The position numbers and the translations under genes were made by a program. 64,000 nt of DNA, taken from Patescibacteria group bacterium. Its GTDB lineage: Bacteria; Patescibacteriota; Patescibacteriia; XYB2-FULL-38-15. Positions 1-64,000 of the stretch are shown here, piece by piece (positions within the stretch are counted from its first letter, which is position 1; each line of letters starts with the position of its first letter). A model generated the notes under the pieces. It made no database searches and was not told the origin of the DNA. It worked only from the letters and a program-made list of their open reading frames with translations. The stretch is from NCBI GenBank assembly GCA_041650995.1, contig JBAZJZ010000001.1:427302-491301 (forward strand). The letters run 5' to 3'.

Positions 1-318
1 GTTTTTGAACCGGGAAAATATTATTTAGTAAAAACAATGGAAAAAGTAAATTTGCCGGTCACTGTCTCCGGAATTATTTTTCCGCGCACAACTCTTTTCC
101 GCTCTGGATTGGGTCTTTTTAACGGCATTGTCCAGCCAGGCTATCAAGGCGAACTGACTTTTGGACTTTGCAATCTCGGAAAATCAAATATTAAAATTTC
201 TTTCGGCGCGCGAGTTGTCCACATTACTTTCCACGAAGTGCTGGGTGAAGGTAATCAATATCGCGGACAATGGCAAGGCGGTCGAGTCGCGACCGGCGGT
301 AAAGAAATGCAAGTATGA
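1..318 (+). CDS. dCTP deaminase/dUTPase-family protein, C-terminal part (5' end lies outside the window)
   Basis: The reading frame is open from base 1. The motif GIVQPGYQGELTF...YRGQWQGG resembles motif III and the C-terminal tail of dCTP deaminase/dUTPase. Confidence 0.5.
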   Translation, partial: VFEPGKYYLVKTMEKVNLPVTVSGIIFPRTTLFRSGLGLFNGIVQPGYQGELTFGLCNLGKSNIKISFGARVVHITFHEVLGEGNQYRGQWQGGRVATGGKEMQV

Positions 319-818
319 TAAAAATTAGAAAACACTTACGAAAAGACATCCCCTACCGTGTAAAATGGTTAAATAATCCCGAGGTAAACAAGTTTATTGG
401 CGATGAAATGGGGCAAAAGACAAATCTGAAAAAAGAAAAAGAGTGGTTTTCTAATTATCTGAAAGATAAAAACAAAAAATTCTTTACTATTTGTGATGAT
501 TCTAAGCCAATAGGCTTTATGGGATTATCACATATTAGCAAGTCAAATAAAAACGCAGATCTATTTATTGCTATTGGCGAAGATGACTATCGCGGCAAAG
601 GAATTGGAAATATCGCCATAAAATGGTTGACTGATTACGGATTCAAAAAATTAAAACTTCATAAAATCAACTTAGGTGTTGTTAAAGACAATCGCCATGC
701 GGTTAAAATATATAAATCTTTGGGCTTTGTTGTTGAGGGCGAGATGAAAGACGAAATTTTTTATAAAAGCAAATATCATGATTTTTTATCCATGGCAATT
801 TTTAACAGAAAAAAATAA
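315..818 (+). CDS. GNAT-family N-acetyltransferase
   Basis: 167 aa. Contains the acetyl-CoA binding-like segment YRGKGIGNIAIKWLTDYGF...NRHAVKIYKSLGF. Its start overlaps the stop of the preceding gene by 4 nt (ATGA). Confidence 0.6.
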   Translation: MIKIRKHLRKDIPYRVKWLNNPEVNKFIGDEMGQKTNLKKEKEWFSNYLKDKNKKFFTICDDSKPIGFMGLSHISKSNKNADLFIAIGEDDYRGKGIGNIAIKWLTDYGFKKLKLHKINLGVVKDNRHAVKIYKSLGFVVEGEMKDEIFYKSKYHDFLSMAIFNRKK

Positions 819-827
819 TCTAACTCT

Positions 828-1826
828 ATGGAAAAACACCCCGAATACCAATATTTAGATTTGCTCCAAGATATTTTGGATCACGGTTCGGATAAAAAAT
901 TATTTTTTACTCCGGAGGTTTTGGAGGAATATAAAAAGAAAGGCGAAGAGCCACCTTATATCCGTTCTGTTTTTGGCCGGCAAATCCGTTTTGATTTGAG
1001 AAAGGGTTTTCCGATTCTGACGACAAAGAAAGTTTTTTTCCGCGGAATCATTGAAGAATTAATTTGGTTTTTATCCGGCAGCACAAATGTTAAACCGCTC
1101 GTGGACAAAGACGTGCATATTTGGGATGAATGGGCTTGGAAAAGATATCATAAATATTGTTTGCAAAATAAACCCGAGGAAGATTTGACCCAGGAAAATT
1201 TTATAAAAAAAATTAAAGAACTGCCGGCGGACGATGAATTTGTAAAAAAATGGGGCGACCTGATTTGTGTTTACGGAAAAATGTGGCGACGCTGGCCGGC
1301 CTCGGACGGTCGCGAGATTGATCAACTCGGCTGGTGCATTCAAGGTTTGAAAGAAAAACCATTTAGAAAATCTTATGTTGTTTCCGCCTGGAATCCGGAT
1401 TTTATTTATGCCATGGCTTCAAAAGGCAACGCTAATGAAGTCCCGCCTTTTTGCCACACGATGTATCAATTCCAGGTCACGGGCGACGGCGTTTTGAACT
1501 TAGGATTATACCAACGAAGCGCTGATGTTTTTTTGGGCGTCCCGTTTAATATCACAAGTTACGCTCTCCTGCTTTTGATGGTCGCGCAAATTACCGGATT
1601 AAAACCCGGCGAATTTGTTCACACTTTTGGCGACGTGCATATTTATTCCAATCATTTTGATCAAGTCAAAGAACAAATAAGCCGTGAACCAAAACCGTGG
1701 CCGACAATGAAACTGAATCCTGAAATAAAAAATATTGATGATTTTAAATTTGAAGATTTTGAATTGCAAAATTACGAATCTCATCCGGCAATTAAAGCGG
1801 AAATCGCCAACATCGGCGGGTTCTAA
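828..1826 (+). CDS. thyA: thymidylate synthase
   Basis: Classic ThyA motifs: FFRGIIEELIWFLSGSTNV, SAWNP, VPPFCHTMYQFQV, YQRSADVFLGVPFNI. Confidence 0.9.
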   Translation: MEKHPEYQYLDLLQDILDHGSDKKLFFTPEVLEEYKKKGEEPPYIRSVFGRQIRFDLRKGFPILTTKKVFFRGIIEELIWFLSGSTNVKPLVDKDVHIWDEWAWKRYHKYCLQNKPEEDLTQENFIKKIKELPADDEFVKKWGDLICVYGKMWRRWPASDGREIDQLGWCIQGLKEKPFRKSYVVSAWNPDFIYAMASKGNANEVPPFCHTMYQFQVTGDGVLNLGLYQRSADVFLGVPFNITSYALLLLMVAQITGLKPGEFVHTFGDVHIYSNHFDQVKEQISREPKPWPTMKLNPEIKNIDDFKFEDFELQNYESHPAIKAEIANIGGF

Positions 1827-1831
1827 AAATT

Positions 1832-1852
1832 CCCCTCCTCTTTGAGGAGGGG
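1832..1852. repeat. CCCCTCCTC-TTT-GAGGAGGGG perfect hairpin followed by TTAGGG, a member of a recurring CCCCTC/GAGGGG hairpin family
   Basis: Perfect 9-bp inverted repeat immediately after the thyA stop codon. Related hairpins occur at 53135-53157 and 53251-53271. Confidence 0.5.
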
Positions 1853-1922
1853 TTAGGGATGGTGCGGATTTCAAAACCACCCCAGCCCCTCCTTGGAAAG
1901 GAGAGGAAAATATATTTAATCT

Positions 1923-2420
1923 ATGACTATCTCAGCCATCGCTGTCACAAACAAAAACCGCGCGATCGGTTTTAAAAATAAATTGCTCTGGAATCTTCCG
2001 CCCGACCTGGAACATTTTAAAAAAATCACTTCCGGCCACACAATAATTATGGGCGGCAATACTTTTGTCTCGCTCGGCCGTCCCCTTCCGAAACGCGTAA
2101 ATATTGTTATAACCAAAAATAAAAATTTTTCTGCGCCGGGATGTATTATTGTTTCTTCGCCAGAAGAAGCCTTAGAGCGCGCGAAGGCGGAAGAAGAAAA
2201 ATTTCCCACCAAGCAAAAAGAAGTTTTCGTAATCGGCGGCGCTTCAATTTATGCGCAAATGTTGCCGCATGTTGAAAAACTTTATTTGACTATCGTGGAC
2301 GATGAGCTTGCGGAAGCCGACACTTATTTTCCGGATTATTCTGCATTCAAAATCACAAGTGAATCCGAACCGCAAGAATATAACGGATTGAAATATAAAT
2401 TTATTGAATTAACGAGATAA
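1923..2420 (+). CDS. folA: dihydrofolate reductase
   Basis: 165 aa. IAVTNKNRAIGFKNKLLWNLPPDLEHFKKITSGHTIIMGGNTF...IVITKN matches the DHFR N-terminal signature. Confidence 0.85.
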   Translation: MTISAIAVTNKNRAIGFKNKLLWNLPPDLEHFKKITSGHTIIMGGNTFVSLGRPLPKRVNIVITKNKNFSAPGCIIVSSPEEALERAKAEEEKFPTKQKEVFVIGGASIYAQMLPHVEKLYLTIVDDELAEADTYFPDYSAFKITSESEPQEYNGLKYKFIELTR

Positions 2421-2428
2421 TTTTTAAA

Positions 2429-3010
2429 ATGAATAAATTTGTCGCTATAGTCGGGATGCCCGGCGCGGGAAAAAGCGAGGTGGCCGACGAACTCATCAAA
2501 CACGGCTACCAATACATCCGTTTTGGCCAAATCACTTTAGACGAAGTTAAAAAACGCGGCCTCGCACCGACAGAAGAAAATGAAAGGCCAATCCGCGAAG
2601 AGCTCCGAAAACAATACGGTCCGGGAGCATTTGCCACTTTGAATATTCCAAAATTTGATGAGGCATTAAAAATTGGCAATGTTGTTGGCGACGGACTTTA
2701 TAGCTGGTCTGAATATAAAATTTTAAAAGATAAATACAAAGAAAATTTAATTGTCATCGCGGTTTACGCGCCGCCAAAATTAAGATGTGAGAGATTAGCA
2801 AATCGAGCCGGGCGACACGGCGATGATCCAAAATTAAAATATCGCTCCTCCACTCCAGAATCTGCAAAAGCCCGCGACTACGCGGAAATTGAAAATATAG
2901 AAAAGGGAGGACCAATCGCCATGGCCGATTACACAATTATAAATATTGGAACGTTGGACGAACTTCGAACCCAAGCAGAAAAAATTTTGGAAGAAATAAA
3001 TAATTTTTAA
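2429..3010 (+). CDS. P-loop nucleoside/nucleotide kinase-family protein
   Basis: Walker A motif VGMPGAGKSEV at the N-terminus. It sits between folA and the tmk-like gene. Confidence 0.45.
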   Translation: MNKFVAIVGMPGAGKSEVADELIKHGYQYIRFGQITLDEVKKRGLAPTEENERPIREELRKQYGPGAFATLNIPKFDEALKIGNVVGDGLYSWSEYKILKDKYKENLIVIAVYAPPKLRCERLANRAGRHGDDPKLKYRSSTPESAKARDYAEIENIEKGGPIAMADYTIINIGTLDELRTQAEKILEEINNF

Positions 3011-3014
3011 AAAT

Positions 3015-3737
3015 ATGAAAAAGGGCGCCTTCGTTTTGGTCGATGGCATTGATGGCTCCGGCAAGGCGGCGATTATTAAATCTCTGGCTGCTTGGGCTGA
3101 AAATAAAAAATTGAAAATTTTGGATTTAAAAGATTATTGGAAAATAAAACACACTTTTCCGGAGCCGGAAGAAATTGCCGAATACGACGTAATAATTTCC
3201 GCCGAACCGACTTATTCCATGGTCGGCCAGGCAATCCGCGAAGAAATTGTCCGTGAAAACAACCGACAATATTCAGCCTGGACTACGGCTGAAGCTTTTT
3301 CTCTTGACCGCGAAATTTTATACCGCCGCGTAATTCTTCCAGCGCTGGAACAAGGAAAAATAATTTTTCAGGAACGCGGCGTCACAACTTCCATAATTTA
3401 CCAACCAATCCAAAAAGAATTCCTGGAACTTGAAAAAATTTTAGAATTGCCCGGAAACAAATTAGCGCTCGAATACCGGCCGGATTTAATTATCATCGCT
3501 CTTGTTGATCCGAAAGAAGCCGTGAAGCGGATTACTGAACGGGATAAAAAAGATTATTCAATTTTTGAAAAACTCCCCTTTTTGGAAAAAATCGCCGAAA
3601 GATTTGCCGCGCCGTGGTTTCGAAAGCTTATGGAAAAACACAGCAGTGAATTTGTTTATTTAAAGACAGATAAAACCGTTTATGATACAATAAAGGAAAC
3701 TACCGATATTTGGGAAAATTTTTTAAAAAAAATATAA
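3015..3737 (+). CDS. tmk: thymidylate (dTMP) kinase-like protein
   Basis: The N-terminal FVLVDGIDGSGKAA matches the Tmk P-loop (xEGxDGxGK). 240 aa. Confidence 0.55.
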   Translation: MKKGAFVLVDGIDGSGKAAIIKSLAAWAENKKLKILDLKDYWKIKHTFPEPEEIAEYDVIISAEPTYSMVGQAIREEIVRENNRQYSAWTTAEAFSLDREILYRRVILPALEQGKIIFQERGVTTSIIYQPIQKEFLELEKILELPGNKLALEYRPDLIIIALVDPKEAVKRITERDKKDYSIFEKLPFLEKIAERFAAPWFRKLMEKHSSEFVYLKTDKTVYDTIKETTDIWENFLKKI

Positions 3738-3773
3738 TTAATCGCGAATTTTTCTTAAAATCCGCCAAAAACT

Positions 3774-4499
3774 ATGCTTATCAAAGTCGCCGATCTAATA
3801 CGCGAAAGCTGGGCACTTTACAAAAATAATTTCGCCCTTTTCGCGAAAATTATTGCCTGGCTCCTTATTCCTTCCGTCATTTTATCTTTGTTGCCCTACT
3901 TCATTTCAAACCCCGTGGTTTTCATGGCGACAAACTTTCTTCTTTCGCTTGCCTCGTGGATGCTGAGTGTTTTAATTATGATTGCTTTAATTCTGGCAAT
4001 GGATGCTGTTCTCAAAAAAGAACCAGTTAATCTAAAAAATATTTATAATTTAAGTTATTCAAAAACTTTTTCCGGAATTATCATCTCCATTTTGGTTTCC
4101 CTCGCGGTCGGCTTTGGCACGCTCCTTTTAATCATCCCTGGCATAATTTTTTCCGTCTGGTTTTCTTTCAGTCTTTACATCTTAGTGCTGGAAAATAAAA
4201 AAGGAACTGAAGCTCTTTCCGCCAGCCGCCAATTGGTAAAAGGGAAATTTTGGCCGATTCTCTGGCGCTGGATTGCTCCAAATTTTGTCTACGGCATAAT
4301 TCTTCTCATCGTCATTCTTATTCCCGTTTATATAATTGATTTTGCCGTCGGCCAGCCAGGCGCAAGCTTCACCGCAACTTCAACATGGTGGTCAATGATT
4401 ATTGCCAATGTTATTCCTGTTTTTGCTGCCCCATTATTTTACGCATTGGGATTTATCCTCTATAACTCTGTTAAAAAAAGCGCGGCTCTGCCGCAATAA
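3774..4499 (+). CDS. polytopic membrane protein of unknown function
   Basis: 241 aa with at least six hydrophobic helices. No recognizable catalytic motif. Confidence 0.4.
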   Translation: MLIKVADLIRESWALYKNNFALFAKIIAWLLIPSVILSLLPYFISNPVVFMATNFLLSLASWMLSVLIMIALILAMDAVLKKEPVNLKNIYNLSYSKTFSGIIISILVSLAVGFGTLLLIIPGIIFSVWFSFSLYILVLENKKGTEALSASRQLVKGKFWPILWRWIAPNFVYGIILLIVILIPVYIIDFAVGQPGASFTATSTWWSMIIANVIPVFAAPLFYALGFILYNSVKKSAALPQ

Positions 4500-4529
4500 T
4501 AAATTGCGAAGCAATCTGATCTGAATTTT

Positions 4530-6074
4530 ATGCATCTGGTCCCGGTCATTGGACTTGAAATTCATGTCCAATTAAAAACAAAATCAAAAATGTTCTGCGG
4601 TTGCGACAATACCGGCGAAGATCAGCCGCCGAACACAACCGTCTGCCCTATTTGCATGGGTCATCCTGGCACGCTCCCCGTCATCAACGAGCAGGCGTTG
4701 GAGTGGGCCGGACTTATGGCCCTGGCTTTAAATTGTAAAATTCAAAAATCTTCAAAGTTTGACCGCAAACAATATTTTTATCCCGATCTGCCAAAGGGTT
4801 ACCAAATTTCCCAATATGACAAACCTGTATGCTTGGACGGTTTTTTGGAAATTGATATTCCGACCAAAGATGAAAAAAAACAACGGCCTTGGGCGAAGAT
4901 AAAAATAAACCGTGTTCATCTCGAAGAAGATGCCGCAAAAACATTCCATAGCGAAGATGGAAAAAATAGTCTTGTTGACTATAACCGTTCTGGCACGCCA
5001 CTTCTGGAAATTGTCACCGAGCCGGACATTGCCTCGCCCCTTGAAGCAAAAATTTTCATGCAGGAATTGCGGCTTATCGCCCGCTATCTTGGAATTTCCG
5101 ACGCGGATATGGAAAAAGGTCATCTCCGCTGCGATGCTAATATTTCTCTCCGAGAAGTTCTTGACGACCCAACCAAAGAAAAAAAATTAGTAAAACTTAA
5201 CGCAAAAACCGAAATTAAAAATTTAAATTCTTTCCGAGCGGTTGAACGCGCGCTGGAATACGAAATCAAAAGGCAAACCGAACTTTGGGAAAAAGGAAAA
5301 CCGCCGACCATTACCACAACTCGCGGCTGGAACGATGTAAAACAAATAACTATAGACCAACGCACGAAAGAAGCTGAAAACGATTATCGCTATTTCCCCG
5401 AACCAGACTTGCCTCCGCTTGATTTGAGTAAACTAGAAGAAAAAGTTAAAAGCAAACTTCCTGAACTGCCTCGCGCTAAAAAAATAAGATTTGTGTCTCA
5501 ATACGAATTTACTGACGAAGAAACAAAAATTTTGATTGAAGACAAAAAACTCGCTAACTACGCGGAAAATATCATTTCCGAACTGCAAGCATGGCTCCTT
5601 TCACTAGAAGGGATTGAAGGAACAGAGGAAGAAATCTGGGAAAAAAATAAACACAAACTTGTCCGTCTTGTCGCCGGATGGCTCATAAATAAACTCTGCG
5701 GATTAATGGCTGATAATAAAATTGATATACGCCGCCTAAAAATCACTCCGGAAAATTTTGCCGAGTTTATCACCATGATTTATCAAAATAAAATTTCCGG
5801 GCCGACAGCACTGAAAATTCTTGAAGAAATGATGCTAACAGGCGGAGATCCTTCGCAGATTATGGAAAGTAAAAATCTCGGCCAGATAAGCGACGCTGGC
5901 GAGATAGAAAAAATAATTGACGAACTTCTCACCGACCACCCCGAAGAAACTGTAGAATACAAACAAGGAAAAACCGCCCTGCTCCAATTCTTCATCGGCC
6001 AAGTAATGAAAAAAACCCAAGGCAAAGCTAATCCTAAAATCGCCGAAGAAATTATTAAAAAGAAACTCGGATAG
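4530..6074 (+). CDS. gatB: Asp-tRNA(Asn)/Glu-tRNA(Gln) amidotransferase subunit B
   Basis: MHLVPVIGLEIHVQLKTKSKMFCGC..., 514 aa. The family N-terminus is unmistakable. Confidence 0.9.
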   Translation: MHLVPVIGLEIHVQLKTKSKMFCGCDNTGEDQPPNTTVCPICMGHPGTLPVINEQALEWAGLMALALNCKIQKSSKFDRKQYFYPDLPKGYQISQYDKPVCLDGFLEIDIPTKDEKKQRPWAKIKINRVHLEEDAAKTFHSEDGKNSLVDYNRSGTPLLEIVTEPDIASPLEAKIFMQELRLIARYLGISDADMEKGHLRCDANISLREVLDDPTKEKKLVKLNAKTEIKNLNSFRAVERALEYEIKRQTELWEKGKPPTITTTRGWNDVKQITIDQRTKEAENDYRYFPEPDLPPLDLSKLEEKVKSKLPELPRAKKIRFVSQYEFTDEETKILIEDKKLANYAENIISELQAWLLSLEGIEGTEEEIWEKNKHKLVRLVAGWLINKLCGLMADNKIDIRRLKITPENFAEFITMIYQNKISGPTALKILEEMMLTGGDPSQIMESKNLGQISDAGEIEKIIDELLTDHPEETVEYKQGKTALLQFFIGQVMKKTQGKANPKIAEEIIKKKLG

Positions 6075-6085
6075 AAAATCAAAAA

Positions 6086-6114
6086 CTGCTCAAATTTCCT
6101 GGGCAGTTTTTGGT
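6086..6114 (+). terminator. rho-independent terminator after gatB
   Basis: Stem CTGCTCA...TGGGCAG followed by TTTTT. Confidence 0.4.
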
Positions 6115-6178
6115 CTTGCTATCCTCTCCGCGATTTCCGCGGAGGGTCCGAGCCCATGGCAAAGAAAGGAGGAACGCC

Positions 6179-6424
6179 ATGACTCGACATGCTGAAGAGG
6201 CGCGCGTTGGAGAGGAAGGTGACGTCCCAGAGTGCATCCACAAGAAGCCCTGGGCCAAATGCGCCTGTTGCCGGGGAAAATTCGGCATGCTGGTGATCGA
6301 CCTGGACATTTTGCTCAGTCGAAACCAGCCGCCGGAAGTCGTCGGCAATCTGGTGGCAGAAGGCATCCGGAGGATGCGACGCGGAAAGGAGGAACTGGAA
6401 AGACGTGGGGCAAGTCCCAAGTAG
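6179..6424 (+). CDS. small GC-rich hypothetical protein (81 aa) with a Cys cluster (PECIHKKPWAKCACCRGK)
   Basis: AAGGAGG lies 6 nt upstream of the ATG at 6179. The ORF sits in a ~58% GC island inside ~35% GC flanks. The ORF track's longer 6110 start lacks an RBS. Confidence 0.4.
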   Translation: MTRHAEEARVGEEGDVPECIHKKPWAKCACCRGKFGMLVIDLDILLSRNQPPEVVGNLVAEGIRRMRRGKEELERRGASPK

Positions 6425-6480
6425 AATAAAACACATGAGACCAAAAAGGGCGTTTTGCTTTAAGCACCACGCCCTTAATT

Positions 6481-7413
6481 TTATTTAATCCACTTTTTTA
6501 TTTTTTCTTCTATTTCTTTATAATTTTTTATCCACTTAATTCTTTTATCACGGCGAAACCAAGTCATCTGCCGCCTGGCATACGCATGCGTCCTATATTT
6601 TATTTTTTGAGCTGCTTCTACGAGATCTTGTTTGCCCAATAAGTATTCGCCAATTTCCTTATATCCAATCCCGCTCATGGACGGAAGATTTGGATTATAT
6701 TTTTTTAATAATTTTTTTGTTTCGTTAACCAAACCGTCTTTTATCATTTTCTCCACCCGCCGGTCAATGTTTTCATAAAGTTTTTGCCGCGGAACATTTA
6801 TTCCAATTTGTAAAACATCAAATAGCGGCTCACCCTTTTCTCGCAATTTGGAAAATTGTTTGCCAGTCGCAAGACATACTTCAAGGGCGCGAATTATTCT
6901 CCGCGGATTATTGGCGTCCACTGCCTCGGCCGCGCCAGGATCAAGTTTTAATAATTTTTTATACCATTTCGCGATAGCGCCGGGTTTTTTAATTTCTTTT
7001 TCAAATTGTGCTCGCAATTTTTTATTTGGCGGCACCGCCGGAATTTCCAAATTATCAACAATAGATTGAATATATAATCCGGTTCCCCCAACTAAAAACG
7101 GCACCTTGCCGCGCTTCAAAATATCTTTAATCGCCGCAAGCGCCTTCTTCTTATAATCCGCCAAAGTAAATTCTTCGTCAGGCTTTAACACATCAAGCAA
7201 ATAATGTTCCACGCCTTTTTTATCAATCACCTTTCCTGTCCCAACATTCATTCCTTGGTAAATCTGCCTTGAATCGGCATTTACAATTTCTCCCTTAAAT
7301 TTTTTCGCCAATTTCAAAGACAAGCCCGTCTTTCCCGACGCCGTCGGACCCAAAATTACTATCAGTTTTGGCAACTGGAGTCCCGCCTTTAGGCGGGGTT
7401 TAGATATTGACAT
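6481..7413 (-). CDS. miaA: tRNA dimethylallyltransferase
   Basis: ILGPTASGKTGLSLKLAKKF P-loop, 310 aa, typical MiaA. Confidence 0.9.
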   Translation of the reverse strand: MSISKPRLKAGLQLPKLIVILGPTASGKTGLSLKLAKKFKGEIVNADSRQIYQGMNVGTGKVIDKKGVEHYLLDVLKPDEEFTLADYKKKALAAIKDILKRGKVPFLVGGTGLYIQSIVDNLEIPAVPPNKKLRAQFEKEIKKPGAIAKWYKKLLKLDPGAAEAVDANNPRRIIRALEVCLATGKQFSKLREKGEPLFDVLQIGINVPRQKLYENIDRRVEKMIKDGLVNETKKLLKKYNPNLPSMSGIGYKEIGEYLLGKQDLVEAAQKIKYRTHAYARRQMTWFRRDKRIKWIKNYKEIEEKIKKWIK

Positions 7414-7459
7414 ATTATCTTTTTTATATTAACTTAAAGGCAGCAAAGGAGGAAAAATA

Positions 7460-7684
7460 ATGACCAAGAAGACTATCCGCATAGTCGCCGCAACATTATT
7501 CGGCTTACTGGCATTGACATTTGCCTGGGCTGCGGACAGCTACGGGGACGGACCATCCTTCAGCTCTCCACCGCCACTCGCCTACTTCGTGGTGTTCGGT
7601 GGCTTTTCTATCGCATGTCTGGTAATGGCCGTTTTGTTCATTTGCAAGCCGCCGCCCTGCATGAAAGATTCGCCAAGGGAGTAA
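7460..7684 (+). CDS. small GC-rich membrane protein (74 aa)
   Basis: AAAGGAGG RBS 7 nt upstream. Two hydrophobic helices. GC-rich codons, unlike the flanking genes. Confidence 0.35.
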   Translation: MTKKTIRIVAATLFGLLALTFAWAADSYGDGPSFSSPPPLAYFVVFGGFSIACLVMAVLFICKPPPCMKDSPRE

Positions 7685-7691
7685 CAAGGTC

Positions 7692-7895
7692 ATGAAAAAA
7701 CTCAAGGGTGTGGCCGGCGGGATTGGCTACCTCTTGCTCGCGCTGATTTTTCTCGCTGGTGCCGGAGGAATGGCGACCGTTCCCAATCTCGCGCTCGCCG
7801 AACGAGCGTTCATCGTCATCGTTACGATTATCGCGGTGGTTTGCCTCTTCGCAAAAGCCATCGGTGTGGTTCGTGACGCTTGGAAAAAAGAATAG
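7692..7895 (+). CDS. small GC-rich membrane protein (67 aa)
   Basis: Starts 8 nt after the previous small ORF. Two hydrophobic helices. It lies in the same GC-rich island. Confidence 0.35.
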   Translation: MKKLKGVAGGIGYLLLALIFLAGAGGMATVPNLALAERAFIVIVTIIAVVCLFAKAIGVVRDAWKKE

Positions 7896-7924
7896 GTAAG
7901 GCTCCACCTCAAACGGGCCATTTT

Positions 7925-9202
7925 TTATCCTTCCAAAATCCATTCAAACGCTTTTTTTATTTTAACATTAAAAATTTTTCCAATCATATTCTTCTTGCCG
8001 TTGAATCTCACTCTTTTCATTTCTAAAGAATTTCCAATGCACTTTCCGTTTTTATATTCATCTACTAATACCGACACGACTTTCCCGACATATTTCTGAT
8101 TTTTTTCAAAAACAATTTTCTCCATCAAATTCTGTAAAACATCCCGCCGCCGTTTTTTTTCGGCGCGCGGCACATCGTCCTTAAACTTCGCGGCCGCTGT
8201 TCCCTCTCGCGGCGAATATATCGCGAGATACGCAATATCAAAATCTGCTTTTTTATAAAGTTCCACCGTGTTTTGAAACGATTTTTTTGTTTCACCGGGA
8301 AAACCGACAATAATGTCTGTGCCAAGCGCGATGCCTAGCCTTTTTTTATTTATTTTTGCGACGAGTTTTAAATAATCTGCAGTAGTATAACTGCGATTCA
8401 TCTGTTTTAAAACTTTATCATCCCCGGCCTGAAGCGGCAGATGAAGATAATTTACCATTTTGGGCAAAGTCAGGGCGTCAATAACTTCATTTGTCATATC
8501 GCGCGGATGTGGCGCGGTAAAAAAGATTCGTTTAATTCCTCTTATTTGATTTACCTCCCAGAGTAATGCGGCAAAAGGATGTTTATATGGATTTTTTTTG
8601 GAAAAATTTTTAGTATCATCCGGCCAATAGGCATTTACGTTTTGCCCTAAAAGAGTTATTTCAAGACATCCCCTTTTTGCTAAATTTTTTATTTCCGCCA
8701 CCACCTCAACGACAGGCCGACTCACTTCCCTGCCTCGGACGTATGGCACGGCGCAATATGAACAAAAATTATTACAGCCGGTCATGATCGGAACAAACGC
8801 AGAAAATTTTGTTGAGTATCTTGGCTCAATTTTAAAATAATGCTCGTGCCAACTTTGGCAATAATTTTTAAACTTTTCTAAATCAATAATTTGTTTTAAA
8901 TCCAAAACTAAATCAAATTTATCAATAAATTTTTTCTTGTCCCGCGGCAAAATACAGCCGGTTAAAATTGTTTTAAAATTGGGATTAACATTTTTTATTT
9001 TACTTAATTCCCTCGCCCGGCCGTATAAGCGATCCACTGCCGCCTGACGAACAGAACATGCTACGAGCACGGCCAAATCAGCCTGCTTTTCGCTTCTAGC
9101 AGGCTTATAACCAATCTTTTCAAGCACAGCCGCCACTCGTTCCGAATCGGATTTATTCATCTGACAGCCGTAAGCAATAATGTGATATTTATTTTTTCCC
9201 AT
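7925..9202 (-). CDS. miaB: MiaB/RimO-family radical-SAM methylthiotransferase
   Basis: N-terminal MTTase domain YGCQMNKSDSE and the radical SAM Cys triad CNNFCSYCAVP. 425 aa. Confidence 0.8.
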   Translation of the reverse strand: MGKNKYHIIAYGCQMNKSDSERVAAVLEKIGYKPARSEKQADLAVLVACSVRQAAVDRLYGRARELSKIKNVNPNFKTILTGCILPRDKKKFIDKFDLVLDLKQIIDLEKFKNYCQSWHEHYFKIEPRYSTKFSAFVPIMTGCNNFCSYCAVPYVRGREVSRPVVEVVAEIKNLAKRGCLEITLLGQNVNAYWPDDTKNFSKKNPYKHPFAALLWEVNQIRGIKRIFFTAPHPRDMTNEVIDALTLPKMVNYLHLPLQAGDDKVLKQMNRSYTTADYLKLVAKINKKRLGIALGTDIIVGFPGETKKSFQNTVELYKKADFDIAYLAIYSPREGTAAAKFKDDVPRAEKKRRRDVLQNLMEKIVFEKNQKYVGKVVSVLVDEYKNGKCIGNSLEMKRVRFNGKKNMIGKIFNVKIKKAFEWILEG

Positions 9203-9292
9203 AGCAATACTTTAACAAAATCATTGATTATTGACAAACCCCACTTTTTTTGCTAAAATATTGATATTAATCCATTTTTATATTATAATTTT

Positions 9293-9457
9293 ATGTCAGA
9301 ATTCAAAAGAGGTTATGAAGAGCCGCGCCGCATTGAGCCCGGCGATTGCCGACATGGCAATAAAGAAGCTACTTGTCCGGAATGTTTAAAGGACATTGAG
9401 GCCGCTGCCGAATCTCTTAAAAGATCGCGAAAACCAAAAAACCCCGAAGAAAAATAA
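9293..9457 (+). CDS. possible small zinc-ribbon-like protein (54 aa), not in the supplied ORF track
   Basis: ATG at 9293. Cys pattern C-x8-C-x2-C. Followed by a hairpin plus T-run at 9481-9505. Weak call. Confidence 0.2.
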   Translation: MSEFKRGYEEPRRIEPGDCRHGNKEATCPECLKDIEAAAESLKRSRKPKNPEEK

Positions 9458-9510
9458 AAATATCAGAATACAAAAAACTAGACAGTCCAACCAGGGCTGT
9501 CTTTTTACTC

Positions 9511-9539
9511 TTGACAAATTTATGATATCATTGTAAGGT
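9511..9539 (+). promoter_or_regulatory. sigma70-like promoter (TTGACA, 17 bp spacer, TAAGGT) for the GC-rich ORF
   Basis: TTGACA at 9511-9516, TAAGGT at 9534-9539, and a GGAGGG RBS before the ATG at 9588. Confidence 0.4.
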
Positions 9540-9587
9540 GAGGGGTTCCCTGGAAGAAGTACGAGGAATTCCGAAAGGAGGGTAACC

Positions 9588-10007
9588 ATGGGCAAGGTAG
9601 TAAGCATCTTCGCCGATGGTCGACTCCATCGGCAATTCCTAGACCGAATCACGAGGCTTGACCTCGAGTACATGAATGGTAACCTTTACCTCAAGCTGAC
9701 TACCAGCGGTAACGAACTCCCCGGCGGGCTAGATGAGTGGCTGAGAAAATACGCGAGGTTTCTCTTCGTTGTAAATAACGGAGAAAAGATCTTCGTAGGA
9801 CGAAGCTCCGGCAGGACGAGCTTCACTGGCGATCCGGACAATGTCCGCTACGTGGGGATCGAATTCCGCGGCCCTAAAGGGGGAAGTGTGAATCTCCTCA
9901 AGGAGCATACGCTAGAAATCACCTTGGCAGCTGGCAAGGAGCAGAAGTCATTCACGGCTATCAAGGAGGGCAAGAAGGACACACCCGAGATTGAGATAAT
10001 CTCGTAG
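9588..10007 (+). CDS. GC-rich hypothetical protein (139 aa)
   Basis: RBS GGAGGG plus ATG. ~55% GC. A 139-codon open frame of this length is unlikely by chance. Flanked by its own promoter and terminator. Confidence 0.45.
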   Translation: MGKVVSIFADGRLHRQFLDRITRLDLEYMNGNLYLKLTTSGNELPGGLDEWLRKYARFLFVVNNGEKIFVGRSSGRTSFTGDPDNVRYVGIEFRGPKGGSVNLLKEHTLEITLAAGKEQKSFTAIKEGKKDTPEIEIIS

Positions 10008-10010
10008 GCG

Positions 10011-10050
10011 CATAGGACCGACGCCAAGAACCGCTTCGGTCCTCTTTTTA
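10011..10050 (+). terminator. rho-independent terminator
   Basis: GGACCGA...TCGGTCC stem followed by TCTTTTTATC. Confidence 0.5.
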
Positions 10051-10150
10051 TCTTATTATCTTATCCCCGCGATTTGCGAGGATTGACTATTCTCTTCAAA
10101 TACGCTATAATTTTATGTTAAAATTAAAGAATAATTCTTGATCAATTTAT

Positions 10151-11530
10151 ATGCCACGAATTCCAACGGCAGAAAAAATTTCCGGACCAGAAACAGAAAA
10201 AATTGCGACTCATATTGCACTAACTTCCGAAGCCTCAAAAAATCATCCCGATCGTAACGAGGATGCCGCCTTTGTTGACCCAGCACAAGAATTAGCTGGC
10301 ATTTTTGATGGCATGGGCGGTGGCTTAGACGGAAAACAGGCTAGCGAATTGGCGGCTAAAATCTCTTTTGAAGAACTATCTAAAGTTCCCGAAGGAGCTG
10401 ATGCGAAAAAATGGGAAACGGCTATCAAACGAGCCCTGGAAAAAACTCAGGAAGAAGTTATAAAATTAGGCAACCAACTATTTTTTGAACAACTGGATGA
10501 TCCATTTATTGAAGCAACTTATAGAGATAAACCTCAAGATAAAATTCAGGAATTAATTATAGAAAAAGGAAAATCCCCTGCCGGAACAACAGCTTCTATC
10601 GTAAAAATGATTGAGCGGCCAGACGGCGGCGCTGACTTGGTGTTTGGCCATACTGGCGACAGTAGAATTTATGTTTTGAAAAAAGGTGAAGAATTAAAAA
10701 AATTAACAAAAGACCAGGGAGCCCTTGAAGAGTCTGTTCAAAATAAATATATTACCCAAGAAGAAGCTGATTTTATTGATCAGGCAACTAGTAAAGAAGA
10801 AATAATTCAAAAGTTCGGACCAGAAAGAGGCAACACGGTAGCCTTTCTTTACAAAGATTTGAGAAGAGGTGTAAAGAGCGCCCTTGGACTTAGCGGAAGC
10901 GAATTCCAAACAGGTATTGAACACCTTGAACCCGGCGACCTAGCAATTGTTACTTCCGATGGTATTCATGATAATTTGACTGATAAGGAAATCCGAGCAG
11001 AAATAATTAAAGGCGGAACGCCCGAAGAAATTTCCGCGCGGCTAGTTAAAGCCGCCAGAAAACGTGTTGCCGGAAAAGTTTTAAGATCTAAGGAAGATGA
11101 TATGACTGCGCTGGTTATGGAAACTCCGGAAATTGTTGAAGCCGCCGAAGCGGTTGAAGAACCTGCCCTTTCCCCGGAACAAGCGGCAAAAATTGAGGAT
11201 GATTTAAGAAAACTTCAAGAGATGGCAAAATATCTTAAGAATTTATTGACCGTGGCTAAAACCATAGAAAAAGGCCTTAAGCCGATTACCAGCAAAAAAA
11301 GAGTTGAAGAAATTATGGGTCTGGGCGGAGCAAGAGGTGTTGAGGATGCTCTTTACACGACCGAGACGGAAATTCTTAAAGCAGAGCGCGACTTAGCCGG
11401 ACATAAAGGAGACATTGCGATCGTACGAGAAACTACCACAAAACTTCGCCAAACTCGAGAAGGAAGAGAAAGACAACTTAAGGCGCGAGACCAGGAAGAT
11501 ATCGAGCAAATAAAATCCAGGGTAGCATAA
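10151..11530 (+). CDS. PP2C-family Ser/Thr protein phosphatase with a C-terminal coiled-coil extension
   Basis: PP2C motifs FDGMGGG, GHTGDSRIYV and VTSDGIHDNL. The C-terminal ~150 aa are rich in charged residues. Confidence 0.6.
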   Translation: MPRIPTAEKISGPETEKIATHIALTSEASKNHPDRNEDAAFVDPAQELAGIFDGMGGGLDGKQASELAAKISFEELSKVPEGADAKKWETAIKRALEKTQEEVIKLGNQLFFEQLDDPFIEATYRDKPQDKIQELIIEKGKSPAGTTASIVKMIERPDGGADLVFGHTGDSRIYVLKKGEELKKLTKDQGALEESVQNKYITQEEADFIDQATSKEEIIQKFGPERGNTVAFLYKDLRRGVKSALGLSGSEFQTGIEHLEPGDLAIVTSDGIHDNLTDKEIRAEIIKGGTPEEISARLVKAARKRVAGKVLRSKEDDMTALVMETPEIVEAAEAVEEPALSPEQAAKIEDDLRKLQEMAKYLKNLLTVAKTIEKGLKPITSKKRVEEIMGLGGARGVEDALYTTETEILKAERDLAGHKGDIAIVRETTTKLRQTREGRERQLKARDQEDIEQIKSRVA

Positions 11531-11576
11531 ATATATTAAAAGACCCGCCTAACTTGGCGGGTCTTTTTTGATCTAC

Positions 11577-13343
<1,767 letters not shown>

Positions 13344-13470
13344 AAATAAAACTTTGTCTCCTCTGTTTACAAAGATTCTATAAATATAAATTTTATTATT
13401 ATCAAACGAGTGAGAGAAATGAAGTTGCTTTCATTTCCGAGCGAGCGCAGATAACAAAGGGCGAAGCCCT

Positions 13471-14652
13471 TTATTTAACAATAATACTCACATTATTCTT
13501 TATCTGCGGAACTTTTTTCACCCAAAAAGGTGAAAATTTTATGGTAATGCGCTCAATCTCCGGATAAATGGATAAATATTGAATTATTTTTTCTTTCGAA
13601 AGTCCGATAAATTTATCTTTGTCAAAAATCGAGCTGTCTGACTTTAGAGACATTTCTCCTGAAAGATGAACCATAATATTAGCTTCGCCGCTCGTAACAT
13701 TATATTTTTCCACTAAGAAAGTCATACCATTATAATCAACACTTGTCAATTCTTTATCAGCCGGAACTTTGGCTCCCAATTCTTGCCGCGCCAAACTCTC
13801 TAAATCTCGCTCATAAAAAGCTACTCCTACGACTTTCATTTTCAAATTAATGGTAAACTTATCGCCTGTCGCACCCGCCTTAAGATCGCTGCGTTTTTCG
13901 GAAATTTCTTTTATCACTACTTTACCAAAGATTTCTCCGGCCGAAGGCATTTCCTCTTTTAAACCCTCCATCACTTGCGTTGAAAGAGTTTGAGTCAAAT
14001 CGTTATAGGCATTATCTAAATCAGCTTGTGCAACAAACCGCTCTTCATGTTCTCCACCATGCATTGGGGAAAAGCTCTGAGCATAAATTTTATCCTGCAG
14101 CCCCTCCCAAAGTCCCGGAATAATAAATTTTGTGGGCCCGAGTTTCGCAGCAGCCTCCGAGGGAGTATCGGCATAAACTTCCACATTCTCTACTTTACCC
14201 CCGGCTGGAACGCTAACTCTATTTTTTAAACGATACAAAATTCCTTCCGGAGATAAAAGACGCGTCGTAGCCACAAGAGGCTGATCTTTGTTGTAATTAT
14301 TAAAAATTGTAACGGTTCCACCGACATCCCCTTGGACTTTTTTTATTCCAGTAGTTGGATATTCCTGACTACCCGAAACATTAGCTTCCTTCACTTTTCC
14401 TGAAATGGTAGCGGCACCCGGCACGGCAACTGATGGTTCGGCCGGATTTTGGATAGCGACTTCTTTCAAATCCGCGATAAAATCTGCGCTAACCGGCTCT
14501 TTGGCAACAGTCACCGCGATTTCCGCTCTACTCAAAACAAAATACGCCGCGAGAATTACCAAAATACTTGTCAGGGCCACAAAAATAAAAGCGATTCTCC
14601 GATAAAAACTAACTGGCGCTTCGTGTTTCCGCGATGTTTTACTTTTTGCCAT
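13471..14652 (-). CDS. membrane-anchored hypothetical protein
   Basis: N-terminal transmembrane helix IAFIFVALTSILVILAAYFVL followed by a ~350-aa extracytoplasmic region. Confidence 0.4.
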   Translation of the reverse strand: MAKSKTSRKHEAPVSFYRRIAFIFVALTSILVILAAYFVLSRAEIAVTVAKEPVSADFIADLKEVAIQNPAEPSVAVPGAATISGKVKEANVSGSQEYPTTGIKKVQGDVGGTVTIFNNYNKDQPLVATTRLLSPEGILYRLKNRVSVPAGGKVENVEVYADTPSEAAAKLGPTKFIIPGLWEGLQDKIYAQSFSPMHGGEHEERFVAQADLDNAYNDLTQTLSTQVMEGLKEEMPSAGEIFGKVVIKEISEKRSDLKAGATGDKFTINLKMKVVGVAFYERDLESLARQELGAKVPADKELTSVDYNGMTFLVEKYNVTSGEANIMVHLSGEMSLKSDSSIFDKDKFIGLSKEKIIQYLSIYPEIERITIKFSPFWVKKVPQIKNNVSIIVK

Positions 14653-14676
14653 ATTACCTCCTTAAAATATTTTAAT

Positions 14677-16131
14677 CTATTTAATTTCTCCGTCTATCTC
14701 ATTCAACTCATTTTTCTTTTTGAGCCATCTTCTGGTTCCAAAAAGAATCGTTAACCCAAATAAAATTCCTATTGGAAAAGATAAATACGGATTTTTTGCC
14801 GACAAGAAACTGACGCGCACGGTGGTTGGGACTTTTTTCACAGTATTATTCTCACCATCAGTAACATTTAAAATTACAAGATAAGTCCCTGACTTTCCGT
14901 ACGAGTGTTGCACCTCACTGCCAGCCGCGGCTTTACTGTCTCCCAAATCCCAGTTATAACTTAAATTCTGCTCACCGGAATTATCCCTGACTTTAAAAAT
15001 AAAAGTATTCCAACTTAATTTAACAGAATCAACAAAAATATTTTCCAAATCCGCGCTCTGCTCCGACAAATTATCGCTTCCCGCCTGATTTGTCTCAAAC
15101 GCATTTTCATCCTCGTCTCCAGACGTAGCGCTTTCATCCTGATTCAATGGCGCAGCGTCATCTCCATCTTTTGTGCCATCCTGATCAGTATCTGGATTTT
15201 TAGGATCTGTGCCAATCTTGGCCTCATCAACGTCGCTCACCCCGTCATTATCATCATCGCTGTCACAGGCGTCACCAATTCCATCTTTATCAAAATCCGC
15301 CTGAGAAGCATTCGCTATCTTTTTACAATTATCACGACCATCGGGAACACCGTCCCCGTCAGTATCAGCCGGAGACGAAGAACCGCCTGAACTTGGAGGT
15401 GGCGTACTGTTATCCACCGAATCACAAACGTCGCCGACTCCGTCATGATCTTTATCGGCTTGATTTGAATTAACGGTTTTTGGACAATTATCTTGGCCAT
15501 CTAAAATTCCGTCATCGTCAGTATCTGGATCAAGCGGATTGGTGCCAATCTCCTGCTCTTTAACATCTGTTAAGCCATCGTTATCGTCATCCGCGTCGCA
15601 AGCATTACCGACTTTATCGCCATCAAAATCAGCTTGGTCAAAATTTGCTAAATTTGGACAATTATCATTTTTATCAATTACTCCGTCTCCATCAGTATCC
15701 TTTTCCGGATGAAACATTCCCGTCAGGGCAGAATCATTGGCCGGATTTTCATCTGCTATTGGTTGATTCTCTTTATTAACTCTAGTAATATCAACTCTGA
15801 TGTTAAAACTACCTTCGGGTACGACAAAATTTACAAAGACCTCGTCACTGACTCCATAAGCCCGTATTGAAACAACCTGTGAGGAACCTATCAACTGAGA
15901 CCCAGTATAAAAAGAAGCATATCCGGGAATATCATACTTACCATAGTTCTTGATGGCGGCGTAAAGAGTAATTGTCTGACCCGCGATTAAATTTGATTCT
16001 GAGAAAAAAATGTCATTCGAGCTGATCCCCATATCGTAATTCAGCGTTTGCGCTCCAACGCCCTTAGGAAGAAACGCGATAACACAAATAATAACCCCTA
16101 AAAAAACGCTTTTCGTGAGGAAATTTTTCAT
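14677..16131 (-). CDS. secreted protein with thrombospondin-type-3-like Ca-binding Asp repeats and a C-terminal membrane anchor
   Basis: Signal peptide. Repeated DxDxDGxxDxxDNCP motifs: [39 protein letters not shown]. Ig/PKD-like C-terminal domain and a terminal hydrophobic helix. Confidence 0.5.
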
Positions 16132-16228
16132 ATTTTTAAATTATATATATTAAGCTCCTTTCTGGAGCAAATATTAGTTTAACACGTTACTTAATTATAC
16201 AGGAAAATAGAATTTTGGGCAAAATCCA

Positions 16229-19200
16229 TTAACCATTTAAAATTTGCACATTTCCCTTGCCAATCACTCCTTCCAGCGCCTCGCGGCATTCGTCGCTTGG
16301 AAGAACAGCATAATCGGTTTGAATTTTTTTCCGGCCATCAGGACTTAAAACCGATAACAAAACTTTGTGGTCGCCCTTGAAACGAAAAAAAACGTCTTTT
16401 AATTTCTGCGTTGTTTCCACTCCTAATGAATTTATCCTGATACACACGGCTTTAGGTAAAATTTCAGACGAAGAGGTGTCTATCGGTGAGGAACCACTAT
16501 TTTGAATTTTTGGCGCGTCATTTCCTTCCGCAAATGAAGATGAATGATAAAATTTTCCATTTGTCTGACCCGCGCTTTTTACTATTTTTTCAATGTTATC
16601 CTTATTAATTTCTTTCACGTCTTCACAAATCAATTTCATTTCCCCGTCCTTATCGGACAATCTGCCACTCGCGAGAATTATTCGGCCCGATTGGAAAATG
16701 TCATTCATGTTTTTTAAAGTTTTAGGGAAAACTAAAAGTTCGGTCGAGCCTCCAACATCTTCAATTTTAGCAAAAAGCATTGGTTCGCCGCTTCGCGTAA
16801 TAACTTTTTTTACCTCATTAATCACTCCTGCGATTTTTATTTTTGTATTGGGCGGACACTGGCACAGTCTGGAACACGGCACGGCAATTTCCCGAAGACT
16901 TCCGGCAAACTCCGTTAAAGGATGCTCGCTAATGTAAAGGCCAATGTGTTCTTTTTCCCAAGAAAGTTTTTCTTCTTTTGTCGCGTCAGGAGCCGGCTCG
17001 AGGCGAAGTGTCGGAACGCCCGACGTTGTGGCCATAATGCCAAACAAACTGGTCTGTTGGCTTGCAGCCTCGCGGCCCAAATCTTTCGTAAAATCGAGCA
17101 ATCTATCCGAATTATGAAGCATCTGGTTTCTTTCACCAAAACGATCAAGCGCCCCGCATTTTATCAAACTTTCCAAGGATTTTTTATTTAAATCTTTTGT
17201 CTGAACTCTTGTTAAAAAATCTTCTAAATTTTTATACGCCCCGTTCGCTTTTCTTTCGTGAATAATTATTTTAACAATATTTTCCCCGACATTTTTAACA
17301 GCCAAAAGCCCAAAGCGGATACGCGGCTGGCCTTCGGCTAATGATGCGGCCACGACCGTAAAAGTGGAAAAGCTTTCATTAATATCCGGCGGCAAAACTT
17401 CAATCTTCATTTGTTTGCATTCTTCAACTAAAACGGCAATACGTTCAATGTCACCTTGGTCTGAGGTTAAAAGCGAGGCCATAAATTCGGTCGGATAGTT
17501 TGCTTTGAAATACGCCGTTTCGTAAGCGATTCTCGCGTAGCAGGCGGCGTGCGACCGGTTGAATCCATAACCAGCAAAAGGTTCGATAAAAGCGAAAACA
17601 TTTTCCGCTGTTTCTTTACTAATATTATTTTTTATACAACCATTAATAAATTTTTCTTTTTGCTCGCCCAAAAGTTTGGCGATTTTTTTACCGACGGCTT
17701 TACGCAAAATATCCGCTTCACCCAAAGTGAAACCGGCCAAATCGCGGGCAATCTGCAAAATCTGTTCCTGATAAACGGCGATGCCATGAGTTGTTGAGAG
17801 AATAGGCTCTAGTTTCGGATGAAGATATTTTATTTTTTTGTTGGAATTTTTCCCGGCAATAAAACTCGGAATCCAGTCCATCGGCCCTGGCCGATAAAGC
17901 GCGACCATGGCAATAATATCTTCAAAAATTGTCGGCTTCAATTCACGCAAATACCTTTTCATCCCCGAAGATTCAAGTTGAAAAACGCCGGTTGTATCCC
18001 CTTTTCTCAAAAGCGCGAATGTTTTTTCATCTTGGAGCGGAATTGATTCTATGTTAATTTTTTGCCCATGAATTTTTTCAACAATCCCCAGTGTATTTTC
18101 TAAAATCGTTAAATTTTTCAAACCCAAGAAGTCCATTTTTAGTAAACCTAAATCCTCAATCGGATGCAGGGAATATTGCGAAACTATGGTTTGGTCGCCG
18201 CTTGAAGCAAATTGCAATGGCGTGTGATAATCAAGCGGATTTTTGGTAATCACAACACCACAGGCGTGAGTTGAAGCATGGCGCGCCACTCCTTCCAATT
18301 TTCTTGCCGTGTCGATTAATTTTTTTGCTCCTTCGTCTTTATCGTATAATTCCTTAAATTCTAAAATATTTTTCAGGGCTTCATCCAGGGTGAACATCAT
18401 CGGAATCAACTTTGCCACCTGATCACAAAAACTGTAAGGAAAATCAAGCACGCGCCCCACGTCGCGAATCGCCGCGCGCGCAGCCATGGTTCCAAAAGTT
18501 ATAATTTGAGCCACGTGATCGCGTCCATATTTTCCTTCTACGTATTGAATTACCTCGCCTCGGCGAGTGTCGGTAAAATCTAAATCAATATCAGGCATGC
18601 TGATTCTTTCCGGATTTAAAAATCTTTCAAAAAGCAAATTATAAGTCAATGGATCAATATTTGTAATATTTGTTAAATATGAAACAATCGAGCCGGCTGC
18701 GCTACCGCGGCCCGGACCGACGACAATGCCGCTCGATTTCGCCCAATTAACAAAATCTTGAACAATCAAAAAATACGAAGCAAAACCGGTTTTATCAATC
18801 ACCGATAATTCATAATTTAATCGTTCCATAACTTTTCCTGCATCTACATTTCCAACCCCATCTTTCACTTTATATTCTCCATCAACCTTTATAATGCCAT
18901 ATCTTTTTTCTAATCCCTTTTCGCATAATTCCCGAAGATAAACATTCGCCGTTTTCCCGTCCGGAACTTCAAAATACGGCAACATTATTTTTCCAAGTTC
19001 CAATTCCACGTTGCACATCTCGGCAATTTTTACAGTGTTAGAAATCGCTTCCGGCACATCTTTAAAATCATTCTCCATCTGTTCCGACGGTCTCATTGAA
19101 TAATCTTCGCCCAGCATGCACATTCTGTCTTTCTCGCTGATCTTTCTTTTGGTTTGAAGACAAAGTAAAACATCCTGCGCTTCGGCATCTTCCGAGTTTA

Positions 19201-19825
19201 AATAATGAATATCGTTTGTCGCGACAAGCGGCACGCCTAATTTTTTAGAAAAATTTATTAATTCGCGATTTATAATCCCCTGCTCCTGGCTTGACGGATG
19301 ATGTTGCAGCTCTAAGAAAAAATTTTCCGGACCAAAGAGATTTTGATATTTTAAAATTAATTCTTTAGTTTTTTCTAAATCGCCGTTTAAAACCGATGCC
19401 GGAACTTCTCCCTGAATACAAGCGGAAAGCGCGATCAATCCTTCATGATATTTTTCCAAAACTTCCCAATCAATTCTCGGTTTATAATAAAAACCTTCCA
19501 AGTGAGCGATGGTGGTTATTTTGATCAAGTTTTGATAGCCTATATTATTTTTCGCGAGAAGTACGAGGTGATACGGCCGCTCGTCAATTCTTGCCCGTTT
19601 ATTTTGTCGGCCATTACGCGCGAGATACGCCTCCACTCCCAAAATAGGTTTGATCCCCGCCGCTCGGCATTTTTGATAAAATTCAACCACGCCATACATC
19701 ACTCCGTGATCGGTAAGGGCAAGCGCCGGCATATTGTCCGCCTTGGCCTTGGCAATCAAATCATCTAATTTTGCCAAACCATCGAGCAGGCTATAATGGC
19801 TGTGAGTGTGGAGATGGACAAACAT
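16229..19825 (-). CDS. dnaE: DNA polymerase III alpha subunit
   Basis: PHP domain MFVHLHTHSHYSLLDG, 1198 aa, conserved polymerase core. Confidence 0.95.
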   Translation of the reverse strand: MFVHLHTHSHYSLLDGLAKLDDLIAKAKADNMPALALTDHGVMYGVVEFYQKCRAAGIKPILGVEAYLARNGRQNKRARIDERPYHLVLLAKNNIGYQNLIKITTIAHLEGFYYKPRIDWEVLEKYHEGLIALSACIQGEVPASVLNGDLEKTKELILKYQNLFGPENFFLELQHHPSSQEQGIINRELINFSKKLGVPLVATNDIHYLNSEDAEAQDVLLCLQTKRKISEKDRMCMLGEDYSMRPSEQMENDFKDVPEAISNTVKIAEMCNVELELGKIMLPYFEVPDGKTANVYLRELCEKGLEKRYGIIKVDGEYKVKDGVGNVDAGKVMERLNYELSVIDKTGFASYFLIVQDFVNWAKSSGIVVGPGRGSAAGSIVSYLTNITNIDPLTYNLLFERFLNPERISMPDIDLDFTDTRRGEVIQYVEGKYGRDHVAQIITFGTMAARAAIRDVGRVLDFPYSFCDQVAKLIPMMFTLDEALKNILEFKELYDKDEGAKKLIDTARKLEGVARHASTHACGVVITKNPLDYHTPLQFASSGDQTIVSQYSLHPIEDLGLLKMDFLGLKNLTILENTLGIVEKIHGQKINIESIPLQDEKTFALLRKGDTTGVFQLESSGMKRYLRELKPTIFEDIIAMVALYRPGPMDWIPSFIAGKNSNKKIKYLHPKLEPILSTTHGIAVYQEQILQIARDLAGFTLGEADILRKAVGKKIAKLLGEQKEKFINGCIKNNISKETAENVFAFIEPFAGYGFNRSHAACYARIAYETAYFKANYPTEFMASLLTSDQGDIERIAVLVEECKQMKIEVLPPDINESFSTFTVVAASLAEGQPRIRFGLLAVKNVGENIVKIIIHERKANGAYKNLEDFLTRVQTKDLNKKSLESLIKCGALDRFGERNQMLHNSDRLLDFTKDLGREAASQQTSLFGIMATTSGVPTLRLEPAPDATKEEKLSWEKEHIGLYISEHPLTEFAGSLREIAVPCSRLCQCPPNTKIKIAGVINEVKKVITRSGEPMLFAKIEDVGGSTELLVFPKTLKNMNDIFQSGRIILASGRLSDKDGEMKLICEDVKEINKDNIEKIVKSAGQTNGKFYHSSSFAEGNDAPKIQNSGSSPIDTSSSEILPKAVCIRINSLGVETTQKLKDVFFRFKGDHKVLLSVLSPDGRKKIQTDYAVLPSDECREALEGVIGKGNVQILNG

Positions 19826-19828
19826 ATA

Positions 19829-20491
19829 TTACAAACTATCTATTTCTCTTTTTAAATTTTTCCTCGCCCGTTGTTCTAACTCTTTTCCCGCTTCTTCCGT
19901 AAAATATATTCTTGGTGTGTTTAAAAAATTTTCTAAAATTTTTCTTCTGCCCTCTCTGTACTGATCATCCGGAACCCACGCGTATTCTTGACGAATTTTT
20001 TTAGCATAGCTGTCATATTCGTCATCACTTGACCCGAGTATCGCCAAATCTCCATCCAAAAAAATTTCTGAATCTGGGTCATCCCCGATCAATTTATGAT
20101 TTGCAGTCGCCCTGATCAACGCTATTACGTGATTTGTGATTTCTCCCGAGACGCCTAACGATTTGAGATAATCTTCCGCATACTTAGCGCTTTGTTCTTC
20201 ATTATCCTTTGCTCTGGTATCATACACAACATCATGAAGCCATGCCGCTAATTTAAGACCCCGCGCGTCTTTTATTTTTTGTTCAAATTTTTCTAAAAAA
20301 ACTAAAAAATTCTTAATGTGTTCAAGATTATGATAAGCACGATCTTCGGACTCATATTTTTCAACAATTTTTCCGAATAACTCCAACGCTGATTCTCTTT
20401 TATCAATATCAAACATCTCACAAAAATCGTATCGTAGGGTTTCTAATTCCATTTTTTCTTTGCCATCTGAAATTTCAGAAGAACGCAACAT
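19829..20491 (-). CDS. HD-domain phosphohydrolase-family protein
   Basis: H...HD motif: HNLEHIKN ... AAWLHDVVYD. Confidence 0.6.
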   Translation of the reverse strand: MLRSSEISDGKEKMELETLRYDFCEMFDIDKRESALELFGKIVEKYESEDRAYHNLEHIKNFLVFLEKFEQKIKDARGLKLAAWLHDVVYDTRAKDNEEQSAKYAEDYLKSLGVSGEITNHVIALIRATANHKLIGDDPDSEIFLDGDLAILGSSDDEYDSYAKKIRQEYAWVPDDQYREGRRKILENFLNTPRIYFTEEAGKELEQRARKNLKREIDSL

Positions 20492-20525
20492 AAAATTTTA
20501 TTTATAAAACTCAAAAGTCAAAATT

Positions 20526-20582
20526 CCCCCTTACATTATAAAAAAACTAAATAGGAATTTTGACTTTAAATTCTTTGTCTTC
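20526..20582. promoter_or_regulatory. perfect 13-bp inverted repeat AAGTCAAAATTCC(27 nt)GGAATTTTGACTT
   Basis: Seen directly in the intergenic region between the HD-domain gene and the DUF948-like gene, both on the minus strand. Confidence 0.4.
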
Positions 20583-20597
20583 TATTCTTTATCTTTT

Positions 20598-20879
20598 CTA
20601 CTTCCGGGATTTTTTCTTTCGCTCACCAACAAACTCAACCATTTTTTCTACCGCCTTACCAATCAACCCGAGATACGCTGAAGTATTTTCAAATTTTTCT
20701 TTTATCCTTTCCACTGTCTGGCTGATTTTTTCCATTTTTTCGCGAAAGCTCGTGATTACTTTATTGGCTTGCCGCAGCATCATTATAACATAATAAAGCA
20801 TCCACGAAAGAAAAATCGTCAGCCATAAAACTGAAAAAGCAAGAACTACGTAAAGAAGATCCTTACTAGTTTCTATCAT
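20598..20879 (-). CDS. small membrane protein (DUF948-like: N-terminal TM plus coiled coil)
   Basis: 93 aa. One N-terminal TM helix followed by a charged helical tail. Confidence 0.35.
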   Translation of the reverse strand: MIETSKDLLYVVLAFSVLWLTIFLSWMLYYVIMMLRQANKVITSFREKMEKISQTVERIKEKFENTSAYLGLIGKAVEKMVEFVGERKKKSRK

Positions 20880-20915
20880 ATTTCCTCCTATAAATTAATT
20901 ATTTAAATTATATAA

Positions 20916-23342
20916 TTAACTCCTTAATTTCGCGCCGAACCGCTGCTCCAATTTTTTGATAATTTTCTGTTCTATATTTTTCGCTTCTTCAAGTTTCAAC
21001 GTCCGCTCGTCCGAACGATAAACAATTCTGAAAGCCAAGCTCTTTTTTCCTGGCTCCATTCCCCTGCCTTCATAAACATCAAAAAGTTTTACTTCTTTTA
21101 CTAATCTGTTTTCTGTCTCAAAAATATTTTTTAAAACATCATCCCAAACCGTTTTCCCGGACACCAAAATAGCCAGATCAAGCTCAATCGACGGATACTT
21201 TGGAACTGGTTCGTAGGCTGCTTCTTCTTTACATAATTTTACCAGTTCTTTAAAATTAATGCCAAAAATTCCAACCCTATGTCGCACGCCCGAAGCCTGC
21301 TGCACTTGCGGCGCGAGTTCTGTTACGATGCCAAGGGTTTTTCCGCCCGCCATGATTTTTACGGTTCTCGCGGCATTTGCCCACATTGGAACATCTTTTT
21401 GCCAAATCTCAAATTTATAAGCGACATGCAGGGTATCGAAAATTTCTGCGGCTGCGGTCTTTGCATCATAAAATGGTGTCTCGTTATTTTTCATCAAAAT
21501 CATCCCGACCAAAGATTCGTCTTGTTGCGGCAGGCGCAGGGCGCCTTTCCCATCTTTCTTTAATTCCCCTAATTCGCGAAAGAAAATTTTTCCGAGCTCA
21601 AAAATTTTCACCTCATCAACAAAATGCTGATTAGCCGAAATGTTCCCGACAAGTCCAGGAACCAAACTCTGCCGCAGATGTGTCAAATTTTTATTAATAG
21701 AATTTTTTAACCTAATATGCTCGGCCGGATTAAATCCAAACTTTTTTAAAACTTTTTCTTCAGTAAAAGAATAATTATAGACTTCAGTCATCCGAAGCCC
21801 GTTCGCCAAAATATTTTTTACTACTCGCTCCGCTTTTCGCGCGCGATTTTCTTCCGGCGCTGCCACGGCTGCTTCCGGCATTTTTACAGAAATATTTTCA
21901 TAACCATAAACGCGCGCCACTTCTTCAACTAAATCGTCGGCAATAGCAATGTCTTTTGTCGCTCGCCAAGTGGGAATTTTAACATTCAAAACTTTTCCAA
22001 CCCTTTTTACTCCAAAGCCCAAAGATTTCAAGATGTTTACTACTTTTGCCGGCGGTATGATCTCGCCGATTTTTTTATCCAAATAATCAAAACTTAATTT
22101 TATCGGACCCTGATTTAATTTAAAATTCTTTACGTCAACAATTTTTCCGATTTTTGCCCCAGGTATAACTTTAAGAATAAGCTCGAGTACCCGCGCCATT
22201 CCCAACTCTGCCAAATTCGGATCTAATCCTTTTTCAAAACGAATCGACGCCTCTGTCCGAAGCCCGAGTTTCATTGAAGTTTTTCTGACACTGATAAAAT
22301 AAAAATCCGCCGATTCCAAAATAATTTTTGAAGTTTTTTCATTGACCTCAGAATTTTGTCCACCCATCACTCCGGCAAGGGCTATTGCTTTTTTATTATC
22401 CGCGATTACAAGCATTGATTTATCAAGTTTTCTTTGCGCGCCATCGAGCGTCACGAAGTTCTCTCCCTCTTTTGCCTCGCGCACCACGATTGTTTTTTGT
22501 TTCGCATCGCCGATTTTATCAAAATCAAAAGCATGGAGCGGCTGGCCAAATTCCAACATCACATAATTTGTAATATCAACAATATTATTTATGGAACGAA
22601 CGCCGACCGATTCCAATCTGGCGGATAGCCACGTGGGTGACGGCCCGATTTTTATATTTTCCACCACCGCGCCGAGATATCGAGGACATAATTTTTTATT
22701 CAAAACCTTAACTTCAAATTTTACGGCCGGCTTAGAAAAACCTTTAGATTTTTTTATTTTATATTCTTTAAATTTTTGCCCAAGAATTGCCGCGACTTCC
22801 CGCGCCAAACCATAATGCCCCCAAAGATCTGAGCGATGCGAAAGAGATTTATTATCAATTTCATAAATTACATCTTTCAAGGGCATTAATTCGCTCACTT
22901 TTGTTCCGACTTTAGCCGCAGTATTTAAAACCAAAATGCCTGAATGGGACAAACCCAAACCTATTTCATCTTCAGAACAAATCATTCCTTCCGACATTAT
23001 TCCGCGCACTTCCCGCCGCTCGAGCATCAAGCCGTTGGGCAAAGTTACGCCCGGCAGAGCGACAACGACTTTTTGCCCGGCCGCGACGTTTGGCGCGCCG
23101 CAAACAATTGTTAAAATTTTTTCGTTGCCAATATCAACTTTCGTCACGGAAAGCCGGTCGGCATTCGGATGTTTTTCACGAGTTTTAACAAAACCCACGA
23201 CTAATTTATCCAAAACTTCACCACGCTTTTCTATTCCTTCAATTTCCGTTGTGGTCAACATCAATTTTGACGCCAAAATTTCCGGCGTGACGCCTTTGGG
23301 AATATTTACAAAATCTTTTAGCCAATTAAGTGATATTTTCAT
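20916..23342 (-). CDS. pheT: phenylalanyl-tRNA synthetase beta subunit
   Basis: MKISLNWLKDFVNI N-terminus, 808 aa. Confidence 0.95.
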   Translation of the reverse strand: MKISLNWLKDFVNIPKGVTPEILASKLMLTTTEIEGIEKRGEVLDKLVVGFVKTREKHPNADRLSVTKVDIGNEKILTIVCGAPNVAAGQKVVVALPGVTLPNGLMLERREVRGIMSEGMICSEDEIGLGLSHSGILVLNTAAKVGTKVSELMPLKDVIYEIDNKSLSHRSDLWGHYGLAREVAAILGQKFKEYKIKKSKGFSKPAVKFEVKVLNKKLCPRYLGAVVENIKIGPSPTWLSARLESVGVRSINNIVDITNYVMLEFGQPLHAFDFDKIGDAKQKTIVVREAKEGENFVTLDGAQRKLDKSMLVIADNKKAIALAGVMGGQNSEVNEKTSKIILESADFYFISVRKTSMKLGLRTEASIRFEKGLDPNLAELGMARVLELILKVIPGAKIGKIVDVKNFKLNQGPIKLSFDYLDKKIGEIIPPAKVVNILKSLGFGVKRVGKVLNVKIPTWRATKDIAIADDLVEEVARVYGYENISVKMPEAAVAAPEENRARKAERVVKNILANGLRMTEVYNYSFTEEKVLKKFGFNPAEHIRLKNSINKNLTHLRQSLVPGLVGNISANQHFVDEVKIFELGKIFFRELGELKKDGKGALRLPQQDESLVGMILMKNNETPFYDAKTAAAEIFDTLHVAYKFEIWQKDVPMWANAARTVKIMAGGKTLGIVTELAPQVQQASGVRHRVGIFGINFKELVKLCKEEAAYEPVPKYPSIELDLAILVSGKTVWDDVLKNIFETENRLVKEVKLFDVYEGRGMEPGKKSLAFRIVYRSDERTLKLEEAKNIEQKIIKKLEQRFGAKLRS

Positions 23343-23353
23343 ACCTTATAACA

Positions 23354-23430
23354 ACTAATTACTTAATTACTAATTACCTAATTATACTTTTTTATCAGTA
23401 AGTACTCGGGTAATTGAGTAATTGGTAAAT
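23354..23430. repeat. (TAATTAC)n palindromic intergenic element, copy 1
   Basis: TAATTACTTAATTACTAATTACCTAATTA ... GGTAATTGAGTAATTGGTAA. The arms are inverted, built from TAATTAC-like units. The core GGTAATTGAGTAATT is shared with copies at 28588-28657 and 63614-63694. Confidence 0.55.
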
Positions 23431-23434
23431 AAAA

Positions 23435-24460
23435 TCAAAATTGTTGCAAAAATCTAATATCTCCTCCGCAAAATAGTCTGACATCATCAATGCCATATTT
23501 TAACATCGCAAGCCGTGTCAATCCAAAACCGAAAGCAAAACCGCTCCATTTTTCCGGATTTATTCCGCCCGCCTTCAAAACATTGGGATGGATTAGACCG
23601 GCGCCGAAAATTTCAAGCCATCCGGTATTTTTACAAAGCCGGCAACCTTTTCCATGGCAGAGAAAACAAGTTACCTCGCCGTTTACGCCCGGCTCGACAA
23701 AAGGGAAATATTTTGGCCTAAGCCGAACGCGCGTGTCTTTTCCATATAATTTTTGGGCTGTCACTTCAAGAATCGCTTTTAAATTTGCGAAGGAAATAGT
23801 TTTATCAATCATAAATCCTTCCAATTGATAAAAAGTGTGCTCGTGACGAGCGTCGGTCGCCTCGTTTCTAAAGCACCGGCCGGGCACAATCGCCCGAAGC
23901 GGCGCGCCATATTTTTCCATAGCCCTGACTTGCATCGGCGAAGTCTGCGTACGCATTAAAAGTCCCTCTCCTTCAACATAAAAAGTATCTTGCATTTCTC
24001 GCGCTGGATGCCATGCGGGAATATTTAACGCCTCAAAATTATAATACTCAGACTCAAGTTCCGGCCCGTCTAAAACCATAAAACCCATTGAAGAAAAAAT
24101 ATCTTCCAGCTCATATTGAACTTTTGAAACTGGATTTAAGTGTCCAGAGCCGTTACTTAACTTAGAAGCGGTCACATCAATCCAATCTTTTTCATCTACC
24201 GCTCCTATTCCTTTTCCACTAAATGTTTTTTTTACTCGCCCGATTTCGCTCGCGAGTGCCTGCTTAACTTGGTTTGCAAGATCGCCGGCTTTCCCCCGCT
24301 CTTCCGTTGGTAATTCGCCGACTGTCCGCAGAATTTTAGTCAACTCCCCTTTTCGGCCAAGATATTTAATTTCAAAATTTTGCAGTTGATTTTCTCCGCT
24401 GATTTTTTTAATTTCATCCAACGCTTTTGTTTTCAATTGTTGAAGTTGTTCCTGCAACAT
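23435..24460 (-). CDS. pheS: phenylalanyl-tRNA synthetase alpha subunit
   Basis: Class II motifs, 341 aa, directly upstream of pheT. Confidence 0.95.
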   Translation of the reverse strand: MLQEQLQQLKTKALDEIKKISGENQLQNFEIKYLGRKGELTKILRTVGELPTEERGKAGDLANQVKQALASEIGRVKKTFSGKGIGAVDEKDWIDVTASKLSNGSGHLNPVSKVQYELEDIFSSMGFMVLDGPELESEYYNFEALNIPAWHPAREMQDTFYVEGEGLLMRTQTSPMQVRAMEKYGAPLRAIVPGRCFRNEATDARHEHTFYQLEGFMIDKTISFANLKAILEVTAQKLYGKDTRVRLRPKYFPFVEPGVNGEVTCFLCHGKGCRLCKNTGWLEIFGAGLIHPNVLKAGGINPEKWSGFAFGFGLTRLAMLKYGIDDVRLFCGGDIRFLQQF

Positions 24461-24464
24461 AAAG

Positions 24465-25574
24465 TTAATTTATAATTTTATCCCACAATCCCACAAATTT
24501 ATCGCTAAATTTTATAACGTCGCGATAAGTAACGAGCAAAACTAAAAGCATTAAAAGACCAAATCCGATATTGTGAACCAAATTTTCAATTTTTTGACTA
24601 ACCGGTTTACGGCGAATTTTTTCAATCAGAAGGAAAAGTAATCTTCCGCCATCCAACGCCGGGAAAGGTAAAAAATTTATCACTGCCAAATTTATGGAAA
24701 GCAATGCCGTGAATTGCAGAAGATAAATTATTCCCATTCTTGCCACTTGTCCGGTCAAAACGGCAATGCCAACCGGGCCGGAAAGATCAACGGAAACTTT
24801 TTGCGTGACAATTAAATTTTTAATTAATTCATAAAAAGCGACAGCTACTTCGCCGGTAAATAAAACCGCGCTTTCTGCTCCTTTCCATAAAGACAAATAC
24901 CAAGGATACGAAACAATTCCAGTTTTTAAGAGCCCCACGCCAATGCCGCCGCGCCCAGTTTCGATCAAAAATGTTGGGCTAATTTCCTTATCAATTTTCT
25001 GGCTGTCTCTTTCCAGCACAAATTTTATTGGCACATCAATTTTTCCGGCAAGATAATTTTGCATAGATTCTACATCTTCCACTTTCTGACCATCTATTTC
25101 TAAAATTGTGTCTCCAGGGAAGATCCCCACTTCCGCCGCCGGCGTTTCTTCCAAAACCTGAACAACCTGGACTCTGGCGTCGCGGATTCTGGCATAGCCA
25201 TTTTCTCCATTAATAACCTGCGGCAAACCAATCATAAAACCGATTGATAAAAGAACCGCAGCTAAAACAAAATTCATCAAAACTCCGGCACTTAAAATTA
25301 CCGCGCGCCGCCAAATTTTTTTATGGGAAAAACTGTCTTCGTCTTCTTTATTTTCACCATCTTCACCTTTAATTTTTACAAAACCTCCAAGCGGTATCCA
25401 GTTTATGGAATAAATTGTTTCTCCTTTTTTTATTCCAAAAATACGCGGTGGAAATCCAAAACCAAACTCTTCAACTTTCACGCCGTTTTTTCTCGCGGCG
25501 ACAAAATGGCCGAGTTCGTGAACGAATACGAGAAGGCCGAGAATTAGAACGAAAACGATTATGGTGATAAGCAT
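24465..25574 (-). CDS. rseP: RseP-like site-2 metalloprotease (M50) with a PDZ domain
   Basis: HELGHF zinc motif in the first TM segment, polytopic, 369 aa. Confidence 0.8.
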   Translation of the reverse strand: MLITIIVFVLILGLLVFVHELGHFVAARKNGVKVEEFGFGFPPRIFGIKKGETIYSINWIPLGGFVKIKGEDGENKEDEDSFSHKKIWRRAVILSAGVLMNFVLAAVLLSIGFMIGLPQVINGENGYARIRDARVQVVQVLEETPAAEVGIFPGDTILEIDGQKVEDVESMQNYLAGKIDVPIKFVLERDSQKIDKEISPTFLIETGRGGIGVGLLKTGIVSYPWYLSLWKGAESAVLFTGEVAVAFYELIKNLIVTQKVSVDLSGPVGIAVLTGQVARMGIIYLLQFTALLSINLAVINFLPFPALDGGRLLFLLIEKIRRKPVSQKIENLVHNIGFGLLMLLVLLVTYRDVIKFSDKFVGLWDKIIN

Positions 25575-25589
25575 AGTTAATTTAAATTT

Positions 25590-25725
25590 TTATCTTTATA
25601 AAATCCAAATGTCAAAATCCAAATTTCAAATCAATGACTAAAATTCAAATGACTAAAAATTGTTTTGGGTTTTGGATTTTGGATTTGATTTGACATTTGA
25701 GCTTTGGGTTTGGGATTTCATTATT
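25590..25725. promoter_or_regulatory. imperfect long palindrome built from AAATCCAAA / TTTGGATTT and CAAATGTCAAA / TTTGACATTTG units, likely the rseP promoter region or a murI terminator
   Basis: Both arms contain TTGACA-like hexamers. On the minus strand TTGACA is followed 17 bp later by TATAAA, upstream of the rseP start. Confidence 0.35.
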
Positions 25726-26522
25726 TATCCCACTTCCGCCCTCTCAAACTTCACCACTTTCCCGAGTAACTTTTCCGCAATCCGCGGCACCTGTGCCGTA
25801 AGATCAGAAACAAAAAATTTATGATCCCCATCTTTTCCTAAACTCTTTTCCACACTATCATTTTTGATCAAAAATTTTTTCAGTTCGTGGACAACTTCCT
25901 CGGCGGAATCAACTAACTTAACTTTTCGGCCAATTCTCGTTTTAATAATATTTTTCAAAACTGGATAATGAGTGCAACCTAAAATCAAAGTATCAATTTG
26001 TTTGTTCTTGAGAGGCTGAAGATATTTTCTAACAATTTTTTTTGTTTCCGGCTGATTAAGCCAAGCTTCCTCAACCAATGGCACGAGCAACGGACAAGCC
26101 TGACTTTCTACTTGAATATTTATATTTTCTTTTTTTATCATTGCCTCATAAACGCCGCTTGAAATTGTGGCTCGCGTACCAATAACTCCGGCTTTCCCGC
26201 GCGTAGCAGAAATTGCCGCCCGAACCGCCGGCATAATCACTTCAAAAACCGGAACATTTAATTCTTTTCTTAAAATTTCCGCGGCGAAAGCTGAAGCGGT
26301 ATTGCAGGCGATAACAATTATCTTCGCACCATGATCCAACAAAAATTTTGCGTCTTCGCGCGCGTATTTTATAATTGTCTCTTTGCTTTTCGTACCATAC
26401 GGCGTTCGCGCGGTATCACCGAAATAAATAATTTTGTAATCTGGTAATTCTTTAAAAATTTCCCGAACGACTGTCAACCCGCCAACCCCTGAATCAAAAA
26501 TGCCAATCATATTATTTGCCAA
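25725..26522 (-). CDS. murI: glutamate racemase
   Basis: IGIFDSGVGGLTVV and ACNTAS motifs, 265 aa. Confidence 0.85.
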   Translation of the reverse strand: MANNMIGIFDSGVGGLTVVREIFKELPDYKIIYFGDTARTPYGTKSKETIIKYAREDAKFLLDHGAKIIVIACNTASAFAAEILRKELNVPVFEVIMPAVRAAISATRGKAGVIGTRATISSGVYEAMIKKENINIQVESQACPLLVPLVEEAWLNQPETKKIVRKYLQPLKNKQIDTLILGCTHYPVLKNIIKTRIGRKVKLVDSAEEVVHELKKFLIKNDSVEKSLGKDGDHKFFVSDLTAQVPRIAEKLLGKVVKFERAEVG

Positions 26523-27861
26523 TAATCTCCGTTAATTCCTTTTTCTTTTCCTCCATTAATTCTTTTGTTTTTGCTTCTAAATTCAATCTTAATAATGGCT
26601 CAGTATTTGACGGCCGAACATTAAACCACCAATCGGAAAAATCAAGGCGAACACCATCGAGATGAGATATTTCGCTCGCTGCCGCACCATATTTTTCTTC
26701 TAATTCTTTCATTTTTCTCGTCTTATCTCTAACTTCAAAATTTATTTCTCCAGAATGATAATATCGCGAAAGCGGCGCGACAATTTCCGAAAAACTTTTT
26801 CCAGACTGGCTGATAATTTCCAATAATTTAAGCATTGTCAAATCGCCAGATTCCACATTATAAAAATCCCGATAATAAAAATGGGAAGAAAATTCTCCGG
26901 CAAAAAACGCGCCATTATCCCACATCTGTTTTTTAATCAAAGCATGCCCAACGCGGCACATTTCCGCCCGACCGCCCGTATTCTCTACTTCTTCGCGGAC
27001 CACCAAGCTTGAACGCACATCATAAAGAACCAATTCACCTGGATTTTTTTGAAGCAACTCCCGAGCAATTAAAGCCAGAATTAAATCGGCGCGAACTGTT
27101 TCTCCTTTTTCATCAACAAAACCAATTCGATCCGCGTCACCGTCAATCGCCACACCCATGTCCGCGCCCTCCTCCAAAACTTTCTTTTTTAAATCAACCA
27201 AAGTTTCTTCTTTCAACGGATTCGCTTCATGATTCGGAAAACTTCCATCCAATTCAAAATATAACGGAATTATTTTACACGGAATTTTTTTAAAAATTTC
27301 TGGCAATGGAATCACACCAACGGCGTTCGCGGTATCAACTACAATTTTTAAAGGTTTAATTTTTTCCGCATCAACTAAACTTAAAACTTTTTTAACATAA
27401 GCGTCTAAAATTTCTTTTTTAGCTATTTTACCGCGAGTGGCGGCCTCGGGAAATTTTCCTTCTATCACCATTTTTTTAAGCTCGGCCATGCCCGTGTTTT
27501 CGCCAATTGGCAGGGCATTCTCATAACACAACTTTAAACCATTATAATCTTTAGGATTATGTGAAGCAGTCACCATAATCCCCGCTTCATGTTCCTTATA
27601 TTCAGCCACGGCGAAATTCAGCATTGGCGTCGTAACAAGGCCAATGTTAATGGCATCTGCCCCTTGTTCGGTAACGCCCTTCATAACCGCTTGGATCAAA
27701 GAATCTGACGAAAAACGGGCATCATGACCAACTACTATTGTTTTAGCGCCGGTAATTACGACCATCGCCCGTCCCACAAGATAAGCAGTTTCTTCATTTA
27801 AATCCCGTGGATAGACTCCACGGATATCGTAAGCCTTAAAAATTGATGAATTTATGGACAT
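26512..27861 (-). CDS. phosphoglucosamine mutase / phosphomannomutase-family protein
   Basis: Active-site loop GIMVTASHNPKDYNGLK. Four-domain alpha-D-phosphohexomutase architecture. Confidence 0.7.
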   Translation of the reverse strand: MSINSSIFKAYDIRGVYPRDLNEETAYLVGRAMVVITGAKTIVVGHDARFSSDSLIQAVMKGVTEQGADAINIGLVTTPMLNFAVAEYKEHEAGIMVTASHNPKDYNGLKLCYENALPIGENTGMAELKKMVIEGKFPEAATRGKIAKKEILDAYVKKVLSLVDAEKIKPLKIVVDTANAVGVIPLPEIFKKIPCKIIPLYFELDGSFPNHEANPLKEETLVDLKKKVLEEGADMGVAIDGDADRIGFVDEKGETVRADLILALIARELLQKNPGELVLYDVRSSLVVREEVENTGGRAEMCRVGHALIKKQMWDNGAFFAGEFSSHFYYRDFYNVESGDLTMLKLLEIISQSGKSFSEIVAPLSRYYHSGEINFEVRDKTRKMKELEEKYGAAASEISHLDGVRLDFSDWWFNVRPSNTEPLLRLNLEAKTKELMEEKKKELTEIIGK

Positions 27862-28005
27862 AAAACAACTTCAAAGATAACTTTGACTTTTGTGTTTTTT
27901 CATTATATAATAATAAAGGAATTAAGACAAATTTAACTTGCGACGCCGAACTTTCAACTTACGAATTTTCGTTAGTTGTTTGTCGCCAGTCGTTTATTGT
28001 AAACT

Positions 28006-28569
28006 ATGGCTATTTACTGGGTAATCTTGGGTGTCCTGGGCCTAATCGTCGTTTGGCTCATCGCCACTTACAACGGACTAATTACTCTCCGAAACCGCAC
28101 GGATGAAGCCTGGTCTGACATTGATGTCCAATTAAAACGCCGCTATGACTTGATTCCAAATCTTGTGGAAACAGTCAAGGGATATGCTGGACACGAAAAA
28201 GAAGTTTTTGAAAAAGTAACTTTGGCCCGCGCCGCGGCTATTAACGCGGAAAAAAGCGGAAACCCGGCCGAGATCGCGAAAACGGAAAATATGCTCGCCG
28301 GAACATTAAAAACACTTTTTGCCGTAGCGGAAAATTATCCCGATCTCAAAGCTTCGCAAAATTTCTTGCAACTGCAAGATGAGCTTTCCGATACGGAAAA
28401 TAAAGTCCAGGCCGCTCGCCGCTTTTACAACGGCAATGTCCGCGACTTCAATATCAAACTAGAAAAATTCCCGACCAACATGATTGCCGGTATATTTGGT
28501 TTCAAATCAAAACAATTTTTTGAAATAGAAGAGGCGGCGCAAAGAGAAGCAGTAAAAGTCAGTTTCTAG
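28006..28569 (+). CDS. lemA: LemA-family membrane protein
   Basis: N-terminal TM then [33 protein letters not shown], the LemA signature. Confidence 0.8.
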
Positions 28570-28587
28570 CTCCGCGACGAAAGCAAT

Positions 28588-28657
28588 AAATTACTCAATT
28601 ACTCAATTACCAAATTATTTGATGGTAATTAAGTAACTAATAGTAACTGGGTAATTA
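28588..28657. repeat. (TAATTAC)n palindromic intergenic element, copy 2
   Basis: AATTACTCAATTACTCAATTACC ... GGTAATTAAGTAACTAATAGTAACTGGGTAATTAC, between lemA and htpX. Confidence 0.55.
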
Positions 28658-28678
28658 CAGCCCCTACTGTTTTTAATT

Positions 28679-29575
28679 ATGTACAAACAGATTGTTTCTA
28701 ATAAGCGAAAATCATTTTTGTTAATCGCGTTTTTTGTTATTTTTGTCGTTTTTCTTGGTTGGATTTTCGGACAATTTACCGGCGACTCGTATGGAGTATT
28801 AATCTTAGCTTTAATAATTTCTCTTACGATGGCGCTCATAAGTTTTTATAGCGGCGATAAAGTCGCGCTCTGGACGGCCGGGGCGAAAGGCCCAATCCAG
28901 AAAATCGATAACCCTTACGTTTATCGATTAGTAGAAAATCTCTGCATAACCGCGGGCCTCCCGACGCCCAAAATTTATCTAATCCCCGATCCGGCGCCTA
29001 ATGCATTTGCCACCGGCCGCGACCCGAAACACGCTTCCATCGCCCTAACTACCGGATTGATTGAACGGCTGGAAAATGAAGAGCTAGAGGGAGTTATTGC
29101 CCACGAACTTTCTCATATTAAAAATTATGATATCCGCCTGATGATGATTGTGATTGTTTTAGTTGGAATCGTGGCCCTTCTCTCCAACTGGCTACTGCGA
29201 TTTCGTTTTTTGGGAGGAAGGCGCGATGATCGCGAAGGTAGCGGACAAATTGGCGTGATATTACTTTTAGCCGGCATTGTCCTCGCCATTCTTTCGCCAC
29301 TCATCTCTAAATTAATTCAGCTTGCAGTTTCAAGAAAACGGGAATTTTTGGCCGATGCCGATGGTGCTCTTTTAACGCGTTACCCCGAAGGGCTTGCCAG
29401 AGCTTTAGAAAAAATTTCCGTGTATACCGAGCCAATGGCAAGAGCCAACGACGCCACAGCCCACCTCTATATTTCAAATCCTTTTGGGGGGAGAAAAAAT
29501 AAATTTTTTCATAAATTATTTTCTACTCATCCTCCGGCTGAAGAAAGGATCAAGGCACTACGCACGATGGCGTAA
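28679..29575 (+). CDS. htpX: HtpX-family M48 membrane zinc protease
   Basis: HELSHIKNYD HExxH motif, N-terminal TMs, 298 aa. Confidence 0.85.
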   Translation: MYKQIVSNKRKSFLLIAFFVIFVVFLGWIFGQFTGDSYGVLILALIISLTMALISFYSGDKVALWTAGAKGPIQKIDNPYVYRLVENLCITAGLPTPKIYLIPDPAPNAFATGRDPKHASIALTTGLIERLENEELEGVIAHELSHIKNYDIRLMMIVIVLVGIVALLSNWLLRFRFLGGRRDDREGSGQIGVILLLAGIVLAILSPLISKLIQLAVSRKREFLADADGALLTRYPEGLARALEKISVYTEPMARANDATAHLYISNPFGGRKNKFFHKLFSTHPPAEERIKALRTMA

Positions 29576-29617
29576 TTAATTTTTAATTTTACATTTTTAA
29601 TTTTTAACTTTCATAAT

Positions 29618-30865
29618 ATGGATTGGAAAAAAATTTTAGTTGTTGTACTTTTTGTCAGTATCACGCTGGGTATGGGCATTCTTATGTATTATGTTTTTTT
29701 CCGGCCGACTCCGCCGCTTACAAACGTCCCCATTACCAATGAAGCTGTCACGCCCGGCGGGCTCGGCCGCGCGCTGGAAGGTCCCCCAACACCGGTTGAG
29801 GTTTCTGCCACTCCAACTCAAATTTTGGCCCCATCTCTTACCCCTCCGCCACAATTGCCATCAGAAATTTCCCGAGTGGCCAAAGGCGACATAACATGGG
29901 TTGGCACCCTAGTTAATAAACCCATCTCCAACGCCAAACTGGCTTCAAACGGAAAAGATGTTGCTTACTATGATACCGCTGACGGAAAATTTTACCGCGT
30001 TGATGAAAACGGAAATGCCGTCAAACTGTCTGATAAAATTTTTCAAAATGTGGAAAAAGTAAGTTGGGCGCCGACAACTGATAAAGCAATCTTGGAATTT
30101 CCTGACGGAGCAAATATCCTTTATGATTTTACTTCCGAAAAACAATTCACTCTTCCGCAACACTGGGAAGATTTTAGTTTTTCTCCCGATGGAACTCAGA
30201 TTGCCGGAAAAAGCATGGGCATTGACCCTGATAATCGTTGGCTTTTTATTTCCGACCCTGACGGTACGGGAATAAAAGCCATTGAACCTTTAGGCAATAA
30301 CGCGAATAAAGTTGAGGTAAATTGGTCTCCTAATAATCAAGTTATCGCCACTTCTCGCACCGGCCAAGCAATGGGCTTTGAACGCCAACAAATTCTTTTA
30401 GTTGGGAAAAATCATGAAAATTTCCCAGGTCTTACTGTTGAGGGTCAAGGATTTCAGTCGCAGTGGTCTAAAACCGGCGATCGCCTTCTTTATTCCGTTT
30501 ATAATTCCGCGTCAGATTACAAACCGGTTCTCTGGCTCGTCGGCGCGCAGGGAGATAATATCGGATCAGGCAGAAGAAGCCTTTCGGTTAACACCTGGGC
30601 TGACAAATGCACTTTTGCTGACAATGAAACTGTTTACTGTGCTGTGCCACAAGCAATGGAAACTGGCGCCGGATTTCAACCAGATCTTTTTAGCTCTGTC
30701 CCTGATTCATTTTATAAAATAGATTTATCAACAGGACTCAGAAGTCTTGTCGCTGTTCCTTATGGATCTTTTACCGCGGAAAACGTCGCGGTTACCTCCG
30801 ACGGCCGATATTTAACTTTTACCAACAGTCAGACCGGGCGGCTGGAACGTATCCAATTGCAATAA
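29618..30865 (+). CDS. membrane-anchored beta-propeller (PD40/TolB-like repeat) protein
   Basis: Signal anchor. Repeated FSPDGTQIAGKS and WSPNNQVIATS blades. Confidence 0.4.
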   Translation: MDWKKILVVVLFVSITLGMGILMYYVFFRPTPPLTNVPITNEAVTPGGLGRALEGPPTPVEVSATPTQILAPSLTPPPQLPSEISRVAKGDITWVGTLVNKPISNAKLASNGKDVAYYDTADGKFYRVDENGNAVKLSDKIFQNVEKVSWAPTTDKAILEFPDGANILYDFTSEKQFTLPQHWEDFSFSPDGTQIAGKSMGIDPDNRWLFISDPDGTGIKAIEPLGNNANKVEVNWSPNNQVIATSRTGQAMGFERQQILLVGKNHENFPGLTVEGQGFQSQWSKTGDRLLYSVYNSASDYKPVLWLVGAQGDNIGSGRRSLSVNTWADKCTFADNETVYCAVPQAMETGAGFQPDLFSSVPDSFYKIDLSTGLRSLVAVPYGSFTAENVAVTSDGRYLTFTNSQTGRLERIQLQ

Positions 30866-30898
30866 ATAAAATACCTTAAATACATTTTTAAAATAATT

Positions 30899-33142
30899 AT
30901 GAAAAAAACAAAACGCCAAGATTTTTATCGCGTTCTCCTGATATTTTTTTCTTTCGCGTTTTTATTTTTTTCTAATCCTGTTTCAGCAAAAGAAGTCCCC
31001 TGCGAATACATCCCAAGGGACAGCAGCGGAAAAATCATTTACTTTGAGGGTACTGACGCCAACCACCAACCATGGAGTAGAGAAATGGAGGAAGCAGAAT
31101 GTTTGGCAAAATGCAGTAGTGAGTCGCCTACCGGCTTAAAATTCGACTGCGCTGGAGGGTGGAGCGGCGGCTTATTCGAAAAACCAACTGGCTGTGATCC
31201 TGCTCGCACAACATGCGGCCCGGTTATTAATCCAATTCTAACAGTTAATTGCAAATTTACACCAAGAAGACCAGACGGCTCAACGCTTGATGACGCCTGG
31301 GAGAGACTAACTCCTTCAGAGAGTGAATGCCGAAGTCTTTGTGCTGATAGTACAGTGCTCTGCTCAGTCACTTGCGGCACAATTATGGACACTCTCTGCT
31401 GCGACGAAACAAAAACAACTTGTGAAGCGACAGCTATTGCAGCGACCACCTCTTCGACCACTTCCCCCTATCAATTTGACTCCATAACTCCAAGTCTAGA
31501 AATTCCCCTGCCCACCCTTCCGAGTTTTTCTGAATTCACAGATCTGACTCTTCAGGGAGAGGCACCAAACAGATATCTCTGGATTCCTTGGATTGGCCAA
31601 TACATTGCTGCAATTTATAAATACGCGATTGGAATAGTAGGAGTTTTAGCTGGGATTATGATTGTAGTTGGAGGTCTTCTCTGGCTAACAGCCGGGGGGT
31701 CGGCTGAAAGAGTTTCCACGGCAAAAAGCTTTATTGAAAGTTCTTTGGTTGGCTTGGTTATTGCCCTGACTTCCTACATGTTGCTTTATGTCATAAACCC
31801 TAATTTGGTGGGGTTTGAGTCGTTGAAGGTAAAGTATGTTGAAAGGGTAACGCCCGAAGCGGGCGGAGGAGGAATGGAAGCAAGGGGTGAAATCACCTCA
31901 GGTGGTGCGGGATCTGCCCAGGCCTTCAGAGCTATAAGCTGCGATGGACTCGCAGAAAGCGGCGAAGAATTTGAAGCTTTTTTCACTTCTTATTATGTTC
32001 CTGCTCCTTACGGTAATCCTTCTGGTTATACAGGCATCGCTTCAAATGAAAGTACAGGTGCCCCTTTAAACGACTCTATGAAAGATTTCTTCTGCGCCGT
32101 GGCAATGGAGTGTTCTTGCCCCAATGGTGAGAAAGATCAATCATATAAATGTTACGCAAAAAGTGGCGTATTCGCCAAAGGCGGCGCGAGAAACGGCTGG
32201 TGGCCATGCAAAGCTTTTTCTCGAGATACAAGCTATTGCGGAACAAGCGATACTCTGCCTGACGGACAGCTTCGCCACCGTCCGGGAGAAACTGTTGCTG
32301 CGGATTGCAACTGCACTTCCCATCGCTCTGGCGACTGCAAAATTGAAATAACTTTACGAAATGGCAGTAAAAAAATATTACAAATTACCGATACGGGATC
32401 AGGTATTAGAGGCAGGCGATTTGATTTTTTCACTACCATCGGTGGGGAAAAATTAAGTGGTGTTTTTAAAGTAAAATTTCTGCCCGGATGCACTCCAGCC
32501 GGAGAATATGGCGTCCCCCGTGGCAGTGCTTGCACTTTTGCGGCGCCTCCTCCCGGTCCGCTTGGCCCCCAACCAGCCAGTGCGACGAGCACGACTAGTG
32601 AAGGAAAAATTGCTGTTATTGGCGATTCAATAACAGCTGATGGCACTCAATATCAAAGTTACCTGCGATCCAACTGCGTAGGAAAAACCATGGAAATTTT
32701 CGCGCAAGTGGGTCAACAAACTTCTTGGATGCTCGAACAATTTAGAAACAATGTTAAAGGCAAAGGATTTGACGGATTAATTATCCTGGGCGGAGTTAAT
32801 GATTTATCTAGCGGAAGAACTTCTTCTCAAATTCAAACTAATTTAAATGCTATTTATTCTGAAGCTAAAACAGACGGAATAAAAGTAACTGCTGTCACGG
32901 TCTTACCATGGAAAGACTATTCGAGATGGGATACCACCAAACAGACAAATACTGAAGCACTTAATCGCTGGATTCTCGGTTCGTCAGCTGACGTGAAGGT
33001 TAACGCCTATGCTGAATTCGGAGATTCAAGCGATTCGGCAAAACTAAAAAGTATTTATGATCCTGGAGATCATTTGCATCCTAACGCCGCTGGTTCAAGA
33101 AAATTGGGTGAAATCATTGTTAACGCAGGAGCCTGCAGGTGA
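30899..33142 (+). CDS. secreted multidomain protein: Cys-rich N-domain, VirB2/TrbC-like TM hairpin, 3D (MltA-like) domain, SGNH/GDSL hydrolase
   Basis: Signal peptide ...VSA|KE. TM hairpin IVGVLAGIMIVVGGLLWLTAGGSAERVSTAKSFIESSLVGLVIALTSYMLLYVI. 3D-domain-like PGETVAAD...ITDTGSGIRGRRFDFFT. SGNH blocks GDSITADG, GGVNDL and DHLHP. Confidence 0.6.
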   Translation: MKKTKRQDFYRVLLIFFSFAFLFFSNPVSAKEVPCEYIPRDSSGKIIYFEGTDANHQPWSREMEEAECLAKCSSESPTGLKFDCAGGWSGGLFEKPTGCDPARTTCGPVINPILTVNCKFTPRRPDGSTLDDAWERLTPSESECRSLCADSTVLCSVTCGTIMDTLCCDETKTTCEATAIAATTSSTTSPYQFDSITPSLEIPLPTLPSFSEFTDLTLQGEAPNRYLWIPWIGQYIAAIYKYAIGIVGVLAGIMIVVGGLLWLTAGGSAERVSTAKSFIESSLVGLVIALTSYMLLYVINPNLVGFESLKVKYVERVTPEAGGGGMEARGEITSGGAGSAQAFRAISCDGLAESGEEFEAFFTSYYVPAPYGNPSGYTGIASNESTGAPLNDSMKDFFCAVAMECSCPNGEKDQSYKCYAKSGVFAKGGARNGWWPCKAFSRDTSYCGTSDTLPDGQLRHRPGETVAADCNCTSHRSGDCKIEITLRNGSKKILQITDTGSGIRGRRFDFFTTIGGEKLSGVFKVKFLPGCTPAGEYGVPRGSACTFAAPPPGPLGPQPASATSTTSEGKIAVIGDSITADGTQYQSYLRSNCVGKTMEIFAQVGQQTSWMLEQFRNNVKGKGFDGLIILGGVNDLSSGRTSSQIQTNLNAIYSEAKTDGIKVTAVTVLPWKDYSRWDTTKQTNTEALNRWILGSSADVKVNAYAEFGDSSDSAKLKSIYDPGDHLHPNAAGSRKLGEIIVNAGACR
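30991..31845 (+). repeat. 855-bp perfect direct repeat, copy A, shared 5' module of the tandem paralogs
   Basis: Repeat ends compared base by base. The encoded 285 aa and the antisense ORFs 31039-31461 and 33294-33716 are identical to copy B. Confidence 0.85.
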
Positions 33143-33159
33143 GAGATTAAATTAAAAAT

Positions 33160-34863
33160 ATGATAAAATACCGCCGCAAAATTTTCCTGCTTATTTTTTT
33201 AATTCCTTTTTTATTTATATTTTTTTATGAGACAACTTCAGCGGTAGAAGTCCCCTGCGAATACATCCCAAGGGACAGCAGCGGAAAAATCATTTACTTT
33301 GAGGGTACTGACGCCAACCACCAACCATGGAGTAGAGAAATGGAGGAAGCAGAATGTTTGGCAAAATGCAGTAGTGAGTCGCCTACCGGCTTAAAATTCG
33401 ACTGCGCTGGAGGGTGGAGCGGCGGCTTATTCGAAAAACCAACTGGCTGTGATCCTGCTCGCACAACATGCGGCCCGGTTATTAATCCAATTCTAACAGT
33501 TAATTGCAAATTTACACCAAGAAGACCAGACGGCTCAACGCTTGATGACGCCTGGGAGAGACTAACTCCTTCAGAGAGTGAATGCCGAAGTCTTTGTGCT
33601 GATAGTACAGTGCTCTGCTCAGTCACTTGCGGCACAATTATGGACACTCTCTGCTGCGACGAAACAAAAACAACTTGTGAAGCGACAGCTATTGCAGCGA
33701 CCACCTCTTCGACCACTTCCCCCTATCAATTTGACTCCATAACTCCAAGTCTAGAAATTCCCCTGCCCACCCTTCCGAGTTTTTCTGAATTCACAGATCT
33801 GACTCTTCAGGGAGAGGCACCAAACAGATATCTCTGGATTCCTTGGATTGGCCAATACATTGCTGCAATTTATAAATACGCGATTGGAATAGTAGGAGTT
33901 TTAGCTGGGATTATGATTGTAGTTGGAGGTCTTCTCTGGCTAACAGCCGGGGGGTCGGCTGAAAGAGTTTCCACGGCAAAAAGCTTTATTGAAAGTTCTT
34001 TGGTTGGCTTGGTTATTGCCCTGACTTCCTACATGTTGCTTTATGTCATAAACCCTAATTTGGTGGGGTTTGAGTCGTTGAAGGTAAAGTATGTTGAAAG
34101 AATCCCTACCAACGAAATTGTAAGTAACCTTTTAAGTACAACTGAGACTTTCACGGGAGATCCTGAGTCGAATAGACCTGCCCCGCAATCGTTTCCTGAC
34201 TGCCCAATTGACCTTAGCGCCCCCCATGTCGAAGGCGAGGGACCGAATAATCCTCGCGCACAAGAATTTAAACAAAAAATAATGACTGTAATAACAGGGG
34301 TAACCCCAAGAGAGAAAGTTGTGCAACTTGCCCAAGCAGCTTTAAAATGCGGAGTAACACTCGGAAGCTGTGGAAAATTTAGTGAAAATATTAATGCTCT
34401 AGCCGGAATCTCCGGTAGAGGAAGTTCTCTTCATGAAATTACTGGAGATCAAATGAAATTCTTATGTAAACTAAATTGTGGGGATCGTCCTGGCGTAAGT
34501 AATATTTGTGTTTCCCCCAGAGAAGCTCCTTGTCTTTCCGAAGCTAGAAGCATTCCGACCGCAGAAAAGAAAAAAACCGTCTACGATAAATTAAAAAATG
34601 AAATCTCGGGAAGTAGGGGTTGCGCCACAACATGGCCGGACTGCTGGGCAAACGATTTAGAGATAGGCGATTCATTTGTGATTTTCAACGCTAATTCCGA
34701 TCCGCCAGGCAATCATACAGCAATTTTCTTAGGGTGGGCTTCTGAGGGAAAGGCATACACGATTAATGGTGCCGCCGGAAGAGTTCCGTGGGAACATGCT
34801 TGGTGTATAAAAAGTACCTGTCCTAACCCATATCCTCTCGTAAGGGTTTATAAAGCTCAATAA
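33160..34863 (+). CDS. secreted paralog: same Cys-rich N-domain and TM hairpin, different C-terminal CHAP/NlpC-P60-like domain
   Basis: The N-terminal 310 aa are identical to the upstream gene except the signal peptide. The C-terminus has candidate catalytic Cys (GSCGKF) and His (GNHTAIFLGW), typical spacing for CHAP-type amidases/peptidases. Confidence 0.5.
   Translation: MIKYRRKIFLLIFLIPFLFIFFYETTSAVEVPCEYIPRDSSGKIIYFEGTDANHQPWSREMEEAECLAKCSSESPTGLKFDCAGGWSGGLFEKPTGCDPARTTCGPVINPILTVNCKFTPRRPDGSTLDDAWERLTPSESECRSLCADSTVLCSVTCGTIMDTLCCDETKTTCEATAIAATTSSTTSPYQFDSITPSLEIPLPTLPSFSEFTDLTLQGEAPNRYLWIPWIGQYIAAIYKYAIGIVGVLAGIMIVVGGLLWLTAGGSAERVSTAKSFIESSLVGLVIALTSYMLLYVINPNLVGFESLKVKYVERIPTNEIVSNLLSTTETFTGDPESNRPAPQSFPDCPIDLSAPHVEGEGPNNPRAQEFKQKIMTVITGVTPREKVVQLAQAALKCGVTLGSCGKFSENINALAGISGRGSSLHEITGDQMKFLCKLNCGDRPGVSNICVSPREAPCLSEARSIPTAEKKKTVYDKLKNEISGSRGCATTWPDCWANDLEIGDSFVIFNANSDPPGNHTAIFLGWASEGKAYTINGAAGRVPWEHAWCIKSTCPNPYPLVRVYKAQ
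33246..34100 (+). repeat. 855-bp perfect direct repeat, copy B
   Basis: Identical to 30991-31845. Divergence begins right after GTTGAAAG. Confidence 0.85.
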
Positions 34864-34882
34864 ATCTTACTAAAATAAAAGG

Positions 34883-36265
34883 ATGCCCATAAAATCTCTA
34901 ATTTACGAGTGTTCCAAATGCGGAGCTCAATCCACTAAGTGGGCTGGGCGGTGTTTGGAATGCGGTGCATGGGGAACCTTGGCGGAAGTAATGAAATCTG
35001 AAAACCAGAAAACACGAGAATCGGAAAAAATGCCAATGGGCAGAGTTATCAATTTTAATGAGGTTACGGGAAAAGATTTTGCGCGGATTAAAACCGGCAT
35101 TAATGAACTGGATCAAGTTTTGGGCGGCGGGATTGTTCCTGGATCGCTCATACTTCTAGGCGGCGAACCGGGAATCGGAAAATCTACGCTTGTGGCGCAA
35201 ATGGCTGCGGTCGCAAAAAATGGAAACACTCTTTATGTTTCCGGCGAAGAATCTGCCGAACAAATAAAAATGCGTCTGGACCGACTAGCGTTAAAAACTA
35301 GTTCACTCCAATTTTTGGGTGAAACAAATATTGATATGATTTGCCGAACTATAGAAAAATTAAAACCTGTCATGGCGATAATTGATTCAATCCAAACAAT
35401 GGCCACTCCCGATCTTCCTTCCGAGGCTGGCAGTGTAAATCAAGTCCGCGCCTGCACCGTAAAACTTCTTGAAGTCGCCAAAAAAAATAATATTCCGATT
35501 TTCATAATTGGCCATGTTACGAAAGAAGGCCAAGTCGCCGGACCAAAAACTTTAGAACACTTGGTTGATACTGTCCTCTATCTTGAAGGCGATCGCTTTC
35601 ATGCTTACAGGCTACTGCGCACCGTAAAAAATAGATTTGGCGGAACAGACGAAGTGGGAATTTTTGAAATGCAATCGGGCGGTCTCCAGGAAGTTAAAAA
35701 TCCGTCGGCAATTTTTCTTGAAGAACGTGACGAGGAAATCGCCGGCTCGGCCACGACTTGCGTCATTGAAGGTTCGCGGCCATTGCTCGTTGAAATTCAA
35801 TCGCTTGTTTCCCGCACGTATTTTGGATATCCGCAACGCCGTTCCGGCGGTTTTGATTTAAACCGGCTGCAGTTACTTCTCGCGGTTTTAGGAAAAAGAG
35901 CGGGAATAAATTTGGGGACGCACGACGTTCATTTAAATGTCGCTGGAGGCTACAAAATCCAGGAACCGGCCTGCGATTTAGCCGTCGTGCTCGCTGTGGC
36001 ATCAGCTTTTAAAAACAAACCTCTTCCGCGCGAAATGCTCGCTTTTGGCGAAGTTGGTTTGGGAGGTGAAGTCCGCGCTGCCGGCCAAATTGAAAAAAGA
36101 ATAAATGAGGCGGAAAAAATGGGATTTAAAGAAATTCTGGCGCCGAATTTTAAACAGCCGGTTAAAGGACAAATAAAAATTACAAAAATAAAAAATATCG
36201 CCGAAGCAATAAGATATCTTCATCTTGAAGGAAAAAACACTGAAGAAAAAAATGAAGAAAATTAA
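34883..36265 (+). CDS. radA: DNA repair protein RadA/Sms
   Basis: N-terminal zinc ribbon CSKCGAQSTKWAGRCLECGAWGT, Walker A GGEPGIGKST, KNRFG motif, Lon-like C-domain. Confidence 0.9.
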   Translation: MPIKSLIYECSKCGAQSTKWAGRCLECGAWGTLAEVMKSENQKTRESEKMPMGRVINFNEVTGKDFARIKTGINELDQVLGGGIVPGSLILLGGEPGIGKSTLVAQMAAVAKNGNTLYVSGEESAEQIKMRLDRLALKTSSLQFLGETNIDMICRTIEKLKPVMAIIDSIQTMATPDLPSEAGSVNQVRACTVKLLEVAKKNNIPIFIIGHVTKEGQVAGPKTLEHLVDTVLYLEGDRFHAYRLLRTVKNRFGGTDEVGIFEMQSGGLQEVKNPSAIFLEERDEEIAGSATTCVIEGSRPLLVEIQSLVSRTYFGYPQRRSGGFDLNRLQLLLAVLGKRAGINLGTHDVHLNVAGGYKIQEPACDLAVVLAVASAFKNKPLPREMLAFGEVGLGGEVRAAGQIEKRINEAEKMGFKEILAPNFKQPVKGQIKITKIKNIAEAIRYLHLEGKNTEEKNEEN

Positions 36266-36845
36266 AAAAGATTTTTATAATAGAAAAACATTAAAAGTTG
36301 CCCGGGAAATCCTGGGTAAATTTTTAGTTATAAAAATTGACAATAAAATAATCGCCGGAAAAATTGTGGAAACCGAGGGCTATGTCGGACCGAGTGATTT
36401 AGCTTCACACGCCTCCCGAGGAAAAACAGCCCGCACCGCACCGATGTTTGGCCCTCCCGGCCATGCTTATATTTATTTGGTTTACGGATTAAATTATTGT
36501 TTTAACATCGTCACGGAAAAAGAAAATTACCCGGCCGCGGTTTTAATCCGCGCCATAGAGCCGGCAGAGGGTATTGATTTAATGAAAAAAAACCGCAAGA
36601 TAAATACTCCTACTTTTAATTTAACTAACGGCCCGGGAAAACTTTGCCAGGCATTTAAAATTGATAAAACATTAAACGCGCTAGATCTTACCAAAAATAT
36701 TTTATGGATTGAAGACCGCGGCGTAAAATTAAAAAAATCTGAAATTTTTTCTGCGAAAAGAATCGGCGTAGATTACGCCGGAAAATATAAAAATAAACCC
36801 TGGAGGTTTTATATCAAGGGCAACCCATTTGTCTCGAAAATATAA
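36225..36845 (+). CDS. mpg: DNA-3-methyladenine glycosylase (Mpg/AAG family)
   Basis: KTLKVAREILGKFLV...IVETEGY...FGPPGHAYIYLVYG motifs. The start is ambiguous between 36225 and 36252 and overlaps the radA 3' end. Confidence 0.7.
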   Translation: MKEKTLKKKMKKIKKDFYNRKTLKVAREILGKFLVIKIDNKIIAGKIVETEGYVGPSDLASHASRGKTARTAPMFGPPGHAYIYLVYGLNYCFNIVTEKENYPAAVLIRAIEPAEGIDLMKKNRKINTPTFNLTNGPGKLCQAFKIDKTLNALDLTKNILWIEDRGVKLKKSEIFSAKRIGVDYAGKYKNKPWRFYIKGNPFVSKI

Positions 36846-36846
36846 A

Positions 36847-38895
36847 CTATTCCAGATGAACTTTTTCTAAAAAATTACCTAATTTATCACGAAGGTCCGG
36901 ATATTTCACCAAATCCGGATCTTTTTTTATAAAATTTTCCGCCGCCGCCTTAGCTTCTTTTATAATCGCGTAATCCGTGAGTGTCGCGATTTGTAAGTCC
37001 GGCATCCCCGATTGCCTAACCCCCCAAACTTCTCCAGGACCGCGAAATTCTAAATCTTTCTCTGCCAGGGCAAACCCATCATTACAAGTCGTCATTACGA
37101 GTAATCTTCTAGCTGCTTCTTCACTATCACTATCCGAAAATAAAAAACAATATGACTGGAAATCTGAACGGCCTACTCTCCCCCGAAACTGGTGCAATTG
37201 GGCCAGGCCAAATCGCTCGGCCCCCTCAATCATCATAATTGTCGCGTTTGGAACATCAACACCCACTTCCACAACCGACGTGGAAACCAAAATATTTATT
37301 TTATTTTCTAAAAATTCTCTCATTGTTTTTTCTTTATCTTCTGATTTCATTTTTCCGTGCAAAAGACCTATTTTCAATTCCGGAAAAATTTCCTGGCTCA
37401 ACTTTTTATATTCTTCCTTCGCTGATTTAACTCCTAACTTGTCGGATTGATCAATTAACGGACAAATCACAAAAACTTGCCGACTATCTTTTATTTCTTT
37501 TCTGATAAAATTGTAAGCCGCGTTTCTTTTTTCCGGAGACACAACTTTAGTCAAAATTTTCTTTCGTCCAACTGGCAATTCCTTTATGACTGAAACATCC
37601 AAGTCGCCGTAAAAAACTAAAGACATTGTTCTTGGAATCGGCGTAGCGGTCATGGAAAGGAAGTGCGGACTTTCTTTATCGCCTTTCAGGGCTTGCCGCT
37701 GTTTTACGCCAAAACGGTGCTGTTCATCAACAATCGCCAAACCTAACTTATCAATTTTAACATCATCTTGAATCAACGCGTGCGTGCCGATAATAAGATC
37801 TGAATTATTAATAATAAATTCCGTATCATTATTTTTTTCTGTCTCACAATTTATTTTCTTTTCACTACGAGTTACCAAACCAATTTTTAAATTACTAAAC
37901 AATTTACAAAAAGTATTAAAATGCTGTTTCGCTAAAATTTCCGTCGGGGCCATTAAAATTGTCCTGTACCCGTTTAGAAAAACATTCAAAATAGCTATTG
38001 CCGCCACCACCGTTTTACCAGAACCAACGTCCCCTTCCAAAAGACGATTCATCGGCTTCCCCGCCCCCATATCCTGTAAAATTTCCCAAGCGGCCTGGCG
38101 TTGACCATTAGTTAATTTAAAGGGCAGGCCCGCAGTAAATTTTTTTGTTTTTTCCTCCTGGAAAGAAATCCTCGGCGCTACACTTTTTTGTAAATTATTT
38201 TTTAGCAATAAATTTTGCAGCTGGACTAAAAACAATTCGTTGAATTTAAGACGATGGCGGGCAGCCTTTACCAGATCAACACTTTCCGGAAAATGAATCT
38301 GCTTCAAAGTCCGATTTAAATCAATCAGCCTAAATTCCTTTCTAATTTCCGCGGGCAGCCAATCACGAATCTTAAGGGCCAATGGCGCGATTAATTTAAC
38401 TAAAAATCTTAATTGCTTATTGGTTAAATTTTCCGTTGTGCCATAAACCGGAACAATTCTCGCCGTATGAATCGCCTCCCCAACCGCTCCAACTTTTTCG
38501 TATGATGGAGAAGTTAAGTGTATTCCAAAACGATCAAAATCAACCTTGCCCGACAAAAATATTTCATCTCCCACTTTCAAAATTTTTGTGAGAAATGGCT
38601 GGTTAAACCAAACAACTTTAATTGACCCCGAATTATCAGAAACCAGGGCTTCGGTAATATTTTTTCTTTTATGAAAGCTTCTCGTATTTTTTATTAACTC
38701 CACTGTCCCCCGACAAGTCCCCGCTGAACCATAAGTCATCTGGCTGATCGGCAAAATTTTACTCCAATCTTCATACCGGAAAGGAAAATAAAAAAGAAGG
38801 TCTTCGGCAGTTCGGAGACCTAAATTTTGTAATTTTTTTGATGTCGCCTTTCCAACCCGTAGCAGATTCTCCACTGGCGTTTCCAGGGTAATCAT
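36847..38895 (-). CDS. recG: ATP-dependent DNA helicase RecG
   Basis: Wedge domain, DEAD-like helicase motifs GDVGSGKT and DEQHRFG, 682 aa. Confidence 0.9.
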   Translation of the reverse strand: MITLETPVENLLRVGKATSKKLQNLGLRTAEDLLFYFPFRYEDWSKILPISQMTYGSAGTCRGTVELIKNTRSFHKRKNITEALVSDNSGSIKVVWFNQPFLTKILKVGDEIFLSGKVDFDRFGIHLTSPSYEKVGAVGEAIHTARIVPVYGTTENLTNKQLRFLVKLIAPLALKIRDWLPAEIRKEFRLIDLNRTLKQIHFPESVDLVKAARHRLKFNELFLVQLQNLLLKNNLQKSVAPRISFQEEKTKKFTAGLPFKLTNGQRQAAWEILQDMGAGKPMNRLLEGDVGSGKTVVAAIAILNVFLNGYRTILMAPTEILAKQHFNTFCKLFSNLKIGLVTRSEKKINCETEKNNDTEFIINNSDLIIGTHALIQDDVKIDKLGLAIVDEQHRFGVKQRQALKGDKESPHFLSMTATPIPRTMSLVFYGDLDVSVIKELPVGRKKILTKVVSPEKRNAAYNFIRKEIKDSRQVFVICPLIDQSDKLGVKSAKEEYKKLSQEIFPELKIGLLHGKMKSEDKEKTMREFLENKINILVSTSVVEVGVDVPNATIMMIEGAERFGLAQLHQFRGRVGRSDFQSYCFLFSDSDSEEAARRLLVMTTCNDGFALAEKDLEFRGPGEVWGVRQSGMPDLQIATLTDYAIIKEAKAAAENFIKKDPDLVKYPDLRDKLGNFLEKVHLE

Positions 38896-38938
38896 TTTTA
38901 TAATCCTTTTTAATTCAGATTAGTTCTATGCGCCCGCG

Positions 38939-39010
38939 AGGAATCGAACCTCGATCACAAGCTCCGCAAGCTTGTACTCTATCCGTTGAGCTACGGGCGC
39001 AAAAAAATAA
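38939..39010 (-). tRNA. tRNA-Arg (anticodon read as GCG)
   Basis: Cloverleaf folded manually: acceptor GCGCCCG/CGGGCGC, anticodon stem CAAGC/GCTTG, loop TTGCGGA, T-loop TTCGATT. Confidence 0.6.
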
Positions 39011-39216
39011 TCTCAACTAAACAAAATGCCTTTATCTATTTAAACAAAAAAGATGATTTTTGTCCATCACATACAAAATCTGGTTTTTAGCGCTACGTTC
39101 ATTGGATCTTACAAAAATTTCACTGGACCCTACGGACAATTTACTTAGAACCAAATTTTGTACGTGATCCAATCAAAGAACGAGCCGCCAAGGCTCGTCT
39201 TTTAGTTTAAATGCAA

Positions 39217-39711
39217 TTAAATTTTTAAAAATCTTTCGTATTCCTCGGATAATGGTTCGCGCTCTTCATCCAAATTTTCCGCCAGATACTTTAAAAGAAT
39301 TTCTCTTACTCTGACTGGATTTTGGTTGTTGAGAGGAATTGATAATCTCGACCTCAAACCTTTTAAGTTAAAATACAAATTTTTTACTTCCGGCGGTTCG
39401 TAAATAATGTAAAAACAAACAAAATCTTTCCAAGTATGAAATTTTTTTCCGACGCCAATCCCCTTTTCAGAAATATTAAAATCGATTTCCATCGGCTCCT
39501 CGCGCGCCCGAATAAAAATAATTACCGCTGCTAAAATCAAAATAACCGCAAAAAGAAAATCTAACGTATAAATAGCGTACAACAAAAGCAACGCAAGCAC
39601 TATCCCCGCCCAAAGATACCAGTGACGACCTCTTTCGTGCTTAGTGTATTCGGGTATTTTCCACCCGGCTAAAATTGCACCATATTCTACATTTTTTGTT
39701 TCTTCGGACAT
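39217..39711 (-). CDS. membrane protein of unknown function
   Basis: 164 aa with two central TM helices. Confidence 0.4.
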   Translation of the reverse strand: MSEETKNVEYGAILAGWKIPEYTKHERGRHWYLWAGIVLALLLLYAIYTLDFLFAVILILAAVIIFIRAREEPMEIDFNISEKGIGVGKKFHTWKDFVCFYIIYEPPEVKNLYFNLKGLRSRLSIPLNNQNPVRVREILLKYLAENLDEEREPLSEEYERFLKI

Positions 39712-39744
39712 ATTTTTATCAGCTAATCAAAATAAAACAGAAAA

Positions 39745-39764
39745 CGGAGAGGGAGGGATTCGAA
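39745..39764 (-). other. orphan duplicate of the 3' terminal 20 nt of tRNA-Ser(GCT) (tRNA 3' fragment)
   Basis: CGGAGAGGGAGGGATTCGAA plus the preceding AAAA are identical to 39866-39885 and the flank of the intact tRNA ~120 bp away. The upstream part does not fold as a tRNA. Confidence 0.6.
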
Positions 39765-39865
39765 GGCCCCTCGGTGCGCAAGCGCCCATAAAGGACTTGC
39801 GGGGCGCGGTTTCTTCCCGATCCCTCAGGTTTTTTGAAATCTGCCTGAAGACAAATTTCAAAAAA

Positions 39866-39956
39866 CGGAGAGGGAGGGATTCGAACCCTCGATACGGACT
39901 TTCGACCGTATAACGGTTTAGCAAACCGCTGCCTTCAGCCGCTCGGCCACCTCTCC
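39866..39956 (-). tRNA. tRNA-Ser(GCT)
   Basis: Acceptor GGAGAGG, anticodon loop TTGCTAA, long variable arm, T-loop TTCGAAT. Confidence 0.8.
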
Positions 39957-39967
39957 ACTTCAAGGCA

Positions 39968-40057
39968 TGGCGGAGAGGGTGAGATTCGAACTCACGGTCC
40001 CCTTGCGAGGACTCCGGTTTTCAAGACCGGTGCAATAGTCCACTCTGCCACCTCTCC
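39968..40057 (-). tRNA. tRNA-Ser(TGA) with genomically encoded CCA
   Basis: Acceptor GGAGAGG, anticodon loop CTTGAAA, long variable arm, 3' ...CCTCTCCGCCA. Confidence 0.8.
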
Positions 40058-40098
40058 ATACCAGATGGGATCAATTTATCATCTTTTTCTTAAAATGT

Positions 40099-40818
40099 CT
40101 ATCCCTTTGCCAACGCTAAACCCAAGACTTCTCTTGCCCCGACGTTTTTCAAAACCCTCGCGCATGCTTCCATGGTCGCACCGGTTGTAAAGACATCATC
40201 TATTAAAATGATTTTTTGATTTAAAATTTTTGATATATCAACCGCTAAAAAAGCTTCTCTCATATTTTCTTTTCTCCCAGCCCCATCCAAACTAACCTGC
40301 GACGCGGTCAGCCTAGAACGCGCTATAACATCTTTTTCCACGGAGCAACCAAAATATTCTGAAATTTTTAAAGCAAGCAATTCGGACTGGTTAAATCCTC
40401 TTTCCAGTAATCTTTTTTTGTGCAAAGGAATCGGTGTAATAAAATCAGGTTTCCCCACCTGCCCCTCAACTTTTTTCAATTCTCTAAATAAAAGTGCGCC
40501 AATCGGCAGAGCTAACTCTTCCACAAATCTATATTTCATCCCATGAATCAAATTTTTTATAACCCCGTTATTGTAAGAATAGAGAGTAATAATTTTATCT
40601 AAATTTTCACCACGAGTAAAATGTATGTCTGGCATTATTTTTTCAAAACAACTTTCACAGAGCCACTCTCCTTCTCTCCCGCAACCCAAACACTCGATCG
40701 GAAAAATAATATCAAAAATAAACTTTTTGACTCGAGCCAATCCAAAAATCATTTCCCCTCCACGGATTGTTAAAATTATTAACCAACAATTATTGCTGCA
40801 CCCATTTTGCTTCGTCAA
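40099..40818 (-). CDS. comFC: ComF-family protein (zinc finger plus phosphoribosyltransferase domain)
   Basis: CLGC...C..C N-terminal Cys pairs. PRTase motif IILIDDVFTTGATM. Confidence 0.7.
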   Translation of the reverse strand: MTKQNGCSNNCWLIILTIRGGEMIFGLARVKKFIFDIIFPIECLGCGREGEWLCESCFEKIMPDIHFTRGENLDKIITLYSYNNGVIKNLIHGMKYRFVEELALPIGALLFRELKKVEGQVGKPDFITPIPLHKKRLLERGFNQSELLALKISEYFGCSVEKDVIARSRLTASQVSLDGAGRKENMREAFLAVDISKILNQKIILIDDVFTTGATMEACARVLKNVGAREVLGLALAKG

Positions 40819-41413
40819 CCTTCCATTCGCCGTTCACTTTTTTAAAAATCAATTCCAAATCTTCATAATTTATAGTTGAGCTGTCCGCCATGCTTCCGGA
40901 CGATTCTCGACGCTGAGTCCCGACCGTAATTTCTGCCATGCCAGACCCTTCGTCAATTGATACTATATTTACGGAAATAGCTTTGGTGGTTATTCCAAAA
41001 TAAGCTGAGCTATCGCCGGATGATATTTTATTCTGTTGTATAAAATTATCTGTTTCGACCCACATCTTTTCTGTCATTAAAGATTCCAAATCCAGAAGAT
41101 TTTCAAAATTTCCCTGATTTGAGTAACTGCCGTATCTTTCTGCAAAAGCTGCGGCTAGACGCGAGATGGACGATCTTAATTTTTCTTCTGCGGAAGCCTC
41201 CGGGACGGTAGCGCTAACAGTCGTGCTATTGGGCAACGCAATCGGCGGTAAGGCCACAACATTGACATTCGTTTTTGTTGTCGGAGATTGCGGCGCGAAA
41301 TTTTCTCTTAAAAAAAGCCAATAAAATAAAGCTAAAATAACTAAAATGCCAACAATCACAATTAAAATTTTTTGTTTCCGAGACATAATATTTTTATAAT
41401 TAACAGTTATCAA
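40790..41413 (-). CDS. membrane-anchored secreted protein of unknown function (T4SS-operon associated)
   Basis: N-terminal TM helix. The last gene of the minus-strand operon, downstream of the virB4-like gene. Confidence 0.35.
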   Translation of the reverse strand: MITVNYKNIMSRKQKILIVIVGILVILALFYWLFLRENFAPQSPTTKTNVNVVALPPIALPNSTTVSATVPEASAEEKLRSSISRLAAAFAERYGSYSNQGNFENLLDLESLMTEKMWVETDNFIQQNKISSGDSSAYFGITTKAISVNIVSIDEGSGMAEITVGTQRRESSGSMADSSTINYEDLELIFKKVNGEWKVDEAKWVQQ

Positions 41414-41426
41414 TTAAGAAACATCC

Positions 41427-43340
41427 TTATTTGCCTTCTGTGGCCATTTTTTCATCAAATTCTTTTTTTGCGGCTTCAATTTCCAGAAGTTGCCTTGGAT
41501 CGGAAGTAATCAATTGATCCTCGGAATATGAAGCAACTACTTTAATTGCCGCGTGTTTGGCGCCAGCAAAGAAAATCCCTTCTCCAACTCCACACTCCAG
41601 AAGCAGATATTTTTCTCCTTGAGTTAATAAAAAGGTTTTTTGTATCAAATCAATGGAAGCTGGAGATTGTTTCAGGAGTAATTGAAGGGACGAGTTTGTC
41701 ACAATCGCCTGACCGTACGGCGAAGTCAAAAAGTCGTTGACGTCTTGGGTAATAGTCGTAACTCCTAAATAATATTTGCGGCAACGCTTAACCAAGGCAA
41801 AAATAAATTTCGCGCTGTCTTCGTGCTGCATCAGCCACCAGGCCTCATCAACCACAAGAACTCTCTTCTTTCTTTCTGAACGGACGACATTCCAAATAAA
41901 ATTGACGACGTTGTAAATAGCGATCGGCCGCAATTCATCTTCTAAATCGCGCACGGAAAAAATTACTAAAGGATTTTTAACGTCGATCGTGGTGGGCGAA
42001 TTTAAGAGACCGGAAAAAGTTCCTTCGGTAAATTTTCTAAGCCGTTCAACCAAGCTTTCCGCGCCAGTCATACCTTCTAAAATATTTTGCAAATCTTTCA
42101 TTACCGGCGGATCAATTCCCATTTTTAAATCCGTATCGGCCGTAATATCTTTTTTCGCGTAAGTTTCAATTAAAGCCCGATCTAAAATAGAATCTTCTTC
42201 CGGAGAAAAAATAAGTCTGCCGCCTTCGCCCGGCCGCGCAAGCATTAACCGCAAAAGACCTTTTAGGGTAATCACCGCGCTTCTGATAATATCTTCCGCG
42301 CTCACCTCTTCTCCAACCGGCCGCGGCAAATCAAATGGATTAATTTTTGATTCCGAAGCCAGGGAAATATTGACATAAGCCCCGCCCACCGCGTCGGAAA
42401 GATGTTTATATTCCATTTCCGGATCAATGACAAGGACCTCCACGCCCATCATCAAGGAGCGCAGTACTTCTAGTTTGATGGCATAACTTTTACCCGCGCC
42501 GGAAGTGGCGAATACCACGGCATTGGCATTTTGCAAAGAAAATCTATCAAACAAAATTAGACTGTTATTGTGACGGTTTATTCCGTAAAGAATTCCATTA
42601 TCAGAAGTCAGCTCCGCCGACATAAAGGGGAAAGACGAAGCAATCGGCGACGAATTCATGTTAAAGGTAATCATTAATTCGTCATTGCCGAGTGGCAGAG
42701 TTGAATTAAATCCTTGTTCCGCCTGATAAAAAACTCGTTTGGTGTAAATTAATTTTGAACCGAAGATTGATTCAATTTCTTCGGAAACTTTGTCCAATTC
42801 TTCTTTGCTCCCGGCATAAATTGTGACGTAAAGAGCAAATTGGAAAAAATGTTCAATTCCCTGTGTTAAATCGTCGCGTAATTGTTCAATGTCCCGAAGC
42901 GCCGTTTCGCGTAATGGATCGCGCGGCGCGCCTTTTTCGGCGTCGGATAAAATTTGCGCTTCAAGCGCTCCGGCTTTCTTCTTTAATTGTTTCAAAATTA
43001 TTTCTGCCTTAACCGGGTAAAAAAACATTCCCACGTCAACGGTCGTATTTAAATTAATAATCGGCGTAAACCAACCAACGCTGATATAACGAGGATAAGT
43101 AATAACAAATATAGTCCTGACGAATTTATCGCCAAGTAAAATGTGCGACGACTCCACTTTCATTGATGCCGGAGCGATCAAATCCTGGACAGATACAACG
43201 CCCTTACGGTAAATTCTTTCTTCTTCCAGGACGATTTTTTCTTCTTCTAAGCGACGCTTCTGCTCTTCTGGAGAAACGGGCGGCGGCGCGGCAGTTTTTT
43301 TCCGCTGAATTGCTGCGGCTGGTTTAAAAGCCATGATCAA
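41427..43340 (-). CDS. virB4: VirB4/TraC/TrsE-family type IV secretion ATPase
   Basis: Walker A VVFATSGAGKSYAIK and Walker B KRVLVVDEAWWLM with family-typical spacing. 637 aa. Confidence 0.8.
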   Translation of the reverse strand: MIMAFKPAAAIQRKKTAAPPPVSPEEQKRRLEEEKIVLEEERIYRKGVVSVQDLIAPASMKVESSHILLGDKFVRTIFVITYPRYISVGWFTPIINLNTTVDVGMFFYPVKAEIILKQLKKKAGALEAQILSDAEKGAPRDPLRETALRDIEQLRDDLTQGIEHFFQFALYVTIYAGSKEELDKVSEEIESIFGSKLIYTKRVFYQAEQGFNSTLPLGNDELMITFNMNSSPIASSFPFMSAELTSDNGILYGINRHNNSLILFDRFSLQNANAVVFATSGAGKSYAIKLEVLRSLMMGVEVLVIDPEMEYKHLSDAVGGAYVNISLASESKINPFDLPRPVGEEVSAEDIIRSAVITLKGLLRLMLARPGEGGRLIFSPEEDSILDRALIETYAKKDITADTDLKMGIDPPVMKDLQNILEGMTGAESLVERLRKFTEGTFSGLLNSPTTIDVKNPLVIFSVRDLEDELRPIAIYNVVNFIWNVVRSERKKRVLVVDEAWWLMQHEDSAKFIFALVKRCRKYYLGVTTITQDVNDFLTSPYGQAIVTNSSLQLLLKQSPASIDLIQKTFLLTQGEKYLLLECGVGEGIFFAGAKHAAIKVVASYSEDQLITSDPRQLLEIEAAKKEFDEKMATEGK

Positions 43341-43359
43341 TTAGATAGTTATTAATTTA

Positions 43360-44037
43360 TTATTCCACTTGGATTTTATCCACATCCGCTAATTTTTCCG
43401 TCTCGGCAAGCTCTGGATTATAAATATTATAATAAAGTTCAATCAAGCTCTGCGTGTCCAATATAACGGAAGTGAGGCCCATCCCTGAAAGCAACATCTG
43501 GACATGTTCAACGCGGGCAAAAAGATCTCTCCGACGACGTTTAAAGGTTTCCGAACCAAGGCGCAAAACCGCACCCGGTCGCAAAACCTCACTAAACCTT
43601 GACCAGAATCCTTTTCTTTTATCTGATAGCGGATCGTATGGAACGGTAACATAAAAACGTTTACTCATAATATCACCCATTTCCACTAACTCTCTAACAT
43701 ATTCACGATAATCGGCAATTTGAATTTTGAGTAATTCATTTGTCTGTTCTTTTTCCGCTTGCTTTAATTTTTCTAAATATCCGTCAATATTTAACTTTCT
43801 TGATTGAATAACAATCTGCAAGGGAAATTCCAGGGCGTTTAAAAAAGAAACATACGCCGCAATAATGGCGTTCTGTTCATCTTCCGACTTTAAGGCAAAA
43901 TTGATACTTGAAACTAAAAGCACGGCGCGCAGGGTTCCGTCTTTCAAAATAACGCTGTCTTCTCTGATTTCAGCGATGTCGAGACGCGCGCGGCTTGCTA
44001 CCCCCGCTTTCGCCCCGGCAAGTTTTTTCGACTGCAT
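43360..44037 (-). CDS. hypothetical protein in the T4SS-like operon
   Basis: 225 aa, no TM. Operon context only. Confidence 0.3.
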   Translation of the reverse strand: MQSKKLAGAKAGVASRARLDIAEIREDSVILKDGTLRAVLLVSSINFALKSEDEQNAIIAAYVSFLNALEFPLQIVIQSRKLNIDGYLEKLKQAEKEQTNELLKIQIADYREYVRELVEMGDIMSKRFYVTVPYDPLSDKRKGFWSRFSEVLRPGAVLRLGSETFKRRRRDLFARVEHVQMLLSGMGLTSVILDTQSLIELYYNIYNPELAETEKLADVDKIQVE

Positions 44038-44045
44038 AAAATAAT

Positions 44046-44471
44046 TTATTCGCCTTTATATACTCCGCCCGTATTTACAATTAATGATAATTCCGCCAAT
44101 TTTGTAGCCACCATGCGTTCTTTAACCGGCCTCGGTGGGATTATTTTAACTTCTTCTTTTTTTAAAAATTGCCTCAGTTCGTCTGCAGTTGATTCTTTAT
44201 TCCAAACTCTTAATTTGGGTCGGCGCGTAGTTTGGATAAGATTTAGAAGAAAAAAATGAAATGGCTGGCCATTAACTTTAATGAAAGCCAATACTATGCC
44301 TAACCCAAAAACAGGAATACCGAAAGCTAAAAAATAAAAAAAAGTAAGAAGTTTATAGGCAATAAATAAAATAATCGTTACGGCTAAAAGAATGATAAAC
44401 TGACGGGAAGTAATTGGCCCGATTATTTTATCTTCCACGTCAATAAATTGAGGGATGACAAACTGCTGCAT
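44046..44471 (-). CDS. small two-TM protein, PrgI/VirB3-like by position and topology
   Basis: 141 aa. VIPQFIDVEDKIIGPITSRQFIILLAVTIILF is followed by a second TM. Directly upstream of virB4, as VirB3-like genes usually are. Confidence 0.35.
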   Translation of the reverse strand: MQQFVIPQFIDVEDKIIGPITSRQFIILLAVTIILFIAYKLLTFFYFLAFGIPVFGLGIVLAFIKVNGQPFHFFLLNLIQTTRRPKLRVWNKESTADELRQFLKKEEVKIIPPRPVKERMVATKLAELSLIVNTGGVYKGE

Positions 44472-44556
44472 ACATTACCTTGCCACATTGTTAACAATTT
44501 AATCATTTAGCAATTTAACAATGTGTTTACTATTAACTTTATTATATCATTTTTCT

Positions 44557-46167
44557 TTAATACCTCAAAGCGCGGTTTAGCTCCATTATCGCCTTATATT
44601 CTTCAACAGTAAGTATCAGTTGACCCGCTGCCTGACGACTGGAAATGATCTTATCCACAGGCAATCCTTTTTGCAGACTTTCACGGCCAATTTCAAGATA
44701 AATTTTATTAACTTCCGATTCTTGCCAGGCCTTAATGCCAGCTATTCTTTTAGCAAACGTTTCTCTTTCCAGAAGCTCTATTTTCTCCTTAACTTTCGCC
44801 GCGGCTAAAACAGGGTCGGGAGAAAGCCGTCTCCAATCAACTAAAGTCATCTCTCGAAGTTCTTCGACGGGGCCAACAAGTTTCGGCACGTATTTTACGT
44901 CATCAAGCCGCGGCCGATTATCTCTTGGAGGGATTGGCCTTCGCATCTGCTGTTGCGGAGAAACGGGTTTAAAAATCTGAAGCGGTTTTGGTTTTTCTTC
45001 TTCTGGCAAATCAAACGGTGTTTTTGATGGACGAGGAGATATACCCAACGATTCTTTTTGAGTAGAAGGCGGCGCGGGGAGGTTTTCCGCAATAGACGGC
45101 GGAGGAGCTTTGGATATTTTAGGAAGCTCTCCGACCGCTTTTACCTGCACGCCAATGGGCGGCGCGACTAACTCTTCTGGCACTTCCATGGACGGCGGCG
45201 ATGCCTTTCTTGTAATTTCCCGCCAGCGGACATCCATTTTATTTTTTATTTCATTAATTGTTTTTTCTTTAACCTCTCCTAATTTTATTTTCTCTTCATC
45301 TGTGGCTATTTTTATTTTCTGAAGCTCTGTTTCTTTTATCTTATCTCCCAATTGCTGAAATCTCTTGCGCGCCAAAACGAGAATTTTTTCCACTTCCCCT
45401 GACGTCAACGGAATTCCTGCCGGACCAGCCGCTCCACTCAAAGTTTCTTTAGTTTCAAAACCGTCGCGAATATCTTTAAAATGAGTCAATAAAATTCTTT
45501 CCAATTTTTGACGCGCTTCCTCGGATAACGACACTCCGCTCGCCGCAATAATTTCTTTAATAATTTTATTTGTTTCAGCTGGTTTGGTGCCAAGAGAAAT
45601 TTTTGGCAATCTATCTTTCGCCGCTAAAATTTCCGCCTCATCGGTTGGGGAAAAAACAAATTCCGCCACTCCGGGCGGCAAAGCCGACATTGGCTTCTTG
45701 GCTGGCTCCGGGACCCTTTCTTTGATCATGCCCCTTGCCGGCAATGGCTCTCTCCCGGCGGGAATGCGTTTTTTCTCCGCTTCGACCGACGTTGATTCTC
45801 GCGGTTTTACAGTTCCAATTAATTTAATAACCAAGTCTGCCTGCTCTGGTAAAATTCCGAGTCCTCCTTGATCAACTTGCTTCGCTAACGCGCTTTTAGT
45901 TTCAAATTTATCTCGAATGTCTCTCGAGTACGCTTCAACAATTTCCGTAAATCTTTCTTTTAAATCTTCTGCCAAAACAAGGCCACTCTTCCCTAAAACT
46001 TCCTCTGCCAATTTTGATACTGGCACCGCGGCTCGAGCTTTTGGCTTTTCCGCCAAATCATAAAGTTTGCCGCCTCGTAAAATTTTAAACTTGCCGGTTG
46101 GGTCTTTAATGATAATTTCATCTCCAAAATCGGCCATGCCAAAATATTTAATTTTTATTAACTCCAA
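44557..46167 (-). CDS. hypothetical Pro/Lys-rich protein in the T4SS-like operon
   Basis: 536 aa, low complexity. Operon context only. Confidence 0.35.
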   Translation of the reverse strand: MELIKIKYFGMADFGDEIIIKDPTGKFKILRGGKLYDLAEKPKARAAVPVSKLAEEVLGKSGLVLAEDLKERFTEIVEAYSRDIRDKFETKSALAKQVDQGGLGILPEQADLVIKLIGTVKPRESTSVEAEKKRIPAGREPLPARGMIKERVPEPAKKPMSALPPGVAEFVFSPTDEAEILAAKDRLPKISLGTKPAETNKIIKEIIAASGVSLSEEARQKLERILLTHFKDIRDGFETKETLSGAAGPAGIPLTSGEVEKILVLARKRFQQLGDKIKETELQKIKIATDEEKIKLGEVKEKTINEIKNKMDVRWREITRKASPPSMEVPEELVAPPIGVQVKAVGELPKISKAPPPSIAENLPAPPSTQKESLGISPRPSKTPFDLPEEEKPKPLQIFKPVSPQQQMRRPIPPRDNRPRLDDVKYVPKLVGPVEELREMTLVDWRRLSPDPVLAAAKVKEKIELLERETFAKRIAGIKAWQESEVNKIYLEIGRESLQKGLPVDKIISSRQAAGQLILTVEEYKAIMELNRALRY

Positions 46168-47426
46168 TCAAATTCTTTTTTCTCCAAATCGAAGTAAACT
46201 ATTCCTTGATATTTTTCTCCCGCTCCTTTTTTAGCCAAAGCATTAAAAATTTGCATGCCGAGGCGGCCTGAATCGTCATTTGTCATTCCCGCGACATCCT
46301 TTAGGAGATATTGCAAAAGAACGCTCACGTATTGCGCCGCCCGCGGATTTGTTTTAAAACCACTCAACTCCGAGGACCGACCCATTTTTTTAAGATAGGA
46401 GGTCACCATCTCGCCAAACCTTTTATCATCCAATAATTTTTCCAACTTTCCTTCTTCAGCTAAAACTTTTAAAATCGCTGCGAGCTGGATTCGATTCGCC
46501 GCCCGCCCAGGACCGGGAATAGCGTGAAGTAGGGCGTCAACCATTTTTTTAAAATCTCCGCCCGTGGCTTTCTGAATTTTTTTCATTTCCGCTGCAATTT
46601 TTTTCTCTTCTGTTTCATTTCCCCTATATTTAGCTTGAACCTCATCTTTAATATCAGTCGTAGTTTCAATGCTCTGGAGCTCAACGACTTTATCTCTTAT
46701 TTCTTTTCCAATTCTCTCGGTTATCCCCTCTTCATAAGCGTCAAGCGCGCCGTCCACTTCAAAAATCATTACTTCCTCCATTCCCCCGAACTCGATGGAT
46801 GATTCTTTTGTTTTTTCGTAAAATTTTAAAAGATAATCAACCTTGCGCCGGTCTTCTTCACTCAATTTTTTTGTGTTCGCGCTATTGATTAAATATTGCG
46901 ATAATTGCACAATTTCCACTTTTCCCGAACCCAAAGTCTGGCGAGCGTCCGCTAACCAAGCTTTTATTGTTCCCTTAACTTCCGCGCCACCCAAAACAAC
47001 CCCGCTACCAGTCAAAGATTCTTCATTGGCGGAAAACGCCGCGCCAATTTTCTTTTTAAAATTATCTCTATCTTCAAATTTTGCTATAGCTATTAATTTC
47101 GTTTTTATTTTTCTCCAAAGATCATAATCAGGAATTTCAAAAATTAAAGTAAAATTTTCTTGCAAAAGATTAATTATTTCCTCCGCATCAAGCGTTGGAA
47201 GGGCGATAAACTTTGCTTTTATAAATACTTCTTGATAAGTCAATTCATCCTCCGGCTGCTCTATTGCGCTCGATGATAAATTTTTTTCCAAAAAATCAAC
47301 CAAAGCCCGCGCTTCACGAACCAAATCAAAAGTGATAGCCCGCTCCGCGCGCCATTTTATTGCTTCAAGAATTTTTGGACTATTGAAATCAATCATAAAA
47401 AAAATTATTTTTGCACTTCCTGCCAA
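46158..47426 (-). CDS. hypothetical protein in the T4SS-like operon
   Basis: 422 aa. Its ends overlap the neighbouring genes, which suggests translational coupling. Confidence 0.35.
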   Translation of the reverse strand: MAGSAKIIFFMIDFNSPKILEAIKWRAERAITFDLVREARALVDFLEKNLSSSAIEQPEDELTYQEVFIKAKFIALPTLDAEEIINLLQENFTLIFEIPDYDLWRKIKTKLIAIAKFEDRDNFKKKIGAAFSANEESLTGSGVVLGGAEVKGTIKAWLADARQTLGSGKVEIVQLSQYLINSANTKKLSEEDRRKVDYLLKFYEKTKESSIEFGGMEEVMIFEVDGALDAYEEGITERIGKEIRDKVVELQSIETTTDIKDEVQAKYRGNETEEKKIAAEMKKIQKATGGDFKKMVDALLHAIPGPGRAANRIQLAAILKVLAEEGKLEKLLDDKRFGEMVTSYLKKMGRSSELSGFKTNPRAAQYVSVLLQYLLKDVAGMTNDDSGRLGMQIFNALAKKGAGEKYQGIVYFDLEKKEFDWS

Positions 47427-48490
47427 ACTTCATCCGCTCCTTCCGGTTTATTTTTTATTTCATCAAGATATTTTTTGAGAGCCGCGACAAATGATTCAGA
47501 CAAACCCAAGCTCACTAATTCTTTCTCAGATTTTGCTAAAACCGCCGCGGCAGCAGGATTAAAATTATTTTGCGCTAATTGTTTTTCAAAAACTTTGGCG
47601 TGAAGCGTGAGAATTAATTTTCCCTCCAAGCCAAGCTTAAAATCGCCCGCGGCCAAATTTCCTTTTTCGCGCGGCGTAAAATATCCGTAAGCAGCCGGGC
47701 CAAAATGCCGCGCCGCGACTTCCGGTCTAATTTTTTGAACTACCCAAAGCACGGCGGCCAAATGATCTTTCTCTTCAAGCTCATGCCAAATTCTCGCTTT
47801 TCTCCCGACAGAAAAAGCTAATGCCCAATTATTTTGATTCGCGGCAAGCGAAGAAATTTCCTGCTCTAAAGCATAAACTTTTTGCTGAAATAATAAATTA
47901 TCATAAGCTTTTTCACCCGAAATCGGTCGGTCGCCAATAATCATTTCATTAAAAAATTGATGCATGCCCGAAACACTCGACGGATAACCGTAGAAATTTA
48001 AAATTCCTCCCATATCTCCTGTCACAGCGATTTTTTTCAATACCGCGCCGACTCCGGCCAAATCGTTTTTTGCCAAAAATGATTTTAAATTTTCCAAAAG
48101 TTCTTCTGTCTTTGTTCCAGAAATTGTTTTATCTGCTCTCGCTTCGTTTTCTCTTCTTGCTACATCTTCTTCAATTAAAATCGGGGCGATGGCCGCCATT
48201 GTTTCCTCCCATTCTTTTTCCGCTGTTTCTTTTTGTTTTTTAGCTTCGTCTTTCCGACGCGCCAGCTCCGCCTTTCTTTCCTCCTCATTCATTTTCAAAA
48301 TTTTCAGTTGCTCCTCGGCCAAAGCCGCTTCTTCTTCTGTTTTTTTCAGTTCTGCGGTAACTTCTGCTTCTGACATTTTTTCAAATATCTTTGCTTCTTC
48401 CAAAACTTTTGTAAAAAAATCTCTCTCCTTTCCCGGAGGTAGAGATTTAATTTGGTCTTCCATTTCTTTAATTGTGTTTATACCAGCCAT
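47405..48490 (-). CDS. hypothetical coiled-coil protein in the T4SS-like operon
   Basis: 361 aa, charged N-terminal coiled coil. Confidence 0.35.
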   Translation of the reverse strand: MAGINTIKEMEDQIKSLPPGKERDFFTKVLEEAKIFEKMSEAEVTAELKKTEEEAALAEEQLKILKMNEEERKAELARRKDEAKKQKETAEKEWEETMAAIAPILIEEDVARRENEARADKTISGTKTEELLENLKSFLAKNDLAGVGAVLKKIAVTGDMGGILNFYGYPSSVSGMHQFFNEMIIGDRPISGEKAYDNLLFQQKVYALEQEISSLAANQNNWALAFSVGRKARIWHELEEKDHLAAVLWVVQKIRPEVAARHFGPAAYGYFTPREKGNLAAGDFKLGLEGKLILTLHAKVFEKQLAQNNFNPAAAAVLAKSEKELVSLGLSESFVAALKKYLDEIKNKPEGADEVWQEVQK

Positions 48491-48495
48491 ATTTT

Positions 48496-51039
48496 TTACG
48501 AAGTTTGGACCTTGGCGGCTTTAGCTGCCTTAATCCTCTCAAACTCAGCAATTGCCGCCTCTGGACCCTGCTTTTTCCAGACCTCTCCCAGTTTATCGTA
48601 GTTATTAAAATCCTTCTCCTTTATTAGCTCTGCCATTTTTTGAGATAAACTTTTTTCTAAAGTAGATTCGGCACTCTTGACTGCTTGTTCTAACTGCTGT
48701 TTATATGATTTTCCAAAAAATTCCTGCGCCCCCTTAACCTTTTCTGCACCAGCCGCTTGCTCAATAGACTTTAATTCTACATCAATGTTTTGAATAACCT
48801 GTTGATCTTGTTTAATATCAACATCAATCTCTTTTTGTCTTGTTTCTAAATCAAACTTTTTATCTCGTTCAGCCGGCGTTAAAAATCCACCAGGAGCAGA
48901 CGCTTTTTCTATTAATTTATTCAACTCAAGCTGGTTATTTTTCTTCTCATTAGACAATCGAGAAATGCTCTTTTCTGCGTCGTCCCTATCCGATCTTGCC
49001 GCGTCGCGCGCCGCATCCGGATTTTCCAACCTCAACTTAACTTTTTCCAAATTACTTGCGTCGATTTTCAACTTATCTTCCAATTTTCCTTTTTCCAAAA
49101 TCCACTGGCCTTCCAATTTTTGAGCGGCGCTAACTCCGCCCTTTTCCTTGAAAAATTTTTCTAAACCCTTCCTCTCCTTATCAACATCAATATCTGATAA
49201 ATTTTGATTATATAATTCTTGATATCTTTGCTGCCTCTCTTCTGGCGTCATCGGCGTCTTTTTTTCTTCCTCGGCAACTTGCATTTCTGCGCGCTCATTC
49301 GCTAAATCTTTCCTCAATGCAGCATCGCTCATACCCTGCCTTTCACGAGATTTGGCAATACCTTGAATTCCTCTCTCTAATCCAAACACATCTGCCTCTC
49401 CCCGCCTGACTTTAAGTTCCAATCCATCCCTTTCCGCAATCTGCCCGGCCGCCTGCCTCTCGCCAATCGCTGCTTCAGTTCTCTGTTTTAATCTTTCCGC
49501 CTGCAACGGATCAACCGACCGCATTTCCGAAGCCGCCGCGCCGGCCAAACTATCCGCCGCGCGCCGCACTTTTCCCTGCGCTTCTTTGCCGCCCAAAGTC
49601 GCTTTAGCCATTTCCCATCTGCTCATTTTGGAAGCGGCTCGCGGATCAATAACCGAAGCCAAAAACGCCCGGCCGCCGGCCATACGCTCGGCAGTTTTTG
49701 CCATACCTTCTGCTTCGCGCATCGCGGAAATATTTTTTCTTCTCTTTGCCCTTGCCTCTTTTCTCCGCTCGGAAAAAGGCAACGCCACGCCGGTTTTGGC
49801 ATATGTAAGTTCTGAAACCTGACCCGCGCCAAATTTTGCCGCGCCTTTTGTCCCACGCCAGGCCAAACCAACTCCGCCTTTTGCCCCTCTCCAGGCTGTT
49901 CTAAACGGGGCAGTCCCCGCTCTTCTTAATCCCGACAAAGCCGCGCCAGCCGCGCCAGAGCCAATAATCCCTAACTTTTGTGTAAACATTAAACCAACTA
50001 AAAGCATCGTCACTCCAACCACAAGCGATGATAAATTATTATATTTTCCAATGTCACCCAAACCATTGGCCGCGTCCAGCGCCGTGGAATCAACTCCTAT
50101 TTCTGTATTAGCCGTTCCCCCGCCGGCCACAATCAAGGCCAACCAAATAAAAAAAGCTAAAATCGGCCCAGAAATTACATATTTAGAAAATTCATCCCAC
50201 CATTGTTTGGCATATTGCTGGCCTTGCGGAAAAGAAGCCAAAAGATATGCCAAAGGCGAGAGCACTATTAGGGTCCAAAGAATAACAATTCTCGCCACAA
50301 GCACAACCATCAAAACTCCTACGGTTATAGTCGCGATTAGAACGACAATCAAGGCTAAAAAAGCTGTACCCACCAAATCCCACTGCTGGTCAGCCGCACC
50401 CGCCTCATTAGCAAGGGTCTCAAAACTAAACATCTGATTAATGCCGAGTGCCTGAAAAAAATTCGCCCCGGCCGCGGCCTGAAAAGCATTCACAAAAGTC
50501 AGCATGATGACTTGCGCGAAATCGATGATAATGCCGCAAATTGTTTTGCTGAAGTTAATTAAAACTGCCATCAACAAAAGTTTTGGCAGTAATTTTTTGT
50601 ATGAATATGCTTCAACCCGCAAAATTGTGGCAATGGAAATTACAAGTAAAATCAAAATGAAAAACATATTGGCCAGGTCGCGAACAATTACCCAGCCGGT
50701 GACGACCGCCGTGGCATCCAAAAAATTATTATACGCCGCCACTTGAACCAACATTCCCACTACCCAAGTAAAAAGTTTACCCAAAAGTTTAGCTAATCCG
50801 CCAAGCAGATTGATCATTATTATATCAAAACTGGCAATGGCGTTTTGAATGCCCTCTGAAACTTCTGAAATACCCCAAATTGCAAGTGCTCCCGCTCCAA
50901 CCCAGCCAAGCGCTCTGGCAGCCCCTGCTTCTGCCGGTTTAGAAAAACTGAAAAGGCCAAAAAGCAAGATCCCTGCGAATCCGACCAATACTAAAATTGT
51001 CACCAAGACTCTTCTTTTTGGGCTAAAAAATTCAAACAT
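48496..51039 (-). CDS. VirB6/TrbL-like polytopic membrane protein with a long C-terminal coiled-coil tail
   Basis: At least 7 TM helices in the first ~350 aa, then a Gly/Ala-rich linker and a ~400-aa charged coiled coil. This is the architecture of VirB6-like proteins in Gram-positive-type T4SS. Confidence 0.5.
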   Translation of the reverse strand: MFEFFSPKRRVLVTILVLVGFAGILLFGLFSFSKPAEAGAARALGWVGAGALAIWGISEVSEGIQNAIASFDIIMINLLGGLAKLLGKLFTWVVGMLVQVAAYNNFLDATAVVTGWVIVRDLANMFFILILLVISIATILRVEAYSYKKLLPKLLLMAVLINFSKTICGIIIDFAQVIMLTFVNAFQAAAGANFFQALGINQMFSFETLANEAGAADQQWDLVGTAFLALIVVLIATITVGVLMVVLVARIVILWTLIVLSPLAYLLASFPQGQQYAKQWWDEFSKYVISGPILAFFIWLALIVAGGGTANTEIGVDSTALDAANGLGDIGKYNNLSSLVVGVTMLLVGLMFTQKLGIIGSGAAGAALSGLRRAGTAPFRTAWRGAKGGVGLAWRGTKGAAKFGAGQVSELTYAKTGVALPFSERRKEARAKRRKNISAMREAEGMAKTAERMAGGRAFLASVIDPRAASKMSRWEMAKATLGGKEAQGKVRRAADSLAGAAASEMRSVDPLQAERLKQRTEAAIGERQAAGQIAERDGLELKVRRGEADVFGLERGIQGIAKSRERQGMSDAALRKDLANERAEMQVAEEEKKTPMTPEERQQRYQELYNQNLSDIDVDKERKGLEKFFKEKGGVSAAQKLEGQWILEKGKLEDKLKIDASNLEKVKLRLENPDAARDAARSDRDDAEKSISRLSNEKKNNQLELNKLIEKASAPGGFLTPAERDKKFDLETRQKEIDVDIKQDQQVIQNIDVELKSIEQAAGAEKVKGAQEFFGKSYKQQLEQAVKSAESTLEKSLSQKMAELIKEKDFNNYDKLGEVWKKQGPEAAIAEFERIKAAKAAKVQTS

Positions 51040-51106
51040 AATTAGTCTGTTGTTCTTTTACTTCTTCTTTGTAATATTATACTACAAAAATTGATGCAAG
51101 CCAAAT

Positions 51107-51745
51107 TTAACTTACAATAAACATCACAATCGCCGCTATAAAAAGAAATCCCGAAAATAATCCTAAAAATGAACACCCGATGGAAATAAACACTCCGGCA
51201 AGAAAACCTGAGGCTTTTTTTGCGACCTTAGCCGCCTCTGCCGCTTTTTCCGAAACATCAAGCATTCCTTTTCCTCCGCCCCCTCCGGCTTTGGCAATTT
51301 TTTTCTCTTCTTTTTTAGCTTTCTTTTCCATCGCTTCTCCGGCCATAATAGTTGCCTGCGAGGCCATTGAAGAAAAAATTCCGATAATGACGATAACAAT
51401 GCCGATTAATAAAAGCGGCAAACCAAAAATCAAACCGATTATGGATATTCCGGCTCCCGCGCCAAAAGAAATAAGAATTCCGCCAATCCGCCGCAAAAGA
51501 AAAGACGCCCCTTTCCCTACCTCTCCGGCCTTTTGAATCCCTTGCCCGATTTTTTTCTCCGCCGCGGCTTGAGCTTTTTTGCCTGAGAGCGATGCCTGCG
51601 CCACCTGTTCATCTTCGGGCGATTCTAACGTTTCCGGCTCTTCGTCCAGCTCCTCCTCCGGCGCTTCTTCATCCGGCTGATTCGACGAAGCAACTTGCGC
51701 CTGGCGCAGTTCATTTTGAAAATCTTGTTCTTCGAAATTTGCCAT
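51107..51745 (-). CDS. small acidic/lysine-rich membrane protein, first gene of the T4SS-like operon
   Basis: The true start MANFEEQDF is at 51745. The ORF track's longer 51107-52402 ORF is an antisense read-through of the lipoprotein gene. Three TM segments. Confidence 0.4.
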   Translation of the reverse strand: MANFEEQDFQNELRQAQVASSNQPDEEAPEEELDEEPETLESPEDEQVAQASLSGKKAQAAAEKKIGQGIQKAGEVGKGASFLLRRIGGILISFGAGAGISIIGLIFGLPLLLIGIVIVIIGIFSSMASQATIMAGEAMEKKAKKEEKKIAKAGGGGGKGMLDVSEKAAEAAKVAKKASGFLAGVFISIGCSFLGLFSGFLFIAAIVMFIVS

Positions 51746-51843
51746 GGGAAAGGGATAAGTAAAAATTGTCTGCGATGATTTCCGCAAACTTTGAATTATT
51801 TTATTATAACACAAAAACTCCCGATTTGGGAGGTTAACATTCC

Positions 51844-51965
51844 TTGACAAAACCTTGAAAATAAGGTATATTAAAAGGTGTTTTAAAGCTTGGGCGAAAG
51901 GGCGTAAATAGCGCTTTTTCGCTTGGGCTGTATAGCCCCAGACACGGAATGAGCCGTGTTTGAAA
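51844..51965 (+). promoter_or_regulatory. canonical sigma70 promoter (TTGACA, 17 bp spacer, TATATT) plus conserved structured leader, copy 1
   Basis: TTGACA at 51844-51849 and TATATT at 51867-51872. The ~95-nt transcribed block is near-identical to 53287-53408 and contains hairpins such as CACGGAATGAGCCGTG. Confidence 0.6.
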
Positions 51966-52027
51966 CAAAAAAATCCGCCGAAGAGGCGGGAAAGAAGAAT
52001 CCGCCAGAGGCGGAGGAGGGATTGACA

Positions 52028-52494
52028 ATGAAGAAGTTCTGGATGGTGACGATGATCGCGATCCTGTTCGGTCTCACGACGACCGGCTGCCCGGACGGTG
52101 ACGACGACTACGACACGGATGCGGACATGGACTCCGACAGCGATGCCGGCTCCGACGCGGACGCCGAGACCGACACGGCCGAGGACGGCACGACGGACGA
52201 GACCGCCGACTGCCCGAGCGTGGCTGGCGAGTGGGCGTTGACATACCACAGTGATGCGACGGGTTTCGATGAGCACTACATCCTCACGCTCGAACAGAGC
52301 GGCTGCTCCTTGAGTGGCTACGACGATGATGGCGGTGCGTTCTCCGGCACCGTCAACGAAGACGGCTCTCTCTCTGGCGCGATTACGGTGGTACCCGTAC
52401 ACTGACTGGCAATCTCGTGAGTCCTCCTCGACTGGAGGGAAACTGGACTTCTACGGGGGGTGGATACGGCCAATGGTGGGCCGATCGCCAGTAA
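52028..52494 (+). pseudogene. GC-rich acidic lipoprotein, copy 1, frameshifted near 52385-52395
   Basis: GGAGG RBS, MKKFWMVTMIAILFGLTTTGC lipobox-like signal, poly-Asp linker. Homology to copy 2 (…TGNFTQTPPRMEGLW…WWADPQ*) continues in the +2 frame (…TGNLVSPPRLEGNW…WWADRQ*) after a premature stop. Confidence 0.55.
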
Positions 52495-52501
52495 TGCCAA
52501 A

Positions 52502-52542
52502 GCCCCGCAAACTGCAAAGTGCAGAATGCGGGGCGTTTTTTT
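52502..52542. terminator. bidirectional rho-independent terminator between lipoprotein copy 1 and the orphan cassette
   Basis: GCCCCGCA...TGCGGGGC stem followed by GTTTTTTTA. Confidence 0.55.
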
Positions 52543-52558
52543 ATCTGAAAATATTTTA

Positions 52559-53186
52559 TTATTTCGGCACAACTATGACACGGCCAGCGAAGGATGTCCA
52601 GTGCGGTTGGACATCACCGATGTCACAATCACTCAGATAACACCCTCTTCCCGTCCCCGTACAATCTCCATTACACCACCCCCAGTTGTCAGTAAGCTGA
52701 ACTCTTGGTTTGAAGACGCAGCAGGAGCCGTTGCCGGCAATAGCGCCATCTACGTTTTCAGGGCAAACTGCGGCGAAACAGTTGGAGTCTGAATCAGAAA
52801 CACAGGCGCGGACAGTACTCGCGGCGTTAGAAGGGCATTTATAAGTATGGGTAAAGTAGAAATAATCATCAGTGCAGGCACGATCTTCGGAATGGGCAAA
52901 ATCTGAGTTATCACAGGCATCTTTGCCAAGATGGTTTTTGTAGCGAGCGTTTCTTGTTCCGGCGATATCGCTATCATCATTCCAGTCGACTTGAACGGAT
53001 CTGATCGGACCGGTATCTTTATCGGCCGTGCCGAAGAATTGCATGGTGGCGACGTATTGGCCGCCGTAACTAACGACATTTTTAGGTTCTGTAGCACCGG
53101 ATGCGGTAAAGCCAAAGCCGGAGATAAAAATTTTCCCTCGCCCCTTGGGGGAGAGGGTTAGGGTGAGGGGTTCCGTAAGACGACCG
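52559..53186 (-). pseudogene. orphan C-terminal cassette homologous to the last ~200 aa of the giant protein
   Basis: Encodes ISGFGFTASGATEPKNVVSYGGQYVATMQFFGTADK...CPSNAASTVRACVSDSDSNCFAAVCPENVDGAI...CCVFKPRVQLTDNWGWCNG...VIVVPK. It aligns with the giant protein C-terminus, including identical stretches of 32 aa and 19 aa. Homology extends upstream of the annotated ATG to an in-frame stop at 53186-53188. No N-terminal region, signal peptide or promoter is present. Confidence 0.65.
53135..53157. repeat. CCCTCGCCCC-TTG-GGGGAGAGGG hairpin followed by TTAGGG, related to the 1832-1852 hairpin
   Basis: Same architecture and same TTAGGG tail as the hairpin after thyA. Confidence 0.45.
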
Positions 53187-53250
53187 TTATCTTTTTGGGA
53201 TATAATGATATATAATGAAGAAAAGGGATACTTTCATAACTCCCCTTAAT

Positions 53251-53271
53251 CCCCTCTTACCTTAAGAGGGG
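53251..53271. repeat. CCCCTCTTA-CC-TTAAGAGGGG hairpin
   Basis: Near-perfect inverted repeat just upstream of promoter copy 2. Confidence 0.45.
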
Positions 53272-53286
53272 AAACGTCAACGGGTC

Positions 53287-53408
53287 TTGACAAAACCTTG
53301 AAAATATAGTATATTAAAAGGTGTTTTAAAGCTTGGACGAAAGGGCGTAAATAACGCTTTTTCGCTTGGGCTTTATAGCCCCAGACACGGAATGAGCCGT
53401 GTTTGAAA
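53287..53408 (+). promoter_or_regulatory. canonical sigma70 promoter (TTGACA, 17 bp spacer, TATATT) plus conserved structured leader, copy 2
   Basis: TTGACA at 53287-53292 and TATATT at 53310-53315. Only a few substitutions relative to copy 1 over ~122 nt. The downstream leader diverges and forms a long CCTGAGC...GCTCAGG hairpin before the RBS. Confidence 0.6.
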
Positions 53409-53492
53409 ACAAGGGTGTTATTCCCTGAGCGACGCGCAAGCGGAGTCGAAGGGAGGCCTTCGACAAGCTCAGGCCATAACTGGAGGAAAGTC

Positions 53493-53963
53493 ATGACGAA
53501 GTTCTGGATGGTGGCGATGATCACGATCCTGTTCGGTCTCACGACCGGCTGCCCCGACGGGGACGACGACTACGACGCGGAAATGGACGCCGACAGCGAT
53601 GCCGGCTCCGACGCGGACGCGGACGCCGATCCCGACACGGCCGAGGACGGCACGACGGACGAGAGCACGGCCTGCCCGAACATCGCCGGCGACTGGGCGC
53701 TGACGTACCGGAACGACTTGGGTTACGAAGGATACTACACCCTCACGCTCGAGCAGGACGGATGTCTTGTGATTGGGTTGGATGACCTTTGCGAGTACTC
53801 CGGCACCATTTCGGAGAGTGGCTACGTTTCACTTTTCCGAGATTGTGCTGCTTCCGATCGTACGATCACCGGCAACTTCACCCAGACCCCCCCCCGCATG
53901 GAAGGATTGTGGGATGAATCGGAGGGAACTTCCCACGGCACATGGTGGGCTGATCCCCAGTGA
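53493..53963 (+). CDS. GC-rich acidic lipoprotein, copy 2, intact
   Basis: GGAGG RBS. MTKFWMVAMITILFGLTTGC lipoprotein-like signal. Asp-rich linker DGDDDYDAEMDADSDAGSDADADADPD, then a ~100-aa Cys-containing domain. Confidence 0.6.
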   Translation: MTKFWMVAMITILFGLTTGCPDGDDDYDAEMDADSDAGSDADADADPDTAEDGTTDESTACPNIAGDWALTYRNDLGYEGYYTLTLEQDGCLVIGLDDLCEYSGTISESGYVSLFRDCAASDRTITGNFTQTPPRMEGLWDESEGTSHGTWWADPQ

Positions 53964-53970
53964 ACCGAAA

Positions 53971-54023
53971 CCGGCGACGCGAACTTGAACACCTGTTCAG
54001 GTTTGCGTCGCCGGATTTTTTTT
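53971..54023. terminator. strong bidirectional terminator between lipoprotein copy 2 and the giant gene
   Basis: 10-bp stem CCGGCGACGC...GCGTCGCCGG followed by ATTTTTTTT. Confidence 0.6.
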
Positions 54024-54044
54024 CTTTTCGTAAATTTTTTTCTA

Positions 54045-57000
54045 TTACCTGGGTACTACAATGACCTTGCCGGAAAAATATGTCCAATGATTTATACCCG
54101 ATTCTCCTTCCCGCTCTGGAGAGCACTCTGAATCATAACACCCATTCACTCTTCCAGTACAACTCCCATTACACCAACCCCAGTTGTCAGTAAGCTGCAC
54201 TCTTGGTTTGAAGACGCAGCAGGAACCATTGCCGGGGATAGCGCCATCTACGTTTTCAGGGCAAACCGCGGCGAAACAATTGGAGTCTGAATCAGAAACA
54301 CAGGCGCGGACAGTGCTCGCGGCGTTAGAAGGACAGTTATAAATATTTGTAAAGTAGAAATGGTCTTCAGTGCAAGCGCCGGTTGAATGGGCAAAGTCTC
54401 TATTATCACAACCTTCCCGGCCAAGATGGTTTTTGTAGCGGCCAGTGGTGGTGCTTGAAGTGCCCGGACCGGCGTTCCAGTCTACAACCACCTTGGTGAT
54501 AGGACCCGCGTTTTTATCGGCTGTACCGAAGAACTGCATAACAGCGTAAAGCTCTCCGCCATAGCCGACGACGTTTACTGGTTCGCTGGCGCCGGACGGA
54601 GTTAAACCCGTGCCGTCTATCCCGTTTACGGAAATCCCTTGAATTAAATTAGGCCCTTCCTCCATTAAAGGTTTGCACTTGTCGCCCTGGCAGTCGGTGA
54701 TGGGCCAAATTTGTGGCGGAGAGGGCCACGCAGTTACACCAGCCGGTAACGCTCCGCTCTTTGAAGTATCTGTAATATCGGCTGGCGGAACATCGGAGCC
54801 TGAATAAACGGCCGTTAAACTATCCCACGTAAATAATCCGTAACGTTTGGCGAAAAGCTGCCTGATTCTTTCGTGTGCCGCTCGGCTTGTTTCTTTTTCA
54901 ACGCTGCCAGCCGGCTCGCTCCCCGCCTGGACACAAACGCCGCTAATACAATCAAAATTACGGCACTCTTCATGAGTGGTACACTGACGCGGCAAAGCCG
55001 TTCCTCCAATTGTTTTACACTCGCCAATTGGCGCTGAAGGGCTATAACCGGCAATAAAATTACATTCTCTTACCAAATCACCAGTAAAATCTGAATCAGC
55101 TAAAGGCGTGCTTGCCTGACAATAACCTCTGCCCGTGCTTCCACCAAAGACGCATGGACCCATGGCTCCGCATTCTGCGTCATCAGCACACGATTTATGA
55201 CACTGGACATTGCCGCAAATCCAATTACGCGTGCAATCTTCCGCCACCCTGCATGACGTTCCTCCTGCTGCCGGAGAACGATAGACGGAAGTGTAAGACC
55301 TATCTTCATTTGGCACAGTCAAACCAACACCTTCTTCCGGATACTTTGTAAAGCCAGACGCCGGGCAACTTAAATCAGGATTTGTTAAACTAATTGTCAA
55401 ATTATCTGTATCCTTTCGGCAAGTAGGAATAGTTAAGAAATCATTTAACGGGTCGCTGCTGGACGCGCCAAAAGGTCGGGGCTCTACATCATAAAAATAG
55501 CCAAGCAAAGATTGATACGGATCGGCGACCACTGGGTGTCCGCCATCTTGCCAGATCCTGTCAGTCCACGCCTTATTTGCGTCTCTATCACTCGTGCCCG
55601 CGACTTGATAAAAAACCTTGCAACCAATGAACGGGTCTGAATGACTGGCGTATTTGCGGTATCCGGCCCCCTCTTCAACGCCGCCTTCTCGGCGACAATC
55701 TTTAAACTGATCAAAAGTCTCGCGTAAATTATCAACATAATAAACTTCTAAACCATTGCTATTTATGCGATCTGCAGCGCGAGTTAAATTACAGCTTGAA
55801 TCATCTGGCCGCTTTGAATTTTTTGGCACGCAACGATACGGACAATCATTATCTCCTATATCTTCTTCACACCATCCTTCGTATTCGCAATGAGTTATTA
55901 AAGCAAAATCATTTACCGGATCACATTGTGTTATGTTTTTAGCGCAAGCTCCTAGAGCTTCGCCTCGTTCAGCATGGCAATAGCAATCTTCTCCTCCGAC
56001 ACAACCGCTATATCCTCCTAATTCCGCACATTCACGATCATCTTCACTATCAAAACCAACCGGACTTAAATTTCTAAAAACACCGGCCTCTAAACAATAA
56101 TATTTATTTCCCAACGGGAACCCTGCTGTTTCATAATTATTATATAAATCTGGCATGCCGGGAATTTGATCCATTGGATACCAAGTAAGACAGGCCAACT
56201 GATCCGGCTTCCCGTTAATTGAAGTTGATGTATCGCGTTCTAAACAAAATCCACTCCAGCCAAGAACAACATCTATTTTTTCAGCGGAATAACATTTGCC
56301 ATCGCCCAGGCACTCACTATCATCGGCACAAGTTTTACCCGGCTCTTTTCCGCCTACACAAATACTTGGCAAAGAAACGTTATCTTTATCAAAATATTTT
56401 GTTAACGCGCCACTACCATAGCTCGCTTTCTTGTATGAACATTCACAATCTTCCCCATTTTCGCAAATATTCGCGCCGCTAAACCCGGGTTGTTTACTCA
56501 AGGGCGACCAATTCTTTACTACGCTATTTGGAAAAGGAGATGATTGTTCCGGATAAGCGCGGCAGGAAATTTTTTCCGCGTTTTCCTCGGTCATCGCCAG
56601 AAGCGCGCCTGGCGCGAATGGATCACCGCGAAAATTAGTTATACAAATATTGTTGAAGCATTTACCATTATCACCGCATCGTGAACCATTTGTCTCGCTA
56701 GCGCAAAATCCCGGAGGATGCGTGGCACAAGAAATAACGCTACCAGCGGCGTCAAAACAGCGATCGTCAACAAAACCCAAGGTCTGGACTGGACTTTCTT
56801 CTGTGCCAATATTTACCGCGCGCAAATCAAATGCCTGATATTGGTTATAAATTGAATCGCCCGAATAATCCATTCCCTTGAAAGTAACGTCACGAGAAAC
56901 ATACAAATCTTTACTTAAAATCTTGCGCGAGGTTTCCGGCGTAAAATTGGAATCAGTACATTGCGCCGTAGCCTGTCCTACTTTTGCGTATTGTCGGCAA

Positions 57001-60000
57001 GATGTAACCGTATTGCACAAAACTTTCTGTCGTCCGGTTTGCGGATCAAAAGTTGAAGTCGTGCCAGAGCACGTCAGCCATTCCCCGCAAACGCGATCGC
57101 GGCGGACTTGGATAAGAGTGTTAGAGTCGTTCGGGTTAACAGCGATACGTTGTGGCCCGCCAGATGTATAAATAGAAGTTTGCCCCCTGTAAGTTATCCT
57201 GCACTCCGGGGCTGGTGAGCCTATCGGACAAGAAATTTGAACAACTCTCTGTCCTCCTAAATCAAAAGTGCTTAAACATCTCCAACCCGACGCGCCAGGC
57301 CTTGGTGCCGGATCGCCTGGGCAATCGGCGTCTGTATTGCAAGTGACACCCGAGATTTCATACGTATCCAAACTTGATCCCCTGATTGAGCCATTGACAC
57401 AAAGCTTACAATTTTGTTTTGTGCAATCAATCGGCGCGACTAACCCGCCCGGATCACCCGTTTTCTTTTCCGAGCTTAAATATGTCGCGTTGGCATTGTA
57501 AGTCAACTGCGGATTGCTTGTATCATTAAACAGAGCACAACCAGTTTTTTGCGAAGCCATGCCATTACAGTTCCCTGAACTGATTTTGTCATTCTTAATA
57601 TAATAATATGCCGCGCCTAGAGGGTCATCTGAAGTATCGGCCGGATCAACAAATTTTGTGCACCGGTCAGCCTGCGGAATACACTCGCCTACCCAACCGG
57701 AGTACGGGCAGGATCGTTTGTTATAAGAAACTGTGCAAGTTGTTCCGGTCTTGCCGGTAGCCCCGGCTGTACCAACAGTGCAAGCGCAACCCGCGGTATT
57801 CTGGCAAACGTAAGGCAGGCTGCAATTTGCGTCGCCATTTTTCCAAATATTGTAATACCCGCCGCTGAAATTCGCCGGATCGCAAGGTTCAAGCGGATTG
57901 CTTCCCTTTTTAAACCATCCGGAAACGTTTTGTCCGCTGACCGTCACATTATCTTTCCATTCACAAAGCCGAACGCCCGGATCTTTAAAATACATTTTTC
58001 CGCCGTCGGTCGTGGTGTATTCTTCACAGGACAAAAACCCGACTTGACAGAGAATTCTTCCCGTCGGGGAATTATAAAGCGCCGGATTGGCCAAGAGATT
58101 GACGGTATCATACTGCGGTTTGCCGTCATCCCCCACCTTCACGTTTCCGGCGGCGTCCAAGGTCGGCGAACCAAATTCAGCGCAACCTTTATTTTGCGCG
58201 GCGCATTTATATTCGTCGTTTACCACGATGTATGCGTAGGAATCCGTCGGAATCGTAACATTGTCGGACAATCTTTCTTCTTCCGAAAGAGCCGGCTCGC
58301 TGTCATTTTCCGTATTGAAAGTTTCCGCGGTCGCCGAGGTGTTATTATTAGTTTTTAATAATTTCGCGCAGCCGGCAGCGTCGGGCGAACAAAGCCTTGA
58401 AAAAGATTTTAGATAATGCAAACCATTCGCGCGATCATAATAACTTGCGCAGCCAAGCTGGGCTTGTGGCAAAAGCGCGGAAATAATACACTCACTGCGG
58501 TCTGAACTCCACGAACCCCCGGCAGTAGCGCAATCTCCTTGATCAGCAATTGAAAAATCAACCGCAAAAGACCGATCACAGGAAGCTGGCGTATTCCATG
58601 AATTTTTAACCACGTAAATATACGACTGAATTTCTCTCAAAATAATATTATCAATATAAACTGGGGTTGTTCCGCCCACCGAGGCAATCCGCAAAGTTTC
58701 ACCTCCGCCGGCAACACTCCAATCAACATAAACCGGACCGAGCGAGAAATATCGCCAGTCAAAAGAAAGATTTGTCGGACTCTTGGTCGCTGAACTAAAT
58801 TCTTTGCCGGAAGACGTGGCGCCCAAAAATTTAATATCTAATCTGCTATTTCCTTTAGCCCAGAAAGATAAGGTGTAAAGGCCATTCTGTCTAACCGCGG
58901 AGCCCAAATTTTTATCTAGTGTTCCCGTAGCGCCAAAGGATAAGGACTTCCCGCCGACAACAAGCGATTCAGAACTTATAACCGGCAAATCTGCTTCGTC
59001 CCAGTTGGCTATTGAAGAATCATCAAAATTATCATTTAAAATCACTGCCGTATTTGCTCCGGCATTGCCGCGATAAGCTCGGCAACCAACTGCTTCGTTT
59101 GAACAAGTACGAGACTCGGGCAAATAAACATTGTAAGCACACTCACTTTTTACCGCATCCCATCTTCCGCCCGAAGTTCCGCAATCAGCCGTGCTGGAAA
59201 TTGTTTTGCGGTACGGGTGGCAATCGTCCGTCATGATAATTGTTTTTGAATACAACCTATAATGTTTCAATCCGGCAGAATCGTAAAATTCACGGCAATC
59301 AGGATTAATTAAAGAATCTGCCTTGGTGCAAAGACCAACAAATGAAGCGCTGTCGCAAGTTAAACCGTCCGAGAGAAGCGCGGTGCATGGAGGAACTCCG
59401 CCACTCGGATCGCTATCCGGGGTCGTGGCTCCGCCCATCTTCAAATTCCAAGTTTTCAATTGATAACCGGTTGTGTCGCTTCCTTCCCAGGTGTAGAAAG
59501 CCGCTCCTGTCGCGCCGGGTTTTTCGCAGCGGCGAATCACGCTGAAATTTGCCACGGCTTCGTTTTCCAAACTCGTGAACTGATCGCAGCCAACGTCCGC
59601 GGCGTTACAAGTTCTGCCTGTCGTCGGGATAAAATAAACCGGGAATTTATCTTGTTCAAAATCAGTCGCGACTTGTTTAAATGTTTGATAGCCAACGCAT
59701 TCGGCCGGGCAATAATCATCCGGATAACTGGCTACGCCCGGGACAGACGGGTCGCCGTTTGTCGGACGGAATTCGTCACAACCCACGTCTTTTTCTTCGC
59801 AGGCTTTGGCGTAATTTTGGCATTGTTCGGCGTCGTTTGTTTTATTCAAGGCACCGGTTGAAGTGTAGTCATAACAAGAGTAATAATCTGGCGCGGCTTT
59901 CAAATAAAGCGCTTCGCCGGTTCTTCCCCAGCCTTCGTGGTATTGCGAAGCAAAAAATCCCTCTTCAAGTTGCACGGCGTCAATCAAACATGGAGCAGAT

Positions 60001-62390
60001 GGGGACATTGAGGCATTGTAAAAAGCGATACTGACTGTTGTCGCCGTATCTCCACTTGGAAATGAATGAGTAACCTGATATCTCTGCCACGACGTTTCCG
60101 AAGGTGCTGGAGTATTTCTTGCAGTGATCGTTCCGCCAAAATCAAACGTGCTGGACGCAGCGCAACCTTTGGCATAAAGGGAAAGAGTAAAAGTTCTGCC
60201 GCCGCGCTCCTTATCCAATCGAACCGTTTGACCGATGACTCCGCTTGCCTTTATTGCGGTTCGGCCGAAATAGGTGTCCGAAGCAGCTTCCGCGTTTGGA
60301 TCGCCGTACACCCCCCAAGGAATTGGCCAAGAAGCAAATTCATCTTTAACACCATCACCAGCCGTTCCGGTAAAATTTTCAAAACTGCTGTTACTAACTA
60401 AATTTAATTTTGTATCCGACGTTGTCCGTAAAAATTCATTACAACCCGGCTCGTCGCATTGAGTAATATTTTTATTAAAGAAAATTCTGTCTGATCGGCG
60501 GGCCGCGGTTCCCGAACCAGTAAGCGTATCTTGCCAGAGCCAGTCGTCCCCGACTTTTGATTGTCGAGTTGAATACCAACGGCAGCCAATGTCATCGGCA
60601 TTGCAAGGCGGACCATAATCAACCGTGTTTGTGACATAAGAAACATTTTGCCCGTCGCTTCGTTTTAAAAGCTTACAAGTATCGTATTGCGCATCACACT
60701 TATCTCCGTCCAGCCGCCAGATATTTTTTTCTCTGGTGCAATAACCCCAGCCGCCTTCGCAATTTCCTTGGTCATCTTCAGCAATACAAGTCGGTGAATC
60801 AACACATGTTTCCTGGCGGAAACTGTTTTCCGTGGTTTGAAGCAACGGCCCATAAACCCGCGCGCGGCATTGCTCGGCCGGCGCTTTCAAAATCCAGTCT
60901 GGATCAATTAAATGACAATACGGATGCTCAGTATCGGCTTTACCTTCTGGATAAGCCGGATCGGTATAATTACAATCATGAAACCGATCAACTACTTCTT
61001 TTAAACTTACGGGTTCGCTGCTTGTTTGACTTTGCGCGGCAATTTCCCAACCAATGGAAATAATTCTCGCCTTTCTTAATTTAACGAGATTGCTATAGCA
61101 ATAGCCATAAGTGTAACAATTTGGATCCTGATTTTTTGCTGTGTTTGAAGGAGGAAATAGTGGCCACTCGCCGTGCAAATATTCCTGTTTGATCGCCTCG
61201 CTAATCGTGAGCGCCTCTCCGGTTTGCGCCTGCCGGACCGCGGCTTCAAATTTTCCATCCATCACGCAATTATTTGTGCCTTTAAATTTTTCAGGACAAA
61301 CAATAAAATCAGATAAGATATCGTAAGTGCCGCCTTCTTTAATTTGCGGCACAAGCAAATCGGCAAAAGCCAGCTCCGCGGCACGCCGTCCGCCCCAGGC
61401 TGTTCCCTCTTTTGAGGTCGCGTCCTCACCCTTCGGAAAAAGATCCGCCAGAGAATACATCCCTTTACTAAAAATATTCTCCATTGTTTTGGAAAGCAGG
61501 GTACTTACAAAAGTTGATACCATCACCGAAAGTATTCCCTGTGCCCCAGCCGAGAGCGCCTGGCCAGAAAGACTCCACTTTAATTGTTCCGCGTCAACCG
61601 GACCCTCAGTTTGAATTTCCGAAGTTTGGCGAATAACTTCCGCCGGAGTTTTTACTTTTCCGCTGATAAGTTCTGATGAAGGTAAAAAACCTTGCCCTTC
61701 TTCTCTGGTTAAGGCTGCCGTATCAGAAGCGCTTCTTTCCGCATTGAATGCTCCGACATACGCGCTCATTGCTAAATCAAGATCCGTGCCTGCTCCGTAA
61801 CCAATTTGAAACTGCGAAGCTGCTTCCCGTAAAAAATCTTCTGTTTGCACTTCAGCGATAAATGACTCCCAGTTTGAACGAATCGACGACCATTCGCAAG
61901 TTGGTGGCGGCAATCCGTCCGCGTATGTTTGGGCTAACTGCAGCTGAAGAGCAAGTCCCAGTCTCGGATTTGGCGGAGCGCAAAAATTAACACCAACCAT
62001 TTCGCCAAAACTTCCGATAAATTCACCTGCCGCGTCTAAAGCGGCGTTACCTAAATAATCTCCCCAACCTTCAGTGGAAAAAAGCGGCATCTGTCCGCCC
62101 CCGCCGGAAGCCAGACTAACAGCCAAATCATACGATAATTTTTGCATGAAGCGCGAGGCGGCGTTAATCAAAGCCATTGTTCCCGCATTCACTACCAGAA
62201 CTTTCAAAAAATCTTTTATGTTTTTAATTGTTGTTTGGGCGCCAGTTACCGGGTCGGAAACAACCATTTGCGCCTCGGCCGGACGAGCATATAAAAAGAC
62301 GCCGGAAACAACCTGGGTCAAAATAAAACAAATCAAAACCGCGCTAACAGTCCATTTTTTTACTTTATAATTTCTCTGGATAACAGACAT
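54045..62390 (-). CDS. giant (2781 aa) cysteine-rich secreted protein, putative surface adhesin-like protein
   Basis: Single uninterrupted ORF. Signal peptide ending ARPAEA|QM. More than 150 Cys, many Trp/Gly/Asp, no recognizable enzymatic motif. The C-terminal ~200 aa are homologous to the orphan cassette at 52559-53186. Confidence 0.75.
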   Translation of the reverse strand: MSVIQRNYKVKKWTVSAVLICFILTQVVSGVFLYARPAEAQMVVSDPVTGAQTTIKNIKDFLKVLVVNAGTMALINAASRFMQKLSYDLAVSLASGGGGQMPLFSTEGWGDYLGNAALDAAGEFIGSFGEMVGVNFCAPPNPRLGLALQLQLAQTYADGLPPPTCEWSSIRSNWESFIAEVQTEDFLREAASQFQIGYGAGTDLDLAMSAYVGAFNAERSASDTAALTREEGQGFLPSSELISGKVKTPAEVIRQTSEIQTEGPVDAEQLKWSLSGQALSAGAQGILSVMVSTFVSTLLSKTMENIFSKGMYSLADLFPKGEDATSKEGTAWGGRRAAELAFADLLVPQIKEGGTYDILSDFIVCPEKFKGTNNCVMDGKFEAAVRQAQTGEALTISEAIKQEYLHGEWPLFPPSNTAKNQDPNCYTYGYCYSNLVKLRKARIISIGWEIAAQSQTSSEPVSLKEVVDRFHDCNYTDPAYPEGKADTEHPYCHLIDPDWILKAPAEQCRARVYGPLLQTTENSFRQETCVDSPTCIAEDDQGNCEGGWGYCTREKNIWRLDGDKCDAQYDTCKLLKRSDGQNVSYVTNTVDYGPPCNADDIGCRWYSTRQSKVGDDWLWQDTLTGSGTAARRSDRIFFNKNITQCDEPGCNEFLRTTSDTKLNLVSNSSFENFTGTAGDGVKDEFASWPIPWGVYGDPNAEAASDTYFGRTAIKASGVIGQTVRLDKERGGRTFTLSLYAKGCAASSTFDFGGTITARNTPAPSETSWQRYQVTHSFPSGDTATTVSIAFYNASMSPSAPCLIDAVQLEEGFFASQYHEGWGRTGEALYLKAAPDYYSCYDYTSTGALNKTNDAEQCQNYAKACEEKDVGCDEFRPTNGDPSVPGVASYPDDYCPAECVGYQTFKQVATDFEQDKFPVYFIPTTGRTCNAADVGCDQFTSLENEAVANFSVIRRCEKPGATGAAFYTWEGSDTTGYQLKTWNLKMGGATTPDSDPSGGVPPCTALLSDGLTCDSASFVGLCTKADSLINPDCREFYDSAGLKHYRLYSKTIIMTDDCHPYRKTISSTADCGTSGGRWDAVKSECAYNVYLPESRTCSNEAVGCRAYRGNAGANTAVILNDNFDDSSIANWDEADLPVISSESLVVGGKSLSFGATGTLDKNLGSAVRQNGLYTLSFWAKGNSRLDIKFLGATSSGKEFSSATKSPTNLSFDWRYFSLGPVYVDWSVAGGGETLRIASVGGTTPVYIDNIILREIQSYIYVVKNSWNTPASCDRSFAVDFSIADQGDCATAGGSWSSDRSECIISALLPQAQLGCASYYDRANGLHYLKSFSRLCSPDAAGCAKLLKTNNNTSATAETFNTENDSEPALSEEERLSDNVTIPTDSYAYIVVNDEYKCAAQNKGCAEFGSPTLDAAGNVKVGDDGKPQYDTVNLLANPALYNSPTGRILCQVGFLSCEEYTTTDGGKMYFKDPGVRLCEWKDNVTVSGQNVSGWFKKGSNPLEPCDPANFSGGYYNIWKNGDANCSLPYVCQNTAGCACTVGTAGATGKTGTTCTVSYNKRSCPYSGWVGECIPQADRCTKFVDPADTSDDPLGAAYYYIKNDKISSGNCNGMASQKTGCALFNDTSNPQLTYNANATYLSSEKKTGDPGGLVAPIDCTKQNCKLCVNGSIRGSSLDTYEISGVTCNTDADCPGDPAPRPGASGWRCLSTFDLGGQRVVQISCPIGSPAPECRITYRGQTSIYTSGGPQRIAVNPNDSNTLIQVRRDRVCGEWLTCSGTTSTFDPQTGRQKVLCNTVTSCRQYAKVGQATAQCTDSNFTPETSRKILSKDLYVSRDVTFKGMDYSGDSIYNQYQAFDLRAVNIGTEESPVQTLGFVDDRCFDAAGSVISCATHPPGFCASETNGSRCGDNGKCFNNICITNFRGDPFAPGALLAMTEENAEKISCRAYPEQSSPFPNSVVKNWSPLSKQPGFSGANICENGEDCECSYKKASYGSGALTKYFDKDNVSLPSICVGGKEPGKTCADDSECLGDGKCYSAEKIDVVLGWSGFCLERDTSTSINGKPDQLACLTWYPMDQIPGMPDLYNNYETAGFPLGNKYYCLEAGVFRNLSPVGFDSEDDRECAELGGYSGCVGGEDCYCHAERGEALGACAKNITQCDPVNDFALITHCEYEGWCEEDIGDNDCPYRCVPKNSKRPDDSSCNLTRAADRINSNGLEVYYVDNLRETFDQFKDCRREGGVEEGAGYRKYASHSDPFIGCKVFYQVAGTSDRDANKAWTDRIWQDGGHPVVADPYQSLLGYFYDVEPRPFGASSSDPLNDFLTIPTCRKDTDNLTISLTNPDLSCPASGFTKYPEEGVGLTVPNEDRSYTSVYRSPAAGGTSCRVAEDCTRNWICGNVQCHKSCADDAECGAMGPCVFGGSTGRGYCQASTPLADSDFTGDLVRECNFIAGYSPSAPIGECKTIGGTALPRQCTTHEECRNFDCISGVCVQAGSEPAGSVEKETSRAAHERIRQLFAKRYGLFTWDSLTAVYSGSDVPPADITDTSKSGALPAGVTAWPSPPQIWPITDCQGDKCKPLMEEGPNLIQGISVNGIDGTGLTPSGASEPVNVVGYGGELYAVMQFFGTADKNAGPITKVVVDWNAGPGTSSTTTGRYKNHLGREGCDNRDFAHSTGACTEDHFYFTNIYNCPSNAASTVRACVSDSDSNCFAAVCPENVDGAIPGNGSCCVFKPRVQLTDNWGWCNGSCTGRVNGCYDSECSPEREGESGINHWTYFSGKVIVVPR

Positions 62391-62410
62391 AACTGAAGAT
62401 GAATTATGAA

Positions 62411-62800
62411 TCAGGAATTATGAATTATGGTTTTTGATTTTTTGATTAAACCGTTAGTAATTTTATTCACCTTAATGGTCTGTTCGGCAATTCTATTAAA
62501 ATCTGCTCCGGCAATATAACCAATATCTCTGGCCACTAATAATTGATTCTGAATTTCCGTTAAAGAGCCAAGCGCCATTGAATAAAATTGTAATTTTTCT
62601 TTGAAGGACTGCCTACTAAATCCTTCGGCAATATTTGATGTAAAAGAAATTCCCGCGCGGCGCAGTTGATTTGTCAAACAAAATAATTCCTCCCTGGGAA
62701 ATATCTTCGTCAATTTGTAAATGTCCAAAACTAATTTATGTCCTTCTTTCCACGCATCGAGGTCGGTAAAAGATTTTATCTTCCCTGATTCCTGATTCAT
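62411..62800 (-). CDS. four-helix-bundle protein (TIGR02436-like, the family often found in 23S rRNA intervening sequences)
   Basis: Signature FPREELFCLTNQLRRAGISFTSNIAEGFSRQS...MALGSLTEIQNQLLVARDIGYI. Confidence 0.8.
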   Translation of the reverse strand: MNQESGKIKSFTDLDAWKEGHKLVLDIYKLTKIFPREELFCLTNQLRRAGISFTSNIAEGFSRQSFKEKLQFYSMALGSLTEIQNQLLVARDIGYIAGADFNRIAEQTIKVNKITNGLIKKSKTIIHNS

Positions 62801-62805
62801 AATTC

Positions 62806-63567
62806 CTAATTCCCCTTATTCACCGTCTCTTCAAAAATTTTCATCAAAGTTGCGTCATCAACGCTATTTAAAGTTGCATCGTCAACTCCGGCCTGCCGTA
62901 AAAGTTCTCGGAGTTGGGACGGCGTCATCTCGCTAATGTTAACATTTGTTGGCAATGTGGAATTCGTGTTTGTATTGCTTGGTACTACCGCCCCGCCTGA
63001 TTCGCGGAGGGTTTCGTTATAAAGTTCTAAAAGAGTTTTATCATCAAGTTTATTCAAAGTTGCGTCATCAACTCCGGCCTGCCGCAGGGCGTCGCGCACT
63101 TCTTCCGCCGTGGCTGTTCCGGCTAATAATCCTCCCAATTCTTCCTCAACGGGCGGCGTGACTATTGGCTCGGCTTTTGCCGCCCCCTCCTCTCCGGCCT
63201 TGGAGCAAATTTTCCCCGCCGGGCAATTCGGATCGTTTCCTGAAGAAATTTCTTCTTTATCAGAAAACCCGTCTGAATCAGAATCGGCTAAATATGAACT
63301 CGTTCCATAAATATAGATTTCATCATAATCGGTTAATCCATCTCCATCTGTATCGGTCTCTTTCATGGCGGCCAATTTTTCCGCGTCTGCTTCAAGCTGC
63401 GATTTCCATAACCCTATATCTTGGCCGTATCTGGCGAAAGGGGCGCGCAAATATTTGGGATATTGCCAAATTATTCCTAGAACAGCAATCACGCATAAAA
63501 TCACCAAAATCGTCACCCCAATTTTGATTCGGCGTTCTTTTTCGGGTTCATTTTTTATTCCTTCCAT
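62806..63567 (-). CDS. membrane-anchored protein with thrombospondin-type-3-like Ca-binding repeats and two ~35-aa LRQAGVDDATLN repeats
   Basis: N-terminal TM helix. DTDGDGLTDYDE and DSDSDGFSDKEE motifs. Duplicated motif LRQAGVDDATLNKLDDKTLLELYNETL / LRQAGVDDATLNSVDDATLMKIFEETV. Confidence 0.45.
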   Translation of the reverse strand: MEGIKNEPEKERRIKIGVTILVILCVIAVLGIIWQYPKYLRAPFARYGQDIGLWKSQLEADAEKLAAMKETDTDGDGLTDYDEIYIYGTSSYLADSDSDGFSDKEEISSGNDPNCPAGKICSKAGEEGAAKAEPIVTPPVEEELGGLLAGTATAEEVRDALRQAGVDDATLNKLDDKTLLELYNETLRESGGAVVPSNTNTNSTLPTNVNISEMTPSQLRELLRQAGVDDATLNSVDDATLMKIFEETVNKGN

Positions 63568-63613
63568 ACTTTAATATAGTATAGCATAAAAGAAATACAC
63601 AATCAAAATCAAA

Positions 63614-63694
63614 TAATTACCTAATTACCAATTACTTAATTACCAAATTTGACACGCTATTTAGCAATTGGTAATTGAGTAATTTAGTAATTAA
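63614..63694. repeat. (TAATTAC)n palindromic intergenic element, copy 3
   Basis: AATTACCTAATTACCAATTACTTAATTACC ... GGTAATTGAGTAATTTAGTAATTAAG, between the rsmA-like gene and the TSP3-repeat gene. Confidence 0.55.
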
Positions 63695-64000
63695 GCGCTT
63701 GAACCAGCTTTACCCAATTATCCACACCCAAATCCTGGGCGCGTACTCGTTCATCGAAACCCAAATTGACTAAAACTTCTTTAATTTTTTTATTCGACAA
63801 CCGCAAACCCCCGGCTAAATTATTTTGCAGCTGCTTGCGCCGCGAAGAAAAACCAATTTTAGCCAGACGAAAAAATTTTTCCGGGGCAATTTCTTTTTTA
63901 TTTCTTTCGTAAATATTTTTTATGTTAGAAATTTTTATAATCGCCGAATCAACTTCCGGTTCCGGCCAAAAAGCGCGTCTAGGAACAATGTCCACAATTT
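63684..64000 (-). CDS. rsmA: 16S rRNA (adenine1518/1519-N6)-dimethyltransferase, C-terminal part (5' end outside the window)
   Basis: C-terminal KsgA/RsmA segment AFWPEPEVDSAIIKI...RAQDLGVDNWVKLVQALN. The reading frame is open to the window edge. Confidence 0.6.
   Translation of the reverse strand, partial: IVDIVPRRAFWPEPEVDSAIIKISNIKNIYERNKKEIAPEKFFRLAKIGFSSRRKQLQNNLAGGLRLSNKKIKEVLVNLGFDERVRAQDLGVDNWVKLVQALNY

Follow-up and report, generated by a model that had tools for sequence, protein, structure and literature searches.

Three short GC-rich islands lie between housekeeping genes in the 64-kb stretch of Patescibacteria DNA analysed here (the window), and we consider them probably to be moron-like, lineage-restricted accessory cassettes that belong to a maintained, SD-dependent, structured-mRNA expression class. 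Small ORFs of 81, 74, 67 and 139 aa had been proposed for these islands by a sequence-only reading, and all four were located and their coordinates set. They are given below with the signals around them and with s54, a gene upstream of island 3.

6075–6117, plus strand: hairpin 1 and its U-run (inverted repeat I14), terminating gatB and at the same time opening the conserved leader of island 1
6123–6146, plus strand: leader hairpin 2, nine pairs, arms CCUCUCCGCG / CGCGGAGGG
6149–6186, plus strand: leader hairpin 3 of the consensus fold, CAUGGC:GCCAUG pairing with the start codon inside GCCAUG
6179–6424, plus strand: i1_81, 81 aa, a C-x-H-x6-C-x2-C knuckle and then two helices
6446–6476, unstranded: bidirectional terminator hairpin common to i1_81 and the convergent miaA (inverted repeat I21)
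7407–7435, plus strand: promoter-like region of island 2, TTGACA and then an AT-rich −10 region
7460–7684, plus strand: i2_74, a 74-aa membrane micro-protein
7692–7895, plus strand: i2_67, TM-B family, 67 aa, two transmembrane segments forming a hairpin, AWRKE tail conserved
7900–7926, unstranded: terminator-like hairpin and U-run between i2_67 and the convergent miaB, read from the sequence and unlisted by the scanner
9293–9457, plus strand: s54, 54 aa, C-x-H-x6-C-x2-C motif as in i1_81, GC3 0.36, SD energy +2.9 kcal/mol
9511–9539, plus strand: island 3 promoter, TTGACA (9511–9516), a 17-nt spacer and TAAGGT (9534–9539)
9588–10007, plus strand: i3_139, a 139-aa soluble protein, N-terminal helix and beta-sandwich
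10014–10050, plus strand: intrinsic terminator of i3_139, a hairpin and then UCUUUUU (from the sequence and the MFE fold)

Sliding GC bore out the three islands at 6.1–6.4, 7.46–7.9 and 9.54–10.05 kb, which reach 53–59% GC compared with 42.4% for the whole window (300-nt windows: mean 42.5%, sd 5.7%). Their peaks of 59.3% (6120–6419), 55.3% (7560–7859) and 53.3% (9700–9999) were equalled or exceeded in 1.0%, 2.0% and 3.1% of 300-nt windows, respectively. The neighbours had been put at about 35% GC, whereas gatB, miaA, miaB and PP2C measured 38–42%. The bounds of the GC-rich tracts are those of the transcripts, starting at the leader and stopping at the terminator, and the adjoining ends of gatB, miaA and miaB show no GC gradient. 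GC3 of the four island ORFs is 0.62–0.66 versus 0.30–0.46 in neighbouring genes, and the same contrast was found across relatives (0.58–0.75 for island genes in every genome versus 0.30–0.53 for flanking genes). It is still there at saturated synonymous sites, with i3 of the window and of relative L004 both having a GC3 of 0.66 at a pS of 0.72.

The codon shift is confined to A/T-rich boxes and is biggest in the NNY codons TTC, TAC, ATC, AAC, CAC and GAC. Codon fractions in islands versus flanks are 0.79 versus 0.21 for TTC, 0.81 versus 0.28 for TAC, 0.66 versus 0.18 for ATC and 0.55 versus 0.19 for AAG, while third-position GC in the Ala, Pro, Gly and Arg boxes (GCN, CCN, GGN, CGN) is the same in islands, at about 0.6. 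GC1, GC2 and the Lys-to-Arg ratio are likewise shifted. The lipoprotein genes at 52–54 kb had been said to share this signature; they are GC-rich (the second at 53493–53963), but the signature differs. The gene at 52028–52405 has a GC3 of 0.82–0.83 in all codon boxes, including 0.83 in the strong boxes, and looks like high-GC DNA. These box patterns bear on GC-biased gene conversion at recombination hot spots, which would have raised the GC of exchanged segments and would agree with the allele exchange, gain and loss at these slots described below. However, a uniform drive from A/T to G/C as large as that in the weak boxes would put GCN, CCN, GGN and CGN at about 0.9 rather than the observed 0.6, and the ends of gatB, miaA and miaB, the would-be recombination arms, carry no gradient next to boundaries that are transcript ends. 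We therefore regard gene conversion as very improbable.

The near-consensus ribosome-binding sites that had been proposed were recovered as GGAGG at 6168–6172 (i1_81), 7448–7452 (i2_74) and 9577–9581 (i3_139), with a fourth, weaker GGGAG at 7677–7681 (i2_67). Predicted SD:anti-SD duplex energies of island genes range from −8.1 to −12.4 kcal/mol (−11.9 for i1_81, −11.8 for i2_74, −8.1 for i2_67 and −12.4 for i3_139, whose GC3 values are 0.65, 0.64, 0.62 and 0.66). By contrast, the median of non-island genes is −0.9 kcal/mol, with 11% at −7 or lower. In a sample of one 64-kb window and loci of about 20 kb, all six GC3-rich genes have an SD energy of −8 kcal/mol or below, compared with 4 of 45 other genes (Fisher p = 1.2e-5), and the start regions of GC3-rich genes fold with a median MFE of −12.6 versus −5.1 kcal/mol for the others (p = 0.0015). 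The coupling of SD and GC is not absolute, because three SD-led genes of the window (13471–14652, 20598–20879 and 40099–40752) are not GC-rich. Genes free of an SD include gatB, miaA, miaB and dnaE. In all relatives the island SDs are kept while gatB, miaA, miaB, PP2C, rplK and rplA there have none, and from this conservation we infer that the island genes would use their SDs. No rRNA or rpsU gene is present in the 64-kb window or the fetched loci; in part of Parcubacteria the anti-SD is reported to be absent (PMC9297842).

Taken together, the island genes form a separate expression class marked by strong SDs, by start regions and mRNAs that are GC-rich and structured, and by a preference for C or G at the end of codons in A/T-rich boxes, while the remaining genes largely start without an SD on unstructured A/U-rich leaders. 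The proposal that the islands are separately expressed thus stands at the sequence level, in that their SDs and promoters are unlike the signals of their neighbours. The strong SDs, the near-consensus promoters and the preferential shift of NNY codons could also be no more than hallmarks of genes expressed at the highest levels in the cell, and rplK and rplA of relatives do shift mildly in the same direction (0.34–0.64). However, their shift is far weaker and they lack an SD, and AAG/GAG is not raised in them (0.14–0.28 versus 0.5–0.8 in island genes). Since ribosomal protein genes are only mildly C-ending, high expression alone is insufficient, and the accompanying shifts in GC1, GC2 and Lys-to-Arg indicate that the nucleic acid itself, rather than the choice of tRNA, is under pressure. 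Translational selection of this kind is accordingly an unlikely explanation of the islands.

Island 1 has terminators on both sides, and no promoter was found for it. In the consensus fold of its leader from eight relatives, the 15-bp stem of hairpin 1 is invariant while its loop is variable. Hairpin 2, the arms of which look like anti-SD and SD sequences, shows a compensatory change, with one pair being CG in four sequences and UA in four. The loop of hairpin 3 holds the SD of i1_81. An upstream ATG shares the reading frame in certain relatives but not in the window, which identifies it as one arm of a stem rather than a start codon. The leader may have a regulatory role. The I21 terminator hairpin occurs in all occupied gatB–miaA sites, and empty sites have one different hairpin.

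The i1_81 product had been credited with a C-x11-C-x-CC cluster. The cluster is real but is better described as C-x-H-x6-C-x2-C, since C19, H21, C28 and C31 are invariant in an alignment of 11 sequences from three allele classes. With these four residues as candidate metal ligands, we interpret i1_81 as a putative CHCC zinc-knuckle micro-protein, although none of the Pfam zinc-finger models matched it. Its AF2 model has two helices (pLDDT 61). The ORF is absent from the NCBI annotation, the pipeline having overlooked this 81-aa gene. The s54 protein, which carries the same motif, compares with the i1 family by hhalign at E = 6.5e-4 and a probability of 28%. It has its own promoters (9231–9289) and terminator (9480–9502), and being neither GC-rich nor SD-led it serves as a native-style comparison gene.

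Island 3 had been described as having a TTGACA-17-TAAGGT promoter and its own terminator, and both are present. In 12 genomes the −35 box is kept together with a −10 box resembling TATAAT, although the consensus promoter scan listed an overlapping TTTACT-16-TATCAT instead, and the terminator was missed by the scanner because its loop exceeds 8 nt. The AF2 model of i3_139 has a pLDDT of 70, and fold searches against PDB and BFVD gave no match. It has only 12 homologues, and each one traced to a contig sits in the same slot. Upstream of island 2, TTGACA and TATATTAA are kept in 11 genomes, where the promoter scan gave an overlapping 9/12 match. From its sequence, i2_74 is predicted to have a transmembrane helix at its C-terminus and, at its N-terminus, a signal-peptide-like helix with AWA as its last residues; it has orthologues in L089, L090 and L093. 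Eleven proteins make up the TM-B family of i2_67, and those whose contigs were traced are all from the same Patescibacteria clade. In some relatives a small soluble partner protein lies alongside the one or two membrane micro-proteins of the island.

The island ORFs are coding and evolve fast, under purifying but relaxed selection, with dN/dS of 0.15–0.41 for i1 and 0.24–0.37 for i3 versus 0.05–0.18 for flanking genes; the proteins have invariant motifs, and their length differences stay in frame. GC-rich DNA does yield ORFs in many frames, and island 1, with its conserved structured leader, folds better than shuffled sequence (z = −3.5, compared with −0.1 for island 2 and −1.8 for island 3), as would be expected if the islands were structured ncRNAs, or assembly chimeras, with chance ORFs. 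However, Rfam gave no match to the islands even at E ≤ 10, frame, start codon and SD are conserved at a dN/dS well below 1, antisense ORFs are not conserved, and some 18 assemblies, made independently from different samples, show the same architecture. Islands identical in all relatives and scoring as ncRNA had been named as grounds for refutation; most relatives do have the islands, but with differing sequences that score as coding. As the main explanation, ncRNA or chimera is refuted by the coding signal, the Rfam result and the assemblies, and we give it practically no credence. The small proteins had been likened to toxin/antitoxin-like or regulatory micro-proteins; searches against Pfam, PHROGs, PADLOC and NCBIfam found no significant match, to toxin, antitoxin or defence models or to any other, the best hits being holin-like (E = 0.02–0.05).

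About 18 assemblies, all from one Patescibacteria clade, carry cassettes at the gatB–miaA, miaA–miaB and miaB–PP2C slots. Among 5.8 billion protein clusters the island proteins have only 9, 12 and 11 homologues, and an HMM scan of 1.84 billion representatives matched 8 of them. For the homologues whose contigs were examined, none lies outside the syntenic slots of the clade in these two collections or in IMG/VR. Inspection of the same slots in relatives revealed presence/absence polymorphism. Island 1 is absent from L001 and L006, where gaps of 66 and 79 nt contain a single hairpin, and island 2 is absent from L004, where the gap is 16 nt, and varies in content elsewhere; island 3 was found in all the relatives inspected. 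Alleles are also discordant with their flanks. Between the window and L004 pS is 0.32 in i1 versus 0.67 in flanking genes, and L003 and L081 are close in their flanks yet differ in i1 at a pN of 0.40. The L005 slot carries a DUF559 endonuclease gene, and L006 has an additional GC-rich, SD-led cassette adjoining rplK. The cassettes thus have a long history in the clade, whose members nevertheless gain and lose them and exchange them as alleles.

The acquisition from a high-GC host or phage that had been suggested lacks support on three points, namely that there are no outside homologues, that GC3 persists and that strong boxes are unshifted. Donor homologues, a uniform synonymous GC rise and mobility signatures, by which such a donor would be recognised, were all lacking in the islands, which leaves a recent arrival from such a source unsupported. 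A different version supposes foreign cassettes that entered the ancestor of the clade, or still enter it, from an unsampled pool of SD-using donors (organisms, plasmids or phages) with moderately higher GC, carrying their SD and codon style along; the composition would then be a relic, either decaying slowly or refreshed again and again. The atypical composition and translation signals, the polymorphism and variable content of the slots with the DUF559 gene in L005, the conflict between allele and flanking-gene phylogenies and the extra cassette in L006 all favour it. So does the excess of GC-to-AT over AT-to-GC changes of about 2:1 in island genes by a polarised substitution test, a ratio that falls inside what the mirror-image parsimony artefact produces in flanking genes. 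In addition, a donor of about 52–56% GC with a strong C-ending bias gives a similar codon table, and codon usage alone therefore cannot exclude a foreign origin. By contrast, no homologue was found beyond the slots of the clade in the protein and viral collections searched, and no integrase, tRNA target or direct or terminal repeats were found. GC3 is just as high in deeply diverged lineages, the strong boxes lack the GC3 excess of the lipoprotein gene at 52028, and the promoters are like those elsewhere in the genome. We judge a foreign pool of this sort possible but doubtful.

Selection for GC-rich structured mRNA, which had been raised as the alternative to import, fits better, with the qualification that folding in excess of composition is found in island 1 only. 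In the accessory-cassette reading that we prefer, GC-richness and the SD may be mechanistically coupled, in that a structured mRNA would be barred from default SD-independent initiation and would then require SD:anti-SD pairing. The features of the class would be kept by selection acting on the mRNA or on how it is translated, and would not be the fading relic of a foreign donor. A more far-reaching version, which we consider possible but less likely than not, is that two translation regimes coexist, an AT-rich, SD-less bulk that includes the ribosomal protein genes and a GC-rich, strictly SD-dependent micro-protein set forming a selectively maintained regulon, with base composition being regulatory and not a matter of ancestry. 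Translation of such a regulon could depend on a specific state of the ribosome or on specific conditions, much as with the bS21-free ribosomes of Flavobacteria. The most plausible role of the cassette proteins is a small regulatory or envelope-associated accessory one.

Phage morons are autonomous promoter-gene-terminator cassettes (Cumby et al. 2012, PMC3594210). Like them, the islands are small independent transcription units between genes adjacent in related genomes, as the empty gatB–miaA and miaA–miaB sites show (island 3 is never absent); their base composition departs from that of the neighbours, they carry accessory cargo, often of unknown function, and their presence varies among relatives. 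Islands 2 and 3 have their own promoter and terminator, and island 1 does in part. Unlike morons, they lie between chromosomal housekeeping genes (gatB, miaA, miaB, PP2C and thrS) with no viral relatives by sequence or fold, island 3 occurs in every relative examined, and the contrast in composition has persisted for long and goes together with another way of initiating translation. SD-blind Bacteroidia have a few SD-containing exceptions, with rpsU/bS21 autoregulation (PMC7797042, PMC9976891, PMC13000453). In that paradigm the 16S rRNA retains its anti-SD, which bS21, bS18 and bS6 sequester. Here too most genes have no SD and a few have strong conserved ones, implying a separately controlled translation class. 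However, the host is a member of Patescibacteria, the SD-led genes encode lineage-specific small proteins and not rpsU, and the link to GC-rich codon usage is undescribed for Bacteroidia. The islands resemble horizontally acquired islets in sharp compositional contrast, small hypothetical genes and patchy distribution, but have no donor, mobility gene or repeat, the contrast is undecayed and only A/T-rich boxes are shifted. Acquired DNA and orphan genes of bacteria are usually AT-richer than their host. Tiny transmembrane peptides, an intergenic position and a structured mRNA with an occluded start (the island-1 leader) recall type I toxin-antitoxin loci of the hok/sok type. Unlike those loci, there is no match to a toxin/antitoxin model, no antisense RNA was identified, and the occluded-start leader is on the soluble zinc-knuckle gene and not on membrane peptides.

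Atypical composition is routinely taken as recent horizontal transfer, while here the contrast is sharp, transcript-limited, old and box-specific and coincides with a switch from SD-independent to SD-dependent starts. If this holds genome-wide, the clade would be a natural setting in which to study what use an SD-poor bacterium makes of its anti-SD for a special set of genes, and would call for caution in composition-based calls of horizontal transfer in Patescibacteria. The clade-specific small proteins (the zinc knuckle, the membrane peptides and the beta-sandwich) would then be candidates for regulated functions linked to symbiosis.

The three GC-rich segments rank in the top 1-3% by GC among all 300-nt windows of this Patescibacteria MAG stretch (GC 42.4% over the whole window; NCBI proteins MFA5128813-19 on one 567-kb contig). 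The four small ORFs of 81, 74, 67 and 139 aa proposed by the sequence-only reading are all present, and the 81-aa one has been left out of the NCBI annotation. The features are positioned as follows.

4530-6074, + strand: gatB, flanking island 1
6120-6419: island 1 GC-rich segment, 59.3% GC
6179-6424: island 1 ORF i1_81, 81 aa
6481-7413, - strand: miaA, between islands 1 and 2
7460-7684: island 2 ORF i2_74, 74 aa
7560-7859: island 2 GC-rich segment, 55.3% GC
7692-7895: island 2 ORF i2_67, 67 aa
7925-9202, - strand: miaB, between islands 2 and 3
9293-9457, + strand: 54-aa gene
9588-10007: island 3 ORF i3_139, 139 aa
9700-9999: island 3 GC-rich segment, 53.3% GC
10151-11530, + strand: PP2C phosphatase gene, flanking island 3

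GC3 of the four island ORFs is 0.62-0.66 versus 0.30-0.46 in the surrounding genes, indicating that amino-acid composition alone is not the source of the contrast. GC-rich DNA begins past the AT-rich promoter and stops at the terminator, and GC-richness is thus a property of the transcript.

Island 1 is more stably folded than dinucleotide shuffles (z = -3.5), while islands 2 and 3 (z = -0.1 and -1.8, respectively) are not beyond their shuffles. No island matched Rfam at the gathering threshold or at E <= 10. The island ORFs keep their reading frames, start codons and motifs across relatives, with dN/dS of 0.15-0.41 for the 81-aa family and 0.24-0.37 for the 139-aa family, compared with 0.05-0.18 for gatB, miaA, miaB, PP2C and thrS. 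They are real genes under purifying selection, with an evolutionary rate several times that of the adjacent genes, and the missing Rfam match, the purifying selection and the conserved frames together rule out RNA genes. Chimeric assembly, which the sequence-only reading had named as a possible undoing of the islands, is excluded because about 18 independent assemblies share the gene order and the GC-rich slots.

In the 81-aa protein an invariant C-x-H-x6-C-x2-C knuckle precedes two helices, and the tail, MRRGKEE..RRG.SP, is conserved (the structural model is weak, pLDDT 61); the counterpart in the relative L003 has the helical module duplicated internally (126 aa). The same knuckle occurs in the 54-aa gene at 9293-9457, although similarity to the i1 profile is weak (E = 6.5e-4, probability 28%). 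This gene is native-style in composition, neither GC-rich nor SD-led, and may be leaderless given that its ATG lies only 4 nt past a TATAAT box. In island 2, i2_74 appears to consist of a signal-peptide-like helix ending in AWA and a C-terminal membrane anchor, as judged from its sequence, while i2_67, from a family of 11 members, forms a two-helix hairpin and has a conserved tail, AWRKE. Five relatives have a further gene, absent from the window, for a 79-88-aa soluble protein (MAETSAEKY...), and its start is overlapped by the hairpin gene. The 139-aa protein is modelled as a helix plus a beta-sandwich (pLDDT 70), and its L002 homologue has a duplicated N-terminal segment (164 aa). Foldseek comparison of this model with PDB and BFVD gave only generic beta-sandwich matches with TM-scores <= 0.42, profile searches against PDB sequences gave nothing below E = 0.2, and the small proteins had no significant match in Pfam, PHROGs, PADLOC or NCBIfam. 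These searches lend no support to the toxin/antitoxin idea of the sequence-only reading.

Relatives were collected by scanning a genome collection with MiaA, looking up exact proteins and scanning metagenomes. They form a single clade of about 18 independent assemblies, counting the window alongside L001-L006 and L081-L096, with MiaA identity of 67-86% and background GC of 41-48%. Presence or absence in related genomes, proposed earlier as a check, does vary: L001 and L006 lack island 1 and have a lone terminator hairpin between gatB and miaA, and L004 lacks island 2. Between one and three small genes, drawn from several families, occupy the island-2 slot, which in L005 also contains an AT-rich, opposite-strand gene with a DUF559 endonuclease domain. 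L006 has an extra 71-aa Cys-rich gene (1284-1499 in window orientation; GC3 0.64, strongly SD-led), absent in L002, L003 and L004, that is flanked by rplK and the gene of a conserved 145-aa membrane protein. A functional link to miaA/miaB was rejected as the main cause, since this similar cassette sits beside rplK and the GC3-rich lipoprotein genes of the window lie elsewhere. Between the window and L004, i1 has a pS of 0.32 while gatB and miaA each have 0.67; L003 and L081, by contrast, have close flanks (gatB pS 0.34) and very different i1 alleles (pN 0.40). Patchy slots, combined with an allele history unlike that of the flanking genes, indicate that cassettes have been gained, lost and exchanged within the clade. 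No direct or terminal repeats marking a mobile element were found, the RBS motif being the sole shared repeat, and comparison of empty with occupied sites revealed no target duplication.

The same observations count toward import from outside, and the main rival explanation is a donor, as yet unsampled, that uses SDs and is moderately richer in GC: the absences of islands 1 and 2, the variable island-2 slot with its DUF559 gene, the further SD-led GC-rich gene beside rplK and the discordant i1 alleles would all suit it. We nevertheless consider it unlikely, and the high-GC outside donor of the sequence-only reading is unsupported on three grounds. First, the searches turned up no homologue beyond the clade: among 5.8 billion protein clusters, the three queried families number just 9, 12 and 11 members, the 139-aa family yielded only 8 hits when 1.84 billion representatives were scanned in full with its HMM, IMG/VR viral contigs gave no match to the i3 or i1 profiles, and every family member with a contig examined occupies the same slot. 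Second, island-gene GC3 is 0.58-0.75 in every genome, including pairs with saturated synonymous sites (i3 in the window versus L004: pN 0.47, pS 0.72, GC3 0.66 in both copies), whereas passive amelioration should, on a two-state decay argument, have wiped out most of the signal by saturation. Third, the codon shift is not uniform.

Table. Codon use in 46 pooled, phylogenetically related island genes compared with 27,668 flank codons (codon: island genes; flanking genes)
TTC: 0.79; 0.21
TAC: 0.81; 0.28
ATC: 0.66; 0.18
AAC: 0.67; 0.23
GTC: 0.43; 0.18
AAG: 0.55; 0.19

Third positions of the strong GCN, CCN, GGN and CGN boxes are about 0.6 in island and flank sets alike. We reasoned that donor composition, mutation bias or biased gene conversion would each act as a uniform GC-raising force, and that such a force, if matched to the shift in the weak A/T-rich boxes, would take the strong boxes to about 0.9. 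The unshifted strong boxes therefore stand against both gene conversion and amelioration as the main cause. High expression alone is no explanation either, since the C-ending bias of rplK and rplA is only mild (0.34-0.64) and their use of AAG and GAG is not raised. Polarised synonymous substitutions, used to look at compositional equilibrium, carried a parsimony bias that gave a mirror-image excess in the flanking genes. Separately, the window encodes a tRNA-Arg with anticodon GCG (38928-39001, - strand); most bacteria use a tRNA-Arg with anticodon ACG that is modified to ICG.

Two further GC3-rich genes lie at 52-54 kb.

52028-52405: Asp-rich lipoprotein gene with MxKFWMV...GC lipobox-like N-terminus
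53493-53963: its paralogue, Asp-rich, with the same type of N-terminus

Both have GC3 of about 0.8 and a common repeated upstream segment. They had been thought to share the islands' signature; in detail they do not, because GC3 of 52028-52405 is 0.82-0.83 in all codon boxes, and this signature, unlike that of the islands, does look like high-GC DNA. Between the pair, a 161-aa ORF (52559-53044, - strand) repeats the C-terminal ~160 residues of a 2781-aa Cys-rich giant protein (54045-62390, - strand) and may represent an alternative C-terminus of it, either duplicated or cassette-like. Elsewhere, two large T4SS-pilin domain proteins, one with a GDSL lipase domain, and a TraG/VirB4-like ATPase are encoded at 30899-34863 (+) and 41427-43340 (-), adjoining several large proteins without family match; together they may belong to a surface apparatus akin to type IV secretion or conjugation systems.

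Translation initiation sets the GC3-rich genes apart. Scored as duplex energy of the 21 nt upstream of the start against an assumed anti-SD, the 45 ordinary window genes have a median of -0.9 kcal/mol and only four reach -8; gatB, miaA, miaB, PP2C, thyA, dnaE, pheS and pheT are all without SD. This indicates, from the one 64-kb window scored, a largely Shine-Dalgarno-free genome. A/T-rich upstream regions replace the SD in most window genes (e.g. starts 4530, 7413, 9202, 10151, 19825 and 24460), and genes of the relatives (loci of ~20 kb) are likewise SD-poor, with rplK and rplA also lacking an SD. By contrast, SD energies lie between -8.1 and -12.4 kcal/mol in all six GC3-rich window genes, four island and two lipoprotein (Fisher p = 1.2e-5), and the start regions of these genes (-30 to +30) have a median MFE of -12.6 versus -5.1 kcal/mol for the others (p = 0.0015). 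Per nucleotide, the folding energy of island mRNAs is -0.33 to -0.40 kcal/mol, compared with about -0.2 in flanking coding segments. Every relative keeps the SDs, and likewise the sigma-70-type promoters ahead of islands 2 and 3, both of which contain a perfect TTGACA box. Three window genes are SD-led without being GC-rich: 13471-14652 (393 aa, no Pfam match), 20598-20879 (93 aa) and 40099-40752. In a crude scan of 60 other Patescibacteria loci, SD-poor genes were common, with A/T-rich, SD-less upstream regions prevailing at most of the loci, and SD-led, GC-rich small genes were nearly confined to this clade. The distant locus L059 (39% GC, SD-poor) has two SD-led ORFs of raised GC3 at 3490-3648 (-) and 9422-9931 (-) (0.72 and 0.55), one adjoining miaA, and may represent a second case of the pattern outside the clade.

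The island-1 leader (6075-6186, + strand) could be a translational control element. Its ~110 nt are nearly invariant among class-A alleles, against a 30-50% difference at synonymous sites, and no Rfam family matches it. Hairpin 1 is terminator-type, hairpin 2 has one compensatory CG/UA pair, and hairpin 3 encloses the SD in its loop, the stem being formed by an upstream CAUGGC and by GCCAUG at the start codon.

The nearest functional analogue is the set of SD-led exceptions in SD-blind Bacteroidia (PMC7797042, PMC9976891, PMC13000453) and the nearest structural analogue is the phage moron (PMC3594210), although the cassettes do not fully share the defining features of either. In CPR ribosomes, the anti-SD has been lost in part of Parcubacteria (PMC9297842), and our searches of the literature on CPR bacteria did not turn up any account of GC-rich, SD-led genes as a class. 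The most economical account is that the islands would be moron-like accessory cassettes forming a distinct expression class, in which structured, GC-rich mRNAs would depend on SD pairing, while the rest of the genome would by default initiate independently of SD from unstructured A/U-rich leaders. Such coupling of GC-richness to the SD would be mechanistically sensible, and since both features persist throughout the clade, they are more likely maintained than passively inherited.

Follow-up and report, generated by a model that had tools for sequence, protein, structure and literature searches.

Tandem genes joining a type IV secretion pilin-like hairpin to predicted cell wall hydrolases share an exact 855-bp repeat in a Patescibacteria genome

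Genes 1 and 2 are two tandem genes on the chromosome of a Falkowbacteria-like Patescibacteria genome, and lie in the 64-kb stretch of DNA analyzed here (the window; Table 1). Their products are listed at NCBI as a "GDSL-type esterase/lipase family protein" and a "pilin," respectively. The gene 1 product is organized as a signal peptide, a Cys-rich head, a linker, a pilin-like hairpin, a 3D-type domain, and an SGNH esterase; gene 2 has its own signal peptide and the same head, linker, and hairpin, followed by an NlpC/P60-like domain. The two genes are separated by 17 bp, and radA follows gene 2 after a gap of 19 bp. The beta-propeller protein encoded upstream is a conserved neighbor of pilin-fusion genes and a possible partner of the fusion proteins.

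Table 1. Coordinates of the gene pair, its parts, and neighboring features in the window
Feature	Position	Strand	Details or basis
Propeller protein, 415 aa, membrane-anchored, PD40/WD40-like	29618..30865	+	Upstream of gene 1
Gene 1, 747 aa, MFA5128835.1	30899..33142	+	ORF list, Pfam, exact look-up
Gene 1 signal peptide, aa 1-30, ...NPVSA/KEV (cut at /)	30899..30988	+	Hydrophobic segment 11-30, AXA-like site
Cys-rich head and Thr/Ser linker, gene 1 aa 31-199, 14 Cys	30989..31495	+	Predicted structure
Repeat copy 1, 855 bp	30991..31845	+	Mature head, linker, whole hairpin module to ...KVKYVE(R)
LEIPLPTL linker motif and VirB2-like two-helix hairpin, gene 1 aa 200-316	31496..31846	+	PF18895
Gene 1 middle domain, aa 317-565, 3D/MltA-type (predicted), Cys-rich inserts	31847..32593	+	Invariant motifs
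Gene 1 SGNH/GDSL esterase, aa 570-742	32606..33124	+	GDS 575, GVND 632, DHLH 724
Gene 2, 567 aa, MFA5128836.1	33160..34863	+	ORF list, Pfam, exact look-up
Repeat copy 2, 855 bp	33246..34100	+	Same bases as 30991-31845
Gene 2 C-terminal domain, aa 343-567, papain-like	34186..34860	+	Structure and alignment
Gene 2 Cys404	34369-34371	+	Invariant
Gene 2 His519	34714-34716	+	Invariant
T4SS core, VirB4-like ATPase	41427-43340	-	
T4SS core, TrsD-like protein	43360-44037	-	
T4SS core, PrgI/VirB3-like protein	44046-44471	-	

The Cys-rich domain, linker, and transmembrane hairpin described in the initial annotation are all found in both proteins. Three segments are hydrophobic, the signal at aa 11-30 and two more at 235-269 and 278-304, and the head of ∼165 aa holds 14 Cys residues, with none in the hairpin, 12 and 2 in the C-terminal parts of gene 1, and 11 in that of gene 2. 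The head is predicted with a pLDDT of ∼80-90, and its predicted fold has no significant match in the PDB. The proposed VirB2/TrbC likeness of the hairpin also stands, with both proteins over the threshold of Pfam PF18895 (T4SS_pilin), although marginally so, at 27.6 and 28.6 bits and thus ∼1 to 2 bits above the cutoff of 26.6, and with weak TrbC (PF04956) matches in relatives. A Sec signal peptide would take the N terminus across the membrane, and because the hairpin is predicted to span the membrane twice, the disulfide-rich head and the C-terminal enzyme would both face outward, a topology shared with VirB2 pilins.

The middle domain of gene 1 is predicted to be lytic-transglycosylase-like and of the 3D/MltA type, with invariant TVAAD and TDTGSGIRGRRFD motifs. 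Its Pfam 3D match (aa 495-517) is weak and sub-threshold, yet the three Asp residues are invariant, 3D is weakly matched in all eight homologs of the domain, and a relative that matches the HMM of the window's middle domain at an E value of 1e-9 (L025:5881-6858) passes the Pfam 3D cutoff (28.4 versus 23.8 bits); the 3D assignment is thereby upheld. The SGNH/GDSL esterase is complete, as claimed, with its GDS, GVND, and DHLH blocks and a Lipase_GDSL_2 match at aa 573-734 (E 9e-15). Its description as a peptidoglycan esterase is one possibility, but the solved structures closest to it are those of carbohydrate acetyl esterases.

The C-terminal domain of gene 2 is distantly related to the NlpC/P60/CHAP superfamily, of which it has a divergent fold. 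No Pfam model matches it, a Foldseek search against the PDB gives no significant match (best E 0.055), and NlpC/P60 folds can be superposed on only ∼95 to 110 of its 225 residues; its structural neighbors include Tn916-like conjugative-element hydrolases (4hpe and 9ubf). Cys404, at a helix N terminus, and His519, in a beta-strand, are invariant in 88 sequences of this domain family, as expected of the Cys/His domain initially proposed; at Asn536 the consensus has Gln.

The repeat lies within same-strand open reading frames, one copy per gene, and direct comparison confirms the earlier claim of perfect identity followed by total divergence: the copies, offset by 2,255 bp, are alike at every base, and the products are 100% identical over 285 aa. 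Identity ends exactly after ...GTTGAAAG (31845/34100), and 3' of this point there is no alignable sequence between the two genes. The signal-peptide region 5' of the repeat has ∼50 to 60% identity, and the signal peptides themselves are 47% identical in an identity matrix. An exact repeat of this length cannot arise by chance, and among 84 within-locus paralog pairs of the hairpin family the longest exact run has a median of 17 nucleotides, the next real case being one of 197 bp (L005/L007) that represents partial homogenization elsewhere. The 100% figure is an upper bound, as a short-read assembler can merge near-identical copies into one consensus.

It is quite improbable that either the tandem arrangement or the exact identity arose in assembly, from reads of two strains or copies being collapsed or mis-joined. 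The window does come from a metagenome-assembled contig of 567 kb, the repeat exceeds the usual insert length of short-read libraries, and a few real differences could have been erased when small bubbles inside it were popped by the assembler; strain variation also exists at the locus, as a close strain (L001 to L003) with flanks 96 to 100% identical to the window has a different gene 2 head, with only 46 to 80% identity over the gene 2 signal peptide and head. However, two independently assembled genomes (L004 and L005) have the same gene order (LemA-HtpX-propeller-fusion1-fusion2-RadA-MPG-RecG...VirB4), which excludes misassembly of the tandem order, and 51 of 78 loci surveyed have two to four tandem copies. 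The unique C terminus of gene 1 joins the start of gene 2 directly, and in three further independent Logan assemblies a single contig runs from the 3' end of gene 1 through gene 2 to the start of radA. The tandem pair is real, and since collapse requires near-identical copies beforehand, partial homogenization being on record at L005/L007, recent conversion would still be implied.

The 855-bp identity is best explained, as first suggested, by recent gene conversion between old tandem paralogs. The duplication is old, because the orthologous pairs in the two other genomes are only 75% (L004) and 78% (L005) identical at the nucleotide level, compared with 100% in the window. The close strain has another gene 2 head. 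The same outcome, an identical 5' module with unrelated 3' parts, would be left if a single gene had recently been duplicated in tandem and one copy had then acquired a new C terminus, and C-terminal domains are clearly exchanged within the family, but we consider this the least probable account. Both positions have orthologs with matching C termini in other genomes (in its C-terminal part, gene 1 is 82% identical to P0002, which occupies this position in L004, and gene 2 has 58 to 61% identity with P0008 and P0007 and 99% with P0006), and both genes therefore predate the identity; neither would a recent whole-gene duplication yield such dissimilar signal peptides.

Conversion would have been recent and intrachromosomal, covering everything over which the two genes align, starting at the signal-peptidase site and ending with the final codon of the hairpin. 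To separate conversion from selection, differing codons were counted among hairpin codons for the same amino acid: 1 of 90 differs between the paralogs in the window, 11 of 90 in L007, and 32 of 92 in L010, where hairpin protein conservation persists despite saturated synonymous change. Sequence comparison suggests that conversion probably ran from gene 2 to gene 1, since the shared head is closer to gene 2 orthologs (61 to 68% identical) than to gene 1 orthologs (55 to 56%), and its nearest relative, P0005 (70%), also has the signal peptide most like that of gene 2 (59%), although these differences are modest (61 to 70% versus 55 to 56%). The hairpin and flanking motifs are 80 to 100% identical in amino acid sequence across genomes, compared with 40 to 70% for the heads, and the hairpin DNA probably serves family-wide as the recombination anchor for exchange of both heads and enzyme domains. 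Ordinary homologous recombination at the conserved hairpin sequence is enough, and no dedicated domain-swapping mechanism, as had been proposed, need be invoked.

Genes 1 and 2 belong to a large CPR family in which the PF18895 two-helix hairpin is preceded by an "LxIPxPxL" linker. In all 144 hairpin ORFs of the 78 CPR loci, the hairpin is followed by 88 aa or more, so the pilin-hydrolase fusion, which the initial annotation called unusual, is so with respect to the literature searched, where no publication on the architecture was found, but is the rule in CPR lineages. The constant module occurs with many other C termini in related genomes: a Pfam census of 117 family members gives SLT (12), VanY (9), C39_2 (7), M15 (5), C70 (4), FGE-sulfatase (4), Glucosaminidase (3), M23 (3), Phage_lysozyme (2), Amidase_2 (1), and NLPC_P60 (1). 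Among 88 sequences representing the C-domain family of gene 2, 69 carry PF18895.

This mosaic organization is reminiscent of polymorphic antibacterial toxins (CdiA-CT after VENN, Rhs, and MafB), in which a constant N-terminal delivery module ends at an abrupt conserved junction and many alternative C-terminal enzyme domains are exchanged by recombination. The sharp junction here (...KVKY[IV]ER), the diversity of C-terminal enzymes, and the tandem arrays all fit swappable wall-degrading domains that kill competitors in the manner of CDI/Rhs systems or of bacteria-killing T4SS effectors, and domains of the amidase, muramidase, and endopeptidase kinds are characteristic of effectors used between bacteria. 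Such a role is nonetheless improbable: the intergenic gaps leave no room for a downstream immunity gene, likewise in L004 and L005, the variable domain lacks any evident release site and stays tethered to the membrane hairpin, and the head is variable too. The locus is also conserved and syntenic among housekeeping genes and is not on a mobile island.

A Patescibacteria-type T4SS, with VirB4, TrsD, and PrgI genes, is located 6.5 to 9.6 kb downstream of the gene pair. RadA, MPG, RecG, tRNAs, and a ComF-like gene lie in between, placing the pair outside the T4SS operon. Unannotated ORFs run on beyond the T4SS core to 52402. Within the window, the hairpin HMM matches genes 1 and 2 alone, and no other VirB2-like gene was found in the 64 kb around the T4SS. 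The hairpin may instead be only a membrane anchor, and the proteins surface autolysins for growth and division of the cell's own wall, or for nutrient scavenging, with no T4SS or pilus link; this is the strongest of the alternatives, though unlikely. VirB4, TrsD, and PrgI genes are within 6 kb of the fusion genes in none of the 78 loci, where the constant neighbors are the beta-propeller protein and RadA, and the PF18895 scores are marginal. To our knowledge, no characterized VirB2 approaches these proteins in size, as the hairpin carries 165 aa of added N-terminal and 250 to 430 aa of added C-terminal sequence; F- and T-pilus structures make packing of such large proteins into a pilus doubtful. 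Against a simple anchor, hairpin conservation is far beyond what one would need, PF18895 matches 108 of the 117 family members (TrbC/VirB2 weakly in a few), and such genes are counted as Patescibacteria T4SS pilins in the literature (PMC12102498). Old paralogs, recent conversion, and wall hydrolases carried on a T4SS pilin module form the single explanation that we favor, with a probability of about 0.65.

Published Patescibacteria VirB2-like pilin arrays (PMC12102498, Quinonero-Coronel et al. 2025; PMC10633639, Wang et al. 2023) are alike in having PF18895, in their organization as 2 to 11 tandem genes on CPR chromosomes, and in their link to MPF-FATA-like T4SSs without a relaxase. Those pilins are described as small and divergent, sharing no more than 54% identity inside an array, and no mention of fused enzymatic domains was found in that study (PMC12102498), whereas the genes 1 and 2 products are fully identical over the shared region and each adds a head and a hydrolase part. 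VirB1-type hydrolases of Gram-positive T4SSs (PrgK of pCF10, TraG of pIP501, CwlT of ICEBs1, and Tn916-like Orf hydrolases) are likewise membrane-anchored and outward-facing and combine glycan cleavage with an NlpC/P60/CHAP peptidase, but in one polypeptide with a single N-terminal anchor, encoded inside the T4SS operon; in genes 1 and 2 the activities are split, the anchor is a pilin-like hairpin, a head is added, and virB4 is 6.5 kb away. Neisseria pilE/pilS is another case of pilin gene conversion. Like it, and like the paralog arrays of Bartonella (trwL) and Anaplasma (virB2), the latter two cited in PMC12102498, the present pair shows multicopy genes for surface filament subunits, segmental non-reciprocal transfer between copies, and a variable exposed part beside a conserved assembly part. 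In all three systems, conversion draws on silent donors to vary an expressed copy, whereas here it homogenized two full-length, apparently expressed genes whose enzymatic C termini still differ.

Pilin arrays in Patescibacteria are already published, and pilin-enzyme fusions are common in CPR bacteria. Most genomes with tandem VirB2-like arrays lack a recognizable VirB1 (PMC12102498), and the Southlakia pilin array is essential (PMC10633639; PMC12857230). Judged by its domains, gene 1 would display an O-acyl esterase of the SGNH type along with a glycan-cleaving 3D/MltA-type domain. Gene 2 would display a cysteine peptidase or amidase, NlpC/P60-like but divergent, and the pair could between them cut the glycan and peptide parts of peptidoglycan. 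The enzymes may be attached to the T4SS pilin module or assemble together with it. In that position they may act as a counterpart of VirB1, breaching the wall of their own cell to make way for the secretion system, or they may be directed at the host's wall where the two cells meet.

A direct comparison of the two repeat copies, one in gene 1 and the other in gene 2, shows 855 bp without a mismatch, so that the perfect repeat described in the initial annotation is borne out base for base, whereas a general repeat finder run on the window reported only its first 300 nt. The genes are co-directional ORFs separated by 17 bp, are listed in the public database as MFA5128835.1 ('GDSL-type esterase/lipase family protein', gene 1) and MFA5128836.1 ('pilin', gene 2), and share one 567,161-bp contig of a Patescibacteria MAG. 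The identical tract starts with the third base of the codon that directly follows the predicted signal-peptidase site, leaving outside it the two signal peptides, which are loosely similar (47% amino-acid identity), and it extends to ...GTTGAAAG, after which an Arg codon differs in its third base (AGG vs AGA). Beyond that codon there is no alignable sequence between the two genes, and the 855-bp tract is exactly their alignable region. A short-read assembler can order an A-R-B-R-C arrangement correctly yet give both copies one consensus, and the true identity of genes 1 and 2 may therefore be slightly below 100%. The repeat is real and, as a gene-conversion tract, it is clean and ordinary.

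Features of the window discussed in the text, with the equivalent positions in two related contigs where available
Feature	Coordinates	Strand	Remarks
2781-aa ORF	54045-62390	-	weak CBM_4_9 match alone
Repeat protein	14677-16131	-	thrombospondin-type-3/PKD repeats
Repeat protein	62806-63567	-	thrombospondin-type-3/PKD repeats
415-aa protein	29618-30865	+	N-terminal membrane segment and PD40/WD40-like beta-propeller; directly upstream of the fusions; L004 8741-9988, L005 6986-8233
Gene 1	30899-33142	+	747 aa
Gene 2	33160-34863	+	567 aa
855-bp repeat, copy in gene 1	30991-31845
855-bp repeat, copy in gene 2	33246-34100
ComF-like	40099-40818 and 38928-40057 region	-	phosphoribosyltransferase and double zinc ribbon; between the gene pair and the T4SS core
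Three tRNA genes	40099-40818 and 38928-40057 region	-	Arg-GCG, Ser-GCT, Ser-TGA; between the gene pair and the T4SS core
VirB4	41427-43340	-	Patescibacteria-type T4SS core
TrsD-like	43360-44037	-	Patescibacteria-type T4SS core
PrgI/VirB3	44046-44471	-	Patescibacteria-type T4SS core
Five of six ORFs	44557-52402	-	536, 422, 361, 847 and 431 aa
Sixth ORF	52559-53044		161 aa

The tandem pair is real and its duplication is old. Two independently assembled contigs, L004 (Candidatus Falkowbacteria JACRNW010000017) and L005 (JGI Ga0378408_0000208), have in common with the window the order LemA, HtpX, 415-aa propeller, fusion 1, fusion 2, RadA, MPG, RecG ... VirB4, where the fusions are the pilin-hairpin-enzyme genes of the locus. 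The C-terminal domain of gene 2 is kept at position 2 in both contigs (58-61% identity), and the 3D and SGNH part of gene 1 is kept at position 1 in L004 (82%); position 1 of L005 has a different C-terminal domain, which is SLT lytic transglycosylase-like by sequence inspection. The paralogous 5' modules share 75% and 78% DNA identity in L004 and L005, respectively, compared with 100% in the window, and the duplication therefore predates those lineages, with the perfect identity in the window being secondary. An origin of the pair in a mobile element or phage was dropped in view of the housekeeping neighbours in three genomes and an unremarkable GC content.

A near-identical strain, represented by three Logan contigs (DRR321573, DRR358089, and DRR358088; L001-L003), is 96-100% identical to the window over the last 142 bp of gene 1 and over gene 2 from the linker on, into radA, but only 46-80% identical over ~33121-33729, which spans the signal peptide and head of gene 2. 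One of these two closely related lineages has thus had its head replaced, a strain-level swap of an exposed part of the kind that a recognition or antigenic surface would be expected to show. The head shared by both window genes is 61-68% identical to those of gene 2 orthologs (P0006, P0007, and P0008) and 55-56% identical to those of gene 1 orthologs (P0002 and P0011); its nearest relative is in the homologous protein P0005 (70%), whose signal peptide is most like that of gene 2 (59%). Gene conversion probably made the identity in the window (a probability of about 0.8), and the recent conversion proposed in the initial annotation agrees with the older positional orthologs, the restriction of the tract to the homologous region, and the different head in L001-L003. 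Transfer from gene 2 to gene 1 appears the better supported direction from these comparisons. In the simplest history, which has two steps, gene 2 would have taken up a P0005-like signal-plus-head block, and the mature part of gene 2 would then have overwritten gene 1 across the whole alignable region. A 'CSSACAILNFSC'-type head in gene 1 of L001-L003 would favor this direction, and a window-type head would favor the reverse.

The longest exact run in 84 within-locus paralog pairs has a median of 17 nt, and the 855 nt of the window is the maximum; smaller real exact tracts are present in L005/L007 (197 nt), L031 (108 nt), L069 (104 nt), and L028 (82 nt), and the apparent long exact matches in L081, L065, L063, and L059 were discounted because they come from ORF calls that overlap. 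Codons that specify the same hairpin amino acid but differ in sequence number 32/92 in L010, 11/90 in L007, and 1/90 in the window. Amino-acid identity of the hairpin alone was rejected as a sign of conversion, because the L010 hairpins are 92% identical as proteins in spite of the many differing codons; conservation of the hairpin protein thus reflects selection, and nucleotide identity reflects conversion. The reverse of the window pattern is seen in L069 (5539-7647 and 7775-9874), a pair with the 104-nt exact run, where the N-terminal parts are 83% identical and the hairpins 67% identical; homogenization can therefore target the head alone.

More interesting than the repeat itself is the architecture that it exposed. 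The resemblance of the hairpin to VirB2/TrbC pilins that was noted initially stood up to an HMM check, with Pfam model PF18895 (T4SS_pilin) matching gene 1 at 27.6 bits and gene 2 at 28.6 bits, a marginal pass of the 26.6-bit cutoff. Relatives score up to 43.6 bits, PF18895 is found at an E value of ≤0.001 in 108 of 117 family members, and TrbC (PF04956; TrbC/VirB2) gives weak, sub-threshold matches in relatives. Each protein has three hydrophobic segments (aa 11-30, the gene 1 signal peptide, 235-269, and 278-304), and AlphaFold (AF2) arranges helices 228-262 and 267-297 (gene 2 numbering) as a hairpin; the polar loop between the helices is TAGGSAERVSTAK. All of the cysteines (25-28 per protein) are outside the hairpin, with 14 in the ~165-aa head, 12+2 in the C-terminal part of gene 1, and 11 in that of gene 2, in keeping with a predicted N-out/C-out hairpin whose flanking parts are both in the oxidizing exterior, as in VirB2 pilins. 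Genes 1 and 2 also share with VirB2 pilins a signal or leader followed by two hydrophobic helices and a short polar loop in the predicted topology, but mature VirB2 pilins are ~70-120 aa and essentially hairpin, whereas the mature products here, of ~717 and 539 aa, have the hairpin flanked on both sides by large folded domains. Genes 1 and 2 are the only hairpin-HMM matches within the 64-kb window.

The C-terminal part of gene 1 contains two candidate enzyme domains. The SGNH/GDSL esterase assignment is firm, as aa 570-742 match Lipase_GDSL_2 (PF13472) with an E value of 9e-15 (56 bits; cutoff, 32.9) and contain block I (GDS at 575), block III (GVND, for GxND, at 632), and block V (DHLH, for DxxH, at 724); Ser576 of block I is the presumed nucleophile. 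The closest solved relatives in a PDB search are SGNH hydrolases 3p94, 7toj, and 7tog, with no match to gene 1 outside the SGNH part. Entries 7TOG and 7TOJ are cited in xylan and carbohydrate acetyl esterase papers, and it is therefore plausible that the gene 1 SGNH domain is a glycan O-acetyl esterase; the peptidoglycan esterase-like role suggested initially is one possibility among others. The middle domain (aa 317-565) scores 14.7-16.9 bits with the 3D model PF06725, below its cutoff of 23.8, and all eight of its homologs match the same model (E values of 1e-4 to 0.08). Three Asp residues, in TVAAD, ITDTG, and RFD (D153, D182, and D193 of the fragment), are invariant in the eight-sequence alignment. 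A survey ORF, L025:5881-6858, passes the Pfam 3D cutoff (28.4 bits) and matches an HMM of the window domain (E value of 1e-9), such that 3D membership holds transitively, and the domain is accepted as a predicted 3D/MltA-type, lytic-transglycosylase-like domain, in keeping with the initial annotation, with the window sequence itself sub-threshold.

The C-terminus of gene 2 has no match in Pfam, NCBIfam, or PDB sequence searches, including to PF00877 and PF05257, and PDB searches with the whole gene 2 protein and with a profile of the C-terminal family likewise return none; NCBIfam has no model for either gene. An exhaustive HMMER search with this C-terminus recovers 174 representative clusters, and PF18895 is carried by 69 of 88 sampled relatives, so the domain is almost always fused to the pilin module; single weak matches to Amidase_6 and DUF1175 occur among the 88. 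Cys404 and His519 are invariant across these sequences, and position 536 is Asn in gene 2 and Gln in the family consensus. The predicted structure of the domain has a papain-like alpha+beta fold, in which Cys62 of the model begins helix 62-72 and His177 is in strand 176-186, in keeping with a putative catalytic triad made up of a Cys that opens a helix, a His within a strand, and one further polar side chain. This is a new NlpC/P60-like domain family with no Pfam model. The CHAP/NlpC-P60-like designation made initially is thus sustained by the fold and the invariant Cys and His but finds no sequence-profile match. The full-length gene 2 model is poor beyond the head and hairpin (mean pLDDT, 62) and gives only noise in a Foldseek comparison with PDB (ribosomal proteins and generic helical hairpins); the Cys-rich head is modeled confidently (pLDDT, ~80-90) and has no significant PDB structural neighbor by Foldseek. 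A word-index protein search with the C-terminal 253 aa missed even P0006, a 99% identical protein, and gave no match at all. In the database clustered at 90% identity, the gene 2 product is represented by a 36-aa fragment and is therefore invisible in a clustered search.

Homologs of the constant module bear unrelated C-termini. A scan of one genome per species yielded 79 CPR loci, and there are 144 hairpin ORFs in 78 loci (surveyed loci and that of the window), 51 of which have two to four hairpin copies; in all 144 ORFs, the hairpin is followed by a minimum of 88 aa. A Pfam census covering 117 of the ORFs identified, in addition to T4SS_pilin (108 ORFs), SLT (12), VanY (9), Peptidase_C39_2 (7), Peptidase_M15 (5), Glucosaminidase and Peptidase_M23 (3 each), Phage_lysozyme, GDSL, 3D, and SLT_2 (2 each), and Amidase_2, SLT_3, and NLPC_P60 (1 each), as well as Peptidase_C70 (AvrRpt2-like; 4), FGE-sulfatase (4), and Peptidase_C10 (1), which are not classical wall hydrolases. 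Roughly half of the 117 have no Pfam domain after the hairpin. The many alternative C-terminal families in related genomes are as the initial annotation anticipated, although its view of the fusion as unusual is only partly sustained: such fusions are routine in the CPR survey, and the literature searched, which is not exhaustive, yielded no account of a wall hydrolase joined to a pilin module. Domain-architecture databases probably already list pilin-hydrolase combinations. Many contigs with this CPR-specific family (L009, L011, and L013, among others) bear the title 'uncultured Gammaproteobacteria bacterium' (binchicken MAGs), another is labeled 'Methanoregula sp.', and a further one 'Planctomycetota'; these are probably mislabeled or contaminated bins.

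The N-terminal parts are similarly exchangeable. Short forms P0182 and P0183 proceed from the signal peptide directly into the hairpin and then a 3D domain, and other family members have quite different Cys-rich heads. Proteins P0011, P0015, and P0016 have signal peptides that are 97-100% identical, heads that are 43-46% identical, and unrelated C-termini, and between the two L005 paralogs the hairpin module (116 aa) is 100% identical and the head 60% identical. The conserved hairpin DNA is the obvious anchor of module exchange, and the dedicated domain-swapping mechanism contemplated at the outset is not needed.

The VirB4, TrsD, and PrgI genes are 6.5-9.6 kb downstream of the pair on the opposite strand, with housekeeping genes between, and both distance and order are kept in L004 and L005; no T4SS gene is within 6 kb of the fusion genes in the 78 loci surveyed. 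The six ORFs beside this core have no Pfam or NCBIfam match and are presumably unrecognized VirB6/VirB8-type and other T4SS components. Homologs of the beta-propeller protein are upstream and on the same strand in all 38 loci where they were found (and in 36 of 60 when only loci that extend far enough upstream are counted), either adjacent to the fusions (7-41 nt) or one small gene away (~650-880 nt), and the protein may be a functional partner of the fusions. The other constant neighbor is RadA, found in 35 loci and downstream of the fusions in 31 of them. The products of the 2781-aa ORF and the two repeat-protein genes are probably large proteins of the cell surface, such as CPR genomes typically encode.

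Patescibacteria are already known to have pilins of the VirB2-like type (PF18895), also in tandem arrays, and PMC12102498, which covers 3,035 genomes, gives a within-array identity of ≤54%, with most such genomes lacking VirB1. A pilin array is essential in Southlakia (PMC10633639), and a T4SS pilus has been hypothesized for Patescibacteria, with none yet seen (PMC12857230). Genes 1 and 2 would resemble the VirB1-type membrane-tethered hydrolases of Gram-positive T4SSs in their inferred action, although several membership features of those hydrolases are absent. Their architecture is also like that of polymorphic toxins, but the downstream immunity genes of such toxins are absent; the gaps after gene 1 (17 bp, to gene 2) and gene 2 (19 bp, to radA) leave no room for one, and L004 and L005 are laid out in like manner. 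Together, these proteins form an apparently undescribed family that is widespread in CPR, with exchangeable heads and predicted wall-degrading enzymes borne on a pilin-like hairpin. We slightly favor the proteins of genes 1 and 2 acting with the T4SS. A broader proposal is speculative and rather unlikely: that the VirB2-like module is a universal carrier in many CPR lineages, displaying interchangeable peptidoglycan-degrading enzymes and variable, disulfide-rich recognition heads on a T4SS-assembled filament or membrane platform (an 'enzymatic pilus') that opens the host wall. Under this proposal, the conserved sequence just past the hairpin (...NPxLxxFxxLKVKxIER) might act as a signal for assembly or release.

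Patescibacteria, which live on the surface of other microbes, account for much of bacterial diversity. In the only species so far open to genetics, both the T4SS and its pilin array are essential (PMC10633639 and PMC12857230). If true, the 'enzymatic pilus' would be the tool by which CPR epibionts open the host cell wall, and it would account both for the essentiality of pilin arrays and for the lack of a recognizable VirB1 in most Patescibacteria whose pilins are VirB2-like. Fusion of the pilin module to wall-cutting enzymes, of more than a dozen families, is routine in genomes of the Falkowbacteria, Magasanikbacteria, and Uhrbacteria type, which offers an explanation for the scarcity of VirB1 homologs reported in PMC12102498, and provides a concrete, testable idea of what these 'pilins' do, within a surface protein family whose evolution proceeds through exchange of modules and gene conversion, with a conserved hairpin at the center.

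Follow-up and report, generated by a model that had tools for sequence, protein, structure and literature searches.

The giant gene and its neighbours

The window, by which we mean the whole stretch of 64,000 nucleotides that was analysed, comes from the metagenome-assembled genome (MAG) of an ultra-small bacterium of the Patescibacteria and carries on its minus strand a giant gene (54045-62390) encoding 2781 amino acids. The protein possesses an N-terminal signal/anchor, its single hydrophobic segment (residues 13-36), 135 cysteines (4.9%), and a weak CBM_4_9 match at residues 1115-1215. Its C-terminal domain spans 211 codons (54048-54680, minus strand) and belongs to a single homologous family found across more than 400 loci, with the invariant motifs CCVFKP..DNWGWCNG and VIVVP. 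The 41 codons after WCNG (54048-54170, minus strand) form a hypervariable Cys-rich tail that ends in the conserved WTYF.GKVIVVPR. A fold check on the domain, suggested by an earlier sequence-only reading of this DNA, predicted with moderate confidence an Ig/PKD-like β-sandwich with neither a toxin fold nor an enzyme match (pLDDT 74; the match is generic). The last ~190 residues of the giant protein are best explained as such a predicted sandwich with a hypervariable, disulfide-rich tail at its end.

The gene is preceded by that of a TSP3-repeat protein (62806-63567, minus strand), a conserved 5' neighbour that recurs in related loci. On the other side, also on the minus strand, lie the conserved next cluster gene, encoding a small membrane protein of 223 amino acids with two hydrophobic segments (51107-51778), and a VirB6-like polytopic membrane protein of 847 amino acids (48496-51039), followed by further conserved cluster genes including PrgI/VirB3 (44046-44471), TrsD (43360-44037), and VirB4 (41427-43340). 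A call of a 431-amino-acid open reading frame reaching 52402 was rejected as an artefact of the open antisense frame of a lipoprotein gene described below. The locus had been placed directly upstream of an operon resembling a type IV secretion system (T4SS); it does lie 5' of a monoderm-type T4SS cluster, in what is indeed a Patescibacteria genome. The order TSP3 protein, giant protein, VirB6-like protein, and further cluster genes recurs in related loci, orthologues of the giant gene with the same neighbours are present in most of 161 such loci, and the giant protein adjoins the VirB6/VirB3/TrsD/VirB4 cluster across Magasanik-/Falkowbacteria-like genomes.

The cluster agrees with a survey of Patescibacteria T4SS (PMC12102498) in its MPF_FATA-like set of VirB4, TrsD, PrgI/VirB3, VirB6, and VirB2-like proteins and in being chromosomal; no relaxase was found in the present window. 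That survey detected no adhesins such as PrgB, and among conserved neighbours it mentions neither the giant protein nor the TSP3 protein nor a convergent lipoprotein. The giant protein is best explained as a Sec-exported, Cys-rich, lineage-specific accessory of the Patescibacteria monoderm-type T4SS cluster, presumably located at the cell surface, where its tip may have a binding role.

Two tandem units of promoter, lipoprotein gene and C-terminal copy

Beyond its 3' end, the giant gene is followed by a second copy of that end, and the repeat extends well beyond the C-terminal codons. The window holds two tandem copies of one module, unit A (51843-~53130) and unit B (53286-~54620), in direct repeat over the whole unit with a period of 1443-1498 nt (repeat families D1-D8). 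Each comprises a promoter, a structured leader, a lipoprotein gene on the plus strand, a terminator, and, on the minus strand, the giant gene's final ~190 codons.

In unit B, the promoter and 5' leader (53287-53492, plus strand; TTGACA-17-TATATT at 53287-53315) precede an intact lipoprotein gene of 156 codons (53493-53963, plus strand; GC3 0.78), whose product combines a signal peptide that contains a conserved G-C with an Asp-rich tether and, at residues 61-156, an 8-stranded β-barrel. The leader contains a long G·U-rich hairpin and a second hairpin (53319-53405; z -6.2), and it is conserved upstream of lipoprotein genes in related loci with compensatory changes that are one-sided and in some cases two-sided. 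The hairpin terminator (53971-54014; 20-bp stem, -40.6 kcal/mol, z -7.5) lies between the converging giant and lipoprotein genes, with a T-run that is strong on the plus side and weaker on the minus side. In unit A, the promoter and leader (51844-52027, plus strand; z -6.9) are 96% identical to those of unit B over the first 123 nt. The lipoprotein gene (52028-52494, plus strand), which encodes a "type 3" barrel unlike that of unit B, is a pseudogene with intact relatives. Its frame breaks at a (CT)5 run (52366-52375) where the relatives imply two further CT units, and homology continues in another frame over the tail (52366-52491). The unit A terminator, likewise a hairpin (52502-52542; GCCCCGCA...TGCGGGGC followed by a T-run), reaches -25.5 kcal/mol with z -4.2. 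The near-identical promoters and leaders and the terminators between convergent genes reported by the sequence-only reading are thus present in both units, with TTGACA-17-TATATT at 51844 as well as at 53287 and 11 of 12 consensus promoter positions in each.

The orphan C-terminal copy of unit A (52559-53131, minus strand) consists of 190 codons without any N-terminal region and matches the live end (54048-54620) at 68.8% amino acid identity over 192 residues, from 53125/53131 to 52562 (tblastn). It had been drawn to 53186, about 60 nt beyond the point at which homology begins. It had also been called promoterless, which holds apart from one weak minus-strand match (9/12, 53330-53303); no Shine-Dalgarno sequence precedes its first ATG (53044). 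The older pair was described as decaying, and the frameshift in the lipoprotein bears this out for one partner, whereas the C-terminal copy lacks only its 5' part: it has an open frame from 53232 onwards, and its 190 codons contain neither a stop nor a frameshift.

The two units, with a mean identity of 82%, are mosaic, as had been proposed for the C-terminal copies. They agree at 92-98% in promoter and leader (51841-51965), at 78-88% in signal peptide and linker, at 44-68% from lipoprotein barrel through terminator to C-terminal tail (52219-52651), at 90-96% in the C-terminal core (52677-52826), and at only 44-76% in the C-terminal N-part. The core tract of the live gene (54135-54377, minus strand) and its counterpart in the orphan (52637-52879, minus strand) are 88% identical along 243 nt, a value that rises to 90-96% in the central ~175 nt, and two peptide stretches singled out earlier are identical in both copies. 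In the tail, nucleotide identity is 0.35-0.55.

Between the units lies a unique junction of 154 nt (53132-53285) that has no counterpart in the giant gene. Within it are a REP-like element (53135-53170) and, further on, a palindrome, CCCCTCTTACCTTAAGAGGGG (53251-53271). Similar palindromes occur in the related locus L094, one of them at the 5' edge of its orphan. The window ORFs of at least 120 amino acids included no recombinase, transposase or reverse transcriptase, and so gave no hint of a mechanism other than homologous recombination. As the source is a metagenome assembly and both units are alleles also present in other strains, two strain alleles might have been placed in tandem by the assembler. 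We consider such an artefact scarcely credible, since the longest exact run common to both units is 35 nt, far below the k of 141 implied by the contig name (k141), the units are joined through the unique junction, the NCBI copy of the MAG shows the same gene order (WC445_02670, 02675, 02680), and independent assemblies (L006, L094, L093, L103) share the architecture.

Allele age, exchange and recurrence in related loci

Live and orphan copies differ by an overall pN of 0.20 and pS of 0.61, with a dN/dS of ~0.18. At synonymous sites, they diverge by 0.65-0.94 in the flanks and by only ~0.2 in codons 111-170. The two units are old alleles, rather than a fresh duplication, between which a ~200-nt core appears to have been homogenized. 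The orphan itself is an old allele, sharing ~90% identity in its N-part with the live C-terminal domain of L165/L166. The low divergence of the core points to gene conversion between orphan and live gene, and we regard the core as a putative conversion tract and recombination handle. Constraint at the nucleotide level could partly account for the low pS; however, L162 does not show an equally low core divergence, its core being only 0.70-0.77 identical to A or B, which are 0.93-0.97 identical to each other.

Exchange at the conserved core, a central proposal of the sequence-only reading, is upheld by this fourfold drop in synonymous divergence and by the related loci. L162 is a three-way mosaic, B-like in its 5' part (0.80-0.90) and A-like in its tail (0.77-0.85). 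The C-terminal body of L164 is nearly identical to B with a different tail, and L165/L166 combine their orphan A-like N-part with an L003-type tail. The same N-parts and tails thus occur in other combinations on related contigs, which shows that they are reassorted among strains. In L094, the giant C-terminal domain and its own orphan likewise share a tract with a pS of 0-0.26 between flanks of 0.4-0.9; no low-pS tract was found in the dispersed L002 pair.

Further cassettes, which it had been suggested to look for, exist in related genomes, and this speaks against the simple tandem duplication that had been named as a possible refutation of the sequence-only reading. In the present genome, a single cassette was found besides the live copy, that of the window. 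In protein searches, the orphan and the frameshifted lipoprotein A were the only other products of the 567-kb NCBI contig retrieved with the C-terminal domain and the lipoprotein, respectively. Truncated C-terminal orphans occur in at least eight other loci (L006, L094, L090, L093, L103, L043, L045, and L002), all in the orientation of the giant gene, with varying 5' cut points and, if uncut by a contig end, all reaching the stop codon. Because the closest relatives (L163, L164, L165, and L005) contain none, the orphans are sporadic and may be by-products. Where enough downstream sequence is available, a convergent lipoprotein gene lies next to most orphans (the window, L094, L093, L103, and L002; a lipoprotein ORF is also found in L090), and such units recur independently between clades that share only ~30% identity in the giant protein.

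By a crude detection rule, which missed the lipoprotein ORF of L090, 52 of 113 distinct giant gene 3' ends (46%) face a convergent lipoprotein-like ORF, compared with 12 of 346 control ORFs (3.5%). Throughout the family, the giant gene normally has a convergent lipoprotein gene beside it, an arrangement not special to the duplication. Its sequence evolves fast, and related loci contain arrays of two to four lipoprotein genes with differing C-terminal domains. Promoter, structured leader, signal peptide, and Asp-rich tether are conserved, whereas the variable domain may be a barrel, DUF1566/Lcl_C, PEGA-like or Ig repeats. The lipoproteins are best explained as a small polymorphic surface family with its own transcription and interchangeable C-terminal domains.

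A proposed displaced tip module and its alternatives

We favour, as fairly likely, the reading that unit A is an allelic tip module which has been displaced and continues to recombine with the live gene. Because the giant and lipoprotein genes converge, both variable parts, the giant tail and the lipoprotein barrel, lie within ~450 bp, and this segment is flanked by two conserved handles, the C-terminal core on one side and the lipoprotein leader and signal peptide on the other. Through homologous recombination at the handles, whether with other strains or inside the genome, the segment between them would be replaced or reshuffled. An incoming allele (unit B) may have become the end of the live gene and displaced the older one (unit A), which now lies downstream, silent and truncated at its 5' end, together with a lipoprotein gene that was frameshifted later; we infer this order of events. 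Gene conversion would have exchanged the ~200-nt tract, so that the silent copy could donate tip sequence. The variable tip of the giant protein is probably renewed by recombination in this way, although this genome has a single spare copy. A one-donor system would yield little variation, and any adaptive value of that variation is conjectural.

A neutral origin, in which unequal crossover or insertion of a foreign allele left a dead gene end with its neighbour and conversion is a by-product of similar sequences 1.5 kb apart, with nothing selected, overlaps with the displaced-module reading and differs from it solely in whether the copy matters. The single cassette, the frameshift in lipoprotein A, the closest relatives without orphans, and the variable 5' cut points, as illegitimate events would give, all suit it. 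We nevertheless hold it to be rather unlikely, as the orphan retains 190 open codons despite ~30% amino acid divergence, orphan-plus-lipoprotein units recur independently in distant clades, and the free reassortment of N-parts and tails among strains indicates that recombination here makes new live alleles.

Less probable still is a cognate recognition or exclusion pair. The giant tail would bind the variable domain of a lipoprotein on the producer or its kin, which could serve to anchor the protein, to protect the producer itself or to exclude others, by analogy with T4SS entry exclusion. Tail and lipoprotein would be exchanged together as a single specificity cassette, with spare lipoproteins giving protection against other types. 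The conserved yet fast-evolving convergent lipoprotein, the arrays, and the lipoprotein genes that follow most orphans would agree with this, as would type-3 barrels beside WTSF-type tails in five of five cases and the correlation of tail with barrel distances (Mantel r 0.355, p ~0.005; C-terminal body r 0.22; partial 0.30). However, physical linkage alone predicts such a correlation, an A-type tail adjoins a DUF1566-type lipoprotein in L162, and L167 combines a WTSF tail with a type-1 barrel. Moreover, over half of the C-terminal ends yield no lipoprotein under the crude rule, the lipoprotein gene beside the window's orphan has not been maintained, and homology to TraT, YddJ or Eex is absent. 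The earlier claim that tip and lipoprotein are exchanged together fares poorly, with L162 and L167 as counterexamples and a Mantel value (0.36) explicable by linkage. That the giant protein is a polymorphic toxin, with the lipoprotein as its extracytoplasmic immunity factor and unit A as an orphan module of the two, is disfavoured as very improbable. The layout would fit, with a large secreted protein, a variable end, a small adjacent partner, and a 5'-truncated orphan with a partner of its own, and extracytoplasmic immunity lipoproteins are known for cell-wall-targeting effectors. Against it stand one homologous C-terminal family in more than 400 loci in place of unrelated toxin domains, the predicted sandwich without an enzyme match, a partner that is transcribed from a promoter of its own on the other strand, beyond an intervening terminator, and the lack of a detectable partner in about half of the family. 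The overall interpretation first offered, a host-attachment adhesin with an exchangeable tip, is partly supported; its elements "adhesin tip" and "host attachment" are putative.

On the best reading, the module resembles orphan toxin/immunity modules and silent cassettes in layout and is a member of neither family. As in the orphan modules of CdiA-CT/CdiI, Rhs, and T6SS effectors, the latter displaced in the comparison case of Vibrio cholerae (PMC5361080), the end of a giant secreted protein and a small partner form a unit, and older units lie downstream, 5'-truncated and in the same orientation, with enough conserved sequence to recombine back. In contrast, a single conserved Ig/PKD-like family without a predicted toxin fold varies here in its tail alone, the partner runs towards it on the other strand under a separate promoter, a demarcation motif is absent, and tail-partner pairing is loose. 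The silent-cassette systems (Neisseria pilE/pilS, Mycoplasma genitalium MgPa/MgPar, Borrelia vlsE, and Treponema tprK) share an expressed gene with a nearby promoterless partial copy, alternating conserved and variable segments, a conversion tract within conserved bounds, and strain mosaics. Unlike them, the present system has one donor and no repertoire, ties that donor to a second gene, the lipoprotein, and shows no dedicated cis element; any switching within populations would be putative.

Exchangeable or polymorphic specificity ends on components of conjugation-type machines are also found in the R64/TP114 shufflon, through which the PilV adhesin exchanges its C-terminal tip (PMC9045228), and in entry exclusion (ICEBs1 YddJ lipoprotein/ConG; SXT Eex/TraG), where a small membrane protein or lipoprotein of the locus is matched to the polymorphic component, a matching that is putative here. 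The present locus differs in having no sequence homology to these systems, neither an Rci-type recombinase nor inverted cassettes, and a chromosomal T4SS, with no relaxase found in the window. The mycoplasma lipoprotein families (Vlp, Vsp, and Vsa) form paralogue arrays with a conserved promoter, 5' leader, and signal peptide and divergent mature parts. In contrast to those families, no homopolymer or invertase switch was seen here; each copy has its full promoter, variation lies in a folded domain and not in short repeats, and the array occupies one fixed place beside a T4SS gene.

Tandem units behind the giant gene

On the 3' side of the stop of the giant gene (54045-62390, minus strand; 2,781 aa), one ~1.45-kb unit is repeated directly and in tandem across 51843-54620, with repeat-family spacings of 1443-1498 nt and a mean identity between units of 82% in pairwise alignment. 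Read along the plus strand, each unit consists of a promoter, a leader, a lipoprotein gene and a hairpin terminator, and the opposite strand carries the final ~190 giant-gene codons. Unit B (53286-54620) holds the live giant-gene end and an intact gene for a 156-aa lipoprotein (53493-53963, plus strand). Unit A (51843-53131) holds a frame-broken lipoprotein gene and a C-terminal copy without the N-terminal 2,590 codons, which we call the orphan. Both promoters, at 51844 and 53287 on the plus strand, are near-consensus (TTGACA-17-TATATT, 11 of 12 consensus positions). The frame of the orphan is open from 53232, and its homology extends from ~53131 to the stop at 52559 (minus strand). It has neither a Shine-Dalgarno sequence before its first ATG nor a strong promoter, and the giant gene is the sole full copy. 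A sequence-only reading had described this tandem duplicated layout correctly, with two small adjustments: the orphan homology begins near 53130 rather than at 53186, and the truncation affects the 5' end only, the C-terminal copy being otherwise intact.

The possibility that the repeat is a chimeric misassembly, raised in the same reading, is very unlikely, close to negligible. The longest exact run common to both units is 35 nt, far below the assembler k of 141 implied by the contig name (k141). The NCBI genome version has the same order, with the three genes consecutive on a 567-kb contig (WC445_02670, 02675 and 02680), and independent assemblies from other organisms share the architecture. 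The locus is real and recurrent.

The units are joined by a unique 154-nt junction (53132-53285) containing two small palindromic or REP-like elements (53135-53170 and 53251-53271). Similar elements lie at 5934-5970 and 7393-7474 of L094 and in L079, two of the related loci and contigs from other genomes and metagenomes (L numbers) that were compared with the window; in L094, such a palindrome abuts the 5' edge of an orphan. These elements may have a role in the rearrangements. The 431-aa ORF of the public annotation at 51107-52402 (minus strand) is an artefact, which fuses the real gene for a 223-aa membrane protein (start 51778) with a reading frame that happens to be open antisense to the GC-rich pseudogene of the lipoprotein.

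The giant protein and the T4SS cluster

How ultra-small epibiotic bacteria recognize and retain their hosts is poorly understood, and the published survey of Patescibacteria T4SSs detected no adhesins such as PrgB (PMC12102498). According to work cited in that survey, the T4SS is essential for epibiotic growth in the sole genetically tractable relative. The cluster in the window matches the chromosomal MPF_FATA-like T4SS of Patescibacteria (PMC12102498), and the locus provides a concrete candidate in the form of a conserved giant, putatively surface-exposed protein encoded with T4SS genes. On the minus strand, the genes for a TSP3-repeat protein (62806-63567) and a 23S-IVP/bAvd-like four-helix protein (62411-62800; PF05635, E 1e-33), the latter lying between the TSP3 gene and the giant gene, are followed by the giant gene, the variable region, and the genes for the 223-aa membrane protein, a VirB6-like polytopic protein of 847 aa, three unknowns, PrgI/VirB3, TrsD and VirB4. 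Across the 161 loci inspected, a TSP3 protein is followed by the N-terminal, middle and C-terminal parts of the giant protein and, 1-3 kb further on, by a VirB6-like protein wherever the flank suffices, and the giant protein can therefore be regarded as a conserved accessory of the T4SS cluster.

The giant protein has a single N-terminal hydrophobic segment (residues 13-36) and 135 cysteines, and a Pfam search returned only a sub-threshold CBM_4_9 match. Its N-terminal ~400 residues are the best conserved, being ~90% identical in the closest relatives versus ~60% for the rest. A profile search with this N-terminal domain gave no match in the PDB, and sub-threshold VirB5/DUF4141 hints over residues 24-60 in Pfam/NCBIfam: NF010434 (VirB5-type) at E 0.004, covering residues 24-59 only and far below the family cutoff, and a weak DUF4141 match in 3 of 18 giant orthologues (best E 2.8e-4). 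The C-terminal ~210 residues, on the other end, form one homologous family found at 210 GTDB-genome loci and 222 metagenome loci, with the invariant motifs CCVF..DNWGWCNG..VIVVP. A Foldseek comparison of the predicted fold against the PDB was uninformative. The record titles of its members mostly name Magasanikbacteria, Falkowbacteria, Parcubacteria or 'Patescibacteria group'. Open-access texts yielded no account of the family, of how it is connected with the Patescibacteria T4SS, or of the module.

The bAvd-like gene suggested a diversity-generating retroelement, which we rejected: no reverse transcriptase was found among the window ORFs of at least 120 aa, the window has no DGR-type repeats, and the 29 mismatches between the two copies of the C-terminal core are not adenine-specific, being distributed over all base classes. 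Among the same ORFs, a search for mobile elements and recombinases was likewise negative, with no relaxase, recombinase or transposase. The bAvd-like gene is missing at the equivalent position in the closest relatives, L004-L006. Two adjacent large proteins of 747 and 567 aa (30899-33142 and 33160-34863, plus strand), each with a T4SS_pilin (VirB2-like) domain at residues ~230-300, are encoded ~8 kb from VirB4 on the opposite strand, and one of them ends in a GDSL lipase domain. The interval that separates recG from the end of the T4SS cluster contains three tRNA genes (38929-39000, 39866-39956 and 39971-40057, minus strand). The remainder of the window consists of housekeeping genes; among them, 14677-16131 (minus strand) encodes another protein of secreted type, which combines thrombospondin type-3 repeats with a PKD domain.

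Exchange between copies and among strains

When the C-terminal regions of the live gene and the orphan are aligned by codon, overall pN is 0.20 and pS 0.61, and the resulting dN/dS of ~0.18 indicates that both copies diverged under purifying selection as coding sequence. Synonymous divergence is near saturation in codons 21-100 and 171-210 (pS 0.65-0.94) and drops to 0.20-0.32 in codons 111-170, a stretch in which 90-95% of the nucleotides are identical. To judge from this alignment, the fall in the core (live 54135-54377, orphan 52637-52879) is too large to be explained by amino-acid constraint alone. The 1,090-bp contig L162 is informative here: its 5' part has an identity of 0.80-0.90 to B versus 0.47-0.73 to A, and its tail 0.77-0.85 to A versus 0.23-0.53 to B. 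The cores of A and B share an identity of 0.93-0.97, and that of L162 reaches only 0.70-0.77 to either. Because the L162 core diverges from both, the cores of A and B appear to have been homogenized within this genome lineage, that is, by gene conversion. A comparable pattern is seen in L094, where the giant C-terminal domain and its own orphan share a tract with a pS of 0-0.26 between flanks of 0.4-0.9; no low-pS tract was found in the dispersed orphan pair of L002. On the pattern of their synonymous sites, the two copies in the window are old alleles that have exchanged a tract.

Other strains carry further combinations. L164 combines a C-terminal body almost identical to that of B with a different tail, and the N-part of L165/L166 is ~90% identical to the orphan of unit A, yet there it is live, at the end of a giant gene of 2,767 aa with a tail of the type found in L003. 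Across the strains compared, N-parts and tails assort independently, and by the same comparisons the tip of the giant protein is demonstrably reshuffled. In L006 (10001-10561), from a Falkowbacteria genome, the live C-terminal domain is without the otherwise invariant DNWGWCNG...GCY segment, which the adjacent orphan retains; the segment has either been truly deleted or been lost when the assembly collapsed the two copies.

The sequence-only reading had proposed a search for further C-terminal cassettes in related genomes, and these were found in L006, L094, L090, L093, L103, L043, L045 and L002. L006 has the giant C-terminal domain, a lipoprotein gene and an orphan before the contig end, any later partner lying outside the contig, and L094 has the giant C-terminal domain, two lipoprotein genes, an orphan and another lipoprotein gene. 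A C-terminal fragment followed by a lipoprotein gene is present in L090 and L093, and L103 contains a 570-aa C-terminal copy with a lipoprotein paralogue. In L043, L045 and L002, the orphans lie 5-7 kb from the (truncated) giant-gene end, with housekeeping and unrelated genes between. All of these orphans have the orientation of the giant gene and reach a stop codon unless cut by a contig end. Since the points at which they begin range from ~15 residues ahead of the domain to residue ~150, illegitimate or unequal events fit better than a site-specific mechanism. No orphan was found in the nearest relatives (L163, L164, L165/166 and L005), which suggests that orphans come and go. A small coiled-coil ORF lies directly 5' of the orphan on the same strand in L006 (11583-11819), L090 (7872-8183) and L093 (6617-7060), with starts such as MLTQEDLKNIG... 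or MDQEIKKEF...; a similar ORF occurs in L086 (10625-10924), where no orphan was detected, and the window has no such ORF. L002 alone contained an IS1595 fragment.

The anatomy of the locus, the age difference between core and flanks, the reassortment across strains and the recurrence in other genomes are all observed. On these grounds we consider it reasonably probable that the tip of the giant protein is renewed by recombination and that unit A is a displaced silent allele. The segments most similar between the units are the C-terminal core and the lipoprotein leader with its signal peptide; the variable pieces are the giant tail and the lipoprotein C-terminal domain (52219-52651 in unit A, 53680-54170 in unit B), which adjoin because the two genes converge. 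Homologous recombination at the conserved handles would reshuffle what lies between them, with other strains or the neighbouring copy as the source of DNA. Unit A would then be the previous allele, displaced and retained as a silent copy, whose lipoprotein was inactivated afterwards and which would have undergone conversion with the live gene at least once. We infer the order of these events and the direction of conversion, as well as the surface exposure of the protein, a binding function of its tail and selection on its variation.

It is also possible, though somewhat unlikely, that the repeat is a neutral scar, an explanation that differs from recombinational renewal solely in denying any consequence. 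It is favoured by the dead lipoprotein, the sporadic distribution of orphans and the single cassette: just one donor cassette is present within the 64-kb window, and from the 567-kb contig the protein searches returned only one other product per query, namely the orphan when the C-terminal domain was searched with and the frameshifted lipoprotein A when the lipoprotein was. Even as a recombination scar only, the repeat would mark a hot spot, and the conserved giant and lipoprotein pair would be worth annotating. If the tip instead sets host or kin specificity, the module would provide a sequence handle for host-range prediction, a testable protein pair and a simple natural example of how a reduced genome that lacks dedicated recombinases could exchange specificity.

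That recombination renews the end of large surface proteins and leaves displaced copies is known in kind; the protein family is new and the convergent arrangement of two genes is unusual. As in systems of the pilE/pilS type, the window has a single full-length expression site and a promoterless partial donor, and it shares with L094 segmental conversion tracts bounded by conserved sequence. In contrast to the several-donor repertoire of those systems, there is one cassette. In its biological setting, the locus is reminiscent of two T4SS-linked devices for specificity, the PilV tips exchanged by shufflons and the entry-exclusion pairs. However, shufflons combine an Rci-type recombinase with inverted, sfx-flanked cassettes, whereas the copies in the window are in direct orientation and no recombinase was found among its ORFs of at least 120 aa.

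The lipoprotein partners

A convergent lipoprotein-like ORF is present at 52 of 113 non-redundant giant-gene 3' ends, versus 12 of 346 (3.5%) control ORFs, which were the other ORFs of at least 300 aa in the same loci. The scan used a crude signal-peptide/lipobox rule and required the ORF to end within 450 nt of the giant-gene stop. The convergent lipoprotein is thus the rule and not a by-product of the duplication, and the sequences of the lipoproteins found vary widely. Within the clade to which the window belongs, one to four lipoprotein genes lie between the giant gene and the small membrane protein gene; they have in common a promoter, a structured leader, a signal peptide and an acidic linker, and end in C-terminal domains that include three barrel types, DUF1566/Lcl_C, PEGA-like domains and, in proteins of 650-690 aa, Ig repeats. 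The lipoprotein of the window has no Pfam/NCBIfam match, and of 1.84 billion proteins, just 23 represent the barrel family. The frame of lipoprotein A breaks in a (CT)5 run (52366-52375), beyond which the remaining 42 codons are recognizable in another frame. Intact relatives imply (CT)7, that is, a slippage-type indel, which could in principle be reversible; the run is a possible slippage site, but short.

The leader, which follows a near-consensus promoter, occurs 5' of every gene of this lipoprotein family, among them genes with five kinds of C-terminal domain, and between units A and B its first 123 nt are 96% identical, followed by a signal peptide with 94% identity. About 90 nt of it (51874-51965 and 53317-53408, plus strand) fold as a long, G.U-rich hairpin plus a second hairpin with z of -6 to -7, and copies were also seen in L089, L085, L005, L039, L087, L002, L006, L090 and L007. 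The hairpin is retained in 12 copies, with mostly one-sided changes (C-G to U-G, A-U to G-U) and few two-sided ones. Because many pairs are G.U, the structure would form only in lipoprotein-sense RNA, and the leader may be an mRNA-stabilizing or regulatory element. Neither the leader nor the rest of the region matched an Rfam family.

The layout resembles, by analogy, both orphan toxin modules and pilE/pilS-type conversion with one cassette, and a likeness to polymorphic toxin loci had been pointed out in the sequence-only reading. As in those systems, 5'-truncated copies and their partners lie downstream, both in the window and in L094, L090, L093 and L103. The other three of four structural features speak against a toxin with its immunity protein: the C-terminal domains of polymorphic toxins are diverse and unrelated, whereas here they belong to one homologous family; the toxin folds are enzymatic or pore-forming, unlike the predicted fold of the C-terminal domain in the window; and immunity genes follow immediately downstream on the same strand, whereas the lipoprotein gene is convergent, with its own 11/12 promoter and a terminator hairpin between. 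A toxin/immunity pair is thus quite improbable. As in the variable surface lipoproteins of mycoplasmas, the paralogues combine a conserved promoter, 5' UTR and signal peptide with divergent mature parts; however, the homopolymer or inversion switches of mycoplasmas have no counterpart here, the promoters being complete, with 17-nt spacers and no long homopolymer, and no recombinase having been found among the window ORFs of at least 120 aa. The window lipoprotein does not belong to the profiles of the T4SS exclusion proteins TraT, YddJ or Eex, and the locus belongs to none of the systems compared.

That the giant tail and the lipoprotein domain form a cognate recognition or exclusion pair is rather unlikely, even if several observations agree with it. 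The convergent lipoprotein is conserved though fast-evolving and occurs in arrays, and tail and barrel distances correlate in 15 modules (Mantel r=0.355, p~0.005; partial 0.30), with r=0.22 for body versus barrel. An initial set of 11 hand-picked modules had given r=0.55, and it was widened to 15 as a guard against selection. However, physical linkage predicts an equal correlation, and L162 and L167 are counterexamples. A rule that a WTSF tail implies a type-3 barrel held in 5 of 5 cases in one direction, and was rejected because the reverse is broken by L167 and by PEGA-type partners. We also regard as unlikely, if worth stating, a lock-and-key pair of the Patescibacteria T4SS, in which the giant tail and the lipoprotein variable domain would set which cells the secretion machine of the epibiont engages, or would spare its own kin. 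Were it true, the convergent layout would let one recombination tract between two handles replace both halves of a specificity, displaced modules and extra lipoproteins would record past specificities, and the locus would represent a polymorphic recognition system of a new class, neither a toxin/immunity pair nor an antigenic-variation cassette.

The lipoprotein genes also differ in composition from their surroundings. Their GC3 is 0.73-0.83 versus ~0.35-0.45 in the other genes of the genomes, both in the window (52028-52405 and 53493-53963) and in L005, L085, L087, L089 and L090. The anomaly is seen across genomes whose giant proteins are only 50-60% identical, and it could be explained by repeated import or by GC-biased gene conversion.
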